Virus record (IMG/VR): IMGVR_UViG_3300045988_092736 | Coordinates: 43,380 to 107,379 of that record | DNA: 64,000 bases | Direction: 5' to 3' (one strand) | Source of the DNA: a virus | Shown: positions 1-64,000 of the stretch, piece by piece | Layout of the letters: every line of letters starts with the position of its first letter | How positions within the stretch are numbered: the first letter of the stretch is position 1 | The notes under the pieces: generated by a model | What the model saw: only the letters and a program-made list of their open reading frames with translations | Told to the model about the DNA's origin: nothing | The model's database searches: none | Made by a program: the position numbers and the translations under genes

Positions 1-74
1 TTTGAGATTAGAAAAAATCTTATTGACGATAAGCAGAAGCATGCTATTTGGTTAGCAATCAAAGCTATTGATTA

Positions 75-299
75 TTGTATAAGATTGAGGAAAGGATATT
101 AACAGATAGTAATATGAAAGCAAGTGAGTTGATAGAGCATTTAAAATCTTACATTGACATCACGGGTGGAGATTGTGAAATGCTTGTATTTGACAAAGCA
201 GAAGGTGTTTCTTGTGATATTAACGATACTACCAGTGATGGCGATTATGTGTTTCTGCACATTTCATCTGATAAATACACAACGAAGACACCAGAGTAA
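75..299 (+). CDS. hypothetical protein (74 aa)
   Basis: Intact ORF, co-oriented, directly upstream of the radical-SAM gene. Confidence 0.35.
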   Translation: MYKIEERILTDSNMKASELIEHLKSYIDITGGDCEMLVFDKAEGVSCDINDTTSDGDYVFLHISSDKYTTKTPE

Positions 300-334
300 C
301 CAACCATCCCTTATGGGATATAAATATAAGGAAT

Positions 335-1117
335 ATGAAGGAATTAAGAAAGAAAACATTTAAAAATGGTGTCGTGTATTGCCTTCAATTAGAAGATGGC
401 TTTCTAGTTGAAACTACAGACACGTTCTTACCTTATTACACCAAAGATGCAATAGGCAGACATCAAAACAAGCTTGATAACAATGAGCTTGGCGACCGTA
501 CAGAACGTTGGATGATTGGAGTATCTACAATGAGTGGGTGTCCAGTAAGATGCAAATTTTGCGCTACAGGCAACATGAAACGTTATCGCAATCTTACGGC
601 AGAAGAAATTGTAGAGCAGGTTGAATTTGCCGTCAATAAGGCAGGTGCTGACCCAAGCAAAGCAAAAGAGTTTAAAGTTAACTATACTCGTATGGGCGAG
701 CCATTTCTTAATATTGATGCAGTCAAAGAGGCTATTCGTATTATTACGGAGAAATATCCTAATACTCATCATTATGTATCAACGATTGGTATTAAGGGTA
801 GTGATTTCTCTTTCATTAATGGAAATATCACATTGCAGATTAGTTTGCATTCATTTGATGATGACAAGCGAAATTGGTTGATTCCTTATAAGAACAAAAT
901 GACAATTAAGGAGTTGGGACAGATTCGCACAGAAAGCAATCTGAAGACTACAATCAATCTTACACTTGTTGACACTTCTGATTTTGATGCAGAAAAGCTG
1001 AAAAAATGGTTTGATAAGGAGCATTTCTTCGTGAAGTTGTCTCCTATTAATGTGAATAACATATCAGAGAAAAATCACCTCGGCAATGGTGTTGTAGAAG
1101 GAATTAATTTAGTATGA
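335..1117 (+). CDS. radical SAM protein, RlmN/Cfr fold, lacking the N-terminal HhH domain and both class-A methyl-transfer cysteines
   Basis: 'GCPVRCKFCATG' matches the RlmN CxxxCxxC context (GCALECKFCSTA). 'NLTAEEIVEQV', 'MGEPFLN' and 'ISLHS' align with RlmN 'NLRVSEIIGQVW', 'MGMGEPLLN' and 'ISLHA'. No Cys at the C118- or C355-equivalent positions. Confidence 0.7.
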   Translation: MKELRKKTFKNGVVYCLQLEDGFLVETTDTFLPYYTKDAIGRHQNKLDNNELGDRTERWMIGVSTMSGCPVRCKFCATGNMKRYRNLTAEEIVEQVEFAVNKAGADPSKAKEFKVNYTRMGEPFLNIDAVKEAIRIITEKYPNTHHYVSTIGIKGSDFSFINGNITLQISLHSFDDDKRNWLIPYKNKMTIKELGQIRTESNLKTTINLTLVDTSDFDAEKLKKWFDKEHFFVKLSPINVNNISEKNHLGNGVVEGINLV

Positions 1118-1881
1118 AAAAGGGTATTTTCAGATATAGAATTATCACAAATCTGAATTGCAACATGAACGAAAGTACAGGAGTAAACGGAAATTGTTAC
1201 TTCTGCTACCAAAAGTTTAAGTCACCATTGCGACTGGATTGTGATAAGATGGAGGAAACTTTGAAGAAGGTTGGTGTTCTGAAAAGAGCAACTATCATGG
1301 GTGGTGAGAGTTTACTTAACCCAGAATTGGTAAAGATTGTAAAGATAGTCAGCAACTATACGTCAGATGGTATTTGTCTTGTTACAAATGGAATACTGCT
1401 TAATGAGGACATCATCGTAGCATTGAAAGATGCTGGATTAACTGAGGTTGCTATCAGTGTGTCTTCTATCGAGCAGTACGAAAGACGTAGAGACATGGCA
1501 CTTCAGTGTAAAGAGATTATTCCAAACACAAGAATAAACATTCCTAAGTGTAAGGAAAGCTTGAATCCACAATTGTTGGAAACAATACTGGAAGATGGCT
1601 TCTATAGCATTGTTTGTGAAGATTTACAGGCTAGATATGGTGAGATAAGACTCCCAAAAGGTTCTGTAAAGGTTGGCGATGACGGGTATGGATTTTACGA
1701 TTACAAGTGGAATGGTCATACATTTGGAGTATTTGGCAATTATGGGAAGTACAACCGAAGTGATATTATCGTAACTCCTCTTGGAAATTTCTGCGATTGG
1801 GAAAAGTACTGCAAGGCCGTTAAGAACAATGAACTTGTAAGAAGAAACAATCATATTGATGATGACAAAATTGTGCATTGA
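1114..1881 (+). CDS. second radical-SAM-like protein (MoaA/SPASM-like core, non-canonical Cys spacing)
   Basis: 'CNMNESTGVNGNCYFCY' gives Cx12CxxC. 'MGGESLLNPELV' is GGEP-like, 'LVTNG' and 'AISVSS' resemble core radical-SAM motifs. 4-nt overlap with the upstream gene. Confidence 0.5.
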   Translation: MKKGIFRYRIITNLNCNMNESTGVNGNCYFCYQKFKSPLRLDCDKMEETLKKVGVLKRATIMGGESLLNPELVKIVKIVSNYTSDGICLVTNGILLNEDIIVALKDAGLTEVAISVSSIEQYERRRDMALQCKEIIPNTRINIPKCKESLNPQLLETILEDGFYSIVCEDLQARYGEIRLPKGSVKVGDDGYGFYDYKWNGHTFGVFGNYGKYNRSDIIVTPLGNFCDWEKYCKAVKNNELVRRNNHIDDDKIVH

Positions 1882-2302
1882 TTTCGGGAGTGGCTATAAT
1901 CCAAAGACTGGATATAAAACTTGCGATGTAACAACCCTTCCACAATTGGACTTCCTGTATGATGGAAAAGATGAGATTGTCGGACTAAGAGAAAAATCAG
2001 TAGATGTATTCTATCTAAGAAACGTTGTTCATCATATCCCAGACTTACAGAGAACCTTCACAACCTTGAAGAAGTATCTGAAGGTAGGTGGAAAGCTGGT
2101 TATCATTGACTGCAATCAAGGTCATTACAAGACAAATGTATTTCTTGACAATTTGTGGTATAGATTTGTTGGCAACAACCACGAAATCTTTATCAGTAAA
2201 CAGTATAGAGATTACATCAATGTTTTGATCAAGTTAGGCTTTAAGCAATTATATTATAAATCATTTAAAGAAAAGGAGATTACTAAGTATGAATGCAATT
2301 AA
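1856..2302 (+). CDS. class I SAM-dependent methyltransferase
   Basis: Motif I 'IDFGSGYN', post-II 'DVFYLRNVVHHI', motif III 'LKVGGKLVIID'. Confidence 0.6.
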   Translation: MMMTKLCIDFGSGYNPKTGYKTCDVTTLPQLDFLYDGKDEIVGLREKSVDVFYLRNVVHHIPDLQRTFTTLKKYLKVGGKLVIIDCNQGHYKTNVFLDNLWYRFVGNNHEIFISKQYRDYINVLIKLGFKQLYYKSFKEKEITKYECN

Positions 2303-2458
2303 GAATCAATTGGAAAAGATGGGTTACGATTATGCAGTAGCAATCGCAACAAAGGCTGAAATTGAGAATGGAGCTGCTTGTGGTCAGCTCGCTATTATTT
2401 GTGAGTAAGTAATTAATCACCCTCTCCTGTAAAAGGGAGAGGGTAAAAAGAAAAGAAT

Positions 2459-2707
2459 ATGAGATTAAGTGAATATAAAGCAGGTACTATCTTAGTTGCT
2501 AATGATGGTAAAGTGTTTATCCATGATGGCTTTGTTAACGCTGATGGATATGGTGTGATAATTGGTGAGGATTCTGATGGAATGATTCAGAAATCCAATG
2601 GTATTGGCAATTGGATGAAGTGTCACATTAAAGGTGTTGCGACAAAAGAACAGATTAGTGGGTTCTTTGCCAAGGTTCGTAAAACACAGAAAATTATCAA
2701 TTACTAA
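2459..2707 (+). CDS. hypothetical protein
   Basis: ORF preceded by a perfect hairpin plus the 'GAGGGTAAAAA..ATATG' motif, which recurs before 2729. Confidence 0.4.
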   Translation: MRLSEYKAGTILVANDGKVFIHDGFVNADGYGVIIGEDSDGMIQKSNGIGNWMKCHIKGVATKEQISGFFAKVRKTQKIINY

Positions 2708-2728
2708 GGAGGGTAAAAAAAAGAGAAT

Positions 2729-3025
2729 ATGGATTTAGTAATTACAATATTAGGTTGGATTGCATTAGGCGTTATATCTGCTTATCTGTTAGCAATAGTA
2801 GGTAAAATAATCTTTGATGCTGCAACCGCTGATTATAAGTTATACAAGCATGTAAGATTGTGTCGCAAAAGATTGCTAAGACAGCGATATGAAGATTACG
2901 CTTGGCTGTTATTCCAGTTAGAGAAAGATACGGAAGTTTTCAATCTTACTCATAACACAAGAGATTGGACTTTTGAAGATTGGAGAGAATTTTATCTTAA
3001 AAAAGCAAAGGAGGATAAGCAATGA
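2729..3025 (+). CDS. hypothetical membrane protein (N-terminal TM helix)
   Basis: Hydrophobic N-terminus 'LVITILGWIALGVISAYLLAIVG'. Confidence 0.4.
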   Translation: MDLVITILGWIALGVISAYLLAIVGKIIFDAATADYKLYKHVRLCRKRLLRQRYEDYAWLLFQLEKDTEVFNLTHNTRDWTFEDWREFYLKKAKEDKQ

Positions 3026-3158
3026 GTAAAGAAAAAGCTAAAGAATACATTAATAATTCCATTGAGATTTTGAACTCTATGAATTGGCTTATAAATACTC
3101 AGAGAACTGAAGCTATAATGTATTTAGATAAAGCACTTAAAGAGTTGGAGGATAGAAT

Positions 3159-3503
3159 ATGATAAGAGAAGAAGTAGAAAGGAATATAGAAAAATGGCGA
3201 GAAATCTCCAGACCTTTTATAGATAAAATGGTCAAATTAAATGTAAGACGCGATGAGTTACTTCGAGAAATGGAACAACTTCAAGAAGACTGTATTAAAG
3301 CCTTGCCTGTTAAAATCGGAGATAAAATTATGGATGAAGATGGGCGTGTGGGTTGGCTTTCCAAAATAGTTCCTTATCGTTCACCATCGGAAAGGTTTAT
3401 GAGGTCAACATTACAATTGACTCTCTTCTTCCATATGGAGAAAAAAGATGGTACTCGTGACACTCATGAGGTTTATGTTCATGGTCTCCCAATCAAACTA
3501 TAA
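3159..3503 (+). CDS. hypothetical protein
   Basis: ORF preceded by 'TTGGAGGATAGAATATG', an SD-like sequence. Confidence 0.4.
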   Translation: MIREEVERNIEKWREISRPFIDKMVKLNVRRDELLREMEQLQEDCIKALPVKIGDKIMDEDGRVGWLSKIVPYRSPSERFMRSTLQLTLFFHMEKKDGTRDTHEVYVHGLPIKL

Positions 3504-3681
3504 CTAATATGACAAGAGAAGAATTACAAAATAAACATGGCGATGCTATCTGTGAGTATTGCAACAAGAACATTATTTCAAAATATAACATCGGCATAGG
3601 TGGGCTTTGCGAAGGGCAGTATTGCGAGGAAGCACAAGATGGCTACGCAGCAGAAAATAACATAGAGTTGGAGGATTAATT

Positions 3682-4023
3682 ATGATTCAAAAGCAGTCAT
3701 GGAAGGATGAAATCAGAATTTTAATAACTGATGAAGAAAATCTTGGCTCAGTTCAAATATCTATTCCGTCATATGTTAGTGATATTTTCGGCAAAGCTGA
3801 TGCTCTAATATATGCACTCTTTGTTGATGATGCTCATAGAAGATGTGGCGTTGCAAAACGTCTGTTACAACTTGCCGAACAACAAGCTAAGTTAAATGGA
3901 GTGAAAATAATCGGGTTGGAATTTAATAAAGATGAATCCGAGAGTTTTGTTTTCGAATGGTATCTGAATAATGGTTATAAGCCATTTAATAAGGAAAGTA
4001 ATTTATTAATTAAAAAAATATAG
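3682..4023 (+). CDS. GNAT family N-acetyltransferase
   Basis: Motif A 'HRRCGVAKRLLQLAE' (R/QxxGxG/A) and beta-strand pattern 'ALIYALFVDD'. Confidence 0.6.
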   Translation: MIQKQSWKDEIRILITDEENLGSVQISIPSYVSDIFGKADALIYALFVDDAHRRCGVAKRLLQLAEQQAKLNGVKIIGLEFNKDESESFVFEWYLNNGYKPFNKESNLLIKKI

Positions 4024-4031
4024 TATTAGTT

Positions 4032-4253
4032 ATGTCATGGTTAGCAGTAGATAAAGGTGGCTGTGAACATATTTTTGCAGAAAAACCTTGCAGAAATGAA
4101 AGTAATACATTATGGATTTGCTCTGTCGTATATTTATATGGGCAGAGGTACGCAAATACCGGTTGCTGTTACCTTCCTAAAGGAAGCATTAAGAAGCTCA
4201 TCGGAAAAGAATTGTCTTGGAAAGATGAGCCTGTCGAACTTAAAGGAGAATAA
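4032..4253 (+). CDS. hypothetical protein, C-terminal module shared with the 56459 gene
   Basis: 'LPKGSIKKLIGKELSWKDEPVELKGE' matches 'LPKGSIKKLIGRELTWSDDAVELKKE' at 56459..56935. Confidence 0.35.
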   Translation: MSWLAVDKGGCEHIFAEKPCRNESNTLWICSVVYLYGQRYANTGCCYLPKGSIKKLIGKELSWKDEPVELKGE

Positions 4254-4372
4254 GTAATGAATGAAAAGATTCAAAAATGTCAAACTTGTTATTATGATAA
4301 TAGGTGTTATTGGCAAGAGTTAGCAGACCATATTCCTATGGATTGCAATGACTATAAAAAGAGGGATAGGAA

Positions 4373-4726
4373 ATGAGCAAAATGAACGTCAAAAAGTCTC
4401 TTCTAGATGTTGTTAAAAGCAATAACTTAGAGATACTAAAAATAGATTTATTCAATGATTTTGAGTTGTTCGTAAGGGAAGGCACTAGGGAACGTAATGA
4501 GTATTGCAAGACTTATGCAACATTAGACGATTTGGATTTTGATGTAGAGGCTTTCTTGCTTAATGATGAAGTACGTGGAATTGTATACTGCCAAGATAAA
4601 GACACAAAAGAACCAGTGTGGATTGAACCTTGGAGTGACGAATGCTATTCTTGGTGGCAGATTAGTAGAGTTCCTGCCTTCTATAAGGATAGACTTAAAG
4701 ATTTAAATATGAAAAAATATGAGTAA
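4373..4726 (+). CDS. hypothetical protein
   Basis: Intact ORF in the co-oriented array. Confidence 0.4.
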   Translation: MSKMNVKKSLLDVVKSNNLEILKIDLFNDFELFVREGTRERNEYCKTYATLDDLDFDVEAFLLNDEVRGIVYCQDKDTKEPVWIEPWSDECYSWWQISRVPAFYKDRLKDLNMKKYE

Positions 4727-5046
4727 AGTATCGGCACTAACAATTATTGATGATATGATTGAAAACTATACTAGAATGATGAACGCAGGAAATAAGAAAG
4801 TTCTTGTAGTTCACGCTAGAAGTTTTCTAAAACTAATCAAGCAAGAGTTAGAACTTAAAGAAGAATAGTTATGGCAAGAATATTCGAAGTAAATATTAGA
4901 GTTACTATTGATTCTAAGTGCAATGATAGTGACGATAATATTATAGAAGAACTTATGTATGGAGCAGATAAATATTTCTATCCATATTGTTGTAATAATG
5001 AACATATAGAGCATACTAATAGTACTGCTCATAAATTAAATAAAAA

Positions 5047-5484
5047 ATGAAAAGTATGCACGAAGAATTTATAGGAGCAGGAGTAGCTAACTTGTTTATT
5101 GAACGAATGAAGTTAGAAGGATGGTTGCCCATTAAAGAGTATTTCAAGATGAAAAAACTTGGAATTGAGCTTGATTGGGTAATGGTTCTTACTATGGAGT
5201 ATGATGGATTTATCGCAATACCAATGGTAGCAGAATATCGTGTTCCACATAAAGATAGTGGGCGAAAATCTGGTTGGTATAAAGACGAGATTGATAATCC
5301 AAACAGGAGAATTGATGATTGGACTAATGTAATTATGTTCAAGCTTATAGATAAGCCTTATATTGACGGAATAAGAGATTCTATTCTTGACAAATATAAA
5401 GAGGTTGAAGGTATTACAGATACTGATGCTTATAATTTATCTTTTAATAAGGCTGTTATTAAGCAATGTAATGGAATTAAATAA
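5047..5484 (+). CDS. hypothetical protein
   Basis: Intact ORF. Confidence 0.4.
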   Translation: MKSMHEEFIGAGVANLFIERMKLEGWLPIKEYFKMKKLGIELDWVMVLTMEYDGFIAIPMVAEYRVPHKDSGRKSGWYKDEIDNPNRRIDDWTNVIMFKLIDKPYIDGIRDSILDKYKEVEGITDTDAYNLSFNKAVIKQCNGIK

Positions 5485-5493
5485 TTATAGCTT

Positions 5494-5886
5494 ATGAAAA
5501 TAGAAAATATCAAGTTCAAGGCTAAACGTCTTGACAATGGAGAATGGGTTGGGGGTTCACTTACATACTCTCAGGGAACGGCATTTATCCATCGTAAAGA
5601 AAGTGATGAAGATGATAGATGTTATTTAACTCCTTACGAAGTAATTCCAGAAACGGTCTGCCAGTTCACAGGAATAATGGACGAAGACTGCAATGAAATT
5701 TGGGAAGGCGATATTGTGCGTGATACCGAAGACCTTATTGGTATAGATAATCTCTATGAGGTAGTTTATATTGAAGAAGAAGGAAATTTTGCCTTCAAGA
5801 GTTTAGATAAAGTTGATAATTACGAGCCATTTGTTAATTTATTTAATGCTTGTGTTGTTGGCAATAAATTCGATAAGGAGAAGTAG
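5494..5886 (+). CDS. YopX-like phage protein
   Basis: 'IKFKAKRLDNGEW' and 'CQFTGIMDEDCNEIWEGDIV' match YopX 'KFRAWDKK' and 'QYTGLKDKNGKEIYEGDIV'. Paralog at 57229. Confidence 0.55.
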   Translation: MKIENIKFKAKRLDNGEWVGGSLTYSQGTAFIHRKESDEDDRCYLTPYEVIPETVCQFTGIMDEDCNEIWEGDIVRDTEDLIGIDNLYEVVYIEEEGNFAFKSLDKVDNYEPFVNLFNACVVGNKFDKEK

Positions 5887-5889
5887 CGT

Positions 5890-6213
5890 ATGAATTACAA
5901 AAAGGTACTAACGAGATACATTCAAGGAAGGCTGTCGGAATTATCTAATGTTGACGCTTATGAACCAAACAAGTTAACATTAACTAATCTGTTGTGGTTT
6001 CTTGGCAAGGCTACCAGTAATGAAGTGATTGTCGCAAAGCTTAAAATCATGGTTGATGCAGACATTAAAAGAAAGAAATATCTAAGTAGATACGATGGTA
6101 ATGAATCATTATACGATGATGATTATTCCAAGGCGGTAGGCACTATCGGAAAGAAATGCTTGTCGTATTTACGAAACTGCAAGATGCAAATAAGGCAAGC
6201 CAAGAAGATTTAG
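5890..6213 (+). CDS. hypothetical protein whose 3' end overlaps the start of a KIRQAKKI-family copy
   Basis: Ends 'KMQIRQAKKI' followed by TAG. Confidence 0.4.
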   Translation: MNYKKVLTRYIQGRLSELSNVDAYEPNKLTLTNLLWFLGKATSNEVIVAKLKIMVDADIKRKKYLSRYDGNESLYDDDYSKAVGTIGKKCLSYLRNCKMQIRQAKKI

Positions 6214-6330
6214 AAGATCCGGAATGATTATTGGTGGTCAAGAAGATATTGGTATAAGTTGGGGTTTGACCAATTGTGTTCTAAATGTCATCGAATCACC
6301 AAGGCGATAAATTTAACTAAAAAGAAGTAG
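6184..6330 (+). pseudogene. 'MKIRQAKKIM' family member with an in-frame TAG at codon 10, where paralogs have ATG
   Basis: ATG CAA ATA AGG CAA GCC AAG AAG ATT TAG AAG ... continues in frame to '...CHRITKAINLTKKK' then TAG. Homologous to the copies at 7098, 7429 and 58750. Confidence 0.35.
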
Positions 6331-6333
6331 CGT

Positions 6334-6705
6334 ATGTGTAGATATTTAAATGTTACTATCGGTGAGAAGGAGTTTGATGAAATCAAGCAAGGCAAGGTAA
6401 AAATATTATGTTTACCTTGCATACCACGTTGGTGTCATACTCTTATTGATGGTGTAAAGATAGAAGGTGAACCAAATCAAATAAAAGTCAAAATGATTAA
6501 TGGCGAACCTCATATTCAGTATGGGCGTTCCATATACCATATCTTTAAAAAAATTGATTATGTCCAACTTTTCTGTAGGGTAGGTTCTCAAACAAGAGTT
6601 CTAAGTAAGGATTGCGCAGGTTTCAGTATTGAGACTACTCAAACGAAAAAGGGAAATGGTTTTATCGAGTATAAGCCAAAAAACTTTGTTGTTCATCTAA
6701 AATAA
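6334..6705 (+). CDS. hypothetical protein
   Basis: Starts at an 'AAGAAGTAGCGTATG' junction. Confidence 0.4.
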   Translation: MCRYLNVTIGEKEFDEIKQGKVKILCLPCIPRWCHTLIDGVKIEGEPNQIKVKMINGEPHIQYGRSIYHIFKKIDYVQLFCRVGSQTRVLSKDCAGFSIETTQTKKGNGFIEYKPKNFVVHLK

Positions 6706-6713
6706 TATGACGT

Positions 6714-7094
6714 ATGAATATAGCAATTTTATATCTTAGTATGAGCTTTATCTACATCTTGCTTGTTTGTTTGGATGGAGAAGATGTTAAGCCAAAATGG
6801 AAGCAATGGCTAGCTGACGAATTAGGCATCAAACCGAAGATAGAGGTTAGATACATAAAGCCACAAGTTATTAAGCTTCATTCAAGAGTTGAAATGTCAT
6901 ACTTTGATACGCAGTATTATGGTCGTGATAAATCGGGCATGGAGCAATTGAAGAGAAGAGCAATAGAAAGTGTGTACGATGAAATTCTTAAGGGAATGAA
7001 GAAAAACGGATTGGTTTCCATTTCGCAATATAATGACATTTATAGTAATAACACTATTTATGAGGGGACATGTGAAATTTATAAAAACAAGTAA
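6714..7094 (+). CDS. hypothetical protein with N-terminal TM helix
   Basis: 'MNIAILYLSMSFIYILLVCL'. Confidence 0.4.
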   Translation: MNIAILYLSMSFIYILLVCLDGEDVKPKWKQWLADELGIKPKIEVRYIKPQVIKLHSRVEMSYFDTQYYGRDKSGMEQLKRRAIESVYDEILKGMKKNGLVSISQYNDIYSNNTIYEGTCEIYKNK

Positions 7095-7097
7095 TGT

Positions 7098-7421
7098 ATG
7101 AAGATTAGACAAGCTAAGAAAATTATGAATATGATGGAGAGAGGAACGGACACACGTTACTTCGATTCCAAATATACATTTAAGAAAGAGAGTAGATTCA
7201 TTCCTAGATTAAAGAATCTCTATCAGAAAGCAACTATCAGATGGAATAAGGTAAATATGTCGAGTGCCAACGTTAGTTTGTTTCGTTCAATTTTGAGAAC
7301 TTCAAAGGAATGCAGTCGTTGTAAACATTTCAATGGTATGCTTGCAGGAAGATGTACTAAACTACATAAGTATGTTGAAAGCAGCGATTGGTGTCATGGA
7401 ATTTTTTTTTGCAGAAAGTGA
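7098..7421 (+). CDS. 'MKIRQAKKIM' family protein
   Basis: Shared N-terminus with the copies at 7429 and 58750. Confidence 0.4.
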   Translation: MKIRQAKKIMNMMERGTDTRYFDSKYTFKKESRFIPRLKNLYQKATIRWNKVNMSSANVSLFRSILRTSKECSRCKHFNGMLAGRCTKLHKYVESSDWCHGIFFCRK

Positions 7422-7428
7422 GGTTGAC

Positions 7429-7698
7429 ATGAAAATAAGACAAGCTAAGAAGATAATGAAGGAAGTCTATAAAACCCGATATTGGGCTTATAGGCAAGGC
7501 TATTATTGTGGCAAGATGGATGCAGGAAAGCTAGCCGGAGACCATCGTTTGTTAAAGGCTATGCGTCTTACAAAGAAGTGGGAAAGCCGCAAGATACGAA
7601 ATGATGTGAATAAAATACTGGAGAAGAATCCGTTCAAACCGAGGGATCTTCAACGTAGTGTTTTAAGATTGAAAAGATATGGATGTAGCAAAGCTTAA
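7429..7698 (+). CDS. 'MKIRQAKKIM' family protein
   Basis: ATG at 7429 gives MKIRQAKKIMKEVYKTRYWAYRQ. The upstream in-frame extension from 7333 is probably not translated. Confidence 0.4.
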   Translation: MKIRQAKKIMKEVYKTRYWAYRQGYYCGKMDAGKLAGDHRLLKAMRLTKKWESRKIRNDVNKILEKNPFKPRDLQRSVLRLKRYGCSKA

Positions 7699-8014
7699 TC
7701 AGGAAATTTTAGGCGTAGATTTGGAATACAAAAACGTCTATATTGATGCGGAGAATACGAGGATGATACGTGTCAAATTACCTGATGGGTATTGCGATCT
7801 GGTTCGCACAAATGTGTGGAATGGTCGTGTGAATCATCCGGAAGAGCATGATATTGTAAAATATACGGCAATCTCTTGGTATAGAGAAGAATTTGTCGGT
7901 GGAGTTGATTTAGGTCGCAACTACATGCATGCTAAATATAAGTTCTTCGAGTTGGTTGTGAATAAAAAATATATTTTGGAAATGAAACATAAGAAAAATG
8001 AAAATGCTAGATAA
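7679..8014 (+). CDS. hypothetical protein
   Basis: Intact ORF. Confidence 0.4.
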   Translation: MDVAKLNQEILGVDLEYKNVYIDAENTRMIRVKLPDGYCDLVRTNVWNGRVNHPEEHDIVKYTAISWYREEFVGGVDLGRNYMHAKYKFFELVVNKKYILEMKHKKNENAR

Positions 8015-8426
8015 TAAGTTAATCATAGATATTCCTAAAGGAATGGAAGTGGACATTGAAAAAAGTGACTTGAAAGTGGGCATTATAGCATTCAAGAAGA
8101 GACCATTCAGCTATGAGGATGTTATATCTACTTTAATAGACCGTGGCCTTAGCCCTGTCGTTGCTAATGTTACTAATAGTAATGTAGAGAAAATTGTTGC
8201 ATTGGATAAGTTAATGGATATAGCTAAGTGTTATAATGGAGATTGGAAACCGGATTGGAATTCTAATGAACATAAGTATAATATCATGCGAACCCGTGAA
8301 TATGGTATTACTTCTTGTAGTAGTTATAACGAGGGAGCTATTTACTTCAAGAACAAAGAAGATGCCCAAGCCGTTATTGATAATCCGAATTTCAGAAGCA
8401 TTCTTGATGCAATCTATAAGGACTAA
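7998..8426 (+). CDS. hypothetical protein
   Basis: Intact ORF. Confidence 0.4.
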   Translation: MKMLDNKLIIDIPKGMEVDIEKSDLKVGIIAFKKRPFSYEDVISTLIDRGLSPVVANVTNSNVEKIVALDKLMDIAKCYNGDWKPDWNSNEHKYNIMRTREYGITSCSSYNEGAIYFKNKEDAQAVIDNPNFRSILDAIYKD

Positions 8427-8431
8427 GGCTT

Positions 8432-8671
8432 ATGAAGGAAATGTTCTTTAAAAGTGTAAAGTTCCGTGAAGTTCAGCATTTGGCATTCTCGGATGAATAT
8501 ATAACTGCATACGTATCGGTGAACCATGTTCCTAAGATACACCTAAGTGTAAATACACCTCGTGATGAATATGGGTTTGCGAAAGGTAAATCAAAGCGTT
8601 ACTTTAGAGTGGGGTTTGGAAAATGGCTCACCGAACGAGCGTTTGTTAAGAAATATTTTAGTGAAGAATAA
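8432..8671 (+). CDS. hypothetical protein
   Basis: Intact ORF. Confidence 0.35.
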   Translation: MKEMFFKSVKFREVQHLAFSDEYITAYVSVNHVPKIHLSVNTPRDEYGFAKGKSKRYFRVGFGKWLTERAFVKKYFSEE

Positions 8672-9682
8672 ATGAATATAAAAAAGACAGACATGGAAGA
8701 AAAGATTAATATAGCGGAAATTCTAAAGAATAAGCCGCAAGGAACAAAGTTGTATAATTGGTTATATAATACAAATGTAGAGTTAGATACAATCAGTACA
8801 ACGGATAAAGAAACAGCTATATGGTGTACAAAGCAAAAAGATATTAATACCACCATTTATTTTTCTTTTTCCAAATTAGGAACTATGAAAGGATGGCTTG
8901 ACGGCTTACAGATTCTCCTTCCTTCAAAAGAAATGCGTGACTGGCGCAAATTCGCTTGGAAGAAAGGCGATTTGCTTATCAATAGTAGTGGATTTCAGTG
9001 CATTTTCAAAGAATGGGATTCGGATGATTATACAAAGTTCAACGGATGCTATTCTAATAGCAGGGATGGTTACGAAGACGTATCAAATGCAGAAACAGCT
9101 AAGTTTGACAAGTTAGATAACAATATTGCCTATGGATATGTCAGAGAGATTGAAAGAAAATTAGGTGGCATACTAAACCTTGAAACTTTGGAGATTGAGA
9201 AGGCTCAGCCAGAGTTCAAGGATGGTGATATTGTTTGTATGATGGATAGATTTGATAATTATCGCTTTATATTTATTTATAGAAATGAAGATGATGAAAA
9301 TTTTTATTATCATGCGCATATAACAAGAAATGGTTTTGTAAATTTAGGCGAGAATGAATATCTTAGTAAACCTCGCAATTATTCAGTTCATTTAGCGACA
9401 GACTTAGAAAAGCAGCAGTTATTTGATGCTCTTGCAAAGAAGGGCAAGGCTTGGGATGCTGAGAAGAAAATGATTGTTGATTTGAAGAAAAAAGTCGAGC
9501 TTAAACCTTTTGATAAGGTTGTAGTAAGATGTAGCGAAGCAGATAGATGGTCTATAGATTTCTTTAGTTATAAAGCACCTAACGGATATATATGTGCAGG
9601 AGACGCTTGGTTTGGATATTGTCTTCCTTACAATGAGGAGACTGCAAAGTTAATAGGTACAACTAAAGATATGGAGGTTTAA
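8672..9682 (+). CDS. hypothetical protein, paralog of 50355..51383
   Basis: 'ILKNKPQGTKLYNW' matches 'ILKDKPQGTKLYSS'. C-termini 'PYNEETAKLIGTTKD' and 'PYNEETAHLLGTTDE'. Confidence 0.45.
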   Translation: MNIKKTDMEEKINIAEILKNKPQGTKLYNWLYNTNVELDTISTTDKETAIWCTKQKDINTTIYFSFSKLGTMKGWLDGLQILLPSKEMRDWRKFAWKKGDLLINSSGFQCIFKEWDSDDYTKFNGCYSNSRDGYEDVSNAETAKFDKLDNNIAYGYVREIERKLGGILNLETLEIEKAQPEFKDGDIVCMMDRFDNYRFIFIYRNEDDENFYYHAHITRNGFVNLGENEYLSKPRNYSVHLATDLEKQQLFDALAKKGKAWDAEKKMIVDLKKKVELKPFDKVVVRCSEADRWSIDFFSYKAPNGYICAGDAWFGYCLPYNEETAKLIGTTKDMEV

Positions 9683-9845
9683 GATATGGACGAAGCTTTT
9701 AAGAAAGAACTTATAGAGCATTGTAAAAGACAAATGCAACGCTTTGAGAGAATGGGAAGAACAGATTCTTTCGCATATAAAGAACATACTGTTTTACTTA
9801 GTTTTCTTGAACGTCCATATTTACATTTTTAATACAACAATAGTT

Positions 9846-10244
9846 ATGATAGACATAAAGAAGAAAATCCATGCCGCCAGAGATTACGCAAGCAAAAGCT
9901 ATCGTGTAATCAGAAAGGTTAGCAAAAACGGCTCTTTGGTTCAAAGAGATAAAAATGCCGATAAGCATTTCTTGGATGGCATTGATTGGGCGGAGAAAGA
10001 GATATTCAAAGATTTGATTCATAATGCTAACGAAGTTCCTCAAATTGGAAGAGGAAGGATTCTTGCATACTCAAGAGACTGCGGTTATAGAAATCTTTAC
10101 AACCTATACGATATGATGTACAAGACAGATTGCGGCACATATCAAGAAATGTGGGAAATAGAAGTTAAAGCTTACGATTTGGATGGTTGGATATACGCAG
10201 ATGAATTGTTTGACTTAATTATCAAAGGAGGTGAATGCAAATGA
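9846..10244 (+). CDS. hypothetical protein, paralog of 51525..51878 and 52088..52459
   Basis: 'DGIDWAEKEIFKDLIH', 'TYQEMWEIEV' and 'DELFDLIIKG' recur in the paralogs. A separate 48-aa ORF occupies 9686..9832, so the upstream start at 9744 is rejected. Confidence 0.4.
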   Translation: MIDIKKKIHAARDYASKSYRVIRKVSKNGSLVQRDKNADKHFLDGIDWAEKEIFKDLIHNANEVPQIGRGRILAYSRDCGYRNLYNLYDMMYKTDCGTYQEMWEIEVKAYDLDGWIYADELFDLIIKGGECK

Positions 10245-10622
10245 CCGATGCTGAATTTAATAAGTTTGTGCTTATGCTAGAGAATGAAGCGTTTCGGTTT
10301 GCAAGAAGTCAAAACGTATTTAAGGAACATCGAGGGGTGATAGAGCAGTCTTTCAAGATAGGAGGGCTGTTCATTCTTCGAGAGTTGGAAAAGTATTTTA
10401 ATCAAAAGAAGTAAGCTTATGAAAAAAGTTTCCTTGACTGATGATGAGCTAGATTTGCTTATTATCGGGCTTCATTGCGTAAATAGGTCTAATTATAATA
10501 ATTACGGACGATATTACGATTCATATGACAAAGTGTCGCAAATGAAGGAAGAACTTAGGATTAAACTTAAGAGGGCATTGTATAGTTTTTAGTTTTGAAT
10601 AGTAGTTTATATATATTAAGAT

Positions 10623-10898
10623 ATGGAATTAAAGATAAAAACGCATCATGCGTTACCTTGCCGTACAGAGGTATTCACTATCAATGGAAAAAGTGCTGAA
10701 CAAAATGATTTTGGTGATACATATGACCATCATCATGAAGATGCAGAGCCTTATGCTTGTGCCGATATGCACTTTGACCCAAAGCCTCCAACAAAGGAAG
10801 TACTAAACCGCTATAATATAACGGAAGAAGAATATTATAACATCTGCAACGAATTGGAATGCAAACTATGCGTAGGTAGTTGCGGATGGTGTATTTAA
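10623..10898 (+). CDS. hypothetical Cys/His-rich protein
   Basis: Ends 'CNELECKLCVGSCGWCI'. Confidence 0.35.
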   Translation: MELKIKTHHALPCRTEVFTINGKSAEQNDFGDTYDHHHEDAEPYACADMHFDPKPPTKEVLNRYNITEEEYYNICNELECKLCVGSCGWCI

Positions 10899-11082
10899 TA
10901 GATTTTAGAATAAATAATATAAGCAATGACAAAGGAAGAAATATTGGAAAAGGCATCCGATTTTGAGGATGAAGATGAGTTCGTGAAGTGTGATAGATTG
11001 CCGTTCACTGAGGAATGGTGGCTTTTGCATCACCTAGTGTATATCGGCTTGTCTTGTACCTATACAGGTCGTGGTTATATAA

Positions 11083-11883
11083 TTGAGAAACTTAAAGATT
11101 AGTAAAATGGAAGCAAATGATTATTTGAAAGCCATGCAAGCTATGGACGAATTGGATAGACTTGTAACTAGTGTTTATCCGGATAAGTTCAAGTTGGTCT
11201 GCAAGAAGCATGGAATAGATGAATGCGAGGCGATGAACATGTATTCGTACTTGCAAAAGATGCATAAAGGTCAGTCTTGGTTAGTTAGATACAAGCCATT
11301 GGAATATCTAGAGCGTGTATTAACACTAGCCAAAGAAGCTTATGCGTCTTACATGAACAACGGCTTGATTCTAAGTATGGTCAATTTTGGTGATAAGTAC
11401 ACAAGAATACTTGTAATATTTGAGAAAGATGGCGTAAGAAGCCAACAAGAATTTGACCTTAGAGAGCAAAGAACATATGTTGATATAGCGGACTTTATTG
11501 GAAATGGTTACTCCATCGTATCTGTTATCCGTCAGTCTGACAATGTTGATAGCGAAAAATTTGTTGGAGAAAAGGATGAGCGAAGTCATAGTATTCCTAT
11601 TTACGATGGTGATGTAATGCTTTGTTACGTGAATAAACCGGAATTTTGGAGTTCCGATTGGCGTAATAGCGGACTTTATATTTGTGAGAACGGCTCATAT
11701 CATAGATTGCTATACACCCCGAATAAGGGTTACGTAAGACATGGAGAGCCTGATGTAGATGAAGACTTCACCCTTGATATTGAGGAAGAATCCTTCAGTA
11801 GTTATGTTATGACTTTAGACCAGTCTTGGTATAAGTTGGGTAATGTTTATGCAGGTATAGGCTTTTTGAAGGAGAAAGAATAG
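11083..11883 (+). CDS. hypothetical protein (266 aa)
   Basis: Intact ORF. Confidence 0.45.
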   Translation: MRNLKISKMEANDYLKAMQAMDELDRLVTSVYPDKFKLVCKKHGIDECEAMNMYSYLQKMHKGQSWLVRYKPLEYLERVLTLAKEAYASYMNNGLILSMVNFGDKYTRILVIFEKDGVRSQQEFDLREQRTYVDIADFIGNGYSIVSVIRQSDNVDSEKFVGEKDERSHSIPIYDGDVMLCYVNKPEFWSSDWRNSGLYICENGSYHRLLYTPNKGYVRHGEPDVDEDFTLDIEEESFSSYVMTLDQSWYKLGNVYAGIGFLKEKE

Positions 11884-11904
11884 AAGAGTTAAAGGAGAGG
11901 AATA

Positions 11905-12165
11905 TCATTTCCCCTCCTTAGCCTTAATCTCCAGCTCGATAGGCTTGCCGCAATGAGGGCAAACAAATGTTGGCTTAGATGGCTCTATTTCGTCTTTGAA
12001 GAAGTCGCCAACTTTGCACCCTAATACATCGGCAATACGCTGTAATGTCCTCATCGTAGGGTTACGGCTGAGGTTTTGGGTAAAAGTAAATCTTGTGATA
12101 CCCATTTCTTTTGCTACCTGTTCAATAGTAAAGCCCTTTTCTTTGATAATTGTTTTAACGTCCAT
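11905..12165 (-). CDS. XRE-family HTH regulator with C-terminal zinc ribbon
   Basis: HTH 'FTIEQVAKEMGITRFTFTQNLSRNP...LQRIADVLGCKVGDFF', ribbon 'CPHCGKPIE'. Opposite strand to its neighbours, facing an AATGTGA-repeat region. Confidence 0.6.
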   Translation of the reverse strand: MDVKTIIKEKGFTIEQVAKEMGITRFTFTQNLSRNPTMRTLQRIADVLGCKVGDFFKDEIEPSKPTFVCPHCGKPIELEIKAKEGK

Positions 12166-12377
12166 ATTTCTTATATTTAATAATGTGAGATTTTATTTTG
12201 TGTGCAAAGATAATGAATATAAATGAAACTACCAAATATTTTCTTTGTTTTGTGTAGATAAGTTCTAACAATGTGAATAAAAGTAAAGAATAAAGTCTAA
12301 ACGAGGTTACTAAGTTAATAATTGTTTATATTCTCACATTTTCTTTCAAAACATTTGGTATGTTAGAATATATTTTG

Positions 12378-12385
12378 TATCTTTG
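12378..12385 (+). promoter_or_regulatory. Bacteroidetes -7 promoter element TATCTTTG for the 12474 gene
   Basis: 'tattttgtatctTTGcaatg' matches TAnnTTTG. Confidence 0.45.
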
Positions 12386-12473
12386 CAATGTCTTTAAGAG
12401 ATAAAGGCTTTAAAGTTTAACTATTAATTGCTGTTATGCAGCCGAGTCGGCACTCGTAAAACGGTTTGAGGAT

Positions 12474-12812
12474 ATGACAACTTCAATTAAGAACAAGATG
12501 AGAAAGGTAATGCAGTTGGCACATAGAGCCTATCAGTTGAAATCAAGTTCAATGTCTTGGGTTGAGTGCTTGAAACAGGCTTGGCAGGTCGTAAAGCTTG
12601 AGGCAGCGATGAAGACCAAGGTAGTAGAGTTCTTCTTTATGAAGATGAATGGTGAGGTAAGACAAGCCTTTGGTACTCTCCTTCAGAGCCACATTGACTA
12701 CACTCCAAATGGTACTGGTCATGCAGCATCAAGAGATTGCATCCGCTATTGGGATGAAGAAAAGGGCGCATGGAGACAATTCAAGGCTTACAACTTCTTG
12801 CGAGTTGCATAA
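12474..12812 (+). CDS. hypothetical protein, paralog of 25024..25359
   Basis: About 60% identity by eye: 'MSWVECLKQAWQVVKLE' with 'MSWAECLKQAWQVIKLK', 'KMNGEVRQAFGTL' with 'KMNGEIRQAFGTL'. Shared conserved leader. Confidence 0.5.
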   Translation: MTTSIKNKMRKVMQLAHRAYQLKSSSMSWVECLKQAWQVVKLEAAMKTKVVEFFFMKMNGEVRQAFGTLLQSHIDYTPNGTGHAASRDCIRYWDEEKGAWRQFKAYNFLRVA

Positions 12813-12862
12813 AGATATATACACGTTCTAAGGTGTTTGGCGAGGCTTTAATAGGGGTGAGC

Positions 12863-12890
12863 CTTTAATCACCCCTTTAGTTAAGGACTT
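12863..12890 (+). terminator. hairpin terminator candidate
   Basis: 'GGGGTGAgcctttaaTCACCCCtttag'. Confidence 0.35.
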
Positions 12891-12906
12891 TTAAAGTATT
12901 TGAGAT

Positions 12907-13155
12907 ATGGAGACAATCGCTAAGTGTTTGAAAGAAGTGTTCTACAAAGGGCATCATATTACTAAGGTGGAGGACGTATTTGGTCAGGTATCCGTTCGCA
13001 TTGATAATATTGCTGAACCGGACTATGCTAGCATAGCCGATGCAAAACGAGTAATCAATGGTAAAGCCCCTAAATGGTTTACGGATGGTTACATGTGGGA
13101 CGAAGCCAGTAAGAAGGTCGTAAAAGACCCTAACGCTTTCCGATGGGAGGAGTAA
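12907..13155 (+). CDS. hypothetical protein
   Basis: Intact ORF. Confidence 0.35.
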   Translation: METIAKCLKEVFYKGHHITKVEDVFGQVSVRIDNIAEPDYASIADAKRVINGKAPKWFTDGYMWDEASKKVVKDPNAFRWEE

Positions 13156-13454
13156 GAAAAGATAAGGTAAAGAACTTAATACAATTGATTATGGAAAAGT
13201 TTAATGATGGCAATTATGTATTCGAGACAACAAACGAGTTTCCTGATGGCTATGAGATTTGGGCGATTGGTCGAAGAAATTTCGAGCACAAAGGCTACGT
13301 ACCATTGTGTGAGGTCGATGAGAACTACAACGTAAAAAGAGATACCTTGAAGGCTTTGAAAGTCAAGGATGAAGCATTAGCTTTGACTTTGCTCTATGAA
13401 GCCGTTAAACGAGGTGTTAATAAGAAAAAGTATAACAGAATGATTAATGCATAA
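13143..13454 (+). CDS. hypothetical protein
   Basis: Intact ORF. Confidence 0.35.
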   Translation: MGGVRKDKVKNLIQLIMEKFNDGNYVFETTNEFPDGYEIWAIGRRNFEHKGYVPLCEVDENYNVKRDTLKALKVKDEALALTLLYEAVKRGVNKKKYNRMINA

Positions 13455-13755
13455 GAAAATGGATGAGAATTTTCTGAATGTGCTCTATATCGAGCACACG
13501 GATAAAATAGGTGTTCTAAAGGACGATAAGGACGAAAGGGTATCAATTATCCTTGGGACGGACAAAACGCTTGTAGAACGCAAAAGAGAGGGTAAAACGT
13601 ACCTTCTTGTACCATTGACAAAGAACCACACCTTTGTCTGCAAGGGTAATTGCATTGATGTGGATGGTAAGCGTATCAAGAGTGAAATCTTCTTTCGTAA
13701 GGATGGTACGCAGTGGATTGAGATCGATAAAGAAACGTTATCTAAGGTAGCGTAA
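13447..13755 (+). CDS. hypothetical protein
   Basis: Intact ORF. Confidence 0.35.
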   Translation: MHKKMDENFLNVLYIEHTDKIGVLKDDKDERVSIILGTDKTLVERKREGKTYLLVPLTKNHTFVCKGNCIDVDGKRIKSEIFFRKDGTQWIEIDKETLSKVA

Positions 13756-13773
13756 TAAAAGGAGGTTTAAGCT

Positions 13774-14031
13774 ATGAAAGTATATGTAGTAATTTCTTCG
13801 TACCAACACGGATTGGGTGAAGCTGTTGAGGTTGATGCAGAAGTCTTCGATACCAGAGATAAGGCTAGAAAGGCTATAGGACACAAAGGAATGAACACTT
13901 TGGAGAATTACAAGCGAGTTTTAAATTGCGATGATTATCTATACAATATCTCAGATTCTTTCTTTCATATCTCAGACAGCGAAGGAGAGACGTGGGATAA
14001 TTTTGATATTGTAGAACGAGAAGTAAAGTAA
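13774..14031 (+). CDS. hypothetical protein
   Basis: Intact ORF. Confidence 0.35.
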   Translation: MKVYVVISSYQHGLGEAVEVDAEVFDTRDKARKAIGHKGMNTLENYKRVLNCDDYLYNISDSFFHISDSEGETWDNFDIVEREVK

Positions 14032-14038
14032 TAAGACT

Positions 14039-14284
14039 ATGGATATTAAGATTATCAAAGACATCTTAGATGATGCAAAGGAGTGCGGTTGCATTGCAGG
14101 AATTTCACTCTCTAATGGGCAGTTAACTCATGCAAACTTTAGCAAATCAAAGTTATTTGATTTTACTGCCGATGTTCTTTATAACAAAAAAAAGCATTTG
14201 ATAACTATACTTGGTGAGAACGGAAACAGAGATTACATTGATAGTGACTCTATCATACGTATCTTTATTAGAGAAGGTGTTTAA
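14039..14284 (+). CDS. hypothetical protein
   Basis: Intact ORF. Confidence 0.35.
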   Translation: MDIKIIKDILDDAKECGCIAGISLSNGQLTHANFSKSKLFDFTADVLYNKKKHLITILGENGNRDYIDSDSIIRIFIREGV

Positions 14285-14303
14285 CAATTGATTAGATAAG
14301 AAT

Positions 14304-14552
14304 ATGGATGCAGGTCATGTGAATGTGATATTAGGCGAAGCCGAGGACAAAGGTCTTAGAGGAAATATCAACTTGGTAGGTGGAGCAAAAATAAGTTTCG
14401 ACTTCAATAGTGTTGGTTGTGAAACCTCTTTCAATTGCAATACAAAGAACAGAACACTTATGATTGGAAGTGGAAGTACAGTAGTGTTTACACGTAAATA
14501 TATTGATTGTAGCTCTATCCAGTATATTGAAGTGTTTGAACGTACAAAATAA
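14304..14552 (+). CDS. hypothetical protein
   Basis: Intact ORF. Confidence 0.35.
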   Translation: MDAGHVNVILGEAEDKGLRGNINLVGGAKISFDFNSVGCETSFNCNTKNRTLMIGSGSTVVFTRKYIDCSSIQYIEVFERTK

Positions 14553-14569
14553 TTATAGGAGACAAGAAT

Positions 14570-14854
14570 ATGAATATACTAGACTATTATGAGGTTGTCT
14601 CCTCAAAGATTTTCAAGTTGGAAAGCATGAACGAGGGGCTTGTATTGATAGCACCGGAGCAGGAGGTGGATGGAGTCCGTTCCTTGATGGTGGGATTATA
14701 TGTTCCTGAGCATGAACGATACAAGATGTACACTTTCCGTTCATCTATGAACGAGGGCGAACTTGGCGACAAGTACAAGGCAATGGTCGGCACGATGGAT
14801 GTGCTTAAACCGGATTGGGACAGAATCAGAAAGAAAAGACGGAAGAGGATCTAA
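14570..14854 (+). CDS. hypothetical protein
   Basis: Intact ORF. Confidence 0.35.
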   Translation: MNILDYYEVVSSKIFKLESMNEGLVLIAPEQEVDGVRSLMVGLYVPEHERYKMYTFRSSMNEGELGDKYKAMVGTMDVLKPDWDRIRKKRRKRI

Positions 14855-15039
14855 CCTCTTACCGCCTTTAGGATGCATTCGTTGATGAAGTCACTCTTGT
14901 TTCCGTCTAAGGAATTGAGGATGTCAAGTGTTTCTTCTGTGGCTGAAAAGAACATACGTTTAGCGCATTTCTTCTTGCGTCCACAGCCTTCTCTTGCACC
15001 TCCCCATGACTTGGTTGTCTTTTCTTCATTTGTGCCCAT
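14851..15039 (-). CDS. small DNA-binding protein (possible ribbon-helix-helix)
   Basis: Basic N-terminus 'WGGAREGCGRKKK', then 'FFSATEETLDILNSL'. Convergent with the upstream plus-strand genes. Confidence 0.35.
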   Translation of the reverse strand: MGTNEEKTTKSWGGAREGCGRKKKCAKRMFFSATEETLDILNSLDGNKSDFINECILKAVRG

Positions 15040-15386
15040 ACGTTAAAAATTTGGTGGTTTGAAATAAATTTCGTACCTTTGCAACGAAATCCCAAGGTGG
15101 GAGGCGGTGGTGAGAACACCACCTCCCTGTTGGAAATCTAAGCTTTACAATTCAATTGTAAGAGCAACTTTGATTTTCCAAATCCGAATTGAAATATACA
15201 GTCTCATGCGGCTTTGGGATTTCATTTTACCTACTCTTTCAGGTTTTCGGCATCTCCTTTGCAATCTCTCATTGATTACACAGCAAAGATACGAAAAATA
15301 TTTGAAATATGCAAATTATTTCAAGATTATTTTTAGAAAACATGAAAATAAATTAGAGTTTCCTTGCATTTCTCGAAGGTTTTTGT

Positions 15387-15394
15387 TACCTTTG
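15387..15394 (+). promoter_or_regulatory. -7 promoter element TACCTTTG for the ASCH gene
   Basis: 'tttgttaccTTTGcggatg'. Confidence 0.4.
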
Positions 15395-15422
15395 CGGATG
15401 CAAATAATAAAACAATGAGCTT

Positions 15423-15827
15423 ATGAAAGTATTATCAATTCGCCAGCCGTATGCTTGGTTAATCGCTATCGGCTGCAAGACCATTGAAAACAGAACATGG
15501 AATAGAAAATTCCGTGGCCGTTTCCTTATCCATGCAAGCCAAGCCAAACCCGAAAAGCTTGACGGATGGCAGGAGAGCGCAATGAAGAAATATTGCCAAG
15601 AGCATGGTATTGTTATTCCGGACTTTAAAGACTTGCCAACGTCAGCCATTATCGGCAGCGTAGAGTTGGATGATATTCAGTATCAAGAGGCTTATCCGGA
15701 TGCATTTGCTGAAGATTTCCAATATCATTGGTTCTTGAAGAATGCTAAATTGTTCGATGAGCCGATTAGAAACGTCAAAGGCAAGTTGTTCCTCTGGGAT
15801 TATGAGTATAATGAAGCCGAAATGTAA
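15423..15827 (+). CDS. ASCH domain protein (PUA-like beta-barrel)
   Basis: 'LSIRQPYAWLIAIGCKTIENRTWNRKFRGRFLIHAS' fits the ASCH N-terminal signature. Confidence 0.6.
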   Translation: MKVLSIRQPYAWLIAIGCKTIENRTWNRKFRGRFLIHASQAKPEKLDGWQESAMKKYCQEHGIVIPDFKDLPTSAIIGSVELDDIQYQEAYPDAFAEDFQYHWFLKNAKLFDEPIRNVKGKLFLWDYEYNEAEM

Positions 15828-15942
15828 AATAACAATACTTTTGTAATAAAAATACAAGTCTTTGAAAATTAGCGCAAAAGTCTTTGTTCTCCTATGGGTT
15901 AGATAAGTAGTAAATGTAAATATATTATTAAATGTTTAGAAT

Positions 15943-16506
15943 ATGAAGAAGTTTTTGTTAATGGCATTGATGATGATGTTTGTTACGTTATCATTAATGG
16001 CGCAAGATGTAAAGTTTCACTTTAATTCGAACTTTAAGTTTGTAACTGATGACGAAAAGGAATTTGTTGTTATTCCTATGGATGGTTATTCGCAGGATAG
16101 TTTGTTTCGTGCCGTATCTTCGTATTTGGATAGAAAATATACTTCTAAGACAAATGAGATTACAAAATTTGGAAACGAGCAAGTTACATTGAACGTATTT
16201 ATTACTGATGCTTATTATGAGAAAGTAATGGGGCTTCCTCTTAGAAAGCATATGATTTGCACCTATTCATTTAATTTCAAAGATGGAAAGTTTCGTGTTA
16301 ACGCACCAGTGGTCAATAAAGTTATAACTGGTGCTCCAACGGAATTACCTAGTAGTTTTGCCGGAGACTGTAGTAACTACTTTAAGAATGGAAAGTTGAA
16401 TCCGAAGAAAGAACGTTTATATAATGCAATTAATGACCGTGTCAATTATATTTTAAATGATATTTTAAAAAGTTCTTTTGTAAAGTCAAAGTCTGATGAA
16501 TGGTAA
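15943..16506 (+). CDS. secreted protein with signal peptide
   Basis: 'MKKFLLMALMMMFVTLSLMAQD' with an A-Q cleavage site. Own promoter region, strong terminator downstream. Confidence 0.5.
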   Translation: MKKFLLMALMMMFVTLSLMAQDVKFHFNSNFKFVTDDEKEFVVIPMDGYSQDSLFRAVSSYLDRKYTSKTNEITKFGNEQVTLNVFITDAYYEKVMGLPLRKHMICTYSFNFKDGKFRVNAPVVNKVITGAPTELPSSFAGDCSNYFKNGKLNPKKERLYNAINDRVNYILNDILKSSFVKSKSDEW

Positions 16507-16577
16507 AATTTCAACGAAAATACAGGCTGTTGTGAATTGATTGTCATTATATATAGAAGAAAACAAGTAAGAATTGA

Positions 16578-16610
16578 GCCTTCCGCATGAGAGTGTGGAA
16601 GGCTTTTTTT
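16578..16610 (+). terminator. rho-independent terminator
   Basis: GCCTTCCgcatgagagtgtGGAAGGC followed by TTTTTTT. Confidence 0.7.
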
Positions 16611-16718
16611 GTACCCAGTCTTAATCTTTGCACTTAAATCTTTTGTGAAATAGCATACATTAATTCTTTCGCTATTCCTTCGAATATTAGCTAATTTTGC
16701 CAATAAAAACATATAAGG

Positions 16719-19700
16719 ATGGCACAGCTAGAATTTAACATCAAAGCGAATTTCGACCAAATCAAGCAAGCCAAGCAAGAGCTTGAAAGATTGCGTGGTG
16801 AGTTACAGAAAACAACAAAGGCGACAGATAAGGCGGTGGTTCAGGACCTTACTGACAAATATGCAGAGCAAAAGCAAAAGGTGACAGAGCTTAGTTCCGC
16901 AATGTCTCGCTATGCTTTGGTGATGAGTAGTGATTATGCCAAGAAAATGCAGAATCTTACAAGAGAGGTTTATTCTTTCGAGCTGCAAGCAGACGCATCT
17001 AAGCGAAAGATTGAAAGACTTTCTTCTGAGATTGCAAAGATGCAGTCTAAACTTCGTAAAGGAGGCTTAGATATTGGCACTTCAACAATCCTTAATCGTG
17101 ATATAAGCGAAAATTCCACTATACTCAATGATGAGAAAAGGCGTTATGAGAATCTAACCGGATTAGGTAAGCAGGCAAGAATCGAATTGCAAAACATGCA
17201 AGCAGAGTATGTCCGCTATTCGGGTTCTTCGAGCGCAACTACTGATAACGTAAAGGTGATGACTGATGCCTTTGCCGGAATGATTGAGGAAATGAAGAAA
17301 GTTCCTACTGTCGGTGAGGGTGCAACATCTTTATTTAATCGTCTCGGTGGTGATGCAAAGCAATTAGCAATGAGCCTCGTAGGTGGCCTGGGGTTTGAAC
17401 AATTGGCAGAACACATCTTTAATGTTCGTTCACAATTCCAACAGCTTGAAATTTCATTCACTACAATGCTTGGTAGTGAGCAGAGAGCAGGAGCATTGAT
17501 GAACCAACTTGTTCAAACGGCTGCGAAGACTCCTTTCGACATGAGTTCGATAACAAATGGGGCAAAGCAGTTGTTGGCTTATGGTACGGCTGCAAATGAG
17601 GTTAATGATATTCTTGTTCATCTTGGAGATATTTCGGCAGGTCTGAACGTTCCGTTGAACGATTTGGTGTATTTGTATGGTACAACAATGAGCCAAGGCC
17701 GCATGTACACGATGGACTTGCGTCAGTTTATGGGCAGAGGCATCCCGATGGCTGAGGAGCTTGGTAAAATCATGGGCAAGACAACCCAAGAGGTTCAGCA
17801 AGCGGTTACAGATGGAAAGGTCGGAGCTGATTTGGTGAAAAAAGCTATCATCAACATGACCGAAGAGGGCGGCAAGTTTGGTGGACTGATGGAAAAGCAA
17901 TCCACAACCTTGCAAGGAAAATGGTCTAACATTGGCGATAGCGTTGACCAGATGTTTAACGAACTCGGCAAGAAGTCGCAAGGAATATTTGGCACTGGTT
18001 TAGACTTGATTTCGTCTTTGGTTGACAATTGGGAGACGGTCGTTAAAGTTATTGGTTCGGCTGCGGTAGCCGTAGGCACGTATAAGGCAGGTCTGATGGC
18101 GGCAGCATCCATCCAAAAAGCTCAAAACAAAGCTACACTTGATAGTATTGCAAGTAATCTTGACGAAAAGATAAAAGCGTACAAAGATGAAGCTGAATTG
18201 TATCATTCCTACACCGGAAAAGATACATCCGAATATAAGAGCCAAAGACTTTCGGATTTGAATAAGGCTGTTTCTAATACTGATATGTTGGGTACGGATA
18301 AGGCCGAGGAACTTGTGTCTCTTAAAATCAAAGAGGCTCAGACCGATGGAATCATAACCCAACAAATGGCAGAGCAATTGCAACTTAAACGTGATATGCT
18401 TGTCACTCAGCAACAATCTGCTGCTAAAGAACAGATGGAGGCTTTGGAACTTTCCAAGGGACTTGATGAGAAAATGGCTCAGTTCAAGGAAATGGAAAAT
18501 GATTACCGACATCTTAACGGAAAAGATACCAAAGATTATAAGGCAAGCCGTTATAATGAGTTGGGGAATGCTTTGTCCGATACCGAAAATATCGGTGATG
18601 ATGAAACGGAGAAACGCATATCTAAGCAGATAGAATTAGCGAAATCTGAGGGGTTGATTAGCGAAGAAATGGCTAAACAACTCCAGTTGAAGCGTGACCT
18701 CTTGGTTGAGCAGACAAGACTTGCGGAGAAAGAACAACTCCAATGGCAAAATGCGGTAAACGCCAAAGAAGCCGCAGAAGAAGAGTTGCGTGCAAAAAAA
18801 TCGCAAGAAGACGACATCGCTGCTGCAAATAAGGCTGCGGAACAAGCAAAGGCTGAGGCTGCCCTTAAACAAAAAATAGCCAAGGCAAATGAAACCGCTT
18901 ATGGTAAGGCTCTATTGGAAACTAACGCCTTACAGAAGAAAGTAGACTTGCAGCAAGAGAGTTACGATAAAGCGATGGATGAGGCTCGTGAAAAGAGAAT
19001 AGTCCTTGCTCAACTTGATGAGGAAATAAAAAAGCAGCAGCAAATCATAGAACAGAAAGAAAAGGAATTGGTCTATGATAATGGGGCGGTTGATACGACT
19101 TCATTTGGTGGCTATGCGGATTCTTTTTCGGATAACGAAAATAGTTCAATAGTTCAATACGGGGCAGAACAAGCGAAATTGGAAGAGCTGATGCAAAAGC
19201 GTCAGCAAGCGGATGAGGAATACGAAAGTTCTAACGCAAAGCGTAAGGCTATCCAACAGGAACTTCAGACTACGACTGAGAAGTTGACAGAAGCCGAAGA
19301 GAATGAAACCGAGGTCTATAAAGAGACAGGAGCAGCGGCAGATGAAATTGGGGATATTGTTCAGCAAGGAATAGATATAGAGGATGGTAAGATTAGCATT
19401 ACGGAGGCGGCAACTACTGCTACACAAACCAATACTACTTCTGAAGCTAGCAATGCAACCGCAAAAAGTACTAATGCAAATGCTACTTCTTCGGAAACTA
19501 TTGCTAATACGGCAAACTCGACTTCAAAGACAGCTAATACTGCGGCTACTAATGTAAATACAACGTCCGAGAACGTAAATACAGGAGCAAAGGAACGGAA
19601 TTCCCTTGTTACCTCTATATTATCTGTTGGCACAAAAGGGTTAGCATTAGCTCAAAATGTGTTAACATGGGCTACTAATGCCGTTACCGTTAGTATGAGG

Positions 19701-22700
19701 GAGCTATGGGCTGCAATGCTTGCAAATCCTCTAACTACTATCATTACTCTGGTAACAACCGCAATGTCCGTTTTTGCGATGTTCGGAAGTGACGAGGAAG
19801 ATGTTGCTAAGAAGACTCAAAACATGGGTAATAAGGCTGCTGAGGCTAGTAATAAGGTTCGTTCCTTGTTTGCGGTTTTGGAAAATGGCGAGGCAGAAGA
19901 CCATAAGAACACAATAAATGAATTGAAGTCTGCTTATGAAGAATATGGGGTAAAATTGGATGAGACTAAAATGAAGTCTCAAAGCATGAGTGAGCAAGCT
20001 AATGAGTTAAAGGAGCATGAAGAAGAACTTATCGGTATAATTGAAAAGCGTTCTCTTGAAATGGAGCGTGCAAATCAATTACAAGAGGCTTATGATAATT
20101 ATAATTCTTCAAATGATTCATCTTTCAGCTCATTTAAAGATTCTATAGATGATAAGTTGTCTGATGTAGAAATGGGTACTATTCGAAGTCTCGTAAGTCA
20201 GGATGACATAGACAAGTTAGCTGAACTGCGAAAGGAGATGAATGCTTGTGGTGGAGATTTAAAGGTGTACAACGCATTGAATGCTCAATATTCCCAATTA
20301 CAAGGGGAGTTGAATGTAAAAATAGGAACTTATCTCGAAAATATGCACCATAGCCGTTCTGAGGTGGCTCAGATGATTCCTGATATAAACGACTTTACTG
20401 ATGGGCTTGTTAGCAACAAAGTTGAGTTGGATGGTACGGTTGATTCTATAAATAATAGCGTCAATGCCGCAGAACGTGCGAGAAAAGCCACATCTAAGTT
20501 GACTTATGCGCAAGAGGAACAAGCTTTGAAAAATCAATATGCAAAGAAGAGCTTCAAGGATTTGAATAGTGAAATCCAAGAGACAATAAAGTTGTGCAGT
20601 AGAAAGTTACATCTTGATATTAAGGTTAACTATGATGATAGTGAGCTTCCTGCATGGATTAAGAATATGTCTCAGTCTCAGTTGAAAGCGAGTATGGCTG
20701 TGAGAAAGAACTGGCTTGACGGACACAAAAAAGGGGATGTTCTTCAAGTTGGAGGTCAATATAAGACTTACGAACAGGTCGCAAACGAATTGGCTATGAT
20801 GCAAGCAAGAGGTAACAACATCGAAAGTAAGCCGAAGAAAAGCCAAAAGGAGATAGATAAGGAGAGGAAGGCAAGAGAGAAAGCGGCTAGGGATGCTGAA
20901 AAGGCTAGGAATGATGCCGAGACAAAGGCTGGTAATAAGCGCAAGGCTGAGGAGGACTATGCCAAGTCTATTTCTTCCTATTCGGAGAAAGCTATCCAAG
21001 ACATGACCAAGAACCGCATTAATGCGATGAATGAGGGTTATAGCAAGGAATTGGCTCAGATTACCGAGAATGCCGACAAGGAGAAAAAAGCGGTAGAAGA
21101 TGGTATAGACAAATTGGTTGAGGCTAGGAAAAAGCGTGACCAAGCTGTTTGGGTTAATTCCGGCAAAGGTCGTAAGGCTAATATGTGGAAACAGAGCAAA
21201 ACCGATGAAGAGTACAAGAATGAGGTTTTGAATGAAACCATGAAGGACAGCAAGGGTAATCCGGTTAAGGTAAATGGCATGGAGTTGACCATAGGCATGA
21301 ACGTTGCTAATCAGATGAATGCAATTCGGGATAAGGCTGTAAAGCAGAATGAGGATGTGCTTGCTAAAGAAGCGCAAAGCATGTACGATTATCTGAAGAC
21401 TTATGGTACATTCCAAGAGCAGAAGTTAGCTATTGCTGCCGATTATGCTAAGAGGATTAGCGAGGTTGAAAACTCTACGGATTCGGACTCAAACAAGCAA
21501 TGGAAGATAAAATCTTTGAAAGAAGAGCAGAAGAAAGAGACGGATTCGGTTGAGACTAGTGCTATTATGCAGAAGATAGACTGGTATCAAGTCTTCGGAA
21601 ATGTTGGTGGAATTATGAAAGATGCGCTTGTTCCTTTATTGGCAGATCTGGATAAATTCGTAGGTACGGATAAGTTCCAAAATTTGGGTGCAGACCAGCA
21701 GAAGAGTATAGTTGATGCTATGCAGAATATCCGTAATTCGATTGGTAATACAAGTGATTTGGGTTGGAAAGACCTTGCAAGGGACGTTGTAGCTTATCAG
21801 GAGGCTCTGAAGAATGCGAAAATTGCCCAAGAGGAATATACTGAAACAGAAACCAAGCTTACACCTCGCATTAAGGATTTGCAAAATCAGATAGCGAATG
21901 CGAAAAAGTCGGGCAATGTCGCAGAGCAAGCTAGATTGCAAAATGATTTGAATAAAGTACAAGGTCAGTTAGCGGAGTCCGGAAAGAAGATTGTTACGGC
22001 TAACACAAAAGTCCGTACTAGTGGTCAGAAGTTGGCTCAAACGACACAGAATGTGACGCAACCGATTTCTGCTATCCATGAGTTCCTTTCTACTTCTGGA
22101 CTATCTGATTTAGCATCTCTTTGGGATAGCTTCGATCAGCTTAAAGGTGGAATTGATGGATTGAAAGCTTTGGACGAGGCTAAGAATGCGGCTGATGGTT
22201 TGAAGGATATGGGTAAGGCAGCCGCAGACGCAGCCGCAGCCGCTGGCAAGAAAGCTGGTGATGCGCTAAGTGAAGGATTGTCAAAAGCTGGATTAATAGG
22301 TCAAATCGTATCTGCCATCTTGAAGATACTTGATGTTTTGAAAGATGGTATTGGAACATTGATTAGTAGCTTGATTGATACAGTTCTGAATGCGGTCAAC
22401 GGCATATTAAAGAATATTCTAAGTGGCGATTTTATAACTCAGATTGGAGGGTCTTTGGTAAGCGGCATTGGTAATATTCTCAATACAATATCGTTTGGTG
22501 GATTCAATAGTTTGTTTGGAGTTGGTGGGAACGCAAAAGAAGTAAACCGGACTATAGATAAATTGACGGATAGAAATGAAATCTTGACGGATGCTATAGA
22601 CAAGTTACGAGACTCCATAGACAAGAATAGTGGTATTAAAGCCGTAGAGGACGCTAAAAAAGCCGAAAACCTCCAAAAGGAGAAAGAACAAAATTTAAAG

Positions 22701-23693
22701 AGTATCATGGAGGCGCAAATGGGTTATCATGGCTCTCATCACAGTTTTAACGCTTATTTTCGAGGATTTTCGCAAGAGCAAATCAAAAAGGTGTCCGAAG
22801 CAATAGGCAGACAATGGAATGGTAATCTTAACGACTTGCAATCTGCTGATGAAGCAGCTGCCATTTTGCAGAATCCAGATATGGTTGAGGCTATCAAGAA
22901 TACAGGTAAGGGTGGCTATGGAGGTAGAGTTCTTGAAAAGTTGAAAGACTATGCGGCTGAGGCTGGAACATTAGAGGAAATTGCTGATGACCTTGCAGAA
23001 AGCTTGACGCAAATATCTTTTGATAGTTTGAAGAGCGAGTTCATAGATACTTTGATGGATATGAATTCCTCTGCTCAAGACTTCTCTGATAATTTCTCCA
23101 AGATGCTTATGCAAGCCGTTCTGAAAGCTAAGGTGGATGATTTGTTGGGAAATGATATGCAAGCATTCTATGACGAATGGGCGGAACGAGCTGAGGCAAA
23201 TGGTGGTAAATTGTCAAAGACAGATATAACTGCCTTGAAGGGAAAGTATGATGAAATGGTTCAAGAAGGACTGAAGATTAGAGATGAAGTAGCCGAAATT
23301 ACGGGTTACAAGCAATCTTACGAGCAGTCCGCTTCTTCCGGTTCTTTTGAATCAATGAGTCAAGACACAGGCGATGAGTTGAATGGTCGTTTTACAGCGG
23401 TGCAGATCGCTACGGAGGGAACGTATGAGGAAACAAAACTCATAAATACCAAGTTGGATGCTATTGCGGCTCGTGATGGTGGCGCAGAGGGTAGCTTACT
23501 AACAGCTAGCGTGAATACTATTATGGGTAATGTAGGTAACATTTGGTTAGCTGTTGATGAGGGTAGGACTATCCTTGCACAAAGCTTGATGTACTTGCAG
23601 TCGATTGATGAGAGACAAGAGCGATGGCATAAGCCTATGTTGCAAGCATTCAATGATATACACGAATTGAAAGATAAGATGAGTAGATTGTAA
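16719..23693 (+). CDS. tape-measure-like giant coiled-coil structural protein (2324 aa)
   Basis: Long heptad-rich K/E/Q sequence. Hydrophobic segment 'LTWATNAVTVSMRELWAAMLANPLTTIITLVTTAMSVFAMFG'. T/N/A low-complexity stretch. By far the largest ORF. No catalytic motif seen. Confidence 0.5.
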   Translation: MAQLEFNIKANFDQIKQAKQELERLRGELQKTTKATDKAVVQDLTDKYAEQKQKVTELSSAMSRYALVMSSDYAKKMQNLTREVYSFELQADASKRKIERLSSEIAKMQSKLRKGGLDIGTSTILNRDISENSTILNDEKRRYENLTGLGKQARIELQNMQAEYVRYSGSSSATTDNVKVMTDAFAGMIEEMKKVPTVGEGATSLFNRLGGDAKQLAMSLVGGLGFEQLAEHIFNVRSQFQQLEISFTTMLGSEQRAGALMNQLVQTAAKTPFDMSSITNGAKQLLAYGTAANEVNDILVHLGDISAGLNVPLNDLVYLYGTTMSQGRMYTMDLRQFMGRGIPMAEELGKIMGKTTQEVQQAVTDGKVGADLVKKAIINMTEEGGKFGGLMEKQSTTLQGKWSNIGDSVDQMFNELGKKSQGIFGTGLDLISSLVDNWETVVKVIGSAAVAVGTYKAGLMAAASIQKAQNKATLDSIASNLDEKIKAYKDEAELYHSYTGKDTSEYKSQRLSDLNKAVSNTDMLGTDKAEELVSLKIKEAQTDGIITQQMAEQLQLKRDMLVTQQQSAAKEQMEALELSKGLDEKMAQFKEMENDYRHLNGKDTKDYKASRYNELGNALSDTENIGDDETEKRISKQIELAKSEGLISEEMAKQLQLKRDLLVEQTRLAEKEQLQWQNAVNAKEAAEEELRAKKSQEDDIAAANKAAEQAKAEAALKQKIAKANETAYGKALLETNALQKKVDLQQESYDKAMDEAREKRIVLAQLDEEIKKQQQIIEQKEKELVYDNGAVDTTSFGGYADSFSDNENSSIVQYGAEQAKLEELMQKRQQADEEYESSNAKRKAIQQELQTTTEKLTEAEENETEVYKETGAAADEIGDIVQQGIDIEDGKISITEAATTATQTNTTSEASNATAKSTNANATSSETIANTANSTSKTANTAATNVNTTSENVNTGAKERNSLVTSILSVGTKGLALAQNVLTWATNAVTVSMRELWAAMLANPLTTIITLVTTAMSVFAMFGSDEEDVAKKTQNMGNKAAEASNKVRSLFAVLENGEAEDHKNTINELKSAYEEYGVKLDETKMKSQSMSEQANELKEHEEELIGIIEKRSLEMERANQLQEAYDNYNSSNDSSFSSFKDSIDDKLSDVEMGTIRSLVSQDDIDKLAELRKEMNACGGDLKVYNALNAQYSQLQGELNVKIGTYLENMHHSRSEVAQMIPDINDFTDGLVSNKVELDGTVDSINNSVNAAERARKATSKLTYAQEEQALKNQYAKKSFKDLNSEIQETIKLCSRKLHLDIKVNYDDSELPAWIKNMSQSQLKASMAVRKNWLDGHKKGDVLQVGGQYKTYEQVANELAMMQARGNNIESKPKKSQKEIDKERKAREKAARDAEKARNDAETKAGNKRKAEEDYAKSISSYSEKAIQDMTKNRINAMNEGYSKELAQITENADKEKKAVEDGIDKLVEARKKRDQAVWVNSGKGRKANMWKQSKTDEEYKNEVLNETMKDSKGNPVKVNGMELTIGMNVANQMNAIRDKAVKQNEDVLAKEAQSMYDYLKTYGTFQEQKLAIAADYAKRISEVENSTDSDSNKQWKIKSLKEEQKKETDSVETSAIMQKIDWYQVFGNVGGIMKDALVPLLADLDKFVGTDKFQNLGADQQKSIVDAMQNIRNSIGNTSDLGWKDLARDVVAYQEALKNAKIAQEEYTETETKLTPRIKDLQNQIANAKKSGNVAEQARLQNDLNKVQGQLAESGKKIVTANTKVRTSGQKLAQTTQNVTQPISAIHEFLSTSGLSDLASLWDSFDQLKGGIDGLKALDEAKNAADGLKDMGKAAADAAAAAGKKAGDALSEGLSKAGLIGQIVSAILKILDVLKDGIGTLISSLIDTVLNAVNGILKNILSGDFITQIGGSLVSGIGNILNTISFGGFNSLFGVGGNAKEVNRTIDKLTDRNEILTDAIDKLRDSIDKNSGIKAVEDAKKAENLQKEKEQNLKSIMEAQMGYHGSHHSFNAYFRGFSQEQIKKVSEAIGRQWNGNLNDLQSADEAAAILQNPDMVEAIKNTGKGGYGGRVLEKLKDYAAEAGTLEEIADDLAESLTQISFDSLKSEFIDTLMDMNSSAQDFSDNFSKMLMQAVLKAKVDDLLGNDMQAFYDEWAERAEANGGKLSKTDITALKGKYDEMVQEGLKIRDEVAEITGYKQSYEQSASSGSFESMSQDTGDELNGRFTAVQIATEGTYEETKLINTKLDAIAARDGGAEGSLLTASVNTIMGNVGNIWLAVDEGRTILAQSLMYLQSIDERQERWHKPMLQAFNDIHELKDKMSRL

Positions 23694-23698
23694 ACAAA

Positions 23699-23733
23699 GA
23701 AGAGGAACGTCTGATGCGCTCCTCTTTCTTTTT
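23699..23733. terminator. bidirectional terminator between the 16719 gene (+) and 23732..24205 (-)
   Basis: 'gAAGAGGAacgtctgatgcgcTCCTCTTtctttttat'. Confidence 0.5.
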
Positions 23734-24205
23734 ATAGTTTCTTTTCTTCCAGTAATTCGTCAACTCTCGCTTGAAATGCAAGTTCTGTCTCAGAAAGGCT
23801 GTAGCCAGAGTAGGAATAGCTTGTCCCGATGATGTGGCCATCAAACCTTCCAGTATTGTCATCCTTTGTGAAAGTGCCTTTGTAGCCCTTGTATTGGAAT
23901 ACTATTTCCTTGTTGTCCTCTTGCTCATCCTTGTCGTAAGACTTAGCTATCTTAATCAGGTAGCAGAAGCCGAACATGAATAGGCAAGAGAAAAAGGAAG
24001 AGATTGAGAATCCAACCATTGCCCATCCTATCGCCTTCGTCTCCTGCTCTCCAAAGAAGCCCATCATCAAGCCGATGACAAACAATAAGATAGTTAACCC
24101 TAGTGCTATTACACTAATTAACGAGAGAACACGGAATACCGCTGCACCTCTCAAATTGAAAAAATCTGTCATAGTCGTAAAAGTTTTAATTATTAATACT
24201 TGCAA
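23732..24205 (-). CDS. membrane protein (2 TM helices plus C-terminal soluble domain), co-transcribed with the XRE repressor
   Basis: TM stretches 'VLSLISVIALGLTILLFVIGLMMGFF' and 'IGWAMVGFSISSFFSCLFMFGFCYLI'. Minus-strand operon with 24221..24523. Confidence 0.5.
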   Translation of the reverse strand: MQVLIIKTFTTMTDFFNLRGAAVFRVLSLISVIALGLTILLFVIGLMMGFFGEQETKAIGWAMVGFSISSFFSCLFMFGFCYLIKIAKSYDKDEQEDNKEIVFQYKGYKGTFTKDDNTGRFDGHIIGTSYSYSGYSLSETELAFQARVDELLEEKKL

Positions 24206-24220
24206 GGAATGTTCCTTACG

Positions 24221-24523
24221 TTACTTAACACTTTCCAGCTTGTCCAGCACGTCCCTAGCCTCAGTGATGGATGATGCGGAATACAACTCACCACCTTGCT
24301 TTATTAGGGCGATGAAATCACTCATAGCATCTACTTTGTTCTGCTTATCAAACAATTCTGCTACAGGACAGCCTATAGCGTTTGCTATTTTTTCGATAGT
24401 TGATATACGCAAGTCGTTTTTCTCGCTAAGTAAACGAGAAACCGAAACTCTATTCATACCCATCCGGTCTGCTAAGTCTTGTTGCGTTACACCATATTTA
24501 TTAAGAACATCTTTAAATCTCAT
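24221..24523 (-). CDS. XRE-family HTH transcriptional regulator (repressor-like)
   Basis: 'GVTQQDLADRMGMNRVSVSRLLSEKNDLRISTIEKIANAIGCPVAELF'. Divergent from the rightward genes, operator repeats in the flanking DNA. Confidence 0.65.
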   Translation of the reverse strand: MRFKDVLNKYGVTQQDLADRMGMNRVSVSRLLSEKNDLRISTIEKIANAIGCPVAELFDKQNKVDAMSDFIALIKQGGELYSASSITEARDVLDKLESVK

Positions 24524-24532
24524 AATACATAA

Positions 24533-24715
24533 TACGTTACATTGATATTTTCTTGCAAAGATAAGAATAATATTTAAAATGTAGCATATATACGTAAAAG
24601 TATTAACGAAGTTTAAAGAATAGTACGTTACAAATGAATATCTGTTAATTAACCTAAATACGTTACATTTTCTTTATAAAATATTTGGTAGTATAACGTA
24701 AATACGTTACCTTTG
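24533..24715. promoter_or_regulatory. divergent control region with five TACGTTAC sites and one TACGTAA variant; a sixth TACGTTAC lies at 24217-24224
   Basis: TACGTTAC at 24533, 24624, 24659 and 24703, a TACGTAA variant at 24591, and the inverted pair TAACGTA-aa-TACGTTA at 24694-24709, which overlaps the -7 element TACCTTTG at 24708-24715. Confidence 0.5.
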
Positions 24716-24806
24716 CATCGTGATTAAGAAACAAAGGTCACAATAACATTATTAATTTAGCTGAGGTTGCACCTCCGAGTCGGCACTCGTAAAACGGTAT
24801 AGCAAT

Positions 24807-24989
24807 ATGACTACTTCAATGATAAGAAGAAACTTGATTCAGAAGTTCGTTATGATAGAGTTCGTAAGCAACAGGATAAACACCCAAAAGGACGTTGATA
24901 GAATGTTGAATATGATAACAATAAAGCTCAATATGAACAACGATGAGGCTAAGAGCTTCTTGCGTGAGAGCATCGGACTTGCAAAGTAA
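24807..24989 (+). CDS. small ORF carrying a duplicated leader and N-terminus of the 12474 family
   Basis: Upstream 'CCGAGTCGGCACTCGTAAAACGGT' and start 'ATGACTACTTCAAT' match those of 12474, and the body diverges. Confidence 0.3.
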   Translation: MTTSMIRRNLIQKFVMIEFVSNRINTQKDVDRMLNMITIKLNMNNDEAKSFLRESIGLAK

Positions 24990-25023
24990 GTAATTTAAGT
25001 TTAACGTTTAAAATTGAAAGATT

Positions 25024-25359
25024 ATGGCTACTACATTTAAGAATATGATGAGAGAAGTGATGAATATGGCACACAGAGCCTTTCAGCTTAAAGGTGCTTA
25101 TATGAGTTGGGCAGAATGCTTGAAGCAAGCTTGGCAGGTAATCAAGCTGAAGGCTCGCATGAAGAAGCAGGTTGTTGAGTTCTACTTTCAGAAGATGAAT
25201 GGTGAGATTCGTCAGGCTTTCGGCACTTTGATGGAGAGTCATATTGACTACACTACTAACGGCAAGGGTTACGCTTGCAAGGACTGCACAAAGTATTGGG
25301 ATGAAGTCAAGGGCGAGTGGAGACAATTCAAGAACTACAACTTGATTAGAGTTGCTTAA
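25024..25359 (+). CDS. hypothetical protein, paralog of 12474..12812
   Basis: See 12474. Confidence 0.5.
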   Translation: MATTFKNMMREVMNMAHRAFQLKGAYMSWAECLKQAWQVIKLKARMKKQVVEFYFQKMNGEIRQAFGTLMESHIDYTTNGKGYACKDCTKYWDEVKGEWRQFKNYNLIRVA

Positions 25360-25392
25360 CAAGGTTATTAAGGATTTGAAAAGAAACTAGAT

Positions 25393-25692
25393 ATGAGCGC
25401 AAAGATTATCGTGATGCAAGGCAACATGGTTGCAACCATCGAAGAGACGAACAAGGACGCATTTATCAAGCGTGGTGAGTATAAAGAGACCGAGCTGGAC
25501 AAACGCAAGCGTGAGGTTGATTTCTTGATTACAAGCATCGCAAACCGCTACGAAGTGACATTCAATCACAAGGTAGAGCTGAAAGAAAGCCGAAGCATCA
25601 AGAAAAGCGAATATTTCGATAACATCTACTACGTTACCGAGAATGCATTGAACAAGCTGAAAAAGCAATACTCATACGAGTGTGATTTGTAA
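25393..25692 (+). CDS. hypothetical protein
   Basis: Intact ORF. Confidence 0.4.
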   Translation: MSAKIIVMQGNMVATIEETNKDAFIKRGEYKETELDKRKREVDFLITSIANRYEVTFNHKVELKESRSIKKSEYFDNIYYVTENALNKLKKQYSYECDL

Positions 25693-25880
25693 TAGATTTA
25701 GGCACACGCTAAACTGCACCGGACTTTGGACATTAAATATTTAAGAGATATGGATAAGAATTATGGTGAAAGTTTTTGTTTTTCACAATATAGATAAGTG
25801 TTGTTAAACTGAGTGCTAATTTTTGGTAGAGTGGAATATAATAGCTATCTTTGTGGTCGAATTTCAAAACTTATAAGGAC

Positions 25881-26777
25881 ATGAAGATATTAGAACCAAA
25901 ATATGAAATCCTATCCCAAGGTGAGGGTATGGATGGAGTTTACAAGCAGATAGAGTTATGCGGTCGCACTTGCTATGCGTCAAGTATGAAGATAGACAAA
26001 GACAGTGCAAAGCCTTTCGTTGAGCGTATGGTAAGCAGCAACCATCTTGCCATGTGTGAGCATGGAACGATTTACCTCCATGTAGCCTATGAAGAAGGAT
26101 TTTTTGTGCCGGAGTCTTTATTGGTCAAGCACTATCGTGAGAACAAATATTCAAAGGTGATGCAGATAGGTAACGATTACTATATCACAACCAACTACAG
26201 AGTGATAGTTGAAAATAATTGGTTTGAGGATTTGGACTATATCTGCGAGCCTACGGAATGGCATGAGAAGCGAATAACCGTCCGCTTTACTACTCAGATT
26301 GCGGTAAGTAGAGAGGCTAACAGACATCGTGTAGATTCCGTAGCGGAACAAAGCACTAGATATTGCAACTATAGTAAGGATAAGTTCGGAGGCGAGATTG
26401 CTATCAACAAACCAAAGTGGGTTGGTGAAGATGATGCGGTTAATCCATCGTCTTTTGATGGTGGAACATTTGTTGACCTATCAAAGAACATCGGTAGTTA
26501 TGAGCATTGGAGTCCGGTAGAAAAATGGTGGTTTGCCAATAGAGTATGTGAAATGATGTATTTGTCTTTGGTTAAGGATGATGGTTTAAAGCCACAAGAT
26601 GCGAGAACTGTTCTTCCTCTTGATACCAACACGGAGTTGATTCATACCGCATTCGTGAGTGATTGGCTTCATTTCTTCGATTTGCGATCAAAAGGAACTA
26701 CTGGAAAGCCTCATCCAGATATTGAGGTCTTGGCAACCCCATTGATGAATGAGTTCAAGGAACGAGGTTTGATTTAA
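25881..26777 (+). CDS. thyX: flavin-dependent thymidylate synthase ThyX
   Basis: ThyX signature 'RHRVDSVAEQSTRY' (RHRxxxxxxxSxRY). ATG at 25881 preferred over 25851. Confidence 0.8.
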   Translation: MKILEPKYEILSQGEGMDGVYKQIELCGRTCYASSMKIDKDSAKPFVERMVSSNHLAMCEHGTIYLHVAYEEGFFVPESLLVKHYRENKYSKVMQIGNDYYITTNYRVIVENNWFEDLDYICEPTEWHEKRITVRFTTQIAVSREANRHRVDSVAEQSTRYCNYSKDKFGGEIAINKPKWVGEDDAVNPSSFDGGTFVDLSKNIGSYEHWSPVEKWWFANRVCEMMYLSLVKDDGLKPQDARTVLPLDTNTELIHTAFVSDWLHFFDLRSKGTTGKPHPDIEVLATPLMNEFKERGLI

Positions 26778-26783
26778 TCGCTT

Positions 26784-27254
26784 ATGAAGAAGAAAGCCAA
26801 GCAAATAGCCAATGTGATGAGCAATGACTCTTTGGAGGTTGTTGCTCAGATGATTGTTGATGAGGCTAAAGGTGTGCGCTATGAAGTGTATGCTGATGGC
26901 TCTAGTAAGAACAACAAGTGTGGTTGCGGTTGGCTTGTGCTTCATAAGGGAGCGATTATCAATAGTGGGAAATATACATTTATCACAGCCAAAGTGAACG
27001 ATTCGGTGAGAGCCGAAATAAGGGCGGTCATTCAAGCATTGGGTGATTGCCCTCCTTTGTGTTCTGTTGATGTATATGTGGATTGCCAAGTGGCTATAGA
27101 GAGAATACAGGCTTGCAAGTTAGGAGACTTACAGCCTATATATAATAAGGTAGCGAAAGGCAAGGTGATAAGATACCATTGGGTTAAGGCTCATAGAGGT
27201 AATATGTATAACGAAATGGTGGATTCTTTGGCTTTTTCTGCTACAGAAAGTTAA
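26784..27254 (+). CDS. rnhA: ribonuclease H (RNase HI-like)
   Basis: 'VYADGSS' (D10), 'AEIRAVIQAL' (E48), 'VDVYVDCQ' (D70) and 'WVKAHRGNMYNEMVDSLA' (H124/D134) align with E. coli RNase HI catalytic residues. Confidence 0.75.
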   Translation: MKKKAKQIANVMSNDSLEVVAQMIVDEAKGVRYEVYADGSSKNNKCGCGWLVLHKGAIINSGKYTFITAKVNDSVRAEIRAVIQALGDCPPLCSVDVYVDCQVAIERIQACKLGDLQPIYNKVAKGKVIRYHWVKAHRGNMYNEMVDSLAFSATES

Positions 27255-27300
27255 TTTTGTGCCTACATATATAATAAGCGTTAAAATATAAAAGAAATAC

Positions 27301-27409
27301 ATTAAATAATTTGCATGTTTCAAATATTCTTTGTATCTTTGCATCGTAATTAAGAAACAAGGTTACTAATTTTAAAAGGTGAGACACACCGTAAAAACTG
27401 TGATTCGTT
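27301..27409 (+). promoter_or_regulatory. promoter-leader cassette, family A copy 1 (-7 TATCTTTG at 27334-27341, leader hairpin GGTGagacaCACC)
   Basis: About 95% identical to 48742-48852 over about 110 bp. Also related to 34060-34200. Confidence 0.55.
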
Positions 27410-27631
27410 ATGAATACTAGATTGAGTAAGAAAGAGACAATGGTTTATGGCAACATCGGAGTGATGGCTGACGTAATCGGAGGTAATAAGTACTTTACTT
27501 TTGCAGATTTGTATGATTTCGATTTGGATAATACCAAGGATGAGTTGAAAGAAATATTAAACTCTTTGACCGAGAAAGGTTACTTAAAGAGTTTTAATGA
27601 TTTCGATAAAACTTATCGAGTTTTGAAGTAA
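27410..27631 (+). CDS. hypothetical protein
   Basis: ORF directly downstream of the family A cassette. Confidence 0.4.
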   Translation: MNTRLSKKETMVYGNIGVMADVIGGNKYFTFADLYDFDLDNTKDELKEILNSLTEKGYLKSFNDFDKTYRVLK

Positions 27632-27638
27632 GAACACA

Positions 27639-27664
27639 AAGGGGATCCAAAATCCCCTTATAAT
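27639..27664 (+). terminator. hairpin terminator candidate
   Basis: 'aaGGGGATccaaaATCCCCttat'. Confidence 0.4.
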
Positions 27665-27796
27665 ATAAATTAAGAACGTGAGACACACGTAAAACTGTAT
27701 TGAAAAAATGAAAAAGGTATTCACGATTGAGAATGCATTAACGCTTTTGTTTGCTCTTGAAATAGTATCATTAATATTTTTTCTAGGATAGGGCTT

Positions 27797-28015
27797 ATGC
27801 AGATTAAGTTTGGTAAGATAAAGTTTACAGCGGCTAAGTCCGAAAAAGGATGCCGCTTTGATGCTTGCTACAAAGGTGAGCATGTGGCTTTTGAGAGTGA
27901 AGATATGTCTTTGTATGATGATGTATTTTCTGATAATAACAGAAGAGCAAAGGCTGCAAAGAGAGTGATTTACGAGAATATAAAGCATAAGTATTATGAA
28001 ACTCATAGAGATTAG
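27797..28015 (+). CDS. hypothetical protein
   Basis: Intact ORF. Confidence 0.35.
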   Translation: MQIKFGKIKFTAAKSEKGCRFDACYKGEHVAFESEDMSLYDDVFSDNNRRAKAAKRVIYENIKHKYYETHRD

Positions 28016-28430
28016 CGATTTCAAGGCTGCTGATGAATTTGTCGTTGAGGCAATGATGCATGATGGCAAATTCAAGGTAATAGGCAAGGTTATCACGGAT
28101 AATAATCTTCTGAATGATGATGATTTGGAAACCATCTGGGATTATGCCAACTGGGAGACGAACGGCTATGAAAAGATGGTTGTCTCTAATGGAGTGTACA
28201 AAGGCTTGAAAGCATTCAGCGATGGGCGTTTGTTCTATGTTATCACAGATGATGAGGCTGGAGTGGTAAACGACAATATCATGGTACGTAAGCATTACGA
28301 TGTCAACAATGGCTATTATATTAAGTCTTCAAGGTTGCACAAGGAGCTATCCAAGGATTTGTGGTGCTTCGGTAGCCGTGAGACTATTGAGAACGAATAT
28401 AAGTCTAACCCATTTATTTGTGGTAAGTGA
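27996..28430 (+). CDS. hypothetical protein
   Basis: Intact ORF. Confidence 0.4.
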   Translation: MKLIEISDFKAADEFVVEAMMHDGKFKVIGKVITDNNLLNDDDLETIWDYANWETNGYEKMVVSNGVYKGLKAFSDGRLFYVITDDEAGVVNDNIMVRKHYDVNNGYYIKSSRLHKELSKDLWCFGSRETIENEYKSNPFICGK

Positions 28431-28684
28431 TGGCAAAAAAGATTAATCATGTTAAGCCTTCATTTATTGAAGGCGGTGAAGTCTGGCATGATATTGATAA
28501 GTTCCCGATGCTAGACCATACAATTCTAGTAGAGTTGCAGGTAAAAGGCTCAGACGGATTGATTTACCGGACGCAAGATGTATGTGTTGAGCGTGCGGAT
28601 AGGTTCGTACCTACGATGTCTTTTGTTCCTAAGCGTTGGGCGTATGCAATAGACTTAGCTCAATGCAGGCAACTTGAAGGATAA
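28427..28684 (+). CDS. hypothetical protein
   Basis: Intact ORF. Confidence 0.35.
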   Translation: MMAKKINHVKPSFIEGGEVWHDIDKFPMLDHTILVELQVKGSDGLIYRTQDVCVERADRFVPTMSFVPKRWAYAIDLAQCRQLEG

Positions 28685-29063
28685 AAACAAAATACAAATT
28701 AAGAATAAGCATATGGAAGAATCAAGAGGTGTTTACACATTACCCGTCTTGTATAAAGAACAAAGTGGTAGAAATGAAGGTGTATGTGTCAGAAGTGAAC
28801 TTGGAGTAGTTGTTGCAATTGACAATGAAGATGAGTTTAAAGGTGTTTTTTCAAAGGATGGTGAGGTTGATGTATTCAAGCAGTTACTATCACAAGAAGT
28901 GTATCGTTTCAACACAGAACACCATGCATTCCCAACTGAACCTTTGATTTCTTACAAGATGGATGGCGGCATTATCTTTGATTTCGTTGAAGTAACAATC
29001 GGAAAGATGTATGGCGGTTATGTTTATATCGTGCATTACAACTTTGCAAGCACGGCATCATAA
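28674..29063 (+). CDS. hypothetical protein
   Basis: Intact ORF. Confidence 0.4.
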   Translation: MKDKNKIQIKNKHMEESRGVYTLPVLYKEQSGRNEGVCVRSELGVVVAIDNEDEFKGVFSKDGEVDVFKQLLSQEVYRFNTEHHAFPTEPLISYKMDGGIIFDFVEVTIGKMYGGYVYIVHYNFASTAS

Positions 29064-29237
29064 TAAACAAGTTTGATTATGACAGTAGTAAGAGAAAGAT
29101 TAAAAATTGCGGCTCAGATTGAGGTGCTGGAAGATATTGCTATTGATTATAGGGGAAAGACTATAGATAACATCATCCAACAGCTAGAAGCGAGGTTGAC
29201 TGCGTTGAAGTAAGTTCAAGTTTGAAGTTAAAAGTCT

Positions 29238-29594
29238 ATGAGTGGAGGACGTTTTGATTATGCTCAGTATAGGATTGCTGACATATATACAAAGATAGAA
29301 GATTATGTTGATGGTCATCCGTTGGATGAGGAAGACGAAAGATGCTTTCTCGAAGACCGATGGTTGGAGGAGGATGAAGACAAGTATGTTAGAAAGCATC
29401 ATCATACGATGCCTAACAGATATGGCTTATCTAAAGAGACTATCAAGGAATTCAAAAAGGGTATTGAACTTCTGAAGAAAGCTCAGGTTTATGCCCAAAG
29501 AATTGATTGGCTTCTTTCCGGTGATGATGGAGAAGATAATTTCCATCTACGTTTGAAAGAGGATTTGGCAAATTTAAAAAGTAAGAAAGGATAG
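29238..29594 (+). CDS. hypothetical protein
   Basis: Intact ORF. Confidence 0.4.
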   Translation: MSGGRFDYAQYRIADIYTKIEDYVDGHPLDEEDERCFLEDRWLEEDEDKYVRKHHHTMPNRYGLSKETIKEFKKGIELLKKAQVYAQRIDWLLSGDDGEDNFHLRLKEDLANLKSKKG

Positions 29595-29597
29595 ATT

Positions 29598-30095
29598 ATG
29601 AGTTGGAATTATCGCTTAGATACACCTATGATGCAATTAGCTGAAGAGGTGAACAAGAAATATGATACTGATGCAGGTAAGATGCTTCTTTGCACTTATC
29701 TCTTCATGGTATCAAGTGAAGAGATCAAGGACAAACAAGCTTTCTTTGATTGGGTAGAAGAGCTGAATAAGTCCTGTAAGTGCGATGCGGTAAGGGAGTA
29801 CGTGAAAATCAACGGCAAAGCCGATTGGCTGCATGGTGGATTCAGTAAGCCGATTTACCGACACTATAAGGGCAATTTCTATGTGTACCTTGGTGAGGTT
29901 ACTGATAGCGAGACTTCTGAAGCTAAGGTTGCGTATCAAGCAGTGTGCGGACAGCATGAAGTTTGGGTGCGACCAAAGGAAATGTTCTTTGGTAATGTTG
30001 AGGTAGATGGTAAGCCAGTTCCTCGATTTGAGAAGGTAGATTTAAAAGACTTAGAGAAACAAACCGAGAAGAGCAATGGACAGAAAAAAGATTAA
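29598..30095 (+). CDS. DUF1653-like protein
   Basis: 'YRHYKGNFYVYLGEVTDSETSEAKVAYQAVCGQHEVWVRPKEMF' fits the DUF1653 consensus (YRHYKGG.Y.V...E...VVY...G..WVRP.EMF). Confidence 0.6.
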   Translation: MSWNYRLDTPMMQLAEEVNKKYDTDAGKMLLCTYLFMVSSEEIKDKQAFFDWVEELNKSCKCDAVREYVKINGKADWLHGGFSKPIYRHYKGNFYVYLGEVTDSETSEAKVAYQAVCGQHEVWVRPKEMFFGNVEVDGKPVPRFEKVDLKDLEKQTEKSNGQKKD

Positions 30096-30402
30096 GAGCT
30101 TGTTAGGTCTAGCAATCTTGCGAGTGAATGAAGTCGTACCAGATTTCGAAGACTTGGATAAGGTTCTTCCTTTGCTAGAACAAGCATATGATGAAGCGGA
30201 TAAGTCTGATTGGATTTCTGTAAAGGAGCGTTTGCCGGAGTTTGAAGAAGAAGTTCTTGTTACTAATGAAGAGAATAAGGAAATTTGGTTTTGTCATCGA
30301 AGTAATAACCCGTCGGTAATAACCGCAGAGTATAAGTTTTGTAATTACATGTTGATGCCAGTAACGCATTGGCAAGATATTAAAAAGTTGGATAATGGCT
30401 AA
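30076..30402 (+). CDS. DUF551-like phage protein
   Basis: 'DWISVKERLPEFEEEVLV' matches the W.SV...LP signature. Paralog at 54554. Confidence 0.5.
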   Translation: MDRKKIKSLLGLAILRVNEVVPDFEDLDKVLPLLEQAYDEADKSDWISVKERLPEFEEEVLVTNEENKEIWFCHRSNNPSVITAEYKFCNYMLMPVTHWQDIKKLDNG

Positions 30403-30928
30403 TAAACAGACGATAAAACCAAAGGTAGTTCCCTTTGAAATAGCCAAGCTTCTGAAGGAGGTCGGCTATGATGAGAAGATAGCCGAATTTTGGGCTTACG
30501 CCAGCCCTTGGACAGCAAAGGGTGGTGTTCGTAAGGGTGGAAAATATAGTGAGCATTATGGCAGTTATATTGCTTACTCCAATTCCGAGTGGGAGAAATC
30601 CAATATTGAGTTTTCTGCTGCCTTAAAGTTGAATAGTAAGCATCCGGCAATATCCGCTCCATGCTATGATATGGTGTTAGATTGGCTTTTAGAGCATTTC
30701 GGTTACTATATTTGTGTTGCAAACATTTCGAAATGTAAGTTTTGTTGGCAAACTACATCATGGTGTGTAGAGGAAGGCTTGTGTCATACGGATGGTAAGG
30801 AATATTCCAGTAGATACGAAGCAATGGATGCCGCTTTCAAGAGTATCTTAAAGGCTCGCATTGAGAATAAAGATAACGAGGTAATCAAAAGACTTTCGGA
30901 GGAAATACAAGATGGAAAGACTTTATGA
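30395..30928 (+). CDS. hypothetical protein
   Basis: Intact ORF. Confidence 0.4.
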   Translation: MANKQTIKPKVVPFEIAKLLKEVGYDEKIAEFWAYASPWTAKGGVRKGGKYSEHYGSYIAYSNSEWEKSNIEFSAALKLNSKHPAISAPCYDMVLDWLLEHFGYYICVANISKCKFCWQTTSWCVEEGLCHTDGKEYSSRYEAMDAAFKSILKARIENKDNEVIKRLSEEIQDGKTL

Positions 30929-31247
30929 TACTTTTGTACACGCAATAATGATGAAGTTAGAAGCTCGTTTATGTTCTGAACTCGAATGTGTTTATAAGAA
31001 TATAACAAACAAAATTGTTGAGAAGAAAGGTAAACTCACCAACGAAGACGTAATTGAGTTTCAGAAAAAACTACAGGAGGTGTACGACACGGATGCTGAT
31101 ATTCGTGAACAGATTATTGGTATTAAAGATTTCAAGAATTGCATCTTAACTAAAGAAGCATGTGAAGAGCTAATAAAGCGACTTAGCGTGATTAATATAA
31201 AAGAAAATGAACAAGCAAAGAATGATAGAGTGGATAGCCACTTGTGA
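30912..31247 (+). CDS. hypothetical protein
   Basis: Intact ORF. Confidence 0.35.
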   Translation: MERLYDTFVHAIMMKLEARLCSELECVYKNITNKIVEKKGKLTNEDVIEFQKKLQEVYDTDADIREQIIGIKDFKNCILTKEACEELIKRLSVINIKENEQAKNDRVDSHL

Positions 31248-31590
31248 TACAGGTGTCTCTTCAATGACTATGTGGAGTGCATTGATGGGGGTAAAACGAA
31301 AGAAAGATTTGAATATTCCCAAAGACAATAGTGACTTCCGTAGATGTTATGACATGGTAGAATACGGACACGTAACCTTGGATGAGCTACAAGCTGTGAA
31401 GGAGCAGTATCCTTGGTTTGCTCCTGTTGTTGACAATTGGAAGGAGTTGTCTCTTTTGTTTGAAGAAGAGCTGGACAAACGCTTGTATATGCGTATTCGT
31501 CAGCTATGTGAAGAGTCAGATGCTATCCGGTATGAGAAAAAGGGAGAACTTTATTATGAGAGGAATTTTTGGTATAATATAACACAATAA
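31207..31590 (+). CDS. hypothetical protein
   Basis: Intact ORF. Confidence 0.4.
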   Translation: MNKQRMIEWIATCDTGVSSMTMWSALMGVKRKKDLNIPKDNSDFRRCYDMVEYGHVTLDELQAVKEQYPWFAPVVDNWKELSLLFEEELDKRLYMRIRQLCEESDAIRYEKKGELYYERNFWYNITQ

Positions 31591-31601
31591 TCAAATTAAG
31601 A

Positions 31602-32426
31602 ATGAAGAAAATTATCTTAATGTTTTGTTTTGCGATACTCGGCATGAGTGCGCTTACAAGTTGTCATTCGGTTTCTCCCGATGCAGACGAAGAAGCCGTA
31701 ATCGTAAAGAAGCCTTGGTTTATTGGGCATGGAGGTGTTGAACAGCAAGCAGTGCAGACTGGTCTCACTTGGTGTTGGTGGTCAACGAGTGGTTATTACT
31801 TCAAGATTGTTCCAGTCCGTCATGAGATTACCTTAGATGATTTGTTTAGTGACGATAACACGCCACTTGACTTCCATACTGTAATCATTACTCAGATTGA
31901 GCAAGGCAAGTCCCCAATTCTTTTGCAGAATTATGGAGAGAAATGGTTTGATACTAATCTCAACAATTATTTCTGCAATCTGGTTCGAGACCATATTTCT
32001 CAGCATTCCCCATTTGACTTGATGTCGAATCGGCAAGTGCTTAATCAGATTGACACCAAGATACGCAAGCAGATGCAGGACTATGTGAATGCTCTATCAA
32101 AGAAAAAGCAGATGCCTATCATCATAAAGGAGGTTATCATTGGTAAAGCTACACCAAACAAGGAACAGCTTAATGAAATGAACCGCACGGCAAAGGTCGT
32201 GCAAGCCAAGCAGACACAAGAACGTGAATATGAAGTGCAGATAGCAAGAGAAAAGGCTGAGCGACAAAAGGCAAAGGCAGATAAGGCATATATGGAAGAA
32301 ATGAACCTTTCCGCTGGTCAGTTTATCAACCTTAAGTGGATTGAAACAGTAGCAAATAAGCAAGGAGCTAATATTGATGTTATGGTTGGCCCTGCTGAAA
32401 GCATGTGGAATATAAGACGCAATTAA
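31602..32426 (+). CDS. lipoprotein with SPFH/band-7-like domain
   Basis: Signal peptide plus lipobox 'ALTSC'. C-terminal coiled Ala/Lys/Glu region and 'NIDVMVGP', as in SPFH proteins. Confidence 0.4.
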   Translation: MKKIILMFCFAILGMSALTSCHSVSPDADEEAVIVKKPWFIGHGGVEQQAVQTGLTWCWWSTSGYYFKIVPVRHEITLDDLFSDDNTPLDFHTVIITQIEQGKSPILLQNYGEKWFDTNLNNYFCNLVRDHISQHSPFDLMSNRQVLNQIDTKIRKQMQDYVNALSKKKQMPIIIKEVIIGKATPNKEQLNEMNRTAKVVQAKQTQEREYEVQIAREKAERQKAKADKAYMEEMNLSAGQFINLKWIETVANKQGANIDVMVGPAESMWNIRRN

Positions 32427-32452
32427 TTAATTTATAAATCAAGTAAACAGAA

Positions 32453-32806
32453 ATGAATAAAGACAAATTAAAGGTCAGTTTTGAGATTGATCGTTACAAG
32501 GTGATTGGTATGCTCTCACGAAATTGTGAGAATGCTGAAGAGTACAATGAGATTATGGGTATTCTTGAAGGCAAGAGTGAGTTTGTGCGTGACGCGAATG
32601 GTAGCGAGGAACTTGCAAGCCGCATTTGCAATTATGCTTTAGACTCTATCTTGGTTGAGAATCCAGATTTGGCTCTCCGTAAGCGTTTGGATAAGGAACA
32701 GAAAGGCGAGGATGCTCCTGATGTTTCAAATGTTATCGAAATCAAAGGTGATGACGCAAAGAAACTTGTAGATACCCTTTGTGGTATTCTCCGCAAGGAT
32801 AAGTGA
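32453..32806 (+). CDS. hypothetical protein
   Basis: Intact ORF. Confidence 0.4.
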   Translation: MNKDKLKVSFEIDRYKVIGMLSRNCENAEEYNEIMGILEGKSEFVRDANGSEELASRICNYALDSILVENPDLALRKRLDKEQKGEDAPDVSNVIEIKGDDAKKLVDTLCGILRKDK

Positions 32807-32835
32807 TGTAAAATTCATCAAAAGAATATAAATAA

Positions 32836-32885
32836 ACACTAAAACACTTGCAAGTATAAGAAAAAATGCTTATCTTTGCATCGTG
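32836..32885 (+). promoter_or_regulatory. promoter family B (tRNA operon promoter), -7 TATCTTTG at 32871-32878
   Basis: 'cactaaaacacTTGcaagt...TATCTTTGca'. Related copy at 41509-41558. Confidence 0.5.
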
Positions 32886-33024
32886 TTTGAAACAGATGGC
32901 CTTCTGAGAGGTCGCTTCTACCATAATAAGTCAAGACTTAGGAGTTTACGGCATGGTTTTTGAAATTACCCAGCTCAGCTAGACTATAACAAGGAAACTC
33001 TAATTAGGGTGAGAATCCCTAGAT

Positions 33025-33097
33025 GCTGCATTAGACAAGTGGTTAAGTCGCCAGCTTTTCACGCTGGTATTCAAAGGTTCGAATCCTTTATGCAGTA
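33025..33097 (+). tRNA. tRNA-Glu: tRNA-Glu (anticodon TTC)
   Basis: Cloverleaf: acceptor GCTGCAT/ATGCAGT, anticodon stem CCAGC/GCTGG, loop TTTTCAC, T-arm AAAGG-TTCGAAT-CCTTT. Confidence 0.7.
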
Positions 33098-33103
33098 CTA
33101 AAT

Positions 33104-33174
33104 TGCCCTATGGTGTAATGGCAACACTACAGGTTTTGGTTCTGTCATTAGTGGTTCGAATCCACTTGGGGCAA
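33104..33174 (+). tRNA. tRNA-Gln: tRNA-Gln (anticodon TTG)
   Basis: Acceptor TGCCCTA/TGGGGCA (one G-U), D-stem GTGT/ACAC, anticodon stem ACAGG/TCTGT, loop TTTTGGT, T-arm AGTGG-TTCGAAT-CCACT. Confidence 0.7.
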
Positions 33175-33204
33175 CGAGGAGGAATAGGAGTATGTTCCAC
33201 AAAT

Positions 33205-33289
33205 GGTGCGATATTCAAGCGGTTAAAGAAGATTGACTGTAAATCAATTCCCATAGCGGGTTCGGTGAGTTCGAATCTCCCTTGCACCA
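33205..33289 (+). tRNA. tRNA-Tyr: tRNA-Tyr (anticodon GTA) with long variable arm
   Basis: Acceptor GGTGCGA/TTGCACC, anticodon stem ATTGA/TCAAT, loop CTGTAAA, about 15-nt variable arm, T-loop TTCGAAT. Confidence 0.65.
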
Positions 33290-33311
33290 CAAGTACTTTT
33301 GTCATATTACA

Positions 33312-33385
33312 AGGAATGTAGCTCAGTAGTAGAGCACTTGGCTATGCAACCAAGGGGGCGTTGGTGCAAATCCAACCATTCCTTT
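33312..33385 (+). tRNA. tRNA-Cys: tRNA-Cys-like (GCA) with an apparent 8-nt anticodon loop
   Basis: Acceptor AGGAATG/CATTCCT, U8A9, D-stem GCTC/GAGC, anticodon stem CTTGG/CCAAG enclosing CTATGCAA, T-arm GTTGG-TGCAAAT-CCAAC, discriminator U as in tRNA-Cys. Confidence 0.5.
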
Positions 33386-33387
33386 AC

Positions 33388-33459
33388 GCTTTCGTAGCTC
33401 AGTGGCAGAGCATAGGATTTTTAATCCTAGGGTCGAAGGTTCGAATCCTTCCGTTGGCA
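33388..33459 (+). tRNA. tRNA-Lys: tRNA-Lys (anticodon TTT), two U-U mismatches in the acceptor stem
   Basis: D-arm GCTC-AGTGGCA-GAGC, anticodon stem TAGGA/TCCTA, loop TTTTTAA, T-arm GAAGG-TTCGAAT-CCTTC, acceptor GCTTTCG/CGTTGGC. Confidence 0.55.
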
Positions 33460-33641
33460 CAATGATACACAAGAAGAGAGCCGTGATGTTTGTCCTATTG
33501 GAATCTCGGACATCTGTCAACGGGTAAACGTAGGAAGCAGATGGGACGAATAAAGTTGCGAATAAGTCTATGAACTAGGGAGACAAGCGGAATGGTTCTC
33601 TTTTGTGTTTCGTTTGATGGTTTTACGAAAATTAGAAGAAT

Positions 33642-33911
33642 ATGAAAAGTCCACTAAGAATGGCAGTCGCTTTAGAGAAGAATAATAAAGTATATCCGAA
33701 AGATGTACGGAAGTTCTTGATGGGATTGTATGCCACGTTACATTTGACAGATAATGCAACAGCAAAAGATATGGAGAAGTTGGTTTATTATGCTTTTCGG
33801 AATGGCTATCTGCTAGGTGTTAAGTCTGAAGGTGGTGATGACCAAAAAGCGTATGACAGACTGCCGGATTTGGGAGTAGAAGAAGATATTGGTGATGATT
33901 TAAGAAGATAG
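33642..33911 (+). CDS. hypothetical protein
   Basis: Intact ORF downstream of the tRNA cluster. Confidence 0.4.
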   Translation: MKSPLRMAVALEKNNKVYPKDVRKFLMGLYATLHLTDNATAKDMEKLVYYAFRNGYLLGVKSEGGDDQKAYDRLPDLGVEEDIGDDLRR

Positions 33912-33945
33912 TTGATAAAATTGGTAATTAGTTAGTAAAGTTTTT

Positions 33946-33979
33946 AGGCTTTGGTGTGTGAACATCGAAGCCTTTTTTA
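33946..33979 (+). terminator. rho-independent terminator
   Basis: 'AGGCTTtggtgtgtgaacatcGAAGCCTTTTTT'. Confidence 0.65.
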
Positions 33980-34059
33980 TATATAATAAGGTATATAAAG
34001 AGGGTAATTGTTAATAACGTACATATATCAGTTACCGTAAGTTAAATAAACAAAGAAAA

Positions 34060-34200
34060 ACATTAAAATACTTGCATGTTTCAAAAGTTATTTGTATCTT
34101 TGCATCGTCAATCAAGATAAGTTGGTTGATTTGCCGAGTGACAAGTTTCACTCAATAAGGTGAGAGCGACACCAAGGGGTAAGACCCGAAACAACTAGCA
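34060..34200 (+). promoter_or_regulatory. promoter-leader cassette family A copy 3 (-7 at 34095-34102) with leader hairpins before the amidoligase gene
   Basis: 'acattaaaatacTTGcatgtttcaaaagttattTGTATCTTTGCATCGT', then hairpins GAGTGAcaagttTCACTC and GGTGagagcgaCACC. Confidence 0.5.
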
Positions 34201-34203
34201 CAA

Positions 34204-35139
34204 TTGATTATGTCTAAGCAGACTGGTTTTTCATTCGCAAGTTCAAAGAAGTCATTAATTGAGACTATTGACGAAATCAAGAAGTCAAAGATGTCTCGCA
34301 ACGAAAAGATTGTTGCATTGAAGGCTTGCGGTCTTCGTGAGAAAGAAATCTCCGATATGTTGAAGGTTTGTGTGCCAAGCGGTTCAACTTCAACGAGATT
34401 CGTTTATACATTCGGTGTTGAGATTGAATGTGTTCATGCCGAGCGCAATGCCTTGATAGAGGCAGGTCGTCAGAATGGTGTTGATATTCATTCTGAGGGT
34501 TATAACCACACCGATAACAAGAGCTATTTCAAGATTGTTAGTGATGCTTCAGTTGGTGGTGATGTTGACCCTAACGAGGTTGTAAGTCCGGTATTGAATG
34601 GCAATACAAATGGTATGGCAACTTTGAAGAAGGCTATCAAGTCTTTGGATGCTGTAGGTGCAAGAGTTAATTCTACTTGTGGTCTTCACGTTCATATCGG
34701 TGCAGCTAAGTTGACAGGTGAGCAGTATGTTAACGTTTTCAAGAATTATCAGAAGCTTGAAAGATTGATTGATAGTTTCATGGCTCCTTCAAGAAGAGGT
34801 AATTGCCGTTGGGCAGCCAGCTTGCTTGACAAGGATTTCTCTAATTGCCACGGCAATTACGATATTAGACGTAATGTATTTCATGGAGATAGATATTACA
34901 AGGTAAATGCTGAGAGCTATACACGTCACAAGACTATCGAGTTTCGCCAGCATCAAGGTTCAACCAATTATAAGAAGATTGAAATGTGGGTTAAGTTCTG
35001 CGCAAAGCTTGTCGGTTGGTCTCGAAACAATGTCTTCACTAGTGAGGTTATGAATATCGAAGATATACCTTTCTTGAATAAAGAAGAGAAGGCTTTCTTC
35101 CAGAGCCGTAAGGATGCATTTGCAGCCAATAATGATTAA
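34204..35139 (+). CDS. amidoligase-family enzyme (Amidoligase_2-like)
   Basis: 'FGVEIECVH', 'EVVSPVLNG' and 'TCGLHVHIGA' match the gamma-glutamyl-cysteine-synthetase-like amidoligase motifs of Iyer et al. 2009. Confidence 0.6.
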   Translation: MIMSKQTGFSFASSKKSLIETIDEIKKSKMSRNEKIVALKACGLREKEISDMLKVCVPSGSTSTRFVYTFGVEIECVHAERNALIEAGRQNGVDIHSEGYNHTDNKSYFKIVSDASVGGDVDPNEVVSPVLNGNTNGMATLKKAIKSLDAVGARVNSTCGLHVHIGAAKLTGEQYVNVFKNYQKLERLIDSFMAPSRRGNCRWAASLLDKDFSNCHGNYDIRRNVFHGDRYYKVNAESYTRHKTIEFRQHQGSTNYKKIEMWVKFCAKLVGWSRNNVFTSEVMNIEDIPFLNKEEKAFFQSRKDAFAANND

Positions 35140-35214
35140 TTAATGTAGTCCTAGGGTAAAAGCCCTAGGACACAAAAAACAAAGTATTACAAAGAAAAAA
35201 GAAAGGGTAAAGAT

Positions 35215-35748
35215 ATGTGTGTTATTATTGTATGTCCGAAAGGTGTTGCTTTGCCATCCGTAGATGAGCTGAAGGCTGCATATATGAGAAATCCAGATGG
35301 TTGTGGGTTCGTGAGCGAGTCTGACCATTACAAGAGTTTGCATTTCTCTACATTTATCCGTAGATTGATGAAGCGAGATATAAATGAAAATGTAATCATA
35401 CATTTTAGATTTGCTACTCATGGTTCTGTTTGTGTCAAGAATTGCCATCCATTCTATAAGGCAGGTTATTGGTTTGCACATAATGGAGTGCTCCCGATTT
35501 GCTCCGAGCATGATAAAACGGATAGTCAGATTTGCTTTGAGCGTTTCATTTATCCTACTATCAAGAAATATGGTTGGGGTTCTAATGAACATATGAAAGA
35601 AATGAATAAATGGACAGCTCATGGTTCTAAGTTTGCAATGTTGCATAATGGTGAGATTGTGAAGTCCGGTAAATTCATAGAGCGTGATGGACGGTTTTAT
35701 TCTAATTTGAATCATTTGGGTTATATGCGAAATATTATAAACTTTTAG
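35215..35748 (+). CDS. class II (Ntn-type) glutamine amidotransferase
   Basis: N-terminal 'MCVIIVCPKG' with Cys2 as the Ntn nucleophile. About 177 aa, YafJ-like. Adjacent to the amidoligase. Confidence 0.55.
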   Translation: MCVIIVCPKGVALPSVDELKAAYMRNPDGCGFVSESDHYKSLHFSTFIRRLMKRDINENVIIHFRFATHGSVCVKNCHPFYKAGYWFAHNGVLPICSEHDKTDSQICFERFIYPTIKKYGWGSNEHMKEMNKWTAHGSKFAMLHNGEIVKSGKFIERDGRFYSNLNHLGYMRNIINF

Positions 35749-35970
35749 ATGATTAATGTTTAGGTTCTTTTTATTCGACATGCGTCAGATGTCCGTGAGG
35801 ATGTTTGGCGTTTTTTTTTCGTTATATGCGAGTTTAATTTTGTATTACTACTAGTATACGATTTCATAATAAAATAGCCTTAAATCGCTTGTAAATGCCC
35901 TTATTGCTCACTTTTAGGCAAAAGTGAGATACTTGCAAACAGATTAGTGTGTTAATTATCCTTTTCGTAT

Positions 35971-35978
35971 TATCTTTG
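35971..35978 (+). promoter_or_regulatory. -7 promoter element TATCTTTG upstream of the scaffold-like gene
   Basis: 'cgtattatcTTTGcactag'. Confidence 0.4.
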
Positions 35979-36006
35979 CACTAGTTTTAACAAATATATC
36001 GAAAGA

Positions 36007-36864
36007 ATGAAAGAGAAAATTTTCCAGTTACTAAAACAAGAGTATAAGTCTCTTGGGTTAGGTGATGAAGTTCTTCAGGCACATGCCGAAATGCTTGATA
36101 AGATGGGGCTTGTTACTGATGACAACATCGAGACAGTGGTTGCTAGTCAAAAGGATTTTTTGGAGTCCTTGCAAAAGGACAATGACCGCAGAGTTACCGA
36201 TGCCAAGAAAAAGTTCGAGGAGGCACAGAAGGCTAAAGAAGATGCTGAACGCAAGGCTGCTGAAGAAGAAGCTAAGAAGAAAGCTGAAGAAGAAGCCAAG
36301 AAAGCCGCTGAAGAAGCCGAAAGGAAACGCTTGGAGGAATTGGCAAAGAAAAACGAAATGCCGGACTATCTCAAAAAATACTTTGAAGAGCAGGCAGCAG
36401 AGAAGAAAGCTTCAGAGGAAGCAAGAACCAAGGAACGTGAAGAGTTCAAGAAACTCGTAGAGACCTTGACTCAAAAGAACACCGATCAAGCCAAGACTTA
36501 CAACGAACAGATGGAGACGCAAAGCAAGACCATTAAGGAATTGCAAGAAACTATCCAAAAGCAAGCTGAGGAGGCTAAGGCTAAGGAAGAGGCTGCTGCA
36601 AAGGCAAAGGCAAAGGCAGACCACGATGCGAAGATTTTATCGAAGGCTAAGGAGTTGGGCATTCCCGAAAGTCGTATCAACGAGGGTTTCACCTTGAGCG
36701 ATGATGCTACAGATGAAGCTATCGAAACATACCTCTCCAAGGTAGCGAACAACTACAAGGCGTTGCAACAACCACAATTCGGGGGCAGCTATCGTGCTAG
36801 CGAGGGCGAGCCAACAAAGGAGGACGTTGACAATGTAGCCGCATCATTAGTTCAGTCACTTTAA
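36007..36864 (+). CDS. coiled-coil A/E/K-rich protein, candidate scaffolding protein
   Basis: 'EEAKKKAEEEAKKAAEEAERKRLEE' repeats. Lies upstream of the putative capsid gene. Confidence 0.4.
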   Translation: MKEKIFQLLKQEYKSLGLGDEVLQAHAEMLDKMGLVTDDNIETVVASQKDFLESLQKDNDRRVTDAKKKFEEAQKAKEDAERKAAEEEAKKKAEEEAKKAAEEAERKRLEELAKKNEMPDYLKKYFEEQAAEKKASEEARTKEREEFKKLVETLTQKNTDQAKTYNEQMETQSKTIKELQETIQKQAEEAKAKEEAAAKAKAKADHDAKILSKAKELGIPESRINEGFTLSDDATDEAIETYLSKVANNYKALQQPQFGGSYRASEGEPTKEDVDNVAASLVQSL

Positions 36865-36867
36865 AAA

Positions 36868-37329
36868 TTGAAAAACATGAATCAGGAATTGAAGACTACA
36901 AAAAAGCAAATTGTCTTTGGTGAGGATTCCGTCATTATCCAGAAATGGGAAGGCGACATCAAGGGCGGTCGTGCTTTGGATTGGACAGGCGTAAAAGATG
37001 AAGTTCTTTACGCAGGTCGTGTTATCGTGACAGATGGTAAGGGAACTTACAAGCCATTGCCTATTGAAACAGACAATTATAAGGCTTTGGGTACTGCCAG
37101 CGACCCATTGGAGCATTACAAGTATGCGGGTGTTCTCTATCGTTCCATTCTGAACGGTGAGCCAGCGGCAATTATGACTGCTGGACAAGTTAACAAGGTA
37201 GCAGCTAAGGCTGCAAATGGTGCAGACTATCCGGATGCGTTCCTTACAGCTATGCCAAAGATTGCTTTGGTTAGCGATGAGGATGCAAACAAGTTCGATG
37301 AGTCTGATGCAACCATGGACAAAGACTAA
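36868..37329 (+). CDS. hypothetical virion protein
   Basis: Lies between the scaffold-like and capsid-like genes. Confidence 0.35.
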   Translation: MKNMNQELKTTKKQIVFGEDSVIIQKWEGDIKGGRALDWTGVKDEVLYAGRVIVTDGKGTYKPLPIETDNYKALGTASDPLEHYKYAGVLYRSILNGEPAAIMTAGQVNKVAAKAANGADYPDAFLTAMPKIALVSDEDANKFDESDATMDKD

Positions 37330-37346
37330 AAGAAGGAGGATAACAG

Positions 37347-38435
37347 ATGGAAAAATCACTTTATTTTCAGTTGGTCAATAAATACTTCCCACAACTTGTT
37401 GCAAGTGTAGTAGAGAAGTTGAACGGCAAGAATCAGACTGCATTGACCTATATGTACCGAGACCACTTGACTAACACATATAGTCAGGACGGACGCTGGG
37501 CATCAATTACTGCGGAATACACACGAGTTGCTGCTGATGTTGTATCAATGGATGCAGAACTTCCATTGAAGAGCCGTGATAAGGTTTCAACCGCTGAGGG
37601 TCAAATCCCAAAGGTTGGTATGAAGCTTTACATGTCAGAGAAGCAGCTTAAGGATTTGGATAACATGATTGCGCAACGTTTGCCTCAGCCACAGATTTTG
37701 CGTAACTTGTTTGCAGACCTTCCTCGTTGTATTCAGGCGGTTTACGAGCGTATTGAAGATATGTTCCTCAGTGAGCTGTCAACAGGTGTAGCTTTGGCAA
37801 CTCGTTCCGGTGGTACTGGTATCCGAATTGATGTAGGTTTTGCCGAGAAGAATAAGTTCGGTCACGGTGCTAAGGCTTGGGACGCAGAGGATGCAACTCC
37901 TCTTGATGACATCCAATTGGTTTACGACAAGGCGATGGAAGACCAAAATACCATCACTACTTGTTATCTTGATGATTACACAATCAAGTTGCTTGGCAAG
38001 AACAAGCAGGTTCGTGCTCAGTTTGCCTTCAATCAAGGCATTGCAACCAATAGTAATAGCAATATTCCTATTTTGAGCTTTGAGCAGATTGCTTCTATCT
38101 TCAGAAATAAGTGGCAGACTAACTTGGTACGTGTAGCCCGTACAATCAAGACCGAGATTAACGGCAAGAAGGGAACACACAACCCTTGGGCTAAGGGTCA
38201 CATGACCTTTACATGCTATGATAACCTTGGTGATTTGTTCTGGACTAACGTAGCCGAAGCTACAAGACCAGTTGCAGGTGTTACTTATCAGTCAGCCGAT
38301 GAGTATATCTTGGCTAGTCGTTATTCTACCAACGACCCACTCCGTGAGTTCACCAGCTCACAAGCAATGGTTGTTCCTATCTTGAATAACGTTGATGCTA
38401 TCTATTCTTTGGACTCAACACAAGCAGTAGGTTAG
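37347..38435 (+). CDS. putative major capsid protein (362 aa)
   Basis: Size and position after the scaffold-like gene. No motif-level proof. Confidence 0.35.
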   Translation: MEKSLYFQLVNKYFPQLVASVVEKLNGKNQTALTYMYRDHLTNTYSQDGRWASITAEYTRVAADVVSMDAELPLKSRDKVSTAEGQIPKVGMKLYMSEKQLKDLDNMIAQRLPQPQILRNLFADLPRCIQAVYERIEDMFLSELSTGVALATRSGGTGIRIDVGFAEKNKFGHGAKAWDAEDATPLDDIQLVYDKAMEDQNTITTCYLDDYTIKLLGKNKQVRAQFAFNQGIATNSNSNIPILSFEQIASIFRNKWQTNLVRVARTIKTEINGKKGTHNPWAKGHMTFTCYDNLGDLFWTNVAEATRPVAGVTYQSADEYILASRYSTNDPLREFTSSQAMVVPILNNVDAIYSLDSTQAVG

Positions 38436-38439
38436 GCTT

Positions 38440-38898
38440 ATGAGAGGTGAGGTAATTAGTCCGTTCCGTGATAAGTTCCATTTTAACACCATCTATGAAG
38501 TAGGTGCAATCTTGGACTTTGACGAAGAACGCATGAACTCCCTTATCGAACGTAAGCTTTGCAAGATGTTGGAGGTGCAGAACGATAATAGTTCTGCATC
38601 TCCAAAAGACGATAAGGAAATTAAAGATACTCCTAAAAAGGAAGTCTTGAATGATGGAAAAGAAAATCCTAAAGAGGATGAAGATAAAAAATCAGAAGAG
38701 ACACCTAAGAAGGAAGTCTTAAAGGAGAAGAAGGAGAGCAAGACTAAAAAGGAGAAAACCCCAAAAAAGGATGCTGCCGAGTCAACCGAAGAGACTTCTG
38801 AAAAGGAGAATGTAGAAGAGGAACTTGACGAAAAGGCTAAGAGCGAGCAAGAGGCTGCAAAGAAAATCGCTGAGGCTATGAGTCAGGCTCAGAAATAA
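38440..38898 (+). CDS. K/E-rich acidic protein with internal 'TPKKEVL' repeat
   Basis: Low-complexity charged sequence in the structural block. Confidence 0.35.
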   Translation: MRGEVISPFRDKFHFNTIYEVGAILDFDEERMNSLIERKLCKMLEVQNDNSSASPKDDKEIKDTPKKEVLNDGKENPKEDEDKKSEETPKKEVLKEKKESKTKKEKTPKKDAAESTEETSEKENVEEELDEKAKSEQEAAKKIAEAMSQAQK

Positions 38899-38907
38899 TG
38901 ATGTCAC

Positions 38908-39243
38908 ATGAAGATAAGAGAATACATTTCGCAGAAGTTGCGTGCTTGGAATATAACGGATGCTCAATTGGAAGATATTTCGTTAGGTATAGACCTTGAC
39001 GAAGAATATACGTCTGATAATTCGCAGGTTGTAGGCAAGGCGATGATTTCCGTAATCGAGGAACTTATGCTTGCCCCATATATGAGCAATGTGAACGAAA
39101 ATGGATTCTCTGTCTCTTGGGACTACTCTAGGATAGGACAATACTATATGTGGCTTTGCCGTAAGTATGGTGTTACTCCGGATAATGAAGTGGTGGCAGC
39201 TTTAGGGCTTTCCACTATCACGGATAAGTCTGATATTTGGTAA
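38908..39243 (+). CDS. hypothetical structural-module protein
   Basis: Intact ORF. Confidence 0.35.
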   Translation: MKIREYISQKLRAWNITDAQLEDISLGIDLDEEYTSDNSQVVGKAMISVIEELMLAPYMSNVNENGFSVSWDYSRIGQYYMWLCRKYGVTPDNEVVAALGLSTITDKSDIW

Positions 39244-39254
39244 ATGTCTAGGTT

Positions 39255-39569
39255 ATGTTATATTCCCCTCATATATTAAAGAAAAAGTTCGTGAATAAGG
39301 TTGTCAACAAGTACAACGAGGTCATTAGCTCTTCTGAGGAATGGAAAGAAATGGGGCGTTGTCGGTGCGATGACAACTCTACCGAGCATTTCACTACCGA
39401 TAATGGTAGCATATATACACCGAAATATCATATTGTTTGTGACAAGTGCCAGATTTCCGAAGGTGATGAAGTCAAAGTATATTCCGATGATGGAAGTTAC
39501 CGAGGAGGTGGAAAGGTCTATAATGCCCCTAAGTGCAATTATCTTGGTTATATGAGTATCTATGTCTGA
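39255..39569 (+). CDS. hypothetical protein
   Basis: Intact ORF. Confidence 0.35.
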   Translation: MLYSPHILKKKFVNKVVNKYNEVISSSEEWKEMGRCRCDDNSTEHFTTDNGSIYTPKYHIVCDKCQISEGDEVKVYSDDGSYRGGGKVYNAPKCNYLGYMSIYV

Positions 39570-39852
39570 TGTTATAAAGGATGAGATAGACGCTTTCTTT
39601 GCACAGGGAGAAAGGGAAGTAGATGAATTTCTTGACAGGTTAGGTAAAACTGCTGTTGAGCTTGATAAGGCTAACGGAAACTACCGAAACCGCACAGGTA
39701 ATCTCAGAAGGTCTAACTATAGTAATGTACATGACCACACCTTGACCCTTGGCAACAAAGCGGAATATGCGTCTGATGTTTCCTCTAGGGGATATGATGT
39801 TATAGATTCGGGTATTCAGTATATCAAGAAAGAAATCGAGGATATGCGATGA
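39562..39852 (+). CDS. hypothetical protein
   Basis: Intact ORF, 8-nt overlap with the upstream gene. Confidence 0.35.
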   Translation: MSDVIKDEIDAFFAQGEREVDEFLDRLGKTAVELDKANGNYRNRTGNLRRSNYSNVHDHTLTLGNKAEYASDVSSRGYDVIDSGIQYIKKEIEDMR

Positions 39853-40277
39853 TAACAGAAATAGATGCTGGTCATGTAATCTATGATGACTTGGAACTTA
39901 TGGGATTGGAACGAAGACTGAAAGGACATCTGACAAAGGGTGGACTTGAGGGGGAAAGACCTTTGGTCGGTGAGAAGATTCCTGATGAAGGCATGATAGT
40001 AATCATTCCTAAGCGCATGAGTGCAGACAAGACATATTTCAACGATTGTACTATAGAGGTAAACATATTGCTCAAAGATATAGAGGGCGAGGCTAATCCT
40101 CAATTGAACGAGCTTTTAAAGAAGGCTATTCAAACCCTGTCCGACAATGAGGTCGGAAAAGCTGAGGATGTATGGTATCGCTATTCTATCCGTTCCCACG
40201 GCATAGAGCAAGAGAGTAGGTTGAGTTGCCATTACGCAAACATTACTATTGATTTTGAAACATTAAACGTAAGATAA
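39849..40277 (+). CDS. hypothetical protein (possible head-tail joining)
   Basis: 4-nt overlap chain of ORFs typical of morphogenesis operons. Confidence 0.35.
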   Translation: MITEIDAGHVIYDDLELMGLERRLKGHLTKGGLEGERPLVGEKIPDEGMIVIIPKRMSADKTYFNDCTIEVNILLKDIEGEANPQLNELLKKAIQTLSDNEVGKAEDVWYRYSIRSHGIEQESRLSCHYANITIDFETLNVR

Positions 40278-40278
40278 G

Positions 40279-40836
40279 ATGAAACCATTTATTGGAATCA
40301 AGAGAATTTGGTATGGTGCTCCTCTTACCGAGGCAAATACACCTGCTAAGTTGGCTACATGGTTGAAAACCGCTACAGAGGTTAAGAACAGCCATGAGGG
40401 AACATGGGGATATTCTCAGGATGACCCTAGTGTTACCGAGTACAAGAACGAGCTGAACGGACAGGTTTACTATCGTGACAAGACCGATGAGGGTGCTAAG
40501 ACAATTACATTCTCTATTGGTGTCTTTTCATGGAAGAATAAGGTAGACTTGCAGGGTGGTAAGATGTACAAGGCAACTGGAGAAGAGACTACAACGGAGG
40601 CAGATGCAGTAGGTTGGTCTTCTAGCCAAGATTTGGCTAATATCAACAAGTGTATCGTTGCTCAGACCAAGACAGGGAACTACATCGTTTTCTCAAATGC
40701 GGCTATCGTTGCCAAGGGTGACCAGCAGGATAAGAATATCACTTTGGGTATTTCTGCCGTTGCTATGGAAAGCGAGATCGATGGTGTGGCTGGCGAGTAC
40801 CAATGGGAAGGCTCTGCGGTTGTAGAACAAGAATAA
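40279..40836 (+). CDS. putative major tail or major virion protein (185 aa)
   Basis: Size and composition; followed by a strong terminator, which suggests high expression. Confidence 0.3.
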   Translation: MKPFIGIKRIWYGAPLTEANTPAKLATWLKTATEVKNSHEGTWGYSQDDPSVTEYKNELNGQVYYRDKTDEGAKTITFSIGVFSWKNKVDLQGGKMYKATGEETTTEADAVGWSSSQDLANINKCIVAQTKTGNYIVFSNAAIVAKGDQQDKNITLGISAVAMESEIDGVAGEYQWEGSAVVEQE

Positions 40837-40858
40837 GACATAGGCAACAAATGATAGA

Positions 40859-40890
40859 GGGGGATGGTGTTAATGCCGTTCCCCTTTTTT
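40859..40890 (+). terminator. rho-independent terminator
   Basis: 'GGGGGAtggtgttaatgccgtTCCCCTTTTTT'. Confidence 0.65.
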
Positions 40891-40903
40891 AATATTCAGA
40901 ACC

Positions 40904-41287
40904 ATGAGTAAGGCAAGTAAATTAGTTACGGATGCAATTCTTGGAGAGGACACCGTAACGATAATCGTGAATGGAAGGGCTTATTACGTTTCACCACCTA
41001 CAATTATAAAATTGGTCAAGGCGGCTAAATACCTTGATAGTTTCGAAGAGGGCAAGACCTTAGCGGAAGTCTTATGCATGCTTAAGAATTTGGATGATGC
41101 TTGCAAGGCGTTGTCCGTATTCATACAAGGCGATGAATCCATTAGTGATGAATTATCTAAAGGAACGCTTGAAGAGGTTGTCAATGGCTTACAAACGGCT
41201 TATTCCTTAATCTCTATAAAGGATTTTCAGACGCTATCAATTTTGGCGAAGAGTGCGGCAAGGATGATAGCAAAACCACGACCATAG
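40904..41287 (+). CDS. hypothetical protein
   Basis: Intact ORF. Confidence 0.4.
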   Translation: MSKASKLVTDAILGEDTVTIIVNGRAYYVSPPTIIKLVKAAKYLDSFEEGKTLAEVLCMLKNLDDACKALSVFIQGDESISDELSKGTLEEVVNGLQTAYSLISIKDFQTLSILAKSAARMIAKPRP

Positions 41288-41508
41288 GTAACGATACACT
41301 CTTAGGACAGATTGCATCTTTTATGGATAGTCTGCACTTATCTTACCAAGAAGTCGTGAAAGAGATACCTTATAGAAATTTATTACTGATGGCAAAAGAC
41401 AAGCAAAGAGTAGCATGTGGTGATGTAATGTATGAGGTAACGGAAGAAGAGTTTGGAATGAACTTCAAAAAAGGATAAGTTTAAAATAATGCAAATAAAG
41501 TATTAAAA

Positions 41509-41558
41509 GCACTAAAACGCTTGCAAGTTAGCGAAATATTATTTATCTTTGCAAGCGC
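41509..41558 (+). promoter_or_regulatory. promoter family B copy 2 (-7 TATCTTTG at 41544-41551)
   Basis: 'cactaaaacgcTTGcaagtt...tatttATCTTTGcaagcgc', matching the tRNA-operon promoter. Confidence 0.5.
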
Positions 41559-41564
41559 AGAACA

Positions 41565-41700
41565 AAAAAGGATAAAATGGCGATTTAAGAAATTGATAAG
41601 ATATTAGAGACACGAAACCCGATGGACTATACCGAAAGGCAGTCCGAGTCACTATTCCTTTGACTTTGCAATCGGTAGTTTCGTGTTTTTGTGTTTAAAA
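41565..41700 (+). ncRNA. candidate structured RNA: small RNA or transcription attenuator
   Basis: Nested inverted repeats ACACGAAAC...GTTTCGTGT, CCGAT...ATCGG and GGACT...AGTCC, ending in TTTTTGTGTTT, 8 nt upstream of the 41705 ATG. Confidence 0.35.
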
Positions 41701-41704
41701 TAAG

Positions 41705-42007
41705 ATGCAAGACGTAAGGTTGATATTCGAGATACTGGTTTCCATGTTGCTTTGCGTTTGTCTCATATTGCTTGCTGTAAGTAGATATAGGCAAAAGAAA
41801 AAGCGTGAAGAACCGGAGCGAAAGGAAATGGACTTGATAGACTTCTTTTCTTTGGGAGGAGTTGCCTATTATTGGAACAAAGGTGGTAAGCAGCAGAAAT
41901 GCTACACATACGAAGAATTTCTGAAAATCAAGGCTGACTACGTGGAGCTTTGGTTGAATCAGAATAGATATATTTTTAACTCTCAATTAGATTGCGATGA
42001 TATATAG
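41705..42007 (+). CDS. small membrane protein
   Basis: TM 'LIFEILVSMLLCVCLILLAV'. Confidence 0.4.
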   Translation: MQDVRLIFEILVSMLLCVCLILLAVSRYRQKKKREEPERKEMDLIDFFSLGGVAYYWNKGGKQQKCYTYEEFLKIKADYVELWLNQNRYIFNSQLDCDDI

Positions 42008-42227
42008 AGTATTTGTTTTGTTTCCGACAATAGTTGTATCAGATAGTATTGTCGGTATAGCTTGGCTAGGAAAGGTCTTTGGCTGGCGATATGGAAAGAA
42101 CAAGAAAAAGAGCAAGAATGTGTCCTTAATGATAGGATATAACACAGGAATGTCTCTTAAGTCGAAAATAGATGATAACGCAGCGGATGATTATTTAAGA
42201 CGCATTGCCGAAGAAAACAGAATCTAA
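41997..42227 (+). CDS. small membrane protein
   Basis: TM 'VFVLFPTIVVSDSIVGIAWL'. Confidence 0.35.
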   Translation: MIYRVFVLFPTIVVSDSIVGIAWLGKVFGWRYGKNKKKSKNVSLMIGYNTGMSLKSKIDDNAADDYLRRIAEENRI

Positions 42228-42231
42228 ATTC

Positions 42232-42252
42232 AAGGGTTAGAGTCCCTTTTTT
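42232..42252 (+). terminator. rho-independent terminator
   Basis: 'AAGGGttagagtCCCTTTTTT'. Confidence 0.6.
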
Positions 42253-42321
42253 ACAACCATATTACTTGTGGTTATTTTTATACATCGGTTTTTATTAACG
42301 ATTGTTTTTTATGGTAGATAA

Positions 42322-43428
42322 ATGTATAAAAACGAGCACAAGTTCCCTTATAGATGGACTAAAAAAGATGCTAATTTTACAAAAGACAAAGGTAAGGTGA
42401 TGTCTTGCTTTTGTTGTGGAGGTGGAAGTTCCTTTGGTTACAAACTAGCTGGATACGATGTTGTAGCCTGTAATGAGATAGACCCAAAGGTTATGAAGAT
42501 GTACTTGAAAAATCACGATGTCAAGTACGCTTTCAATTGTGATATTCGTGAGTTGATTACCAATATCAATATGGGGGGGCATATTATGAAAGAAGAGTTG
42601 CATAATTTGGATATATTGGATGCTAGTTTCCCATGTTCTGTATTCAGTATTGCAGGTGACCGCCAAAAGGCTTGGGGAAAGGAAAAAGTATTCCGAGAAG
42701 GTCAGAAGGCGCAAAGGCTTGACGATTTGGCTTTCTACTCTATTGACCTTGCTAAAGAACTAAAGCCAAAGGTGGTGGTTTTTGAGAATGTCCAAGGTTT
42801 GTTGCAAGGTGAAGCTATCGAGTACGTGAAAGAGATTTACAAGCAGATGGATAATGCCGGATATATCTTGCAGCATTGGTTGCTTAATGCACGTAATATG
42901 GGTGTTCCTCAGAATCGACCTAGGGTGTTCTTTCTAGGATTACGCAAAGACCTTTGCGAGCCGTTTATGGTTCAGAAGGATTTGTTCGAGCGAGTGCCTA
43001 AGATAGATATGGACTTCAACGAGAAAGAAATTGTCTTGGATGAGTTCTCGGACTATAATGGAAGACAGATTCCTAAAGGAATGATGAAGTATTGGGAGTA
43101 TAGAAACGAAAAGGACAATTCTATCGGTGATATTGTCAAGCGGATGGATAATCGTCTTTCTATGTTCAATAATATGTTTCTTAAAAAGAACAAGGTATGC
43201 AATACCATATCAGCAATGGAAGATAGACTTGTGTATTATGATAATCCAAGTTATCTTTCAGCACATGATACGATTTTAGCATCAACATTTCCGATGGATT
43301 ATGACTTTAATGGCATGAAACCTTGGTTTGCTTGCGGAATGTGTGTTCCTCCTGTTATGATGGCTAATGTAGCTACAAGAATCTGGGATTGTTGGTTATC
43401 AAAGATTAAAAAGGAGGAATGCGCATGA
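42322..43428 (+). CDS. DNA (cytosine-5)-methyltransferase
   Basis: Motif I 'FCCGGGSSFG', motif IV 'FPCSVFSIAG' (PC), motif VI 'VVVFENVQGLL' (ENV). Confidence 0.8.
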   Translation: MYKNEHKFPYRWTKKDANFTKDKGKVMSCFCCGGGSSFGYKLAGYDVVACNEIDPKVMKMYLKNHDVKYAFNCDIRELITNINMGGHIMKEELHNLDILDASFPCSVFSIAGDRQKAWGKEKVFREGQKAQRLDDLAFYSIDLAKELKPKVVVFENVQGLLQGEAIEYVKEIYKQMDNAGYILQHWLLNARNMGVPQNRPRVFFLGLRKDLCEPFMVQKDLFERVPKIDMDFNEKEIVLDEFSDYNGRQIPKGMMKYWEYRNEKDNSIGDIVKRMDNRLSMFNNMFLKKNKVCNTISAMEDRLVYYDNPSYLSAHDTILASTFPMDYDFNGMKPWFACGMCVPPVMMANVATRIWDCWLSKIKKEECA

Positions 43429-44162
43429 TAACAGCAAGTATGACATCGGGAGAGATGCGTAGAGTACGAAACTTAGATGAAGCTAGAATCTATGAGTTTC
43501 AGATGCGAAAAGCTAATGAGCTTAAACGTGAAATGAGAAAGCAGAACGTAAGACAAATAACAAAGACCTTTGAGCTTGCTACACCTAATGCCGATTATTT
43601 CATCGTTGTAGGTGTAAAACATGGCGATGTATTTGCTTCCGGTTTGTTCATTTATCTGAAGGAAACCAACGAGTATATTCCTATGAGTAGAAACGAGGGG
43701 TATAGCGAAGATTGTTTTGCTATGAGCGTTCATTTTCTGAAGAGATTTGCAGAAAGGTTTTTGAAAAAAGACTTACCGATTCTCAAGATATTGCAAAAGA
43801 TATATACATCGTTTACAGGTGCTGTTCAGCTCTATAGTGATGACAAGACAAGAAGAGTGGTATTTGCTATTCCGGAAGGGCTTATACTCACAGAATACGA
43901 GCAAGAAAAGCATATCATCCATTACAAAACCTTTGTAAGCATGGATATGCTAAAGAAGACACAGAAGCGGAGTTATGAGAAGATAAGTGCATTTCTCATG
44001 GAGTCTTGTCAGCAAATAGCTAAAGCAAGAGACACCGGAAATGACGAAAGGCTGTGCGTTGTGTACAGAAGGTTTTACAATGATATTGATTTGCTAGATA
44101 CAAAGGAGGCGCAAACCATATATTCAAGTTTCTTTGAAAAAGGAGGTAACAATGAAAGATAA
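43419..44162 (+). CDS. hypothetical protein
   Basis: Intact ORF. Confidence 0.4.
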   Translation: MRMITASMTSGEMRRVRNLDEARIYEFQMRKANELKREMRKQNVRQITKTFELATPNADYFIVVGVKHGDVFASGLFIYLKETNEYIPMSRNEGYSEDCFAMSVHFLKRFAERFLKKDLPILKILQKIYTSFTGAVQLYSDDKTRRVVFAIPEGLILTEYEQEKHIIHYKTFVSMDMLKKTQKRSYEKISAFLMESCQQIAKARDTGNDERLCVVYRRFYNDIDLLDTKEAQTIYSSFFEKGGNNER

Positions 44163-44655
44163 ATGTATAACAAGGTTTCTTGGTGATATAAAGCCTATAA
44201 AGAATTACGAAAGGTATTATGTTAGCAAGCTGGGACATGTTTTTACTATTGGGAGAACGTCTCAATTAAAGGAAATCGTACCTTGCAAGACACCAAAAGG
44301 TTATCTGAAGGTATGGCTTTACAAGAACGGAAAGCGCAAGATGTTTTATATCCATCGTTTGGTAGCTCAGGCTTTCTTGAAGAATCCAGAAGCGTTGCCG
44401 ATGGTGAATCATAAGGATTTCGACAAGACGAATAACGATGTAGACAACTTGGAGTATTGCACCGCAAGATACAATGTGATTTATTCTGCTATAGCAAAGA
44501 AGACTTCATCTGTATACTTGGGCGTGACGTGGAATAAGAACAACAGAAAATGGCAAGCTCAGTACCAGATAGGTAAGAAGAAAATTTATATCGGATGCTT
44601 TGGGACGCAAGAAGAAGCTCACGAAGCTTATGTTAACGCTATTAAAGAGATTTGA
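44152..44655 (+). CDS. HNH-AP2 homing endonuclease
   Basis: HNH_3 'VNHKDFDKTNNDVDNLEYCTARYN' plus AP2 'YLGVTWNKNNRKWQAQYQIGKKKIYIGCFGTQEEAHEAYVNAI'. ATG at 44152. Confidence 0.7.
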   Translation: MKDKCITRFLGDIKPIKNYERYYVSKLGHVFTIGRTSQLKEIVPCKTPKGYLKVWLYKNGKRKMFYIHRLVAQAFLKNPEALPMVNHKDFDKTNNDVDNLEYCTARYNVIYSAIAKKTSSVYLGVTWNKNNRKWQAQYQIGKKKIYIGCFGTQEEAHEAYVNAIKEI

Positions 44656-44656
44656 T

Positions 44657-45370
44657 ATGCTAGAATTAAACAGAATATACAATTCCGACTGTATAGAAGG
44701 AATGAAGCAAATAGAGAGTGGGGAGGTGGATTTGATTGTTACTGACCCTCCGTATTGCATAGCCTACAAGACTGGGTGGAGAGCTGACGACCATCGTTTC
44801 TCTAAGGAAATACTCAATGATGATAATGAGCAATTGATTATTGATTATATGAGCGAATGCTACCGGATTTTAAAGGATGATAGTGCTGCTTATATTTTCT
44901 GTAGTGCCAAGACCTTAGACTTTTTTATGCAACAAGCGAGGAATGCAGGGTTTACCATTAAGAATGTGCTCATTTGGCGAAAGAACAACCATACGGCTGG
45001 AGATTTAGAGGCGCAATATGGTCAATGTTACGAGCCAATCCTGTACTTGAATAAAGGCAGACGAACCATAAACGGCAAGCGTTTGGAGGACGTATGGGAC
45101 TTTGATAGAGTTCCATCAGATAAATTGGTACATCAGAACGAGAAGCCAATCCCCTTGCTTATGCAATGCATCTTGAAATCATCGAACGAAGGAGATTTGG
45201 TGTTTGATGGCTTTATGGGCAGCGCAAGTACTGCTCTGGCTTGTATGCGGACAAATCGGAATTACCTTGGTTTTGAATTGGATGAGGATTATTTCAAGGT
45301 GGCACAAAGAAGAATTAAGGAAGAATTGTTTAATCAAAAAGATATGTTTGGATATGCTGGAGTTAAATAG
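44657..45370 (+). CDS. DNA methyltransferase, N6-adenine/N4-cytosine class
   Basis: 'DLIVTDPPY', then 'EKPIPLLMQCI' and 'GDLVFDGFMGSASTALAC'. Start 'MLELNRIY' at 44657. Confidence 0.8.
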   Translation: MLELNRIYNSDCIEGMKQIESGEVDLIVTDPPYCIAYKTGWRADDHRFSKEILNDDNEQLIIDYMSECYRILKDDSAAYIFCSAKTLDFFMQQARNAGFTIKNVLIWRKNNHTAGDLEAQYGQCYEPILYLNKGRRTINGKRLEDVWDFDRVPSDKLVHQNEKPIPLLMQCILKSSNEGDLVFDGFMGSASTALACMRTNRNYLGFELDEDYFKVAQRRIKEELFNQKDMFGYAGVK

Positions 45371-46070
45371 AATTTATCAAGGTGATTGTCGAAAGCTTTT
45401 AAAGCTGATTGATAGTGATAGCATAGACCTCGTATGTTCCGATGTGGCTTATCCGGTTCAGTCTAGGGGTGGCTCAGGGAGTATGGGAGGATATTGGACG
45501 GAATCTCAAACAAGAAAGGGCAAAATATTCAAGAGTAACGATATTGATATTTCGGACTACATCAATGATTTGTACCGGATATTAAAGGACAGGTCGCATT
45601 GCTATCTTATGTGTAATGATTATAATTTAATGCACTTTCTTGATGTGGTAGGAAAGAGTGAGTTCCATTTTACCAAATGCTTAATATGGGATAAGTGCGC
45701 AAAAATATGTGGCCGCTATTATATGGCACAGAAAGAGTATATCATCATGCTACGCAAAGGTGGTGATAGACCGATAAATGAATGTGGTACATCTGACATT
45801 CTGAGTGTTCCTATTCCAACCAACAAGCGCAAGGATAAGGATGGTTTGATTAATCAGACTGAAAAACCTGTAAAGTTGATGGAGATATTAATTAGAAACT
45901 CGACAAATGTTGGTGATGTTGTTCTAGACCCATTCATGGGGAGCGGTACAACGGCAAGAGCTTGCGTAAACCTTGAAAGAAAGTATATAGGCTTTGAAAT
46001 AGACCAGCGTCAAGTAGATTTTGCTAATAACGAATTAAAGAATATGAGTAGGCAGTTAAGTCTGTTTTGA
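45354..46070 (+). CDS. second tandem paralogous DNA methyltransferase (same class)
   Basis: Starts 'MLELNRIYQGDC'. 'TEKPVKLMEILI' and 'GDVVLDPFMGSGTTARAC'. Variant catalytic motif 'SDVAYP'. Confidence 0.75.
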   Translation: MLELNRIYQGDCRKLLKLIDSDSIDLVCSDVAYPVQSRGGSGSMGGYWTESQTRKGKIFKSNDIDISDYINDLYRILKDRSHCYLMCNDYNLMHFLDVVGKSEFHFTKCLIWDKCAKICGRYYMAQKEYIIMLRKGGDRPINECGTSDILSVPIPTNKRKDKDGLINQTEKPVKLMEILIRNSTNVGDVVLDPFMGSGTTARACVNLERKYIGFEIDQRQVDFANNELKNMSRQLSLF

Positions 46071-46074
46071 AACT

Positions 46075-46299
46075 ATGGATATGTGCAAGGTGTTTTGTTG
46101 CAATCCTGTTGTAAGAAATGGGAATAAAGAAACAACGGATGCTCTTATAAGAGCTATGAGAGACGAAGCCTTAAAACGAGGGTTGGTACGTGATGAATTG
46201 ATAGGTTTTTGCAACCGATTCTTGAGAGAAGGCGAAATCAAAGCTTGTATAGAGCATTTGCTAGATAATTTCAAACGTTATTTTTGGAGGTATCATTGA
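46075..46299 (+). CDS. hypothetical protein
   Basis: Intact ORF. Confidence 0.35.
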   Translation: MDMCKVFCCNPVVRNGNKETTDALIRAMRDEALKRGLVRDELIGFCNRFLREGEIKACIEHLLDNFKRYFWRYH

Positions 46300-46300
46300 T

Positions 46301-46930
46301 ATGAGAAGAAGAAAGTTGAACAAGTCTCCAGTGCTAGGCTTCTGCGGATTTGTTATCGGTTACGAGTGCAAGGAAAAGGAAATAAAGCTGATGGAGTGCG
46401 ATAAGGCGCAAGCAGATGCAATCATAGTTCCTCATCACTTTTCACACAAGGTAACGAAGAATAGTTGCTTGAATCTTTTGGTATTGTACAAAGGCAAGAT
46501 TAGGGGTGCAATGCAAATAGGGTATGGAATCCGACCGCACATCAAGACTGAAAAGGGCGAAGTGTTGGATTACCATCAAGTAAGGGAATTTGACAGAATG
46601 TGGTTGTCTGATGATATGCCAAAGTATAGCGAGACGATTTGTCTTTCTCTCTTGCACAAGTATATAAGGGCAACGCATAAGGAAATCAAATACCTTATAT
46701 CTTATGCCGATACGTCCATAGGTAACAAGGGAATAATATATAAAGCTGCAAACTATGAGCATATTGATACCATTAAGGCAGATTTCTATGTATTACCAAG
46801 TGGTGAGCGTGTGCATCCGGTAACTATGTGGCATCGGCACAAGACAAGAGCATGGGAGGTTCTAACGGAACTATACCCAGGAATAAAAAAGGCAGAAGGG
46901 TTTCAACTTAAATTTCTGAAGAAGTTATGA
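46301..46930 (+). CDS. hypothetical protein in the methyltransferase island
   Basis: 209-aa ORF with no motif I recognise, tightly linked to the methyltransferases. Confidence 0.4.
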   Translation: MRRRKLNKSPVLGFCGFVIGYECKEKEIKLMECDKAQADAIIVPHHFSHKVTKNSCLNLLVLYKGKIRGAMQIGYGIRPHIKTEKGEVLDYHQVREFDRMWLSDDMPKYSETICLSLLHKYIRATHKEIKYLISYADTSIGNKGIIYKAANYEHIDTIKADFYVLPSGERVHPVTMWHRHKTRAWEVLTELYPGIKKAEGFQLKFLKKL

Positions 46931-47145
46931 ACAAAAGAAATAAAAATATTCCTTGTCATTTGCATCCAGATCCTGAGCATCGGGTTAGAAAAGGTCAATC
47001 TTGGAAGGCGAAGGTCGCATACGAGACTGAGGATGATGCTTGGGAGTTTCTGAATCATAATCCGAAGTTACGGGCACAAGGTATGGCGGTGTATCGGTGT
47101 AGGATATGCAACAAATATCATATAGGGCACAAGAATAACAAATAA
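46927..47145 (+). CDS. small zinc-ribbon protein
   Basis: 'CHLH...' and 'CRICNKYH' form a C/H ligand set. Confidence 0.4.
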   Translation: MNKRNKNIPCHLHPDPEHRVRKGQSWKAKVAYETEDDAWEFLNHNPKLRAQGMAVYRCRICNKYHIGHKNNK

Positions 47146-47160
47146 AAAATATAAACAGCA

Positions 47161-47442
47161 ATGATAGTAATAAAAATCAAAACATGGAAAGACTGGAAGA
47201 AGGACTTTCTTGATTGGGTGCAAGCACCTCGGCGCAGTACTTGCAAGGAGTACGTAGATTATATGGAGGCTTTACAAAATCAGGTTCTCTACAAAGTAAT
47301 AAACGACACCTGCGATAAATACGGCAATATGCGTGAGGGGCAAATTCAAGGCATCACCGAGGCAGTCGAGAGATGCGTGGCTGAGTGTGCTAAAGAAGCA
47401 CGCAAGTTAATCGATGAATGTCAGCCCGTAAAATTCTTCTAA
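47161..47442 (+). CDS. hypothetical protein
   Basis: Intact ORF. Confidence 0.35.
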   Translation: MIVIKIKTWKDWKKDFLDWVQAPRRSTCKEYVDYMEALQNQVLYKVINDTCDKYGNMREGQIQGITEAVERCVAECAKEARKLIDECQPVKFF

Positions 47443-47525
47443 GGCTGTAACTCTCATTACAAGCAACACAAACTCTACACAACAAGCGCAGTCAGCGTTA
47501 TTTTAAAACATAAATAGTTGAGAAT

Positions 47526-47912
47526 ATGAAAAAAGAAGATAGACTTAAAATATATCGCAAATACGATGGGCATTGTGCTTATTGCGGCAAGAGTATAGAG
47601 TATAAGGATATGCAGGTTGACCATCTTGTTCCGAAGAATCGAGGGTGTTACTCTCGGTGGAGCGACAAGGAGGGAAAGTTTGTCGTATCCCATGGCGATG
47701 ATTCCATGGAGAACTATATGCCATCTTGCAGATCTTGTAATCTTCGTAAGCGTGATATGAGTTTGGAACAATTTCGCTCAGAGATTACTAGACAGGCTAA
47801 AGGATTGCTTAATGGTAAGGCTTCTTTCCAAGTAAAGATGTCGCTTGCTTATGGTTTAATCGAAGAGCACTTTGATAGACAAATTGAGTTCTACTTTGAG
47901 AAATTTAAATAG
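47526..47912 (+). CDS. HNH endonuclease
   Basis: 'CAYCGK...DHLVPKNRG...NYMPSCRSCNLRKRD'. Confidence 0.7.
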   Translation: MKKEDRLKIYRKYDGHCAYCGKSIEYKDMQVDHLVPKNRGCYSRWSDKEGKFVVSHGDDSMENYMPSCRSCNLRKRDMSLEQFRSEITRQAKGLLNGKASFQVKMSLAYGLIEEHFDRQIEFYFEKFK

Positions 47913-47920
47913 TTGAGAAT

Positions 47921-48205
47921 ATGAAGAAGTTTAAGAAGTCGATAGAGATTAGCACTGAGAATATTTCAGACGTTCTTCAAGTGCCAATTGTTACAAGTTT
48001 ATACAAGACTAAGAATTTTAAAAACCCTTGTCTTGAAGGTCGTAGCGTTCCTTATGATACTATAGCAGTGATGTATGTTCATATTGAAGGCTTTGATAGC
48101 GATTTTTGTATTGACCAAGGCAACATTCTCGCTCTTGATATTTGTGATACTTGGTATGCTTTTTCGAGGCATGGATGGGAAGAACATAAAAACGATGAGA
48201 TATGA
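47921..48205 (+). CDS. hypothetical protein
   Basis: Intact ORF. Confidence 0.35.
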   Translation: MKKFKKSIEISTENISDVLQVPIVTSLYKTKNFKNPCLEGRSVPYDTIAVMYVHIEGFDSDFCIDQGNILALDICDTWYAFSRHGWEEHKNDEI

Positions 48206-48609
48206 AGAAGAAAGGATATTACGAATACGACCCTGTTATCTATCCAAGGATGTTGTGTGTCGCTATTGGTATGAACCAAGAGGACGCTAACAAGTGTTTT
48301 GAAGGTAGAAATGGCGGGGTTTTGAGGGTTGATTTCTCTAATGCTGACGCAATAACCTACGATAAAGTTAGAGAAAAATCGAATAAGAAGCTTTGTTCAT
48401 TTATTAATTTTGCAAGCAAGAATTCTATGAGGATGGGAGTTTGTTGCCATGAAGCTTCTCACGCCTGCGATGCCATCGAGGGTGCTATTGGTATGGAGCA
48501 CGGAGGCGAGCCTTCTGCCTATCTGATAGGTTGGATTGCGTCTTGCATCAACAAGGCTCGTTTGGGAATTGGCAATTTCGTTGAAATTAAAGATAAGGAA
48601 GAAAAGTAG
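48202..48609 (+). CDS. small HExxH metallopeptidase-like protein
   Basis: 'CCHEASHACDAIEGAIGMEHGGE': HExxH plus a downstream Glu. Confidence 0.35.
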   Translation: MKKKGYYEYDPVIYPRMLCVAIGMNQEDANKCFEGRNGGVLRVDFSNADAITYDKVREKSNKKLCSFINFASKNSMRMGVCCHEASHACDAIEGAIGMEHGGEPSAYLIGWIASCINKARLGIGNFVEIKDKEEK

Positions 48610-48638
48610 CCCAAAGACAAAATACCCTTGGGTGTTTG

Positions 48639-48680
48639 CCCCATCACTATATATAATAATGTAGTGGTGGGGATTTTTAT
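48639..48680 (+). terminator. rho-independent terminator
   Basis: 'CCCCATCACTatatataataatgtAGTGGTGGGGATTTTTAT'. Confidence 0.55.
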
Positions 48681-48741
48681 GTTAACGTCAGCAAATTATT
48701 TGTTAGCGGTATTATAGAGTGTTAAAAGATAAAAGATATAC

Positions 48742-48852
48742 ATTAAATAATTTGCATGTTTCAAATATTCTTTGTATCTTTGCATCGTAATTAAGAAATA
48801 AAGGTTACTAATTTTAAAAGGTGAGACACACCATAAAAACTGTAAGAAGAAA
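48742..48852 (+). promoter_or_regulatory. promoter-leader cassette family A copy 2 (-7 TATCTTTG at 48775-48782)
   Basis: Near-identical to 27301-27409, including the leader hairpin GGTGagacaCACC. Confidence 0.55.
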
Positions 48853-49227
48853 ATGAAAAAGTTTTTTGAAAACTTATCTGAAAATATTAATGATGCGGCT
48901 TTTGAGGCGCAGCTTGATGATTTTACTTGCGAGTTTGATGCTATTAACAAACCTGCTGAAATCGTGGTGTCCGTTAAGAGTAGAAAGGTTATCCATTCAG
49001 ATGGGAATATTTCTTCTTATCCATATTACAATGTAGATAAGATTAATATCTATGATGAAGACGGAGAAGACGTTTCTTCAAAATATCCTTTGTTCTGCCA
49101 AAGAGTTAAGGATTGCGTGCCTTCTTATAAAGATGTAGAGAATGACTTGACGGAGGCAAATATGAGCGATACCGAGCTTTATTTCGGCTCAGAGGCTAAT
49201 TATTTGCATTACAAGTATGGTAACTAA
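48853..49227 (+). CDS. hypothetical protein
   Basis: Downstream of family A cassette copy 2. Confidence 0.4.
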   Translation: MKKFFENLSENINDAAFEAQLDDFTCEFDAINKPAEIVVSVKSRKVIHSDGNISSYPYYNVDKINIYDEDGEDVSSKYPLFCQRVKDCVPSYKDVENDLTEANMSDTELYFGSEANYLHYKYGN

Positions 49228-49385
49228 ATGGTTTGGATATGGAGTACGAAAATAACTTTGTAGGTCTTTTATCTGTAACTAGTCACGCCCTTGAAATATT
49301 AAGGTATGAACTAGAGTATGGATGGACATTGGCTCTTATGCCAAATGATGTGTGGTACAACTAATTACTTTTAAAATTTCAAATT

Positions 49386-49625
49386 ATGGCATATTATAAT
49401 GTTAGTGTAGATGTATCGGATTTATTCGATGATATGCTCGTCCAAGCACAGAAGAGTTTTCTTATTGACAAGTTTTGTTCTTTAGCAACAGACCAGCAGA
49501 TAGAGGTAGTAAGCGAAATGCTGGAGAACCTTAATGGCGATCAGACAGCTAAAGTTATAGAAGACGCTTTTGACAACTTGCATGAGCGAGCTCAAGAGCA
49601 TGTAATCAACTATGTGAACGAATAA
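49386..49625 (+). CDS. hypothetical protein
   Basis: Intact ORF. Confidence 0.35.
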   Translation: MAYYNVSVDVSDLFDDMLVQAQKSFLIDKFCSLATDQQIEVVSEMLENLNGDQTAKVIEDAFDNLHERAQEHVINYVNE

Positions 49626-49630
49626 AGGCT

Positions 49631-49831
49631 ATGATGTCCGACAAACAATATAGAGTTGCTCGCAAGGGTGTTGTCGAGCAACTTAAATTAGCTCAGAAAC
49701 TTCATTGCAAGCACATGGAGCAGAAGTATAAAGAGGCTTTGGAGAAGTTAGAGAAACGCTTCTTAAAGCCGGATGCCGTGGGATGCTTCAATTTGGGCGC
49801 AAGGGTATCAAATAGTTATTATCATCTTTAA
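49631..49831 (+). CDS. hypothetical protein
   Basis: Intact ORF. Confidence 0.3.
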   Translation: MMSDKQYRVARKGVVEQLKLAQKLHCKHMEQKYKEALEKLEKRFLKPDAVGCFNLGARVSNSYYHL

Positions 49832-50095
49832 ATGGTTAAGGTTATGGCTACAGTAAATTTTGAAATTGGAAATAAAGAGTTTGAGGTACGTTTCATACGA
49901 GAATCAGGTTATCCTCCAACAAAGAATGAACGTGGTTCTTCATTGGTTGAGTATGATGTAACTACATACAAAGATAATCAGCCAATGATAAAGAAGTTCA
50001 ATCAAAAGAGGCGTGTTTATTTTGACCTTGAAGGTAATGTTTATAAGGATAAGCAGAGCAACAAGGTATGGTTCAATCTATATAAAGCAAGCTAA
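49832..50095 (+). CDS. hypothetical protein
   Basis: Intact ORF. Confidence 0.35.
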   Translation: MVKVMATVNFEIGNKEFEVRFIRESGYPPTKNERGSSLVEYDVTTYKDNQPMIKKFNQKRRVYFDLEGNVYKDKQSNKVWFNLYKAS

Positions 50096-50379
50096 TGGTT
50101 ATGGGAACAAAAGTAGAAGTAAGAACTATTCCTTTGCATGGATTGTTTATTCATCGCAAGCAGGTTTGGCGGTCACTTGGTAAGCTTAGAGCTGAAAGCC
50201 ATTCTACGACAGCGCAAAAGGTGTTTATGAATGAGCATGATACCGAGGTATCAACTGAGAATGCTGATTTCATTGATGGCTTGAAAGTCACTCCTTATGA
50301 TGGTGAGCTGCCAAAAATATCAAAAAACGTTGGTAGTATGAGTTACTACCAGTATTGTTTAACGCAAAAATTGGTTTAG
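50095..50379 (+). CDS. hypothetical protein
   Basis: Intact ORF. Confidence 0.35.
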   Translation: MVMGTKVEVRTIPLHGLFIHRKQVWRSLGKLRAESHSTTAQKVFMNEHDTEVSTENADFIDGLKVTPYDGELPKISKNVGSMSYYQYCLTQKLV

Positions 50380-51383
50380 TTATGGAAACTGAGATTAATA
50401 TAGTGGAAATCCTAAAGGATAAGCCGCAAGGAACGAAGTTATATTCTTCCGCTTGTGGTAAATGCAGGTTAGAAGAAGTGGATGATAAAAGTTTCAAAAT
50501 ATCCTTCTATAATTCAAAGTTTGGTCTTATGAACGGTGGAGAAGGGTATCTTGATAAAAATGGCAAATTGTATGATGACGGAGAATGTGTTGTTTTTCCA
50601 TCAAAGGAAATGCGTGATTGGTCTAAGTTCGCTTGGAAGAAGGGAGACGTGCTGGTAAGTAATGATGGTGGCACAGAGGTTATCTTTGACAAATGGTACG
50701 ATGATACCTATACCAATTTCTATGGTAGGCATTACCTTAATAGTGAAGAAAAAAATAATGTTAAGTATAATGAAACTTTCCTTTGTACAACTGAAAGATA
50801 CGCTCTTGAAGATAAGAATGCTGCTAAGACTTACCTCAAAACCATTGAGGAACGTTTGGGTGGAAAACTTAATCTCGAAACTTGGGAAATAGAAAAGCCT
50901 AAGTTCAAGAATGGGGATATAGTAGCCCTTGTGGTACAAAAATGTACACATATTGCTATATTCCAATCGAGACAAGGAGCATATATAGGATTCCATGCAG
51001 TTCTTTGCCAGAATGATGAGCTTCTTCTAGAAGAACCATTCAGAGAAGATGTTGGAGATATTGAACTTCGCCTTGCTACGGACTCAGAGAAGCAGCAACT
51101 CTTTGATGCTCTAGCCAAAGAAGGCAAAGTTTGGGATGCTGAGAAGAAACAGATTGTGGATTTGTCAAAGAAGTGTGAGTTCAAGCCTATGGATTGGTGC
51201 TTGATGAGAGATATTCGTGGAGAAGAATGTTTTGCTTGGAGTCTCTGCCAGTTTGCATATCAACTTAAACGTGGAAAGTATGAAGCTGTAGGAGGTATGC
51301 GTTTTGATGAGTGCATCCCTTACAACGAGGAAACTGCACACCTTCTTGGCACAACTGATGAATGGAAAGGAGGTGAGGGATGA
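50355..51383 (+). CDS. hypothetical protein, paralog of 8672..9682
   Basis: See 8672. Confidence 0.45.
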   Translation: MFNAKIGLVMETEINIVEILKDKPQGTKLYSSACGKCRLEEVDDKSFKISFYNSKFGLMNGGEGYLDKNGKLYDDGECVVFPSKEMRDWSKFAWKKGDVLVSNDGGTEVIFDKWYDDTYTNFYGRHYLNSEEKNNVKYNETFLCTTERYALEDKNAAKTYLKTIEERLGGKLNLETWEIEKPKFKNGDIVALVVQKCTHIAIFQSRQGAYIGFHAVLCQNDELLLEEPFREDVGDIELRLATDSEKQQLFDALAKEGKVWDAEKKQIVDLSKKCEFKPMDWCLMRDIRGEECFAWSLCQFAYQLKRGKYEAVGGMRFDECIPYNEETAHLLGTTDEWKGGEG

Positions 51384-51524
51384 AAATTAAAATAATAGCA
51401 TTATTTACGTCTTTCGCATTTATTAGTGTAGGATTAGGGTTAATATTCGGTTCTGTGGGCGCAGGTATGTTATCATTTGGCATAGCGTCAGCATGGGCTA
51501 TATTTGTTATTGTAGGTACAGGTT

Positions 51525-51878
51525 ATGATAGATGAAAAGAAAATAGAAGAGGCTGCACAAGCTATCTGTTTTGATGATAAGATGTCTTATGACAGTTATT
51601 GTAAAATAGAAGGCTTTAGAAAAGGTGCTGAGTGGGCTATCAACGAGTTTCTGAAGGACTTGTTTTATCCAGCTAGCGAAGTTCCACGTAATGACAACGG
51701 AAAGGTTCTTGCGTTCTCAAGAAAAGTCGGTTTTAGAAAGCTCTACGATATGAACGATGAACTTGATAAAACCACTTGCGATACATATCAAGAAATGTGG
51801 GAAGAGCAAGTCCATATGTTCAAATTGTCTGATTGGATATTCGTAGATGAGTTGTTTGATTTAATTATCAGGAGGTGA
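51525..51878 (+). CDS. hypothetical protein, paralog of 9846..10244
   Basis: 'EWAINEFLKDLFYPASEVPRNDNGKVLAFSRKVGFRKLYDM...TYQEMWEEQV...DELFDLIIRR'. Confidence 0.4.
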   Translation: MIDEKKIEEAAQAICFDDKMSYDSYCKIEGFRKGAEWAINEFLKDLFYPASEVPRNDNGKVLAFSRKVGFRKLYDMNDELDKTTCDTYQEMWEEQVHMFKLSDWIFVDELFDLIIRR

Positions 51879-51881
51879 GTA

Positions 51882-52091
51882 ATGATTAGAGACGAAGCAA
51901 AGATAATTGTAACACCAACTGGTGTATCACTTAAAGAAGCCTTGATTAAAGAAGTAGTTAAGGCACTCGATGAAGAAGCTTCCATCTATAAAATCCCAGA
52001 AGTAAAGCTTGGTGGCAACCCTCCTAGTGGCAAGGAAAGCCGTAGAACTAGGAGAATGTTAGAACTTAGAAAAAGAAAGGGTAGATTATGA
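51882..52091 (+). CDS. hypothetical protein
   Basis: Preceded by 'GGAGGTGAGTAATG'. Confidence 0.35.
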   Translation: MIRDEAKIIVTPTGVSLKEALIKEVVKALDEEASIYKIPEVKLGGNPPSGKESRRTRRMLELRKRKGRL

Positions 52092-52459
52092 TAGACGATA
52101 AGAAAATAGAAGCTGCAAAGGAAGAAATCTATGAAGATAGATTTCTATTAAATGGTGAAGAAGTAGTCTTCGATAATGATGCTAAAGAGGAAATGTTCTA
52201 CAAAGAGGACATCAAAGAAGCTATCGGGCTTGGTGCTAAGTGGGCTATCAATGAGTTTTTGAAGAACTTGTGGCATCCTGCTAGTGAAAAACCTCTACTA
52301 CGAAGTGGAAAATGCTTAGTAGTATACAACGGTGGCACAATTGGTATATTTAAAATATCTTTTGTCTATGAAATGCTTTCTAATTATGGTAAAAATGGTA
52401 TGGGCTGGAAATACTGGTGTTATGTATCCGATTTATTCCCAAAGCAAGGAGGTGAGTAA
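52088..52459 (+). CDS. hypothetical protein, third member of the 9846/51525 family
   Basis: 'LGAKWAINEFLKNLWHPASEKPLLRSGKCLVVYNGG'. Confidence 0.4.
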   Translation: MIDDKKIEAAKEEIYEDRFLLNGEEVVFDNDAKEEMFYKEDIKEAIGLGAKWAINEFLKNLWHPASEKPLLRSGKCLVVYNGGTIGIFKISFVYEMLSNYGKNGMGWKYWCYVSDLFPKQGGE

Positions 52460-52794
52460 TGAAAGAGCTTAAAGATTTAGTTGAGGGCGATGAAGTACTA
52501 GTTACAGGTATGTATCATAGACATATCGCCAAGGTTGATAAAGTGACAAAGACTCAAATTATTGTTAATAACGCTAGATTTAAAAGAGATTCTGGCTGGC
52601 AATGCGGTAGTGATAGATGGAATGTTAGACAAATATCTGTTCCTACAGAAAAGGAAATATCAGATGTTAAAGAAGAGAATCTTCGTAATACTCTCGTCTA
52701 CGCTATCAGTTCTTTTGATTTCAAACGCTTATCAACAGATGAGTTAAAACAAGTGTACAATATTGTAAAAGGCAAAGAAAATGAAAGAAAATAA
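52459..52794 (+). CDS. hypothetical protein
   Basis: Preceded by 'GGAGGTGAGTAATG'. Confidence 0.35.
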   Translation: MKELKDLVEGDEVLVTGMYHRHIAKVDKVTKTQIIVNNARFKRDSGWQCGSDRWNVRQISVPTEKEISDVKEENLRNTLVYAISSFDFKRLSTDELKQVYNIVKGKENERK

Positions 52795-53125
52795 ACACTC
52801 GTTAAAGATAAGTCGTAGCTACTTTGGCGAAACTACCCTTGATGGTTATCCTATAGCTACATATTCAAATGATGAATTAAAGATTCTAAAGAACCTGCTA
52901 GAAAAGGTTCTGTGTGAAGTAAATGAATATATAAAAGACTAGGCGTATGAAACAGAAGTTGAAAATGATATGGCGAATCCTCCGTGACAGACAGGTTGTA
53001 GTAATAACCGAAGACCACGGAAGAATGTACTATAATTGGAGCACTAGAAGTATATCAGACGTACTTCAAATGTGTCACAAGGTATGTGAAATGGCTCTTA
53101 TGATGGATAATAAAAAGTAAAACGT

Positions 53126-53560
53126 ATGGATAAATTAGAATATATTCCAGGAGATATAGTAAAAATTGAATATGGAAAAGCTACTGGAAAAATAGGTTTC
53201 GTAACAATTACTTTTTTAAGAAGAAAAGGTTGCTATAGTCTTGTTGTATTTATTGGTAAAGGGTTTCAAGGTTCTTCTAAAGACGATTGGATTCAAACTT
53301 ATAATGATGAGGTATCTCCGATTCCTCTCACTACTGAGATTCTAGAGAAGAATGGATGGAGAACACAAAACAGATGGTACTATTACTTAGATGTAGCAGA
53401 AGGGTTTATTTCTTATATTGGGATAGACTTTAAGCATAAATCTAATAAAGGTCATCTATATGTAGAGGTTGATGGAAATAATATGGTAGAGATACAATAC
53501 TGCCACGAACTCCAGCATTTTCTCTTCGGTCTAGGACTTAACTCAGAAATGGAGGTGTAG
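53126..53560 (+). CDS. hypothetical protein
   Basis: Intact ORF. Confidence 0.4.
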   Translation: MDKLEYIPGDIVKIEYGKATGKIGFVTITFLRRKGCYSLVVFIGKGFQGSSKDDWIQTYNDEVSPIPLTTEILEKNGWRTQNRWYYYLDVAEGFISYIGIDFKHKSNKGHLYVEVDGNNMVEIQYCHELQHFLFGLGLNSEMEV

Positions 53561-53684
53561 GTATGAGTGTAGCAACACAAGTAAATTACCATTGCCCTTT
53601 CTACGGAAGAAAATGTTACCAATGCGGTTATTGGAATCGTAGAGGAAATGAATGTGAGATAATAACTCATCAAGACAGAAAGAT

Positions 53685-54017
53685 TTGATGTTTAACCTAA
53701 CATTTAAAGATATGACAAAAGAAGAATTAGAAGCAAAGGTTACTAAGAAACAAAATCTTATTAATGCTATAAATGACGAGATTCTTTCTTACGTAACGGA
53801 ATACATTGAGGGCTTACCATACAAGGTTGGCGATAAAGTTAGCTGCTCTAGATGTGATGTTTGTTGGATTGAGACCATCACACCAGAACAATATAATAGT
53901 TACTATACAGGCGATATTGTAATAAGAATCAACCCAGCCAAGAAAGATGGCACTCGCTCGAATAGATTGTTTGTACTATTTGGCATGGAAATCGATAGCA
54001 TCAAGAAGATTGATTAA
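53685..54017 (+). CDS. hypothetical protein
   Basis: Intact ORF. Confidence 0.35.
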   Translation: MMFNLTFKDMTKEELEAKVTKKQNLINAINDEILSYVTEYIEGLPYKVGDKVSCSRCDVCWIETITPEQYNSYYTGDIVIRINPAKKDGTRSNRLFVLFGMEIDSIKKID

Positions 54018-54155
54018 CCATCCTGCAAAGGATATAAATAGATAGTAATATGGAAATAATACCAGCTTGTATCAACTGTAAGCATATAAAACGACAATAT
54101 GGCGTCTTATATTGTGATGTTGATAAGTCAAGAGTAGAAGAATCTGATTGTTGCG

Positions 54156-54557
54156 ATGGTGATAATTGGAATTTTGAAAGTATATTTAAATAAACTAACC
54201 ACCCTCTACTTGGCAACAGGGAGGGGGGAGGGAAGAAGAGAAAATGGAAGTATGGATAAGAAAGAGAAATCAATCAATAGTCATATTGGTAAGGCTATAG
54301 GCTATTCAGATAAAGCTCATTACGAGTTGCAAACCGCTCTAAATATTGCTTTGGAAGGAAAAGGGCTTAGTGACGAGGAAAAGGAACTTCTAAGCGTTGA
54401 CTTTGCAACGGGACCAGAAGAAGCCGTAGAGCGTGTTGCTGATGGTAGTTGTAATGATGAACATACCAGTGCCTGGGATAGCTCAATTAGAGACTGCCGA
54501 ATATCTGAGGTATATCACATGACAGGTGAGCAGATACGTGAATATTTTAATTTGTGA
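54156..54557 (+). CDS. hypothetical protein
   Basis: Intact ORF. Confidence 0.35.
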   Translation: MVIIGILKVYLNKLTTLYLATGRGEGRRENGSMDKKEKSINSHIGKAIGYSDKAHYELQTALNIALEGKGLSDEEKELLSVDFATGPEEAVERVADGSCNDEHTSAWDSSIRDCRISEVYHMTGEQIREYFNL

Positions 54558-54913
54558 CAACTATGAATAAGAAGAAAGTTAAAGGGCTGATACAAGAAGT
54601 TATCAGCAGCAATATTGATAGCTTGGAGTTTGGAAGCGATAAGCATAATGCTCCTTTGAGAAAGGCAAATAGCTTATTGCATGATGCTTTGATAGAGTTA
54701 GGAAAGTCAGACTGGGTATCTGTTGAGGATGAGTTGCCACCTTACGGAGAAGAAGTCTTTGTAACAAGCAAGATGGCTCCTGATAATGTTTTCAAAAACA
54801 GAAGAGTGGAATGCACTACCGTCTCAAAAGATGGTAATGACTTCATCGTCTTATGGGAAGGGAGAATGGCTCGTATCACTCATTGGAAACCTATTGAAAA
54901 GTTGGAGGAATAA
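54554..54913 (+). CDS. DUF551-like phage protein, paralog of 30076..30402
   Basis: 'DWVSVEDELPPYGEEVFVTS...ITHWKPIEKL' matches 'DWISVKERLPEFEEEVLVTN...VTHWQDIKKL'. Confidence 0.5.
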   Translation: MTTMNKKKVKGLIQEVISSNIDSLEFGSDKHNAPLRKANSLLHDALIELGKSDWVSVEDELPPYGEEVFVTSKMAPDNVFKNRRVECTTVSKDGNDFIVLWEGRMARITHWKPIEKLEE

Positions 54914-54915
54914 GT

Positions 54916-55281
54916 ATGCATAATAAAGTTAAAGAAGCATTAGGTAGTGCAAGCTACCTTACATATCACTGGAGCCAGTACACCTTCGAGCAGCTTGAAA
55001 AAGAAATGGCTAGAGTGTGCGGACTATGTAACAAGGCTTTAGGCGTTTCTAAAGATGATAGTATTACTGATTTTGAGCGTGGACAATGGTCAGTTATTCA
55101 AAACATAATTGGCTACGTAAAATATTATGGATTAGCAGCAGAACTTTTCCGTGAAGCTGGCATCGGTTACAAGAAAATAAAGGCTCTCCAGAAGGATTGC
55201 GGTTGTTCCTACAAGGAAGAAGTTTATGACTTCCTGAAGGAAAGTCGTAACGGTGGGGCTTATTTAAAATTGGAGGATTAG
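54916..55281 (+). CDS. hypothetical protein
   Basis: Intact ORF ending 'LKLED*' at a TTGGAGGATTA junction. Confidence 0.4.
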   Translation: MHNKVKEALGSASYLTYHWSQYTFEQLEKEMARVCGLCNKALGVSKDDSITDFERGQWSVIQNIIGYVKYYGLAAELFREAGIGYKKIKALQKDCGCSYKEEVYDFLKESRNGGAYLKLED

Positions 55282-55284
55282 CCT

Positions 55285-55524
55285 ATGATTATAGAAGATA
55301 TAATCAACGAAAAGTGTGTAACCTTTATGACTGAAGAGCCTATGGATAATATCCAATCTGCTGAGTACTTCAAGGAAAATATCCTACCAAATGAAGTAGA
55401 GATTACACACGATGATGGTAACTATTTTGAGGTTTCTGTTAATTGTAAATCATATAGTTGTGACGTATATGGCAATGGTGATTTTTATCACTCTATTGCC
55501 GAGTTTAAATTATTGGAGGATTGA
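55285..55524 (+). CDS. hypothetical protein
   Basis: Intact ORF ending 'LLED*'. Confidence 0.35.
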   Translation: MIIEDIINEKCVTFMTEEPMDNIQSAEYFKENILPNEVEITHDDGNYFEVSVNCKSYSCDVYGNGDFYHSIAEFKLLED

Positions 55525-55851
55525 TTATGACAAAATTTAAAGTAGTTAGATATTGGGATACATATCCCGATAGAGTCATTGCAACTTGCGATACAGAGGA
55601 AGAGGCAGAAAAGATATGTAATGAATATCGTAGAAACCGCAAGTCTATGTATGACTATTTAGTCAGAAAGGATGGCGAATAATGACTAGAGAAGAGTTAA
55701 GAAATAATTATGGAAATGAAATCTGTGAGTTATGCCACCGAGAGTATTATACTAGCAGAGCACTCCCAGAATCACTTTGCGAAGGTCAGTTTTGCGAAGA
55801 GGCAGAAGATTATTTCGCAGATGAACATAATATAAAATTGGAGGATTGATT

Positions 55852-56253
55852 ATGAATCGTAAAGAAGCAGCAGAGTTATCGCCATTTATTAAGGCGTTTG
55901 GCGAAGGAAGGATTATCGAATTTTCTAGTATTACTGATGTAAGTAAGGCATGGAGAGAAGTTACAGATTTTCCTATTGGAATGATTAAAAATTTCAAGTT
56001 CCGCATCAAGCCAGCGCCAAAGTACAGACCTTTTGCCAATGCAGAAGAGTGCTGGGCAGAAATGCTCAAACACCAGCCGTTTGGTGTTGTTAAAGACAAG
56101 TACTTTGCTAATTATCAGACACATCGTGCATTTACATGCTTAGTTACTAATGGTTGTCACTTCCGTGGATATGAAGATGAGACATTTGAAAGTAGCTTTA
56201 AGAATTTGTTATTTGCCGATGGCACTCCATTTGGTATTAAAGTGGAGGAATAG
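55852..56253 (+). CDS. hypothetical protein
   Basis: ATG at 55852 after 'TTGGAGGATTGATT'. The listed 55846 start is a TTG. Confidence 0.4.
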   Translation: MNRKEAAELSPFIKAFGEGRIIEFSSITDVSKAWREVTDFPIGMIKNFKFRIKPAPKYRPFANAEECWAEMLKHQPFGVVKDKYFANYQTHRAFTCLVTNGCHFRGYEDETFESSFKNLLFADGTPFGIKVEE

Positions 56254-56256
56254 CAT

Positions 56257-56442
56257 ATGATATTGTATCAGATTTGGTGTAAACGTACTTATGTTAGTGG
56301 CGGTTTCTGTGAAGGCGAAGATGAGCCAACACAACTAATATTTACTACATTAGATAAGGCACGTTCAAAAATACCAAAAGACCATTATAGTAAAGAAAAT
56401 GGTTCACGTGAATACTACATTAAAAAGATTGAAATTGAATAA
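56257..56442 (+). CDS. hypothetical protein
   Basis: Intact ORF. Confidence 0.3.
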   Translation: MILYQIWCKRTYVSGGFCEGEDEPTQLIFTTLDKARSKIPKDHYSKENGSREYYIKKIEIE

Positions 56443-56458
56443 AAATGGAGGAATAGTT

Positions 56459-56935
56459 ATGGTAATTTCAAGAAAGAAACAATTAAATTATGTTTTGAAC
56501 CTTGATTATCCAATTATTGGTAATAAAGTTCAAATAGATTTGGATGATACAGATAGTATCACCTTTTCTCGCTTTGTATCAAAAAAGGCAGTAGTAATGT
56601 GTGCAAATAGGTTAGAGTATATTTTGGCTAACAACCCAGATAACTTTGACCTTGATATAGAGTTAAGCAATTTGCATGAAACCTTGCGATTTGCAGAGAA
56701 GAATCTTAAAGTCGCAGGTGGAATAGAAGAATGGAATGGGAATACAGCATGGCTATGTGTTAATTCTTTCGGCATGGAACTTATGTTTGCATCTAAACCT
56801 AAAAAGATTGATGATAGTTGGCGAGATGATAATGGATGTTGTAAGTGTTTAGAACTACCTAAAGGCAGTATCAAGAAACTCATCGGAAGAGAACTTACTT
56901 GGAGCGATGATGCTGTAGAACTTAAAAAAGAATAG
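56459..56935 (+). CDS. hypothetical protein, shares C-terminal module with the 4032 gene
   Basis: ATG at 56459 after 'ATGGAGGAATAGTT'. See 4032. Confidence 0.4.
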   Translation: MVISRKKQLNYVLNLDYPIIGNKVQIDLDDTDSITFSRFVSKKAVVMCANRLEYILANNPDNFDLDIELSNLHETLRFAEKNLKVAGGIEEWNGNTAWLCVNSFGMELMFASKPKKIDDSWRDDNGCCKCLELPKGSIKKLIGRELTWSDDAVELKKE

Positions 56936-56937
56936 TT

Positions 56938-57225
56938 ATGACAAAACCTTACAGAATCAAGCATAAGGCTAGTGGATATTTCTACCAACGTTACAACGGA
57001 AGTAACCTTGGCAAGAAAGGCAAGGTGTATATGAATAATCAATCACCACTTACAATGTGTGATAATGAGAACTTTATACGTATTCAGATTCGTCACAACA
57101 CTTTAGCTTATAAGGCATTGAGAGATACGCTTGCCAAATATGTTATAGGTAAAGATGATGAGTGTGAATGGCATAGTACATCTTACAGAGTTCCGAAAAG
57201 TGAATTTGAAAAAGAAGAATTATAG
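56938..57225 (+). CDS. hypothetical protein
   Basis: Intact ORF. Confidence 0.35.
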   Translation: MTKPYRIKHKASGYFYQRYNGSNLGKKGKVYMNNQSPLTMCDNENFIRIQIRHNTLAYKALRDTLAKYVIGKDDECEWHSTSYRVPKSEFEKEEL

Positions 57226-57228
57226 CTT

Positions 57229-57609
57229 ATGAAAGTAGAAAATATCAAGTTTAAGGCAAAACGTCTTGACAACGGAGAATGGATAATCGGAAGCTTTGTT
57301 GTAATGAAGATTCCTGCACTTAGCAAAACTACTATAGGTATCGTAGAAGCAGGCGGTGCAACGCTTCATGAAATTGACCCTGTTACTGTCTGCCAGTTCA
57401 CAGGGCTGACAGATTGTGAAGGTAAAGAATTGTTTGAACACGACCTAATACATTTCGTAGGGTATAAGCCTATAGGCGAAGTGATTTGGTCAGAAGAGAA
57501 CTATGCTTTTATGGTAGTCAGCGGAAATGAACCTTTTTATTGGCTTTCAGAAGTTCTGGAAATTGGTAAGATAGAAAGAGTTGGCAATAAATTCGATAAA
57601 AAGAAGTAG
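57229..57609 (+). CDS. YopX-like phage protein, paralog of 5494..5886
   Basis: 'MKVENIKFKAKRLDNGEW...VCQFTGLTDCEGKELFEHDLI...GNKFDKKK'. Confidence 0.55.
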   Translation: MKVENIKFKAKRLDNGEWIIGSFVVMKIPALSKTTIGIVEAGGATLHEIDPVTVCQFTGLTDCEGKELFEHDLIHFVGYKPIGEVIWSEENYAFMVVSGNEPFYWLSEVLEIGKIERVGNKFDKKK

Positions 57610-57945
57610 CGTATGAAGCGTATAAAAAGTATATTCTCTATGTTTGCTTATTGGGATAGAGTACATCAATTCCCAGACGGGCATATTAAAGTAGAAAATA
57701 ATTTAGCTTGGAGAAGAAAACATATGCATGTTCGCAGTAGTAATAAACAAATACCTTTTTAGCGTATGAAAAAAGAAACAAGAAATGTAGTAGTTCTCGA
57801 TTGGGAGGATAAAATTAAGCTACAACAATTTATCAAGGATTTGGAACAAATCTCTGAGACTTACCAAAGGCCTTGTAAGGAACTTACAGGTATCAATAAT
57901 ACAATTTACTATCTCAAAACGATTGAGGAGGAAATTAATTAAGAT

Positions 57946-58203
57946 ATGAGACTTTTAAAGAAAGATAAGCTAACGGCATATTGGGATAAGAAAGAGAACT
58001 GCATTGGTGCTTATCATCCTCTAGGGTTTATGACTCAAACAGATGCTCATTATCTTTTCGATAAGGTCTTCACCAAAGAGTTTGTCAAAGAAATGACTGA
58101 TAGAGGATATGATGTTACAACGATGAAGTTTGAAATCTCTCCCAAGTTGCCGAACTATGAGCGATTCAACGGCTTATCAGAGAAGTATTACGGAAAGAAA
58201 TAG
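57946..58203 (+). CDS. hypothetical protein
   Basis: Ends at a TAGTAGCGTATG junction. Confidence 0.35.
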   Translation: MRLLKKDKLTAYWDKKENCIGAYHPLGFMTQTDAHYLFDKVFTKEFVKEMTDRGYDVTTMKFEISPKLPNYERFNGLSEKYYGKK

Positions 58204-58209
58204 TAGCGT

Positions 58210-58443
58210 ATGAAGAATAAGATTTTAGACTTAACCAAGTCAGCCGTTTGGTTGGTCTTGTGTCTGATTGTTGGTGCATTGATATGTGAGGGCATTTGCT
58301 CATTGGCTAATATCAATAAACCAGCAAAGAGAGTTGGTATATCTGTAATCACAGAAGAAGAGCACGATTATCTGGTTGTGGACACGAAACATGGTGTTTG
58401 CGTTATCCACGCTGAGAGTTGCCCTTGTCGTAAAAAGAAGTAG
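58210..58443 (+). CDS. small membrane protein
   Basis: TM 'AVWLVLCLIVGALICEGICSLA'. Confidence 0.35.
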   Translation: MKNKILDLTKSAVWLVLCLIVGALICEGICSLANINKPAKRVGISVITEEEHDYLVVDTKHGVCVIHAESCPCRKKK

Positions 58444-58446
58444 CGT

Positions 58447-58752
58447 ATGGAAAATAATATGTTTGAAGATATTGTTGCTGAAGGCAATATAGTTGTGATA
58501 AATAATAATTGGATTGTGTTATGTAAGTGTTGGAAACCAGAATATCATAATCTGTTCTGTTATCTTTATCTCCATAAGGAATATAAGAATTTAATGGTAG
58601 GCTCTCATTTCACAATGACCGAGGATAAAAAGAAATCTACTCGGTTGGCTACCAACGAGGAGCGTCTTATGCTTTTTGATGAAATGTTCAAGTATGGAAT
58701 TACTTTCGATAAGCACGAACATCGTTTGATTGGAAAGTTAGTTGGTGTATGA
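58447..58752 (+). CDS. hypothetical protein
   Basis: Intact ORF. Confidence 0.35.
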   Translation: MENNMFEDIVAEGNIVVINNNWIVLCKCWKPEYHNLFCYLYLHKEYKNLMVGSHFTMTEDKKKSTRLATNEERLMLFDEMFKYGITFDKHEHRLIGKLVGV

Positions 58753-58926
58753 AGATTAGATTAGCTAAGAAGATAATGAAGCAAGCTCGTCATCTAAGTA
58801 CGGCAAGTGATTATTGGTACAGAAGATTAAGAGATTTTGAGTACAAAATATGCTATGGTTTTGTTGGTAAAAAAGACCACCGCATCACCAAGGCGATAAG
58901 TTTAACAAGTAAAAAGAGAAAAATAT
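58750..58926 (+). CDS. 'MKIRLAKKIM' family small protein (58 aa, below the ORF-track cutoff)
   Basis: ATG AAG ATT AGA TTA GCT AAG AAG ATA ATG ... '...HRITKAISLTSKKRKI'. Homolog of 7098, 7429 and 6184. Confidence 0.4.
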
Positions 58927-59149
58927 GAAGAAGTATGAATGGGAATATATGGTAACTTCAATAGTTGTTAATAAAGCTGACGAGATAGCTCAGGTTCTAT
59001 CTAGTAGATTTAATAAAGAAGGCTATGATGGTTGGGAGCTAGTACAATGGAACTTAATACCTCCATCTGCATTAGCAACTGAATCTACAACACCTTGTAG
59101 TGGTTCAATCTATATTCTTGCAACATTTAAGAAGAAGTTGAGAGTGTAA
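58925..59149 (+). CDS. hypothetical protein
   Basis: Intact ORF. Confidence 0.35.
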   Translation: MKKYEWEYMVTSIVVNKADEIAQVLSSRFNKEGYDGWELVQWNLIPPSALATESTTPCSGSIYILATFKKKLRV

Positions 59150-59327
59150 TGGTAAGCAATGATACTGAGCTTAGAATGATAGCTGCACAGATAACTATGA
59201 AGGCTTCTGTTGGAGCAGAAGACTTATGTAGCCGTTATAGTAGTGTATCACGTATGTTAGGTAATATGTTTAATGATGTGTATTACATTCTCCAAGATGT
59301 AAGATACAGATATAAATACAAGTAGTT

Positions 59328-59522
59328 ATGAGCAAGCAAACATTTGACTTCTCGGAGGCTTTAAAGCGTATGAGAAAAGGAAAGCTCGTAAAGCGTGAAA
59401 ATGGGCTTTATCCGTTTGGTATTGACGAGGAAGGAATATTCTATCATTATGGGCATCATATATTCAAGGAAGATAGAATGCTCTCAGAGGATATACTTGC
59501 AATAGACTGGGAGGAGGTGTAA
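59328..59522 (+). CDS. DUF2829 / Tad2-like small protein
   Basis: 'FDFSEALKRMRKGKLVKRENG' and C-terminal 'EDILAIDWEEV' match the DUF2829 pattern (F.FSEAL.ALK.GK.V.R..W ... DLLAEDWEIV). Confidence 0.55.
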   Translation: MSKQTFDFSEALKRMRKGKLVKRENGLYPFGIDEEGIFYHYGHHIFKEDRMLSEDILAIDWEEV

Positions 59523-59524
59523 GG

Positions 59525-60268
59525 ATGAAAAAGAAAATATTGACTCTCACCATCAGCAAGCAGTGGTTTGATATGATTGTGGCTGGCGAAAAGACTGAGG
59601 AATACAGAGCTGTCAAATCGTATTGGATAAACCGCTTAATTCAAGCAAAATACGGAGGAAGTGATGAATATCGCAAGGTTACAATGCACCCAGAGTTTGA
59701 TATGCTTATAAGCAATTCAAAGCTCAAAGAGTTGCTTGAAAAGAAAACCGCTAGGTTCATCCCTTACACCTACGTCCGATTCTTCTGCGGTTATGCGAAA
59801 AATCGTCCGATGATAGAAAAGAAAATCGAAGGTATCACCTTTGGAAAGCCGAAAAATGGCTTGATACTGAGTTTTTTATTATTAAATTTAAGTGATATGA
59901 AAATAAAGAATTTACCAAAGAAGATTTACCTCAATATCTGTAGCAATGAAGATGAGGTAGATTACAATGAGCTTAACGGAGTAACGTTCAGTACAGAAAT
60001 GGTTGGTGTTACCGATTGTGATACGGAAAACGTTCCTTACGTGAATGCTGCATCATTATGGCACGACCTAAAAGAAGATAAGCCACCTTTAAAAAAGTGG
60101 GTAATGTTCCGATATAGTGGAGGTGGCGTAAATCCTACGGCTCTTCATTATGGAGCAATGAGTGACGATATATGGGTTGTCACAAGAGGAGACGGAACAC
60201 AGCGTATCGAAGTTCTGTATGAGTGCTACGATAAGATTGAGTGGCTTGACTTTGATGAACTAAAATAG
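59525..60268 (+). CDS. ASCH/DUF3850-like PUA-fold domain protein with C-terminal extension
   Basis: N-terminus 'LTLTISKQWFDMIVAGEKTEEYRAVKSYW' matches the ASCH/DUF3850 signature. Confidence 0.4.
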   Translation: MKKKILTLTISKQWFDMIVAGEKTEEYRAVKSYWINRLIQAKYGGSDEYRKVTMHPEFDMLISNSKLKELLEKKTARFIPYTYVRFFCGYAKNRPMIEKKIEGITFGKPKNGLILSFLLLNLSDMKIKNLPKKIYLNICSNEDEVDYNELNGVTFSTEMVGVTDCDTENVPYVNAASLWHDLKEDKPPLKKWVMFRYSGGGVNPTALHYGAMSDDIWVVTRGDGTQRIEVLYECYDKIEWLDFDELK

Positions 60269-60277
60269 CGATAGCGT

Positions 60278-60505
60278 ATGACAAATAAAGATTTTTTTAA
60301 TGCGTATCGTGGAGAGCCTGTTCTTTATAAAGGTAATGATATTGGTGCATACGTTGCAGGGTATGTAGAGGAAAAGTATATTATCCTTGGGTTCTATGAT
60401 GATAAAGGATGTATCCTTGCCTTTAATACAGATGTGAATGTAGATAAGATATATGTATCATACAGATTCGCAAAATTAAAGTATTTGGAAGTAGTAAAAC
60501 ATTAG
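60278..60505 (+). CDS. hypothetical protein
   Basis: Starts at a TAGCGATAGCGTATG junction. Confidence 0.35.
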   Translation: MTNKDFFNAYRGEPVLYKGNDIGAYVAGYVEEKYIILGFYDDKGCILAFNTDVNVDKIYVSYRFAKLKYLEVVKH

Positions 60506-60509
60506 TAAT

Positions 60510-60851
60510 ATGGAAAAAGATAACAGTTGTTTTAAGCTTTTATTTGTTCTTTTTATATTAGGAATTTTTGCTTATATGGGTGTTAACGATAGGTCTCATA
60601 AAGGTAAAACTTTTTGGTATGAAGTAATAGATAAACGAGAGTCTGTAGGAAGTCACTTCTCAATTATTAACAAGGGAGTGAGGACAGATTATAATATAAT
60701 ATTCAAACGAATTGATAACGGAAAGCTGTTCCCATGTAAAGATGTGGAGTATGGAGACTATATTCAATATCAGTTAAACTACAAGTACTCCATAACAGAG
60801 GAAGATATGCAAAGGCTTTCAGGTATTTATAATAGGGATTTCTATAAGTAA
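60510..60851 (+). CDS. membrane-anchored hypothetical protein
   Basis: TM 'CFKLLFVLFILGIFAYMGV'. Confidence 0.35.
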   Translation: MEKDNSCFKLLFVLFILGIFAYMGVNDRSHKGKTFWYEVIDKRESVGSHFSIINKGVRTDYNIIFKRIDNGKLFPCKDVEYGDYIQYQLNYKYSITEEDMQRLSGIYNRDFYK

Positions 60852-60864
60852 TAAAAAAGAGAAT

Positions 60865-61236
60865 ATGAAGAAATATAAATATACGAACAAAGAGGAAAGA
60901 CCAATACCCAAATATAAGAATGGTGATATTGCTTGGTATATTGATGGATGGTTTGATGCCCCACAACGCTGTATAGTAAAGGGATGCTGCAACGTATCTT
61001 GGTTTGAGGGGAACGAATTTAATTCTTCGGGTTGGTGGATAGATTATAGATACAAACCCGACCATTGTAAACGAACCGTACAGCATACAATTAGAGAAGA
61101 AGAGCTTTTTGATACCGAGCAAGAGGCTTTAATTGCATTGTTCGAGAAGTTTAAAGATAAAGTAAAACGTAAAATAGAATTCTTTAATAAAGAGTCAAAA
61201 AAACTTGGTATTAAACAAGAGTTGCGATTGCTTTAA
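60865..61236 (+). CDS. hypothetical protein
   Basis: Intact ORF. Confidence 0.4.
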   Translation: MKKYKYTNKEERPIPKYKNGDIAWYIDGWFDAPQRCIVKGCCNVSWFEGNEFNSSGWWIDYRYKPDHCKRTVQHTIREEELFDTEQEALIALFEKFKDKVKRKIEFFNKESKKLGIKQELRLL

Positions 61237-61239
61237 AAA

Positions 61240-61278
61240 GGGTAGGGAAAGTTATTCTTCCCCTATCTCTTTTAAACC
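61240..61278. terminator. bidirectional hairpin between convergent genes
   Basis: 'aaaaAGGGTAGGGAAAGttattCTTCCCCTATCTcttttaaa'. Confidence 0.4.
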
Positions 61279-61689
61279 CAAATCTATTAATAGCTTATCC
61301 AATATCTCATTCACGTCATTACGGAAACTTCGGTAAGTAACATAATAGAAACTGATGTTTTTGTAATCATGGCTTACATTAGAACATGTACACCCCAAAA
61401 CCTTAGCGATTTTTTCTCTTAACCCTCTTCTCATCTTAGAACCGCCAAGGGCACTAGGAGAATAAAGATAAAGAATAACAAAGATAAATTGCTTGCGTAC
61501 CATTGTGGAATTTCGTCCGGCATGATAGCTCATAAACTTATCGTAAATATTGCCTACTTGCGATAAGTCTTGCATCAATGGAATGGAAAGACTTATTTCT
61601 TCCTTGGATAAGATGGCCTTAGTTTCTCTAATCCATTTTATGCGTTCCATGATTTTCTTTAGATTCATTTCAATGTCTGGTTCTTTCAT
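61252..61689 (-). CDS. hypothetical protein
   Basis: Minus-strand block at the window end. Confidence 0.4.
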   Translation of the reverse strand: MKEPDIEMNLKKIMERIKWIRETKAILSKEEISLSIPLMQDLSQVGNIYDKFMSYHAGRNSTMVRKQFIFVILYLYSPSALGGSKMRRGLREKIAKVLGCTCSNVSHDYKNISFYYVTYRSFRNDVNEILDKLLIDLGLKEIGEE

Positions 61690-61844
61690 TCTTTTCTATT
61701 TTTAATCCAACATTTCATAGACGAAGTTAACCGCGTCTGCATCTATTTGTTTCCTAAACTTTTCTATGTTAGAAACTATCAACGAGCAGTGCTCAAATGA
61801 ACTCTGCCCATTGATAACTTTTTCTATTCTCGTTATTCGGTATC

Positions 61845-62387
61845 TCATTTTATTTCGATAAGAGTTAAAATGCAATAACCTAACAAGTCTTTATAGCTGT
61901 CTATGACAGGCTCTTCTTTAGCATCCTCGTTCAAAGTCAGCAAAGAGCAAATACGATTAATCTTCTCTTGCAAATGACCGAATGCATACGGATAACCATC
62001 CTTAGAGAAACATTCCGAGAAAGCGTTTCCATACCGCTTATTCTTGGTTTTGAAAAGCTCGATTTGCGACCCGATGATGTCGTTATAATCAGAAACAATA
62101 TACCAAGAGAGCGTAAGCAAGGCTTCCATCGCCATTACGCTGATATGATTTCGTAAGGTTTCTTTGTCTTCAGAAGATGCTCGAATCTCATACATAAGAC
62201 GAAGGAAATTGGCTGCGCTTGAAAATAATCCGAGCTTTCCGAAGTCCTCCCTTAGAGATGAAACGAAAGTGGCATTATCCTTGCATTCAATCATGTCTGC
62301 CAAATGTCTAATCTCAAAGATATACTTGTTAGCATATTCGCAACACCCATTGTTATTTTGCTCCACCATGTCCGTATCCTCCTCCAC
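61845..62387 (-). CDS. hypothetical all-alpha protein (possibly DUF1599/MazG-like, unverified)
   Basis: 'KNKRYGNAFSECF...GHLQEKINRICSLL'. Adjacent to the dUTPase. Confidence 0.3.
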   Translation of the reverse strand: MEEDTDMVEQNNNGCCEYANKYIFEIRHLADMIECKDNATFVSSLREDFGKLGLFSSAANFLRLMYEIRASSEDKETLRNHISVMAMEALLTLSWYIVSDYNDIIGSQIELFKTKNKRYGNAFSECFSKDGYPYAFGHLQEKINRICSLLTLNEDAKEEPVIDSYKDLLGYCILTLIEIK

Positions 62388-62940
62388 GATTATTTTCCAT
62401 ATTCAACTCTCCAAGTATGCAATCTGGATTTTCTACCTTGCGGAATGCCCCCTGACAAATACGAGTACCTTTCTTGACTACGAAAACATAATATTCGTAA
62501 TCTGAATCTAGTTTAAATTTGCTATCCTTTGTCGGCATATAACGGTCGGAATTAACTCTATAAAGCGCACCAATATTGTCCCTATAGTCTTCATCGACCA
62601 GACCTAGACAAATATCAATATCCGCTCTAACATTAGTCATGTAACCAACTTGTGTTTCGTTCTTGCCAATAAAGGCCACATCAACTTGCATACCTTTGTC
62701 AGTAAAGCCGGAACGTGAACGAATATCCAAGCCAACATCTTTAGGAAGTTCAACACCTAAATGCAGATTTATGTGACCTCTTCCCATTTTCACCCAAGGC
62801 ATATTCAATACCACATCTTGTGGACAGTAAAAATCAACTGCCGCAGCATTACCTTCCTTATAAGGAACACGACCACCTCGCAAGTCAAGTACATAAGCCT
62901 TGCCTTGTGCTACTAACTTCTTTATTAACTCCTTATCCAT
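62353..62940 (-). CDS. dut: dUTP diphosphatase (dUTPase)
   Basis: Motif 2 'RSGFTDKG', motif 3 'GLVDEDYRDNIGALY', motif 5 'RGGGYGHGG'. Confidence 0.65.
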   Translation of the reverse strand: MDKELIKKLVAQGKAYVLDLRGGRVPYKEGNAAAVDFYCPQDVVLNMPWVKMGRGHINLHLGVELPKDVGLDIRSRSGFTDKGMQVDVAFIGKNETQVGYMTNVRADIDICLGLVDEDYRDNIGALYRVNSDRYMPTKDSKFKLDSDYEYYVFVVKKGTRICQGAFRKVENPDCILGELNMENNRGGGYGHGGAK

Positions 62941-63080
62941 TGTATATAAAGCCTAAATCATTTAAAGTTCTACAATTCTTAACCAGTCCTTTTGCCCATA
63001 AATTACGCAACTCAGGTAACGGGTCTTTTCCGTACCTATTCTTTATGGTTGCTAAGGTCAAGATTTCCGGTTTAATATGT

Positions 63081-63563
63081 TTATCTCTTTTCTGCTGTCT
63101 TAGCTCCTTCAGAATATTCTCCAAGTTCTCCATTGACGAAATCCTCCATTGTTATATTGTCAACCCCAAATTTATCAGCCAGATCATCGTTCCCAATAAT
63201 CAGCCAATTAGATTTGTCTTTGAGAAACTCTATACTCTCGGTGCTTTTTGCAGCATCAACAAAAGTATCATCAATATTATCAGTAGAGCAATATGGAACT
63301 ACCGCATTAACTGTATACATAGCAATTTCGTATGAAATAACCGATACCATTTTCTTGAATGTTATATCGCTTGAATACATTACTTGGTTCTTGTCATATC
63401 CTAAGATGTTGACACGGACTATATTATTATCTGCTTGCAACGCTCTAAAGAAATCGTGCTTTAGCTGAAAATCCGTAATATCTATAGGATGCTCGTTACC
63501 CGATGGAATACTTATAATATCCAACAGGCTTACAAAAATAACTTTTTTATTCATTGTCTTCAT
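63081..63563 (-). CDS. hypothetical protein
   Basis: Intact minus-strand ORF. Confidence 0.4.
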   Translation of the reverse strand: MKTMNKKVIFVSLLDIISIPSGNEHPIDITDFQLKHDFFRALQADNNIVRVNILGYDKNQVMYSSDITFKKMVSVISYEIAMYTVNAVVPYCSTDNIDDTFVDAAKSTESIEFLKDKSNWLIIGNDDLADKFGVDNITMEDFVNGELGEYSEGAKTAEKR

Positions 63564-63807
63564 CTGTTAATAATTTATCTATTGTTTTTTCTAATTCGTC
63601 TAATCTTAGAGTATAATCCTCTTCGTAAACGCATGTCAATGTAGAAATAAAGAACTTATCATTATCTGTTCTCAATTCAATCTCCATGTATTCCTCGTAA
63701 TAGCTATCATATTTAATTGCTATCGAAAAGGAGTTCATGTAATCTGGGTTGAACCTCCTCTGCAAAGCTTGCGCTCTCGTAAACGCATCATTGAATTCGT
63801 TTGTCAT
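63547..63807 (-). CDS. hypothetical protein
   Basis: Intact minus-strand ORF. Confidence 0.35.
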   Translation of the reverse strand: MTNEFNDAFTRAQALQRRFNPDYMNSFSIAIKYDSYYEEYMEIELRTDNDKFFISTLTCVYEEDYTLRLDELEKTIDKLLTDEDNE

Positions 63808-64000
63808 GGTTCAATATTTTGTGTAAGCATTTCTCTGTTCTTTGCCATTGCATCATGGAAGCCTATATCGTATCTGTCGGTCTGCTCCAGCTCATAGTTC
63901 CGCTTTATAAGTTCACTTGTCTGATACGAACTCTTTGCTAGTTGAATTTTAAAATAGATAAACTCAACAAACATAACCATAAAGCAGATAGCAAAGCCTA

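What the first reader, a model, noticed from the sequence alone, without database searches (positions are those of the whole stretch)
33312..33385. Phage tRNA-Cys-like gene with an 8-nt anticodon loop
The only 5-bp anticodon stem I can form (CTTGG/CCAAG) encloses CTATGCAA, which is 8 nt rather than 7. The anticodon is GCA if U33 is taken as the 4th loop base, which leaves an extra nucleotide 5' of U33. The rest of the cloverleaf is good, including discriminator U73 as expected for Cys. Expanded anticodon loops are the hallmark of frameshift-suppressor tRNAs. This could promote +1 frameshifting or be a decoy, or it could fold with a 4-bp stem.
Basis: seen in the sequence. Interest (0 to 1): 0.5.

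Follow-up and report, generated by a model that had tools for sequence, protein, structure and literature searches.

The report
Phage Thr-derived tRNA, sufJ-type 8-base loop
A gut phage carries a well-formed tRNA gene with one extra base in its anticodon loop; it descends from a threonine tRNA rather than a cysteine one, most sister phages carry exactly the loop of the laboratory frameshift suppressor sufJ, and this phage has a rare recent version with three of the four central loop bases swapped.

Summary
Window 33312-33384 (+) is a 73-nt tRNA whose 5-bp anticodon stem (CTTGG/CCAAG) encloses the 8-nt loop CTATGCAA. ARAGORN reports a 4-base anticodon and Rfam scores it 59.6 bits.

The Cys reading does not hold. 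About 90 orthologs sit at the same position in roughly 93-99% identical gut phages.
- 30 have a normal 7-nt loop with Thr anticodons (UGU or CGU).
- 59 have 8-nt loops from an insertion between positions 31 and 32.
- 51 of those read CUUGGUAA, the loop of Salmonella sufJ.

U73 is inherited from the Thr body. The loop-closing 31:39 pair covaries (G-C, G-U, A-U), so the 8-nt loop is real and is not a sequencing error.

The window allele is shared only with one other contig. It differs from an otherwise almost identical 2.2-kb haplotype block at four sites, and three of them are the anticodon change UGGU to AUGC.

My best reading is a retargeted sufJ-type tRNA that pairs with GCA(U) and is prone to +1 slippage. 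I found no dependent frameshifted gene, no co-varying codon and no codon avoidance. A role in evading or decoying host tRNases, or a recent loss of function, remains plausible. The amino acid it carries is unresolved.

The parts
33312..33384 (+). tRNA gene of 73 nt with no encoded CCA. It has Thr-tRNA ancestry and an 8-nt anticodon loop.
   Evidence: ARAGORN; Rfam tRNA 59.6 bits; cloverleaf 99.1% paired across 16 distinct orthologs, with covariation.
33337..33341 (+). Anticodon stem, 5' strand CTTGG (tRNA positions 27-31).
   Evidence: Pairs with 33350-33354. The 31:39 pair is G-C, G-U or A-U among orthologs, and 30:40 is G-C or G-U.
33342..33349 (+). 8-nt anticodon loop CTATGCAA. In sufJ numbering it reads C31.5 U32 A33 U34 G35 C36 A37 A38; read as 2+4+2 it is CU-AUGC-AA.
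   Evidence: Sister alleles are CTTGGTAA (51), ATTGGTAA (5), ATTTGTAA (1), and the 7-nt loops TTTGTAA (25) and TTCGTAA (5).
33344..33347 (+). Four central loop bases ATGC. Positions 33344, 33345 and 33347 are the three substitutions that distinguish this allele from the sufJ-like TGGT.
   Evidence: Against L006, the 2,177-nt block 31574-33750 has 4 differences and 3 of them are these. None of 88 other sequences shares C at 33347.
33350..33354 (+). Anticodon stem, 3' strand CCAAG (positions 39-43).
33384..33384 (+). Discriminator U73.
   Evidence: Invariant in all orthologs, including those with Thr anticodons.
33025..33460 (+). Five-gene tRNA cluster: Glu(UUC) 33025-33097, Gln(UUG) 33104-33174, Tyr(GUA) 33205-33289, the odd tRNA, and Lys(UUU) 33388-33459.
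   Evidence: The order is the same in all related loci. The anticodons of the other four are invariant, 0 of 12 sites polymorphic.

Best explanation
This is a structurally intact, phage-encoded tRNA that descends from a tRNA-Thr and carries a one-base insertion between positions 31 and 32. That is the same place as the insertion in the Salmonella +1 frameshift suppressor sufJ.

In most sister phages the loop is CUUGGUAA, letter for letter the sufJ loop. The window carries a rare, very recent derivative in which three of the four central loop bases were replaced (UGGU to AUGC). The CU...AA frame and the whole tRNA body are untouched.

Most likely it is a retargeted expanded-loop ('frameshift-suppressor-type') tRNA. 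By analogy with the sufJ ribosome structures, the three bases stacked on A37-A38 (U34 G35 C36) would pair in frame with GCA or GCG. Equivalently, the four central bases match GCAU. The distorted anticodon arm would then make the ribosome prone to slip +1 during or after translocation.

Shown here: the gene, the 8-nt loop, the Thr ancestry, the sufJ-identical majority allele, and the clustered triple substitution.

Inferred: decoding of GCA(U), +1 slippage, and that the change was selected for a new specificity.

Unresolved: which amino acid it carries. Thr is suggested by the body, but the U36 determinant of ThrRS is lost. Cys via U73 plus GCA cannot be excluded, and it may be uncharged.
For: 1. 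It is a real tRNA with an 8-nt loop.
2. Covariation supports the cloverleaf, including the loop-closing pair.
3. Orthologs at the same position have Thr anticodons in 7-nt loops. L105 is a stepwise intermediate, AUUUGUAA, which is UGU plus an inserted base.
4. sufJ is tRNA-Thr3(GGU) with C31.5. It decodes ACC-A/C/U, binds the A site in the zero frame, and positions 33-37 superimpose on a normal loop (PMC4238358). E. coli tRNA-Thr(GGU) has the loop UUGGUAA. The sufJ loop is therefore CUUGGUAA, the allele in 51 of about 90 phage sequences.
5. The window differs from L006 at 4 sites in 2,177 nt, and 3 of them lie in the 4 central loop bases. The flanks of the window, L006 and L014 are 0-0.09% apart.
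6. Inactivation could be achieved by a single hit anywhere in the gene. Three hits confined to the specificity bases, with an intact body, fit retargeting better.
7. The population shows constraint on the body (14% polymorphic sites against 66% in spacers) and on loop positions U(2), G35, A37 and A38.
8. Whole-anticodon replacement can give functional, still correctly charged quadruplet tRNAs in E. coli (PMC9094753).
Against: - No gene in the window needs a +1 shift. All +1-overlapping ORF pairs have their own ATG and are separate families.
- No window-specific or loop-state-specific frameshifting indel lies in coding sequence.
- No site has GCAN in the window where relatives have ACCN. No private variant is shared with L014's contig other than the anticodon itself.
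- The window genes contain 333 GCA and 166 ACC codons. ACC use does not differ between 8-nt and 7-nt phages, 23.3% against 22.3%. Efficient frameshifting would therefore hurt the phage itself.
- In sufJ register the base 5' of the anticodon is A33, not the near-universal U33.
- U36, a ThrRS identity base, is lost.
- Nothing is known here about expression or charging.
- The window is not a whole genome, and coverage by relatives was thin at 16-24 kb and 50-64 kb.
Confidence: 0.42

Rival explanations
1. Counter-defence tRNA. The cluster replaces host tRNAs destroyed by abortive-infection tRNases, or acts as a decoy for those enzymes. The anticodon arm of this gene diversifies in an arms race through loop size, position 31.5/32, position 34 and stem pairs. 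Frameshift proneness would be a tolerated side effect, and the window allele a further escape or decoy variant.
For: - The cluster holds Lys(UUU), Thr(UGU, ancestral), Tyr(GUA), Glu(UUC) and Gln(UUG).
- Thr(UGU) is a main target of the P2 OLD tRNase, and phage Thr(UGU) tRNAs rescue infection (bioRxiv 10.64898/2026.07.10.737580).
- T5 tRNA-Lys with anticodon stem-loop substitutions escapes PARIS (PMC11455837).
- Phage tRNAs in general carry anticodon-loop changes at tRNase sites (PMC10264068).
- Variation is concentrated in this loop (50% polymorphic sites against 7% in the other four loops) while the body is conserved.
- No frameshift site or codon avoidance was found.
- A second tRNA family in related phages also has hypervariable 7/8-nt loops on an almost invariant body.
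Against: - A replacement tRNA must still decode the depleted codons. GGU cannot read ACA, and the window allele no longer has a Thr anticodon at all.
- No tRNase of the unknown host, probably Bacteroidota, is known to target tRNA-Thr.
- 8-nt loops are not among the escape changes described in the papers read.
- A decoy role is pure inference.
Confidence: 0.3
2. Recent loss-of-function allele. A single multi-nucleotide mutation hit the anticodon of a dispensable tRNA. The allele is neutral or mildly deleterious and transient.
For: - The allele is rare, 2 of about 91 sequences.
- It loses U36 and U33 (in sufJ register), which are conserved in all other alleles.
- No function-linked change elsewhere was found.
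Against: - Three substitutions fall exactly in the 4 specificity bases, within a 2.2-kb block that has only one other difference. Random inactivating hits would land anywhere in the 73 nt.
- The body, the CU..AA frame and all stems are intact.
- The allele occurs in two assemblies whose flanks have since diverged by recombination about 2 kb upstream, roughly 60 differences in 30388-31398. It has therefore persisted.
- No donor sequence for a conversion tract was found in 4.3 Mb of related phage DNA.
Confidence: 0.15
3. One reading: a tRNA-Cys with anticodon GCA and U73, carrying extra loop bases.
For: - U73 and GCA are the main CysRS identity elements. This rests on established knowledge and was not tested here.
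- The triple change creates UGCAA, which matches positions 33-37 of tRNA-Cys loops. The E. coli tRNA-Cys loop UUGCAAA is quoted from memory.
- In this phage group anticodon switches on a constant body seem common.
Against: - The orthologs are Thr tRNAs and U73 is inherited.
- With GCA as positions 34-36 there are four bases 5' and only one base 3' of the anticodon, so the 3' stack that positions the anticodon is one base short.
- No ortholog has GCA in a normal register.
Confidence: 0.05
4. Sequencing or assembly artefact: a spurious extra base.
For: None beyond prior suspicion of odd loop lengths.
Against: - 59 orthologs from more than 20 independent assemblies have 8-nt loops.
- There is compensatory change at 31:39.
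- The window allele differs by substitutions, not an indel, and recurs in L014.
Confidence: 0.01

Closest known systems
sufJ frameshift-suppressor tRNA of Salmonella (tRNA-Thr3 GGU with C31.5)
   Same: - Thr-tRNA origin.
- One base inserted between positions 31 and 32, giving an 8-nt loop.
- The majority allele in sister phages, CUUGGUAA, is identical to the sufJ loop.
- The window allele keeps C31.5, U32, G35, A37 and A38.
   Different: - sufJ is a laboratory-selected mutant of a host gene. Here the form is natural, phage-borne and the majority state in a wild population.
- The window allele has A33, U34 and C36, so the anticodon is UGC/AUGC instead of GGU. It would not read ACC and has lost the ThrRS base U36.
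- Frameshifting was not demonstrated.
Engineered quadruplet-decoding tRNAs (qtRNAs) with loops of the form CU-NNNN-AA
   Same: The 8-nt loop has the canonical flanks C32 U33 ... A37 A38 around four variable bases. Whole-anticodon replacement on a constant body is the route used experimentally (PMC9094753).
   Different: This is a natural allele. No quadruplet site was identified in the phage, and its efficiency and charging are unknown.
Yeast mitochondrial tRNA-Thr1(UAG) with an 8-nt anticodon loop
   Same: A natural tRNA with an 8-nt loop tied to threonine identity. It shows that an 8-nt loop can serve ordinary triplet decoding (PMC3113583, PMC7609411).
   Different: That tRNA derives from tRNA-His, reassigns CUN to Thr and has a dedicated ThrRS. 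Here the tRNA is phage-encoded, Thr-derived, and its anticodon varies between near-identical genomes.
tRNase-resistant phage tRNAs (T5 tRNA-Lys against PARIS; T4/Bas32 tRNA-Thr(UGU) against OLD)
   Same: A phage tRNA cluster that includes Lys(UUU) and an ancestral Thr(UGU), with sequence change concentrated in the anticodon arm.
   Different: The known cases keep a 7-nt loop and the same anticodon. Here the loop length and the anticodon itself change.

Membership tests
tRNA (Rfam RF00005) | Cloverleaf scoring above the family's gathering score | tested here: met
   59.6 bits against a gathering score of 29, full-length model match, with one inserted base in the anticodon loop.
tRNA (Rfam RF00005) | Stems maintained by compensatory change among homologs | tested here: met
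   99.1% of cells paired. The 31:39 and 49:65 pairs each occur as G-C, G-U and A-U, and slid controls reach at most 58% paired.
tRNA-Cys | GCA at positions 34-36 of a 7-nt loop, with two bases on each side | tested here: not met
   The loop is 8 nt. GCA has 4 bases on its 5' side and 1 base on its 3' side.
tRNA-Cys | Discriminator U73 | tested here: met
   U at 33384. It is equally present in all Thr-anticodon orthologs, so it is not diagnostic.
tRNA-Cys | Orthologs are Cys tRNAs | tested here: not met
   Orthologs carry UGU, CGU and (U)GGU, all Thr anticodons. None carries GCA in register.
tRNA-Thr | Anticodon NGU (G35, U36), the ThrRS anticodon determinants | tested here: not met
   The window allele has G35 but C36. 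88 of about 90 orthologs have G35 U36. So the gene has Thr ancestry, but the window allele itself does not meet the criterion.
tRNA-Thr | Acceptor-stem identity pairs recognised by the host ThrRS | not testable with these tools
   The host is unknown, probably Bacteroidota. The tRNA has A1-U72 (G1-U72 in some orthologs) and G2-C71, which differ from the E. coli rules as I recall them.
sufJ-type frameshift-suppressor tRNA | Derived from a tRNA-Thr | tested here: met
   Orthologs with 7-nt Thr loops at the same position in 93-96% identical genomes.
sufJ-type frameshift-suppressor tRNA | One extra base between positions 31 and 32, 5' of the anticodon, giving an 8-nt loop | tested here: met
   7-nt TTTGTAA against 8-nt ATTTGTAA (L105). 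The closing pair 31:39 covaries. sufJ is defined in PMC4238358.
sufJ-type frameshift-suppressor tRNA | Anticodon GGU, loop CUUGGUAA | tested here: not met
   The window has CUAUGCAA, with 3 of 8 positions different. The feature is met by 51 sister sequences.
sufJ-type frameshift-suppressor tRNA | Causes +1 frameshifting at its cognate codon plus one base | not testable with these tools
   This needs reporter or proteomic assays. The genomic search for dependent sites was negative.
tRNase-evading phage tRNA | Resistance to a host anticodon-arm nuclease while still decoding the depleted codon | not testable with these tools
   Only the context fits: the cluster composition and the variable anticodon arm. 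The window allele no longer matches Thr codons.

The most novel reading that the evidence does not exclude
A lineage of human-gut phages maintains a natural sufJ-type tRNA as its majority allele and can retarget it by swapping the four central loop bases, UGGU to AUGC in this window. That would make it a naturally occurring, evolvable +1-frameshifting or quadruplet-reading tRNA that the phage uses for recoding or for manipulating host translation.
Probability: 0.25. Interest if true: 0.85.

Novelty: new variant of a known kind. Interest (0 to 1): 0.66.

Why it matters
Frameshift-suppressor tRNAs with 8-nt loops are known mainly as laboratory mutants and engineered quadruplet decoders. Natural 8-nt loops are documented mostly in organelles.

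Here the exact sufJ loop is the majority allele of a conserved, structurally constrained tRNA gene in a wild phage population. One sub-lineage has swapped the specificity bases while keeping everything else.

If these tRNAs are charged and used, they would be natural quadruplet or +1 decoders. They would offer ready-made, evolution-tested scaffolds and a test of whether viruses exploit frame errors. If instead they are tRNase-evading or decoy tRNAs, they would extend the phage-host tRNA arms race to changes in loop size and anticodon. Either outcome can be tested directly with reporters, tRNA-seq and defence-system assays.

I found no paper describing such phage tRNAs in the searchable library. 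That library is incomplete.

Tried and rejected
1. **Alternative 7-nt fold.** None exists. Opening G31-C39 gives a 10-nt loop. The thermodynamic MFE fold is a non-cloverleaf caused by the repeated TTGG/CCAA motifs, and it is contradicted by the 31:39 covariation.
2. **Split gene needing +1.** I listed all ORF pairs in +1 relation. The suspicious series 43419-46070 turned out to be separate genes: an unassigned ORF, an HNH endonuclease and two methyltransferases.
3. **Frameshifting indels relative to about 300 related loci.** Only intergenic or locally compensated indels were found. The sole indel that tracks loop state is the tRNA's own.
4. **A 4-nt insertion in all relatives at 25699.** It lies just after a stop codon, so it is intergenic.
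5. **Covarying codon (window GCAN against relatives ACCN).** Only the tRNA itself on the opposite-strand pattern, plus scattered singletons. The only variants shared with L014's contig and absent from every other sequence are the anticodon bases.
6. **GCA-TAA junction at 13449-13454 between two +1-overlapping ORFs.** A GCAU read would fuse them. However, relatives with the UGGU tRNA have the same GCATAA or GCAAAA, so there is no covariation.
7. **Codon avoidance.** None found.
8. **Gene-conversion donor for GGCTATGCAACC.** None in the window or in 4.3 Mb of related loci.
9. **DGR-type mutagenesis.** The changes are not adenine-specific. This rests on reasoning only.
10. **Neighbouring genes with tRNA-related functions.** None. 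The neighbours are an amidoligase, an SPFH protein, DUF1653 and a Thy1-type (ThyX-type) thymidylate synthase.
11. **Host from a prophage.** The single genome-collection hit is a 4.9-kb contig in a Saccharibacteria MAG, probably mis-binned.
12. **T-box manipulation idea.** Dropped, because the likely host phylum, Bacteroidota, is not known to me to use T-boxes. This rests on memory.

Full report
**1. The observation**

Window 33312-33384 (+) reads AGGAATGTAGCTCAGTAGTAGAGCACTTGGCTATGCAACCAAGGGGGCGTTGGTGCAAATCCAACCATTCCTT. ARAGORN reports a 'tRNA-???' at 33311-33385 with the four-base anticodon atgc. The Rfam tRNA model matches end to end at 59.6 bits against a gathering score of 29, with one inserted base in the anticodon loop.

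The gene is the fourth in a cluster of five tRNAs: Glu(UUC), Gln(UUG), Tyr(GUA), this one, and Lys(UUU), spanning 33025-33460. The anticodon stem CTTGG/CCAAG encloses CTATGCAA, and no 7-nt alternative exists. The ViennaRNA minimum-energy fold is a non-cloverleaf that exploits the near-identical TTGG/CCAA motifs of the anticodon and T stems. The comparative data below contradict it.

**2. Context**

The window is a tailed-phage genome with about 38% G+C. Genes lie almost entirely on the + strand, and the standard genetic code gives dense ORFs. It encodes:
- a 2,324-aa tape-measure protein;
- a major head protein;
- a Thy1-type (ThyX-type) thymidylate synthase;
- several DNA methyltransferases;
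- a Mom-like protein.

The only close GenBank record is an unannotated human faecal phage scaffold, MT835576. The nearest cultured relatives of the head protein infect Cellulophaga, Riemerella and Porphyromonas. A Bacteroidota host is therefore likely, but this is an inference.

**3. Orthologs**

Pattern scans left the anticodon arm open. They returned the same tRNA, at the same position just before tRNA-Lys, from three sources:
- 58 IMG/VR contigs;
- 30 metagenome contigs;
- one MAG contig.

Some contigs are duplicated between collections. These loci are 92-99% identical to the window.

| Anticodon arm (5' stem - loop - 3' stem) | Count | Reading |
|---|---|---|
| CTTGG-TTTGTAA-CCAAG | 25 | Thr UGU, 7-nt loop |
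| CTTGG-TTCGTAA-CCAAG | 5 | Thr CGU, 7-nt loop |
| CTTGG-ATTTGTAA-CTAAG | 1 (L105) | UGU plus one inserted base |
| CTTGG-ATTGGTAA-CTAAG | 5 | 8-nt loop |
| CTTGG-CTTGGTAA, 3' stem CCAAG / CTAAG / TCAAG | 15 / 24 / 10 | 8-nt loop |
| CTTGA-CTTGGTAA-TCAAG | 2 | 8-nt loop, A31-U39 |
| CTTGG-CTATGCAA-CCAAG | 2 (window, L014) | 8-nt loop |
| One-base deletion in the 3' stem | 1 (L084) | - |

Three conclusions follow.
- The ancestral identity is threonine, and U73 belongs to that body.
- The extra base lies between positions 31 and 32.
- The loop-closing pair is kept through G-C, G-U and A-U. The loop is truly 8 nt and is under selection to stay closed.

On 16 distinct sequences the cloverleaf is 99.1% paired. 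Pairs 31:39 and 49:65 change on both sides, and slid controls reach at most 58% paired.

**4. Link to sufJ**

Fagan et al. (PMC4238358) describe sufJ as tRNA-Thr3(GGU) with a C inserted between C31 and U32. They report that:
- on the ribosome it pairs with ACC in the zero frame;
- positions 33-37 superimpose on a normal loop;
- C31.5 pairs with A38, and the stem tilts, which is proposed to cause +1 slippage later.

E. coli tRNA-Thr(GGU) has the arm CACCC-TTGGTAA-GGGTG. The sufJ loop is therefore CUUGGUAA, exactly the loop of 51 of the phage sequences.

The phage series runs A31.5+UGU, then A31.5+GGU, then C31.5+GGU. That final loop sequence is the one the sufJ authors argue binds the A site best. 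These sister phages therefore carry a natural sufJ-type tRNA.

**5. The window allele**

In a neighbour-joining tree of 1.1 kb of flank with the anticodon arm masked, the window and L014 sit inside the CTTGGTAA/CCAAG clade. L006, which carries CTTGGTAA, is at distance 0 from the window.

In the 2,177-nt block 31574-33750 the window and L006 differ at four positions. Three of them are 33344 (T to A), 33345 (G to T) and 33347 (T to C). No other sequence among 88 shares C at 33347.

The window and L014 share the allele but differ by about 60 substitutions 2-3 kb upstream. The allele has therefore persisted through recombination and occurs in two assemblies. No donor for GGCTATGCAACC exists in the window or in 4.3 Mb of related loci.

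Three hits confined to the four central loop bases, with the body and the CU..AA frame untouched, are what retargeting of specificity predicts. Simple inactivation could be achieved by one hit anywhere in the gene.

**6. Population constraint**

Across 82 aligned clusters, sites count as polymorphic when the minor allele is present in at least 2 sequences.

| Region | Polymorphic sites |
|---|---|
| Spacers | 66% |
| Four neighbouring tRNAs | 1-18% |
| Body of this tRNA | 14% |
| Loop of this tRNA | 50% |
| Loops of the other four tRNAs | 7% |
| Anticodons of the other four tRNAs | 0 of 12 |

Within the loop, the second base (U), G35, A37 and A38 never vary. The molecule needs its tRNA shape and a framed loop, while the specificity bases turn over.

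**7. Tests of the frameshift-function idea**

All of the following tests were negative.
- All ORF pairs in +1 relation have their own ATG. The most suspicious series, 43419-46070, is made of separate genes.
- I fetched about 160 further loci of roughly 20 kb. Most of the window was then covered by relatives, thinly at 16-24 kb and 50-64 kb.
  - No frameshifting indel in coding sequence is specific to the window.
  - None tracks the 7-nt or 8-nt state, apart from the tRNA's own indel.
- No site has GCAN in the window and ACCN in relatives.
- A GCA-TAA junction between two +1-overlapping ORFs (13449-13454) looked attractive but does not covary with the tRNA allele.
- The window genes use 333 GCA and 166 ACC codons.
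- ACC use is the same in 8-nt and 7-nt phages.

A dedicated programmed site is therefore unsupported, and any frameshifting must be inefficient or incidental.

**8. Alternative: counter-defence**

Phage tRNAs are known to replace host tRNAs cleaved by abortive-infection nucleases, and to carry anticodon-arm changes that block cleavage (PMC10264068; PMC11455837). A 2026 preprint shows that the P2 OLD tRNase depletes Thr(UGU) and that phage Thr(UGU) tRNAs rescue infection.

The cluster here contains Lys(UUU) and an ancestral Thr(UGU), and the variable part is the anticodon arm. This fits an arms race. It does not explain why the anticodon itself moves away from UGU and, in the window, away from threonine altogether. 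A decoy role would explain that, but it is pure inference.

**9. Amino-acid identity**

- ThrRS normally reads G35 and U36 (established knowledge for E. coli). The window allele keeps G35 but has C36.
- AlaRS needs G3:U70, and here the pair is G3-C70.
- CysRS reads U73 and GCA. Both are present, but GCA is out of register.
- DeBenedictis et al. show that replaced quadruplet anticodons can still be charged correctly through the remaining identity elements.

The question stays open.

**10. A wider pattern**

ARAGORN run on all fetched loci found a second tRNA family in related phages. The body is GCGCAAG...CTTGCGC-C-CCA with a 6-bp anticodon stem. It is almost invariant across 45 copies, but the loops are TTCATCC, TTCATCT, TTCATGAG, TTTATGAG, TTCTTCCC or TTTCTCCC.

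There are also suppressor-like tRNAs with 6-nt loops, CACTAA and CATTAA. Odd-sized, fast-changing anticodon loops on conserved bodies seem to be a feature of this phage group.

**11. Verdict**

The Cys label is rejected in favour of a Thr-derived, sufJ-type expanded-loop tRNA. The frameshift-suppressor analogy is strongly supported for the anatomy and untested for function.

I found no description of such phage tRNAs in the searchable literature, which is incomplete. I rate it a new variant of a known kind, with interest about 0.66.

Noticed in passing
L156 1807-1885; L166 1934-2012; L272-L314 (IMG/VR): A second odd tRNA family in related gut phages. It has an almost invariant 79-nt body (GCGCAAGTAACTCAGTTGGTAGAGTA...CTTGCGCCCCA), an encoded CCA, C73 and a potential 6-bp anticodon stem. 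Its loops are hypervariable: TTCATCC (12) and TTCATCT (1) at 7 nt, and TTTATGAG (19), TTCTTCCC (10), TTCATGAG (2) and TTTCTCCC (1) at 8 nt. The flanks of L156 and L166 are 91% identical.
   Followed up: partly
L165 4800-4874; L170 3749-3823; L171; L176: tRNAs sharing one body, which ARAGORN draws with 6-nt anticodon loops CACTAA or CATTAA. They contain CUA or UUA and so look like amber or ochre suppressors. This suggests stop-codon recoding or other non-standard decoding in related phages.
   Followed up: no
window 8672-9682 and 50355-51383: Two paralogous genes (336 and 342 aa, shared DW(R/S)KFAWK motif) with no PHROG match. The family occurs in several divergent copies per genome across hundreds of related contigs, at 41-100% identity.
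   Followed up: no
window 33325-33331 and 33365-33371: Non-canonical tRNA elbow. The D loop AGUAGUA lacks the GG pair of bases and the T loop is UGCAAAU, with G where psi55 normally sits. All orthologs share this, and so does an unrelated phage tRNA-Asn (L030), which suggests a covarying 18:55 tertiary pair.
   Followed up: no
window 33345-33348 and 33365-33368: The window allele creates the palindrome UGCA in the anticodon loop. It is identical, and so complementary, to UGCA in its own T loop. The MFE fold pairs the two, and two copies of the tRNA could also pair loop to loop. This is probably coincidence.
   Followed up: no
window 33233-33234 with 33246-33247 (tRNA-Tyr): The anticodon stem of the neighbouring tRNA-Tyr shows two fully compensatory double substitutions among relatives (U-A to C-G and U-A to A-U). 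Its anticodon never varies.
   Followed up: no
window 15228-15260 (-): Rfam DUF805b RNA motif hit at 39.6 bits against a gathering score of 35.6. It lies in a stretch of about 700 nt (14.86-15.42 kb) that has no convincing ORF.
   Followed up: no
window 13446-13455: Two ORFs of 103 and 102 aa overlap in +1 relation at AATGCATAAG. The last sense codon GCA is followed by TAA, so a GCAU read would fuse them. The site does not covary with the tRNA allele in relatives.
   Followed up: yes
window 42322-46930: A dense DNA-modification block: three DNA methyltransferase genes, an HNH endonuclease and a Mom-like protein, with successive +1 overlaps between the genes.
   Followed up: partly
L084 (ERZ773178 contig), tRNA ortholog: A single ortholog with a 1-nt deletion in the 3' strand of the anticodon stem (CTTGGCTTGGTAACAAG). 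It would give a 4-bp stem and a 9-nt loop. It may be a damaged copy or an assembly error.
   Followed up: no
L315 (CAZPFV010000057.1): A 4.9-kb contig carrying this phage's tRNA cluster is binned in a Candidatus Saccharibacteria MAG. Mis-binned phage DNA is the more likely explanation, rather than evidence of the host.
   Followed up: no

What the first reader, a model, noticed from the sequence alone, without database searches (positions are those of the whole stretch)
34060..35748. Amidoligase plus class-II glutamine amidotransferase pair under a dedicated promoter-leader cassette
Gene 34204 carries the amidoligase signature (FGVEIE, EVVSP, GLHVHIG). Gene 35215 starts MCVIIV, a Cys2 Ntn-type glutamine amidotransferase. 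This pairing was predicted in phages (Iyer et al. 2009) to make amide- or peptide-linked adducts on an unknown substrate, and has never been biochemically resolved. Here it has its own strong promoter (family A), structured leader and terminators. It lies between the tRNA cluster and the structural genes, in a genome that also carries ThyX, dUTPase and three DNA methyltransferases. It could modify DNA bases, tRNAs or virion proteins.
Basis: partly seen in the sequence, partly recalled or inferred. Interest (0 to 1): 0.7.

Follow-up and report, generated by a model that had tools for sequence, protein, structure and literature searches.

The report
Phage amidoligase plus small Ntn-amidotransferase gene pair
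A common human-gut (probably Segatella/Prevotella) phage carries a real, strongly conserved two-gene unit: an ATP-dependent amide-bond ligase and a small cysteine glutaminase-type hydrolase. This pairing has been catalogued in phages since 2009, and its substrate is still unknown.

Summary

The two genes sit between a predicted Bacteroidota-type promoter and a strong terminator. They are adjacent in 145 of 164 related loci and in 3 of 3 reciprocal look-ups. Both are under purifying selection (dN/dS 0.07 and 0.04).

The promoter/leader is not dedicated to this unit: the same promoter family drives at least 9 units in the window. No link to DNA modification, tRNAs or capsid proteins is supported beyond lineage synteny.

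The pair is an already catalogued but biochemically unresolved association (Iyer 2009, PHROG annotations). I found no experimental resolution.

My favoured mechanism has moderate confidence. The ligase makes a gamma-glutamyl-type amide on an amine acceptor, and the Ntn partner cleaves a gamma-glutamyl amide. The main rival is glutamine-derived ammonia supply for amidation of a carboxylate.

Verdict: new member of a known kind, moderate interest.

The parts
33946..33981 (+). Terminator-like hairpin plus T-run that closes the upstream unit (89-aa ORF 33642-33911). It marks the 5' boundary of the cassette.
   Evidence: 12-bp stem, 5 GC pairs, TTTTTATATA tail; sequence.
34044..34108 (+). Copy of the recurrent Bacteroidota-type promoter element. 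It has TTGCATG at 34072-34078 and the -7 box TATCTTTGCA at 34095-34104. This is a predicted promoter and is shared with other units, so it is not dedicated to this one.
   Evidence: Repeat family D1 with 6 copies. The -7 box TAnnTTTGCA occurs in 9 intergenic + strand sites and only 3 times on the minus strand.
34109..34209 (+). 5' leader of about 100 nt with three small predicted hairpins (34136-34153, 34159-34173, 34176-34187). The middle one is the recurrent GGTGAG-N-CACC motif.
   Evidence: Fold z=-2.4. No Rfam family. Motif found 5 times against 0.23 expected, with 4 copies in promoter-proximal leaders. The leader is not conserved in L054 and only partly in L003.
34210..35139 (+). Amidoligase_2 / carboxylate-amine ligase, 309 aa. 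It has an N-terminal three-helix domain (about residues 16-54), a GS/GCL-like catalytic core (67-270) and a conserved C-terminal IPFL...R helix.
35144..35174 (+). Strong intergenic GC-rich hairpin between the two genes (CCUAGGG..CCCUAGG). It is followed by an A-rich tract, not a U-run, so it is not a canonical terminator. It may be a processing or stability element, or a partial attenuator.
   Evidence: Fold -20.3 kcal/mol, z=-5.1, 0 of 200 shuffles as stable.
35215..35748 (+). Minimal (177 aa) class-II / Ntn glutamine amidotransferase-like cysteine amidohydrolase. It has a Cys2 nucleophile and a glutamine (gamma-glutamyl) binding set R65, T68, N90, G91, D103.
35782..35820 (+). Intrinsic-terminator-like hairpin (13-bp stem) followed by T9. 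It marks the 3' boundary of the two-gene unit.
   Evidence: sequence.
35925..35980 (+). Next promoter copy (CTTGCAAAC ... TATCTTTGCA at 35971), heading the scaffold-like gene, the 153-aa gene and the major capsid gene. It shows the head genes are a separate predicted unit.
   Evidence: MCP is Phage_cap_E.

Best explanation
The unit is a self-contained, horizontally mobile two-enzyme amide-bond module of a Bacteroidales (probably Segatella copri) siphophage.

Shown:
- Gene 1 is a glutamine-synthetase/glutamate-cysteine-ligase-fold carboxylate-amine ligase.
- It keeps a full set of invariant acidic, His and Arg residues of the kind that bind metals and ATP in this fold. It should therefore activate a carboxylate with ATP (acyl-phosphate) and join it to an amine.
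- Gene 2 is a trimmed Ntn cysteine amidohydrolase.
- It keeps the residues that, in GlmS, hold the free alpha-carboxylate and alpha-amino group of glutamine. It must therefore act on glutamine itself or on a gamma-glutamyl-X amide with a free amino-acid head.

Inferred (my committed mechanism):
- The ligase uses the gamma-carboxylate of L-glutamate, as every characterised member of its fold does (GS, GCL, GmaS, PuuA-type, PafA).
- It makes a gamma-glutamyl amide on an amine acceptor.
- The acceptor could be a cell-envelope or other host amine, a polyamine, or a protein lysine.
- The Ntn partner hydrolyses that gamma-glutamyl amide.
- Together they form a writer/eraser, or a protect/deprotect couple.
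- Analogous couples are EgtA/EgtC, PafA/Dop and glutathionylspermidine synthetase/amidase.

The acceptor is not encoded next to the pair, so it is probably a host molecule or a widely conserved phage protein.
For: Identity:
-.

Glutamine/gamma-glutamyl pocket:
- R65, N90 and G91 align to GlmS Arg73, Asn98 and Gly99. TDS(E/Q) aligns to the Asp123 region.

Linkage:
- The amidotransferase-like gene is immediately downstream of the amidoligase in 84 of 84 loci (6 from metagenome assemblies, 78 from IMG/VR viral contigs) and in 61 of 80 genome loci.
- Three of 3 reciprocal look-ups found an amidoligase immediately upstream, or one small ORF upstream.
- The genes often lie within 0-4 nt of each other or overlap.

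Partner evidence:
- In Bacillus, Geobacillus and Clostridium phages the same amidoligase family is paired with gamma-glutamyl cyclotransferase.
- The only chemistry that enzyme offers is breaking a gamma-glutamyl-amine bond with a free alpha-amino group. It needs the same substrate head as the Ntn pocket.
- The ligase also occurs alone in Porphyromonas phages and Bacteroides mobile elements. This fits a writer with an optional eraser.

Selection:
- Both genes are under purifying selection as strong as the capsid gene.
Against: - No biochemical data exist, and the acceptor is unknown.
- Which carboxylate the ligase activates was not tested. The assignment to glutamate is by family analogy only, and there is no detectable sequence similarity to any solved ligase.
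- In Arthrobacter phage Salgado, GGCT, amidoligase and amidotransferase are all adjacent. In LUZ24/O4-type phages both partner types also co-occur. So the amidotransferase-like protein and GGCT are not simple alternatives, and the amidotransferase may do something else there.
- A writer and an eraser expressed from one operon look futile unless they are regulated or separated by another step.
Confidence: 0.4

Rival explanations
1. Heteromeric glutamine-dependent amidase. The Ntn protein hydrolyses glutamine and passes ammonia to the ligase. The ligase activates a carboxylate on an unknown substrate with ATP and converts it to a carboxamide (R-COOH to R-CONH2). This is functionally like MurT/GatD, AsnB or Gat-QueC.
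For: - Tight adjacency and frequent translational coupling suggest a stoichiometric complex.
- Where GGCT and the amidotransferase co-occur with the ligase, the amidotransferase needs a role distinct from gamma-glutamyl cleavage.
- GS itself, which has the same fold, uses ammonia as its nucleophile.
Against: - From established knowledge, characterised class-II amidotransferases are almost always fused N-terminally to their acceptor domain. I know of no GS-fold enzyme that takes ammonia from an amidotransferase subunit.
- The ligase occurs without any amidotransferase in 19 of 80 genome loci and in Porphyromonas phages.
- In Firmicute phages the ligase is paired with GGCT, which cannot donate nitrogen.
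- The colonic habitat is ammonia-rich, which would weaken the need for a glutamine-dependent donor. This last point is inference.
Confidence: 0.3
2. Protein-tagging system. The ligase attaches glutamate, or the C-terminal Glu of a small protein, to lysines of virion proteins (scaffold/capsid) or host proteins. The Ntn enzyme acts as the deamidase or isopeptidase, as Dop does for PafA.
For: - In one broad phage lineage the pair lies directly upstream of the scaffold, the roughly 150-aa gene and the major capsid genes.
- GGCT-family partners include enzymes acting on epsilon-(gamma-glutamyl)-lysine (established knowledge).
Against: - No conserved small Pup-like ORF accompanies the pair. The small neighbouring ORFs are unrelated to one another.
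- Similarity to YbdK and GS is higher than to PafA.
- Capsid adjacency is confined to one syntenic lineage and is absent in class-2 prophages, Arthrobacter, Bacillus and Pseudomonas phages.
- The head genes have their own predicted promoter.
Confidence: 0.12
3. Nucleic-acid modification. The pair amidates or glutamylates a DNA base or a tRNA nucleoside.
For: - The window carries several DNA-modification genes: a C5 methyltransferase, two N6/N4 methyltransferases and a Mom-family protein.
- A tRNA array lies 750 nt upstream.
- The ligase has an unassigned N-terminal three-helix domain with an HTH-like sequence pattern.
Against: - The methyltransferase/Mom cluster is 6.5-11 kb away, downstream of another predicted promoter (41544).
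- No hydroxymethylase, kinase/pyrophosphorylase, DpdA or QueE-type genes were found among the ORFs scanned.
- The N-terminal domain has no significant match to any HTH or nucleic-acid-binding family.
- tRNA proximity is not above a rough chance expectation.
- The pair occurs in many contexts lacking such genes.
Confidence: 0.05
4. Auxiliary metabolic genes that simply rewire host glutamine/glutamate or gamma-glutamyl-peptide pools during infection. This is the 'AMG' reading used in several phage-genome papers.
For: - Papers interpret the genes this way.
- The enzymes belong to central nitrogen-metabolism superfamilies.
Against: - The family is phage- and mobile-element-specific, not a copy of a host housekeeping enzyme. 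There is no NCBIfam equivalog for the ligase and no sequence similarity to any solved GS or GCL.
- The extra conserved N- and C-terminal modules suggest specific target recognition.
Confidence: 0.08

Closest known systems
Phage Amidoligase_2 (PF12224) plus GAT-II-like Ntn 'thiol peptidase' association (Iyer, Abhiman, Burroughs & Aravind 2009, Mol Biosyst 5:1636). It is also recorded, from my memory, in the Pfam family description.
   Same: - The same two families in the same order and on the same strand.
- Found on phages and mobile elements.
- Substrate unknown.
- Adjacent in Arthrobacter phages Ottawa and Salgado; present in the same phage genomes in OM43 phages.
   Different: - Here the Ntn protein is a minimal 177 aa, against about 300-490 aa in the Arthrobacter and Pseudomonas phages.
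- The ligase carries a conserved N-terminal three-helix domain and a C-terminal IPFL..R helix.
- The subfamily is confined mainly to Bacteroidales phages and prophages.
Multi-ligase cassettes of LUZ24-like, O4/Zobellviridae and Rhizobium phages (COOH-NH2_lig + Amidoligase_2 + ATP-grasp + one or two GAT-II proteins; LUZ24-like phages also GGCT).
   Same: They share the Amidoligase_2 and GAT-II components and a phage setting.
   Different: - The window unit has only two genes between its promoter and terminator.
- No second ligase, ATP-grasp or GGCT was found in the unit or among the ORFs scanned.
- Identity to those amidoligases is only about 25-28%.
EgtA/EgtC of ergothioneine biosynthesis (gamma-glutamyl-cysteine ligase plus class-II GATase-like gamma-glutamyl amidohydrolase).
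   Same: - A GCL-superfamily ligase is paired with a stand-alone Cys-Ntn hydrolase that removes a gamma-glutamyl group.
   Different: - None of the ORFs I scanned matched anything EgtB/EgtD-like.
- About 16% identity only.
- A different biological setting.
- This is similarity of logic, not membership.
PafA/Dop pupylation system, and glutathionylspermidine synthetase/amidase.
   Same: - An ATP-dependent amide 'writer' is encoded with its own amide 'eraser'.
   Different: - No Pup-like tag gene.
- The eraser here has an Ntn fold, not GS-like or CHAP.
- The structural match is weaker than to YbdK and GS.
MurT/GatD and Gat-QueC (glutamine-dependent amidation of a carboxylate).
   Same: The concept of a separate or fused glutaminase feeding an ATP-dependent amidating enzyme. 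This is the main rival mechanism.
   Different: - Those use Mur-ligase or PP-loop synthetase folds, and MurT/GatD uses a class-I glutaminase.
- No GS-fold example is known to me.

Membership tests
Amidoligase_2 (PF12224) within the GS/GCL carboxylate-amine ligase superfamily | Profile match above the curated threshold | tested here: met
   117.1 bits against cutoff 22, E=1.5e-33, profile 3-245 of 245. phrog_2443 E=2.8e-53.
Amidoligase_2 (PF12224) within the GS/GCL carboxylate-amine ligase superfamily | Glutamine-synthetase-like catalytic fold | tested here: met
Amidoligase_2 (PF12224) within the GS/GCL carboxylate-amine ligase superfamily | Conserved acidic/His/Arg constellation for metal, ATP and acyl-phosphate chemistry | tested here: inconclusive
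   E71, E73, E123, H160, H162, R195, R196, R228, E244, R246 and H248 are invariant in 37 sequences. Assigning them to specific GS catalytic positions is by pattern only. No residue-level superposition was possible.
Amidoligase_2 (PF12224) within the GS/GCL carboxylate-amine ligase superfamily | Conserved neighbourhood with a GAT-II-like Ntn protein or an AIG2/GGCT protein | tested here: met
   The amidotransferase-like gene is adjacent in 84/84 and 61/80 loci. GGCT is the partner in Bacillus and Geobacillus phages and Clostridium prophages.
Amidoligase_2 (PF12224) within the GS/GCL carboxylate-amine ligase superfamily | ATP-dependent carboxylate-amine ligation activity | not testable with these tools
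   Needs enzyme assays.
Class-II (Ntn) glutamine amidotransferase | N-terminal nucleophile Cys directly after the initiator Met | tested here: met
   MCVIIV. M1 and C2 are invariant in 38/38.
Class-II (Ntn) glutamine amidotransferase | Profile match above the curated threshold | tested here: met
   GATase_4 gives 28.7 bits against cutoff 23, but covers only residues 47-95. GATase_6 is below its cutoff at 22.6 against 27.
Class-II (Ntn) glutamine amidotransferase | Ntn alpha-beta-beta-alpha fold | tested here: met
Class-II (Ntn) glutamine amidotransferase | Glutamine-binding and oxyanion residues (GlmS Arg73, Thr76, Asn98, Gly99, Asp123) | tested here: met
   The HMM alignment places query 61-94 on GlmS 69-102, giving R65=Arg73, T68=Thr76, N90=Asn98, G91=Gly99. 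The invariant T102-D103-S104 aligns with the TDSE of PA1307. Its equivalence to Asp123 is inferred.
Class-II (Ntn) glutamine amidotransferase | Coupling to an acceptor (synthase) domain through an ammonia channel | not testable with these tools
   The protein is not fused to any acceptor domain. Complex modelling was not available.
Pup ligase/deamidase (PafA/Dop) tagging system | Small tag protein with C-terminal Gln/Glu encoded with the enzymes | tested here: not met
   The window has no ORF between or after the genes. Small ORFs in other loci are mutually unrelated.
LUZ24/O4-type multi-ligase phage cassette | Additional COOH-NH2_lig and ATP-grasp ligases (plus GGCT in the LUZ24-like version) in the same cluster | tested here: not met
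   The unit is bounded by promoter 34044-34108 and terminator 35782-35820 and has only two genes. The neighbours are tRNAs, an 89-aa ORF and head genes.
Known anti-phage defence systems (PADLOC) | Match to a defence-system protein model | tested here: not met
   No hit for either protein.
Moron-like autonomous accessory cassette | Own promoter and terminator, and variable position among related phages | tested here: met
   Predicted promoter and terminators. The same pair is found before the head genes, before the terminase module, beside repressors and after tail genes. Transcription itself is not tested.

The most novel reading that the evidence does not exclude
The pair is a phage-encoded reversible gamma-glutamylation system acting on macromolecular amines: protein lysines of virion or host proteins, or cell-envelope amines. 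That would make it a previously undescribed post-translational or envelope modification used by very abundant human-gut Bacteroidales phages. The conserved N-terminal three-helix and C-terminal modules of the ligase would serve as the target-recognition device.
Probability: 0.12. Interest if true: 0.8.

Novelty: new member of a known kind. Interest (0 to 1): 0.35.

Why it matters
- The amidoligase/amidotransferase pairing is one of the older unresolved comparative-genomic predictions for phages (2009).
- This window shows a minimal version: two genes and no other ligases.
- The version is extremely common. The two proteins fall in 90%-identity clusters with 2440 and 1133 member sequences.
- At least 514 IMG/VR contigs and 228 genome loci encode relatives.
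- It sits in a prevalent human-gut phage, probably of Segatella copri.
- The genes are small and strongly selected, and the AF2 models are confident. That makes this a convenient entry point for assays that would settle whether the module writes and erases gamma-glutamyl amides or performs glutamine-dependent amidation, and on what substrate.
- In itself the finding adds no new kind of system.

Tried and rejected
1. 7-deazaguanine idea (the amidoligase and amidotransferase replacing QueC). The two radical-SAM genes at 335-1881 are RlmN/Cfr-like and MoaA/viperin-like, not QueE. No other pathway genes were seen. Rejected.
2. Mom link. A Mom-family gene exists, but it is 11 kb away in a separate methyltransferase cluster, and phage Mu needs no amidoligase. 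No support.
3. N-terminal domain as an HTH. A profile search of PDB and per-member Pfam scans gave only non-significant hits with E of 0.01 or higher. Left unassigned.
4. A conserved third component or tag peptide. The small ORFs between or after the genes are unrelated. Rejected.
5. Structured leader as a riboswitch or cis-regulator. No Rfam hit, z only -2.4, and not conserved at 73% protein identity. Only a short hairpin motif recurs.
6. tRNA association, including a Glu-tRNAGln transamidation idea prompted by the adjacent tRNA-Glu and tRNA-Gln. tRNA identities differ between contexts (Val, Arg, Pro), and the frequency fits a rough chance estimate. Not supported.
7. Defence-system membership. 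No PADLOC hit.
8. Sequence search of solved structures for the ligase. Nothing. Only fold comparison works.
9. Literature. Iyer 2009 itself is not held. Eight searches found only annotations and speculation: cell-wall modification or superinfection exclusion, secondary metabolites, nitrogen AMGs.
Full report
**1. Observation**

ORF 34204-35139 probably starts at ATG 34210. Its closest homologues are 309 aa with full coverage.

It matches Pfam Amidoligase_2 at E=1.5e-33, far above threshold. It also matches the PHROG family annotated 'amidoligase enzyme' at 2.8e-53.

ORF 35215-35748 begins MCVIIV. It passes the GATase_4 gathering score, although only residues 47-95 align to the Pfam model. NCBIfam gives only weak GlmS and PurF hits over the same stretch.

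Their key residues are invariant across 37 and 38 diverse homologues.

**2. Structure**

AF2 models are confident: pLDDT 88.1 for the ligase and 95.7 for the Ntn protein.

A profile alignment puts R65, T68, N90 and G91 on GlmS Arg73, Thr76, Asn98 and Gly99. It puts the invariant TDS motif on the TDSE of PA1307. By established knowledge of GlmS, these residues hold the alpha-carboxylate and alpha-amino group of glutamine and form the oxyanion hole.

So the protein is a bona fide, trimmed (177 aa against about 240) class-II Ntn amidohydrolase. It recognises glutamine or a gamma-glutamyl amide with a free amino-acid head.

The ligase also has two family-specific additions:
- An N-terminal three-helix domain (residues about 16-54; K33 invariant, G41 nearly so).
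- A C-terminal 'IPFL...R' helix.

The N-terminal domain has an HTH-like sequence pattern but no significant match to anything.

**3. Transcription-unit anatomy**

All of this is predicted from sequence. Nothing has been measured.

- A 65-nt element with the Bacteroidota promoter shape (TTG ... 20 nt ... TAnnTTTG) lies at 34044-34108. It belongs to a family whose -7 box (TAnnTTTGCA) occurs in 9 intergenic + strand sites in the window. These include the sites in front of the tRNA array (32871) and the head genes (35971). The promoter is therefore real as a family but not dedicated to this unit.
- The leader of about 100 nt folds modestly better than shuffles (z=-2.4). It matches no Rfam family.
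- The leader is not conserved in a relative with 73% protein identity.
- The leader's central hairpin, GGTGAG-N-CACC, recurs in three other promoter-proximal leaders of the window and in locus L003. There are 5 matches against 0.23 expected.
- A very stable hairpin sits between the two genes (35144-35174, z=-5.1). It has no U-run.
- Strong terminator-like hairpins bracket the unit at 33946-33973 and 35782-35811.

The architecture is that of a moron-like autonomous cassette.

**4. Comparative genomics**

The window is a siphophage, with a tape-measure protein, a lambda-E-type capsid protein and ThyX. It is nearly identical to dozens of human-gut IMG/VR contigs. It is 97% identical at this locus to a contig binned with Segatella copri.

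Family size:
- The ligase has at least 1200 database relatives and the Ntn protein at least 657.
- At least 514 viral contigs and 228 loci in representative genomes encode a relative. Almost all are Bacteroidales.

Linkage:
- In all 84 loci from metagenome and viral collections, the Ntn gene follows the ligase on the same strand.
- In genome contigs it does so in 61 of 80.
- Three divergent Ntn proteins looked up reciprocally each have an Amidoligase_2 gene immediately upstream, or one small ORF upstream.

The pair appears in different surroundings:
- Directly before the scaffold, the roughly 150-aa gene and the major capsid genes in one broad lineage.
- At the head of the WYL_2 / PAPS-reductase / terminase module beside cI-like repressors in Bacteroides and Prevotella prophages.
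- Between tail genes and repressors.

The capsid adjacency is lineage synteny: MCP identity of 57-76% tracks ligase identity of 50-73%.

The more distant ligase clade (about 34% identity) stands alone in Bacteroides mobile elements and Porphyromonas phages.

In cultured phages the same ligase family is annotated with the following partners:
- A glutamine amidotransferase (Arthrobacter phage Ottawa).
- Gamma-glutamyl cyclotransferase (Bacillus 031MP004 and PBC5, Geobacillus GR1, Clostridium prophages).
- Both (Arthrobacter phage Salgado).
- Further ligases (Pseudomonas O4, Klebsiella Klyazma, Rhizobium and LUZ24-like phages).

Within the window's own species-level population both genes evolve under strong purifying selection. 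dN/dS is 0.07 and 0.04, against 0.065 for the capsid gene. The caveat is that these are pairwise comparisons to the window and are not phylogenetically independent.

**5. Mechanism**

What is shown:
- An ATP-type carboxylate-amine ligase fold with an intact conserved polar core.
- A Cys-Ntn amidohydrolase with an intact glutamine/gamma-glutamyl pocket.
- Obligatory-looking co-inheritance.
- No conserved third gene.

What is inferred rests on three points:
- Every characterised enzyme of the ligase's fold activates the gamma-carboxylate of glutamate, either free or at a protein C-terminus.
- Both alternative partners (the Ntn protein and GGCT) act on a gamma-glutamyl amide with a free alpha-amino group.
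- The ligase can exist alone.

From these I favour, at about 0.4, a writer/eraser or protect/deprotect couple. The ligase gamma-glutamylates an amine acceptor, and the Ntn enzyme hydrolyses gamma-glutamyl amide. The logic is that of EgtA/EgtC, PafA/Dop and glutathionylspermidine synthetase/amidase.

The main rival, at about 0.3, is a heteromeric glutamine-dependent amidase (R-COOH to R-CONH2). Two points favour it. The best structural match is a true glutaminase. In some phages the amidotransferase and GGCT co-occur, so the amidotransferase must do something different from GGCT there.

Other readings are less likely:
- Protein tagging of virion or host proteins (about 0.12).
- Nucleic-acid modification (about 0.05).
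- A generic nitrogen AMG (about 0.08).

The acceptor is not identifiable from sequence. The literature's guess is cell-wall modification for superinfection exclusion. Papers attribute it to Iyer 2009. It remains untested.

**6. Comparison with known systems and novelty**

The association was described in 2009. From my memory, it is also written into the Pfam description of PF12224. It is routinely annotated in cultured phages. No functional study appears in the searchable literature. Papers from 2023-2024 still call the function unknown.

The present case is a new member. It belongs to a distinct, very abundant Bacteroidales-phage subfamily with a minimal Ntn partner and extra ligase modules. 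The kind is known but uncharacterised.

It fails the membership tests for the multi-ligase cassette, for a Pup-like system and for known defence systems.

**7. Verdict**

Interest is moderate (0.35). The value lies in offering a minimal, prevalent and tractable version of a long-standing unresolved phage enzyme pair, not in a new type of system.

Noticed in passing
window 15109-15123, 27378-27390, 34159-34173, 48820-48832 (also 12856-12873): The short hairpin motif GGTGAG-N(2-8)-CACC occurs 5 times against 0.23 expected. Four copies lie 35-65 nt downstream of a family-A promoter -7 box, in the 5' leaders of unrelated genes. A similar motif is in the leader of the amidoligase in locus L003. It may be a shared leader element for stability, processing or translation.
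   Followed up: partly
window 46301-46930 (+): A Mom-family protein (PF25680, E=2.9e-35) closes a DNA-modification cluster. The cluster holds a C5 cytosine methyltransferase (42322-43428), an HNH/AP2 endonuclease (44134-44655) and two N6/N4 methyltransferases (44600-45370, 45204-46070). This suggests adenine carbamoylmethylation-type DNA modification in this gut phage.
   Followed up: no
window 335-2302 (+): Two adjacent radical-SAM genes, followed by a small SAM-methyltransferase-like ORF (1856-2302). One is RlmN/Cfr-like (335-1117; TIGR00048 E=7.9e-23 but far below cutoff). The other is MoaA/viperin-like (1114-1881). This is an unusual phage trio of unknown role.
   Followed up: partly
window 33311-33385 (+): One of the five clustered tRNAs is called by ARAGORN with a 4-nt anticodon ('atgc'; 'tggt' in the near-identical locus L007). 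It still scores 59.6 bits as a tRNA in Rfam. It may have an odd anticodon loop, or it may be a suppressor or frameshift-type tRNA.
   Followed up: no
window 35144-35174 (+): A very stable GC-rich hairpin (z=-5.1) lies between the amidoligase and amidotransferase genes, without a U-tract. It could set the expression ratio of the two genes or be an RNA processing or stability site.
   Followed up: partly
L166 6007-8196; L155-L168: A distant clade (about 34% identity) of the amidoligase keeps the N-terminal three-helix domain but lacks any amidotransferase partner. In L166 it sits in the Bacteroides chromosome next to a ParA-like gene, suggestive of a conjugative or mobile element. Porphyromonas phages (L085) also carry the ligase alone.
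   Followed up: partly
window 12473-12812 and 25023-25359; L001 7412-7756: The window has two paralogous WYL_2 (Sm-like SH3) genes (72-82% DNA identity over the repeated stretches D2 and D13), each downstream of a family-A promoter. In class-2 prophages (L001) a WYL_2 gene lies directly downstream of the amidoligase/amidotransferase pair. This may be coincidence.
   Followed up: no
L001, L064, L070, L094, L106, L109 (about 0.25-0.7 kb after the amidotransferase gene): A tRNA-Val (GAC or AAC) gene recurs just downstream of the pair in several prophage clusters. Overall tRNA proximity (18 of 57 clusters within 6 kb) looks compatible with chance. The repeated tRNA-Val is unexplained.
   Followed up: partly
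window 31602-32426 (+): An SPFH/Band-7 domain protein with a lipoprotein-like signal peptide is encoded about 0.6 kb upstream of the tRNA array. This is uncommon cargo for a phage.
   Followed up: no

What the first reader, a model, noticed from the sequence alone, without database searches (positions are those of the whole stretch)
41509..41704. Family-B (tRNA-type) promoter driving a structured RNA that ends in a terminator just before a membrane-protein gene
The promoter at 41509-41558 shares 'cactaaaac(a/g)cTTGcaagt...TATCTTTGca' with the tRNA-operon promoter. About 50 nt downstream is a multi-helix element, followed by a U-run ending 8 nt before the ATG of 41705. The helices are ACACGAAAC/GTTTCGTGT enclosing CCGAT/ATCGG and GGACT/AGTCC. 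This is either a stable small RNA about 130 nt long, or a transcription-attenuation or riboswitch-like leader controlling the two small membrane proteins.
Basis: seen in the sequence. Interest (0 to 1): 0.5.

Follow-up and report, generated by a model that had tools for sequence, protein, structure and literature searches.

The report
Phage c4-like antisense leader RNA
A strong phage promoter drives a conserved three-armed RNA of about 80 nt that ends in a terminator just before an operon; it looks like a gut Bacteroidales-phage relative of the c4 antisense RNAs that phages P1 and P7 use to hold back their antirepressor genes, so it is real but not unprecedented.

Summary
A Bacteroidetes-type promoter (TTG 41521, TATCTTTG 41544-41551) matches the tRNA-operon promoter. 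It is followed by a 58-nt purine-rich leader, a 77-nt three-way-junction RNA (41610-41686), a U-run (41687-41696) and the ATG at 41705.

I found the element in eight phage lineages, always between this promoter and the first ORF of one operon. The operon runs: optional Bro-N/AntA/ANT antirepressor-like gene, membrane protein, DNA methylases. Fourteen of 27 base pairs show compensatory changes.

The window copy matches no Rfam family. Two related copies hit Rfam c4-2 (c4 antisense clan) full-length at 27 bits, below the 41-bit threshold, and the architecture agrees helix by helix. As in P1 c4, the single-stranded J3/1 and the P3 loop are complementary to two sites in the upstream leader. The J3/1 site covaries in three classes.

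Best reading: a c4-like antisense/leader RNA that gates this operon. This is a new variant of a known kind. A riboswitch is not supported. Downstream targets, processing and termination efficiency are untested. The window lineage has lost the antirepressor gene.

The parts
41510..41551 (+). Bacteroidetes sigma-A-type promoter. It contains a conserved upstream block, the -33 TTG (41521-23) and the -7 box TATCTTTG (41544-51).
   Evidence: Identical boxes and spacing occur at the tRNA-operon promoter 32848-32878: 2 matches against 0 expected. The -7 box TATCTTTG is invariant in all 8 lineages, 53-67 nt upstream of P1. The consensus TAnnTTTG / TTTG is taken from PMC7366714.
41552..41609 (+). Purine-rich 5' leader. 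It carries an a1-like site (GCAGA, 41557-61), a b1-like site (AAAGGA, 41567-72) and the invariant motif AGAUAU (41599-41604).
   Evidence: The leader is 53-67 nt long in all lineages and AGAUAU is present in all 8. The a1-like site is complementary to J3/1 in three covarying classes. The b1-like site is complementary to the P3 loop at the same leader position in most lineages, but not beyond what base composition gives.
41610..41686 (+). 77-nt three-way-junction RNA core. P1 41610-18/41678-86; 2-nt bulge 41676-77; P1b 41619-23/41671-75; P2 41624-28/41641-45 with bulge AU and cap ACC-GAAA-GGC (41631-40); P3 41646-51/41661-66 with loop CUAUUCCUU (41652-60); J3/1 UGCA (41667-70).
   Evidence: Fold. 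Covariance-model hits in 8 lineages. Hand alignment: 14 of 27 pairs compensatory and 98% of cells canonical. Unfitted MAFFT alignment: 92% paired against 84% in shuffles, and 11 pairs changed on both sides against 6.1, with 0 of 500 shuffles reaching these values; slid controls give 31-41% paired. RNAalifold recovers P1, P1b and P2 independently. This is the lowest population variability in the neighbourhood.
41687..41696 (+). U-run (UUUUGUGUUU) directly after P1. The geometry is that of an intrinsic terminator, and it may also serve as an a2-like site.
   Evidence: A U-rich tract follows P1 in all lineages, and P1 is extended by a covarying pair (UA/GU/CG/AU). In the L168/L380/L416 clade UUUGCUU is a perfect 7-bp complement of J3/1 AAGCAAA. 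In the window it is only 5 bp with two G-U pairs, and the tract is polymorphic in the population. The simple terminator scan does not call it because the 'loop' is a branched structure.
41705..42007 (+). First ORF of the downstream operon: a 100-aa membrane protein. It is followed by a 76-aa ORF (41997-42227), a C5 DNA methylase (42322-43428), a 247-aa ORF, AP2/HNH (44134-44655), an N6/N4 methylase (45204-46070) and a Mom-like gene (46301-46930).
   Evidence: ORFs; Pfam/PHROG hits. The gene order is conserved in relatives, where a Bro-N/AntA/ANT gene usually comes first.

Best explanation
The element is a c4-type phage regulatory RNA, a distant relative or close structural analogue of the Rfam c4-2 / C4 antisense RNA clan. 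It is built into the 5' leader of an early operon that ancestrally starts with an antirepressor-like gene.

Shown:
- A host-type promoter lies 58 nt upstream of a covariation-supported three-way junction.
- The closing helix of that junction is followed by a U-run.
- The first ORF starts 8 nt after the U-run, so every operon mRNA must read through the element and carry it as its leader.

Inferred:
- Many transcripts stop at the U-run and release an RNA of about 140 nt, which may be trimmed to the roughly 80-nt core.
- As in P1 c4, the two exposed segments are recognition elements. These are the J3/1 strand (a'-like) and the P3 loop (b'-like).
- They pair with an a1/b1-like pair of sites in the leader. 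In at least one clade they also pair with sites covering the U-run and the start codon of the first ORF. This would repress translation and read-through of the operon, as feedback or immunity.
- The GAAA-capped P2 arm is structural.

In the window lineage the antirepressor gene has been deleted. The RNA there sits directly before the membrane-protein and DNA-modification genes.
For: 1. Conserved position. The RNA was found in 8 lineages, always on the + strand between the TATCTTTG promoter and the first ORF of the same operon. The ATG follows the U-run by 5-16 nt.

2. Structure. 14 of 27 pairs are compensatory and the shuffle and slide controls are passed.

3. Rfam.
- L416 2192-2272 and L380 2147-2231 match RF02944 c4-2 (clan CL00128) over the full model, 1-79/79, on the correct strand.
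- Scores are 27.2 and 27.3 bits, with E = 0.15 in the 45-kb search and 4e-4 to 7e-4 in the local searches.
- It was the top hit in the 45-kb search, ahead of one unrelated snoRNA match at E = 0.59.
- The alignment matches helix for helix: P1, internal loop, P1b, bulged P2 with GAAA, P3 with a U-rich loop, and a 4-nt J3/1.

4. P1 itself (record AF234172) shows the same layout: promoters, a1 and b1, the 77-nt C4 RNA, a2 and b2, then icd-ant. In C4 the P2 arm is tetraloop-capped, b' lies in the 12-nt P3 loop and a' lies in J3/1.

5. Complementarity between J3/1 and leader positions about 5-10 falls into three classes:
- UUUGC:GCAAA
- (U)AAGCA:UGCUU(A)
- UAGAC:GUCUA
Cognate pairs give 5-7 bp in seven lineages (4 bp Watson-Crick, or 5 with one G-U, in the window copy), against 2-3 bp for non-cognate pairs. 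The order a1 then b1 is what antiparallel pairing to b' then a' requires.

6. The P3 loop is complementary (6-10 bp) to the leader segment that follows.

7. In L168/L380/L416, J3/1 pairs 7 bp with UUUGCUU in the U-run. By hand pairing of the sequences printed, the P3 loop pairs 7-8 bp with the start-codon region (U)GUAUGA(A/G).

8. The first gene is Bro-N/AntA/ANT-like in 6 of 8 lineages (in L385 only as frameshifted fragments, read by eye). In L420 the membrane protein starts with MNQI, the first four codons of the L391 Bro-N gene, which indicates a deletion that kept the RNA and the start site.

9. C4 is known to regulate Ant (PMC8201110, citing Citron and Schuster 1990). c4-2 is described as a likely distant homolog of a known RNA (PMC5737381).
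Against: - The window copy gives no Rfam hit, even at E <= 10, and neither does L385.
- The c4-2 hits are 14 bits below the gathering score and come from one clade only.
- My model R2 does not detect P1 c4, so homology is not demonstrated.
- The complementarity between the leader and the P3 loop is no better than in composition-matched shuffles (p = 0.02-0.6), and it is not lineage-specific.
- No consistent downstream (a2/b2) target exists across lineages. It is weak in the window and absent in L382 and L385.
- The U-run sequence is polymorphic in the window population.
- P1 c4 has no terminator after it.
- L167 has the same promoter and operon but lacks the RNA, so the RNA is dispensable.
- The window lineage has no antirepressor gene after the RNA. 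No integrase or repressor was seen among the window ORFs I scanned.
- There are no expression data.
Confidence: 0.55

Rival explanations
1. Purely cis-acting attenuator or 5'-UTR module. The three-way junction plus U-run is a partially efficient intrinsic terminator. It also acts as an mRNA 5' stabiliser and translation-start context. It sets a fixed, or protein- or RNAP-modulated, level of read-through from a very strong promoter into a potentially toxic DNA-modification/antirepressor operon. The leader:J3/1 and leader:P3-loop pairings are intramolecular pseudoknots, and the released short RNA has no trans role.
For: - The anatomy forces read-through for operon expression.
- The stem plus U-tract is conserved, and P1 is extended by a covarying pair.
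- The tight coupling to the start codon is kept even after deletion of the first gene.
- The operon contains Mom and methylases.
- No convincing downstream antisense target exists in the window lineage.
Against: - A plain hairpin would be enough for attenuation.
- The fold matches c4-2/C4, whose exposed J3/1 and P3 loop are antisense elements.
- The U-tracts are imperfect in several lineages.
- I saw no alternative antiterminator pairing by eye and made no dedicated search.
Confidence: 0.22
2. Riboswitch-like, ligand-sensing attenuator. The three-way junction would be an aptamer whose P1 doubles as the terminator stem, sensing for example a methylation-related metabolite.
For: - The RNA is a structured three-way junction with a GNRA tetraloop, and P1 is followed by a U-run.
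- The operon encodes SAM-dependent methylases.
- No Rfam family matches the window copy.
Against: - The unpaired junction strand J3/1 is not invariant (UGCA / AAGCA / AGACA). It covaries with a leader site instead.
- The P3 loop varies in length and sequence.
- There is no competing expression-platform structure.
- The element is present or absent between near-identical phages (L168 against L167).
- It resembles an antisense RNA family.
Confidence: 0.06
3. Independent trans-acting small RNA, unrelated in mechanism to c4. Its pyrimidine-rich P3 loop would target purine-rich start regions of other phage or host mRNAs. Its location before the operon would be incidental.
For: - It has its own strong promoter and a terminator-like 3' end, the canonical features of Bacteroides intergenic sRNAs (PMC7366714).
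- The CU-rich loop finds many purine-rich partners, for example a TTGCAA...AAGGATG site at the start of ORF 59525.
Against: - The element is always 5-16 nt from the first ORF of the same operon in 8 lineages.
- No target is conserved.
- The relaxed pattern gives about 30 hits in the window, so hits at start codons are expected by chance.
Confidence: 0.1
4. Only a terminator for the upstream late structural operon (capsid, tube, chaperone), which happens to sit after an unrelated promoter.
For: - All upstream genes are on the same strand.
- No other terminator lies between the chaperone stop (41478) and the element.
Against: - The promoter lies upstream of the structure at a fixed distance in all lineages.
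- In several relatives the element is several kb from the structural genes, after other modules.
- The branched, covarying fold with an invariant GAAA is more than a terminator needs.
Confidence: 0.04

Closest known systems
C4 antisense RNA of phages P1/P7 (Rfam RF01695) with its a1/b1 and a2/b2 sites
   Same: - The layout is the same: promoter, leader with two sites complementary to the RNA, a 77-nt three-way-junction RNA, then the first ORF of an antirepressor operon.
- P2 is capped by a stable tetraloop.
- The recognition elements lie in the long P3 loop (b') and the single-stranded J3/1 (a').
- The a-site comes 5' of the b-site.
   Different: - There is no detectable sequence or covariance-model similarity.
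- The tetraloop is GAAA, not UUCG, and P2 is bulged.
- J3/1 is 4-6 nt, not 7.
- P1 is followed directly by a U-run and the ORF starts 5-16 nt later. In P1, a2 and b2 occupy 50 nt before icd and no terminator follows.
- Downstream sites are clear in only one clade.
- The host phylum lacks Shine-Dalgarno-based initiation and Hfq (own knowledge; PMC7366714).
- The window copy has no ant gene.
c4-2 RNA motif (Rfam RF02944; Weinberg et al. 2017, PMC5737381)
   Same: Full-length sub-threshold covariance-model matches of two lineages. The elements are arranged in the same order: P1, an internal loop, P1b, P2 with a bulge plus a 3-bp extension plus GAAA, P3 with a U-rich loop, a purine-rich J3/1 of 4-6 nt, and a UU tail. 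Helix and loop sizes differ (see 'different').
   Different: - Scores are 27 bits against a gathering score of 41.
- The window, L385 and the other lineages do not hit.
- Our RNAs are AT-rich, have no 5' internal loop between P1 and P1b, and have a 5-bp P1b.
- I could not check the taxonomic range and gene context of c4-2, because its supplement is not held.
IsrK of the Salmonella Gifsy-1 prophage, and the P4 CI RNA (own knowledge; isrK Rfam RF01394 matches the P1 a1/b1 region)
   Same: These are phage or prophage small RNAs made from the 5' part of a longer transcript. They act on the same operon (antirepressor / immunity) through complementary sites located both upstream and downstream of the RNA.
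   Different: The folds are different and there are no Rfam matches here. Their mechanisms involve Hfq, or RNase P processing and Rho, none of which could be tested here.
Lambda PR'-tR' 6S transcript with Q antitermination, and Bacteroides UpxY/ops leaders (PMC11685472)
   Same: A strong constitutive promoter is followed by a short terminated leader transcript ahead of an operon.
   Different: No ops-like YGCGNAGCR element or Q-type site was seen. No antiterminator gene was identified.

Membership tests
Rfam c4-2 (RF02944) | Covariance-model score at or above the gathering threshold (41 bits) | tested here: not met
   L416 scores 27.2 bits and L380 27.3 bits, both full-length. There is no hit at E <= 10 for the window copy or L385. 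The other lineages give nothing at E <= 1.
Rfam c4-2 (RF02944) | Architecture: P1, internal loop, P1b, then a three-way junction with a bulged, GAAA-capped P2, a P3 with a U-rich loop, and a J3/1 of about 4 nt | tested here: met
   The consensus-structure lines correspond helix for helix to the covariation-supported fold.
C4 antisense RNA (P1/P7, RF01695) | Sequence/structure match to the family model | tested here: not met
   There are no C4 hits in any lineage. Model R2 does not find P1 c4, whereas Rfam finds it at 68.8 bits.
C4 antisense RNA (P1/P7, RF01695) | Upstream a1/b1 sites in the same transcript, complementary to J3/1 (a') and the P3 loop (b') | tested here: inconclusive
   a1: there are three covarying classes, with 5-7 bp in cognate pairs (4-5 bp in the window copy) against 2-3 bp in non-cognate pairs. 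b1: 6-10 bp are present in all lineages, but this is neither above composition nor specific.
C4 antisense RNA (P1/P7, RF01695) | Downstream a2/b2 target sites covering the translation start of the first gene | tested here: inconclusive
   Present in L168/L380/L416: 7 bp in the U-run and, by hand pairing of the sequences, 7-8 bp over the start codon. Weak in the window, L420 and L391. Absent in L382 and L385.
C4 antisense RNA (P1/P7, RF01695) | Lies at the head of an operon that encodes an antirepressor | tested here: inconclusive
   Met in L391, L382, L380, L416 and L168 (whose first gene is a remnant of a Bro-N/ANT fusion). L385 carries only a decayed, frameshifted Bro-N-like gene. Not met in the window or L420, where the gene has been deleted.
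C4 antisense RNA (P1/P7, RF01695) | Processed to about 77 nt (by RNase P) and represses in trans | not testable with these tools
   This needs RNA-end mapping and genetics.
Riboswitch | An invariant ligand-pocket junction and a mutually exclusive expression platform | tested here: not met
   J3/1 and the P3 loop vary and covary with the leader. RNAalifold finds no conserved leader structure. No antiterminator pairing was seen by eye; no dedicated search was made.
Intrinsic terminator | A stable stem immediately followed by a U-tract, and termination in vivo | tested here: inconclusive
   A stem of 10-13 bp plus a U-rich tract is present in all lineages. The tract is interrupted in L385 and starts with A in five lineages. 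The simple scan does not call it because the loop is branched. Function is untested.

The most novel reading that the evidence does not exclude
The c4-type fold has been turned into a self-contained, factor-responsive transcription attenuator. It would gate an anti-restriction / DNA-hypermodification operon (methylases, Mom) in a very abundant Segatella/Prevotella phage. The three J3/1:leader pairing classes would then define heteroimmunity or cross-talk groups among co-circulating gut phages. This would be the first antisense-RNA immunity system described in Bacteroidota, which lack Hfq and Shine-Dalgarno-based initiation.
Probability: 0.2. Interest if true: 0.6.

Novelty: new variant of a known kind. 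Interest (0 to 1): 0.42.

Why it matters
c4-type antisense RNAs are classic immunity determinants of enterobacterial phages P1 and P7. I know of no counterpart described for phages of gut Bacteroidales, although I could not check the taxonomic range of the c4-2 motif.

This element gives four things:
- a covariation-supported RNA family that is absent from Rfam at curated thresholds;
- a concrete, testable model of RNA-based control of an antirepressor / DNA-modification operon, in a phylum where antisense regulation works without Hfq or Shine-Dalgarno sequences;
- three apparent specificity classes that could mark immunity groups among very abundant human-gut phages;
- a likely explanation of how a very strong, tRNA-type promoter can sit in front of potentially toxic genes.

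Tried and rejected
It returned only window-type copies plus chance matches.
2. A tighter pattern that excluded the window type gave 3 chance hits in IMG/VR. In the metagenome collection it gave one L168-identical copy plus 3 chance hits.
3. Protein-guided scans of IMG/VR returned only the abundant window-type phage. Diversity came only from ENA/Logan contigs, reached through the look-up of encoding contigs.
4. Distant prophage relatives in Bacteroides, Paraprevotella and others (tube protein 40-57% identical) lack the RNA. In the P0105-lineage contigs (L173-L176) and in phage BS-TP2 the tape-measure gene follows the chaperone directly.
5. I tested the leader:P3-loop pairing as a statistically supported pseudoknot and rejected that. 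It is not better than shuffled leaders and not lineage-specific.
6. Searches for a conserved downstream target of the P3 loop, or of the whole RNA, found no consistent site. Long RNAduplex runs were uninformative.
7. Leader mini-ORFs (for example AUG GCG AUU UAA in the window) are not conserved between lineages, so a leader-peptide mechanism was rejected (from the sequences).
8. Hammerhead and other ribozymes, tRNA-like elements, type III antitoxin repeats and an ops/UpxY element were ruled out. There were no Rfam or ARAGORN hits, the junction strands do not fit, there are no repeats and there is no YGCGNAGCR.
9. An 11-nt GAAA tetraloop receptor was sought by eye. Only half-sites (UAUGG) occur in some leaders.
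10. A window-wide search for a-site plus b-site pairs gave about 30 relaxed hits, so those near start codons are not significant.

Full report
**Observation**

The sequence is as described.
- A Bacteroidetes-type promoter has TTG at 41521-23 and the -7 box TATCTTTG at 41544-51. It is embedded in the block cactaaaacgcTTGcaagt...tTATCTTTGca.
- The pattern TTGCAAGT-N15-TATCTTTG occurs exactly twice in the 64 kb. The other copy, at 32848-32878, heads the five-tRNA cluster at 33025-33460. No match is expected by chance. The consensus TAnnTTTG / TTTG is that of the Bacteroides primary sigma factor (PMC7366714).
- P1 (ACACGAAAC/GUUUCGUGU) starts 58 nt after the -7 box. It encloses P1b (CCGAU/AUCGG) and P2 (GGACU/AGUCC).
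P2 continues past an AU bulge into ACC-GAAA-GGC. A third helix, P3 (GAGUCA/UGACUU, loop CUAUUCCUU), completes a three-way junction, with J3/1 = UGCA.
- The U-run 41687-41696 ends 8 nt before the ATG at 41705.
- The fold is far more stable than shuffles (-36.4 kcal/mol, z = -3.6).

**Context**

The window is an uncultured phage that is very abundant in the human gut.
- IMG/VR holds dozens of near-identical contigs of 64-130 kb. MT835576 is 98% identical. One copy is binned with a Segatella copri MAG.
- Upstream lie the major capsid gene (37347), a tail-tube-like gene (40279) and a two-part chaperone (40904, 41323).
- Downstream lie a 100-aa membrane protein, a 76-aa ORF, a C5 methylase, a 247-aa ORF, AP2/HNH, an N6/N4 methylase and a Mom-like protein.
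- The tape-measure gene is elsewhere, at 16719-23693.

**Homologs**

- The 80 closest genomes barely vary in the RNA.
- I found divergent relatives by taking homologs of the tube protein and of the membrane protein from the large protein collection and fetching their contigs.
- nhmmer, and then a covariance model (R1), found the RNA in seven further lineages: L420, L391, L168 (= L421), L382, L385, L380 and L416.
- In every case it lies on the coding strand, 53-67 nt after an invariant TATCTTTG box and 5-16 nt before the first ORF of the same operon.
- That first ORF is a Bro-N/AntA/ANT-type (antirepressor-like) gene in L391, L382, L380 and L416. In L385 it is a decayed, frameshifted one, read by eye. 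In L168 it is a remnant of a Bro-N/ANT fusion.
- In the window and in L420 the RNA abuts the membrane-protein gene. L420's protein begins MNQI, the first four codons of L391's Bro-N gene. This indicates a deletion that kept the RNA and the start site.
- L167, whose membrane protein is 98% identical to that of L168 and whose promoter is nearly identical, lacks the RNA. The element is therefore modular and dispensable.
- Distant prophage relatives (tube protein 40-57% identical) lack it.

**Structure**

- On a hand alignment checked against the sequences, 98% of cells are canonical. Fourteen of 27 pairs show compensatory double changes, spread over P1, P1b, P2, the P2 extension and P3.
- On an unfitted MAFFT alignment, 92% of cells pair against 84% in shuffles. 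Eleven pairs change on both sides against 6.1 in shuffles. No shuffle in 500 reaches either value. Sliding the partners gives 31-41% paired.
- RNAalifold independently recovers P1, P1b and P2. It also extends P1 by a covarying pair (UA/GU/CG/AU) into the U-tract.
- The GAAA tetraloop is invariant. The P3 loop varies from 6 to 16 nt and is pyrimidine-rich. J3/1 is UGCA(A), AAGCA or AGACA.
- Among 81 window-type genomes the core has 3.9% variable sites, against 20-28% in the flanks. The only common polymorphism lies in the P3 loop.

**What it resembles**

- The window copy matches no Rfam family, even at E <= 10.
- A scan of the homolog loci gave, as its top hit, a full-length match of L416 2192-2272 to RF02944 c4-2, a member of the c4 antisense RNA clan. 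The score is 27.2 bits against a gathering score of 41. E is 0.15 in 45 kb and 7e-4 locally. The only other hit was an unrelated snoRNA match at E = 0.59.
- L380 gives 27.3 bits; L385 gives none.
- The alignment shows the same elements in the same order: P1, internal loop, P1b, P2 with a bulge plus three pairs plus GAAA, P3 with a U-rich loop, a purine-rich J3/1, and a UU tail.
- I then read the annotated P1 genome. Its layout is: promoters, a1 and b1, the 77-nt C4 RNA, a2 and b2, then icd-ant. In C4 the P2 arm is capped by UUCG, b' (UCACUAAC) is the P3 loop and a' (CUGUCAA) is J3/1. C4 regulates the Ant antirepressor (PMC8201110, citing Citron and Schuster 1990).

**Testing the c4 logic here**

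- J3/1 with its flanks is complementary to leader positions about 5-10 in three classes:
  - window/L420/L391: UUUGC:GCAAA (only 4 Watson-Crick pairs, or 5 with a G-U, in the window itself);
  - L168/L380/L416: (U)AAGCA:UGCUU(A);
  - L382/L385: UAGAC:GUCUA.
- Cognate runs are 5-7 bp in seven lineages (4-5 bp in the window copy); non-cognate runs are 2-3 bp.
- The P3 loop is complementary (6-10 bp) to the leader segment 4-8 nt further on. This gives the a-then-b order that antiparallel pairing to b'-then-a' requires.
- However, that second complementarity is explained by a purine-rich leader facing a pyrimidine-rich loop. It is no better than shuffles and not lineage-specific.
- Downstream, the L168/L380/L416 clade has UUUGCUU in the U-run, a perfect 7-bp match to J3/1. 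By hand pairing of the sequences, (U)GUAUGA(A/G) over the start codon matches the P3 loop (7-8 bp).
- The window, L420 and L391 have only 5-7 bp with G-U pairs in the U-run. L382 and L385 have nothing convincing. The window's U-run is polymorphic in the population.
- An invariant leader hexamer, AGAUAU (41599-41604), remains unexplained.

**Mechanism**

- Shown: the promoter, the fold, the U-run, and the fact that operon mRNAs must read through and carry the element.
- Inferred: partial termination releases an RNA of about 140 nt. Its J3/1 and P3 loop then act as antisense elements on the leader and start region, as in P1 c4.
- I put this at about 0.55.
- The main rival is a purely cis-acting attenuator / 5'-UTR module, at about 0.2. 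A riboswitch is unlikely, because the junction strand varies and covaries with the leader, I saw no alternative platform by eye, and the element is present or absent between near-identical phages.

**Verdict**

The RNA element is real and conserved. It is a new variant of a known kind: the c4 / c4-2 type of phage antisense RNA, here with a built-in terminator and in Bacteroidales phages. It fails the curated Rfam threshold and homology is unproven, so I describe it as c4-like rather than as a member. Interest is moderate.

Noticed in passing
window 15228-15260 (-): Rfam DUF805b RNA hit above its gathering score (39.6 bits against 35.6). It lies on the strand opposite to nearly all ORFs.
   Followed up: no
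window 33311-33385 (+): A tRNA that ARAGORN reports with a 4-base anticodon 'atgc' (an 8-nt anticodon loop). Rfam scores it as tRNA at 59.6 bits, with an insertion in the anticodon loop. It could be a frameshift-suppressor-like or otherwise unusual phage tRNA.
   Followed up: no
window 32881-33024 (+): A 145-nt transcribed leader lies between the twin promoter and the first tRNA. It has no Rfam match at gathering thresholds and was not folded.
   Followed up: no
window 16719-23693 and 40904-41478; L173 5631-10531: The tail module is split. The tape-measure gene (2324 aa, TMP_3) does not follow the chaperone genes, although it does in the P0105-lineage contigs (L173-L176) and in phage BS-TP2. 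The RNA-headed operon sits exactly at that breakpoint.
   Followed up: partly
window 40904-41287 and 41323-41478 (+): Two adjacent small ORFs in different frames follow the tube gene (phrog_13669 and phrog_14740). The arrangement looks like a G/GT-type chaperone pair made by programmed frameshift. A strong hairpin plus T-run lies at 40856-40887, between the tube and chaperone genes.
   Followed up: no
window 41599-41604 (+) and all 8 lineages: The invariant single-stranded hexamer AGAUAU lies 4-10 nt upstream of P1 and has no identified partner. It may be a processing or protein-binding site.
   Followed up: partly
L167 8700-8835 versus L168 9490-9700: These two phages have 98%-identical membrane proteins and near-identical promoters, yet they carry different leader-plus-first-gene cassettes. 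L167 has no RNA and an AntA gene. L168 has the RNA and a 149-aa ANT-remnant gene. The breakpoint falls right after the -7 box.
   Followed up: partly
window 335-1881, 42322-46930: The window is dense in DNA-modification functions: two radical-SAM proteins, a C5 methylase, N6/N4 methylase(s) and a Mom-like protein. There are also Thy1 and amidoligase/GATase genes next to the capsid module.
   Followed up: no
window 59497-59526 (+): TTGCAA...TAAGGATG lies at the start of ORF 59525-60268. It is complementary to both J3/1 and the P3 loop of the RNA and so could be a trans target. The relaxed pattern gives about 30 hits in the window, so this may be chance.
   Followed up: partly
window 41530-41543 and 41691-41697: Among 81 near-identical genomes the promoter spacer and the U-run/pre-ATG stretch are polymorphism hot spots (19-22% non-singleton sites). 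The RNA core between them is almost invariant.
   Followed up: yes
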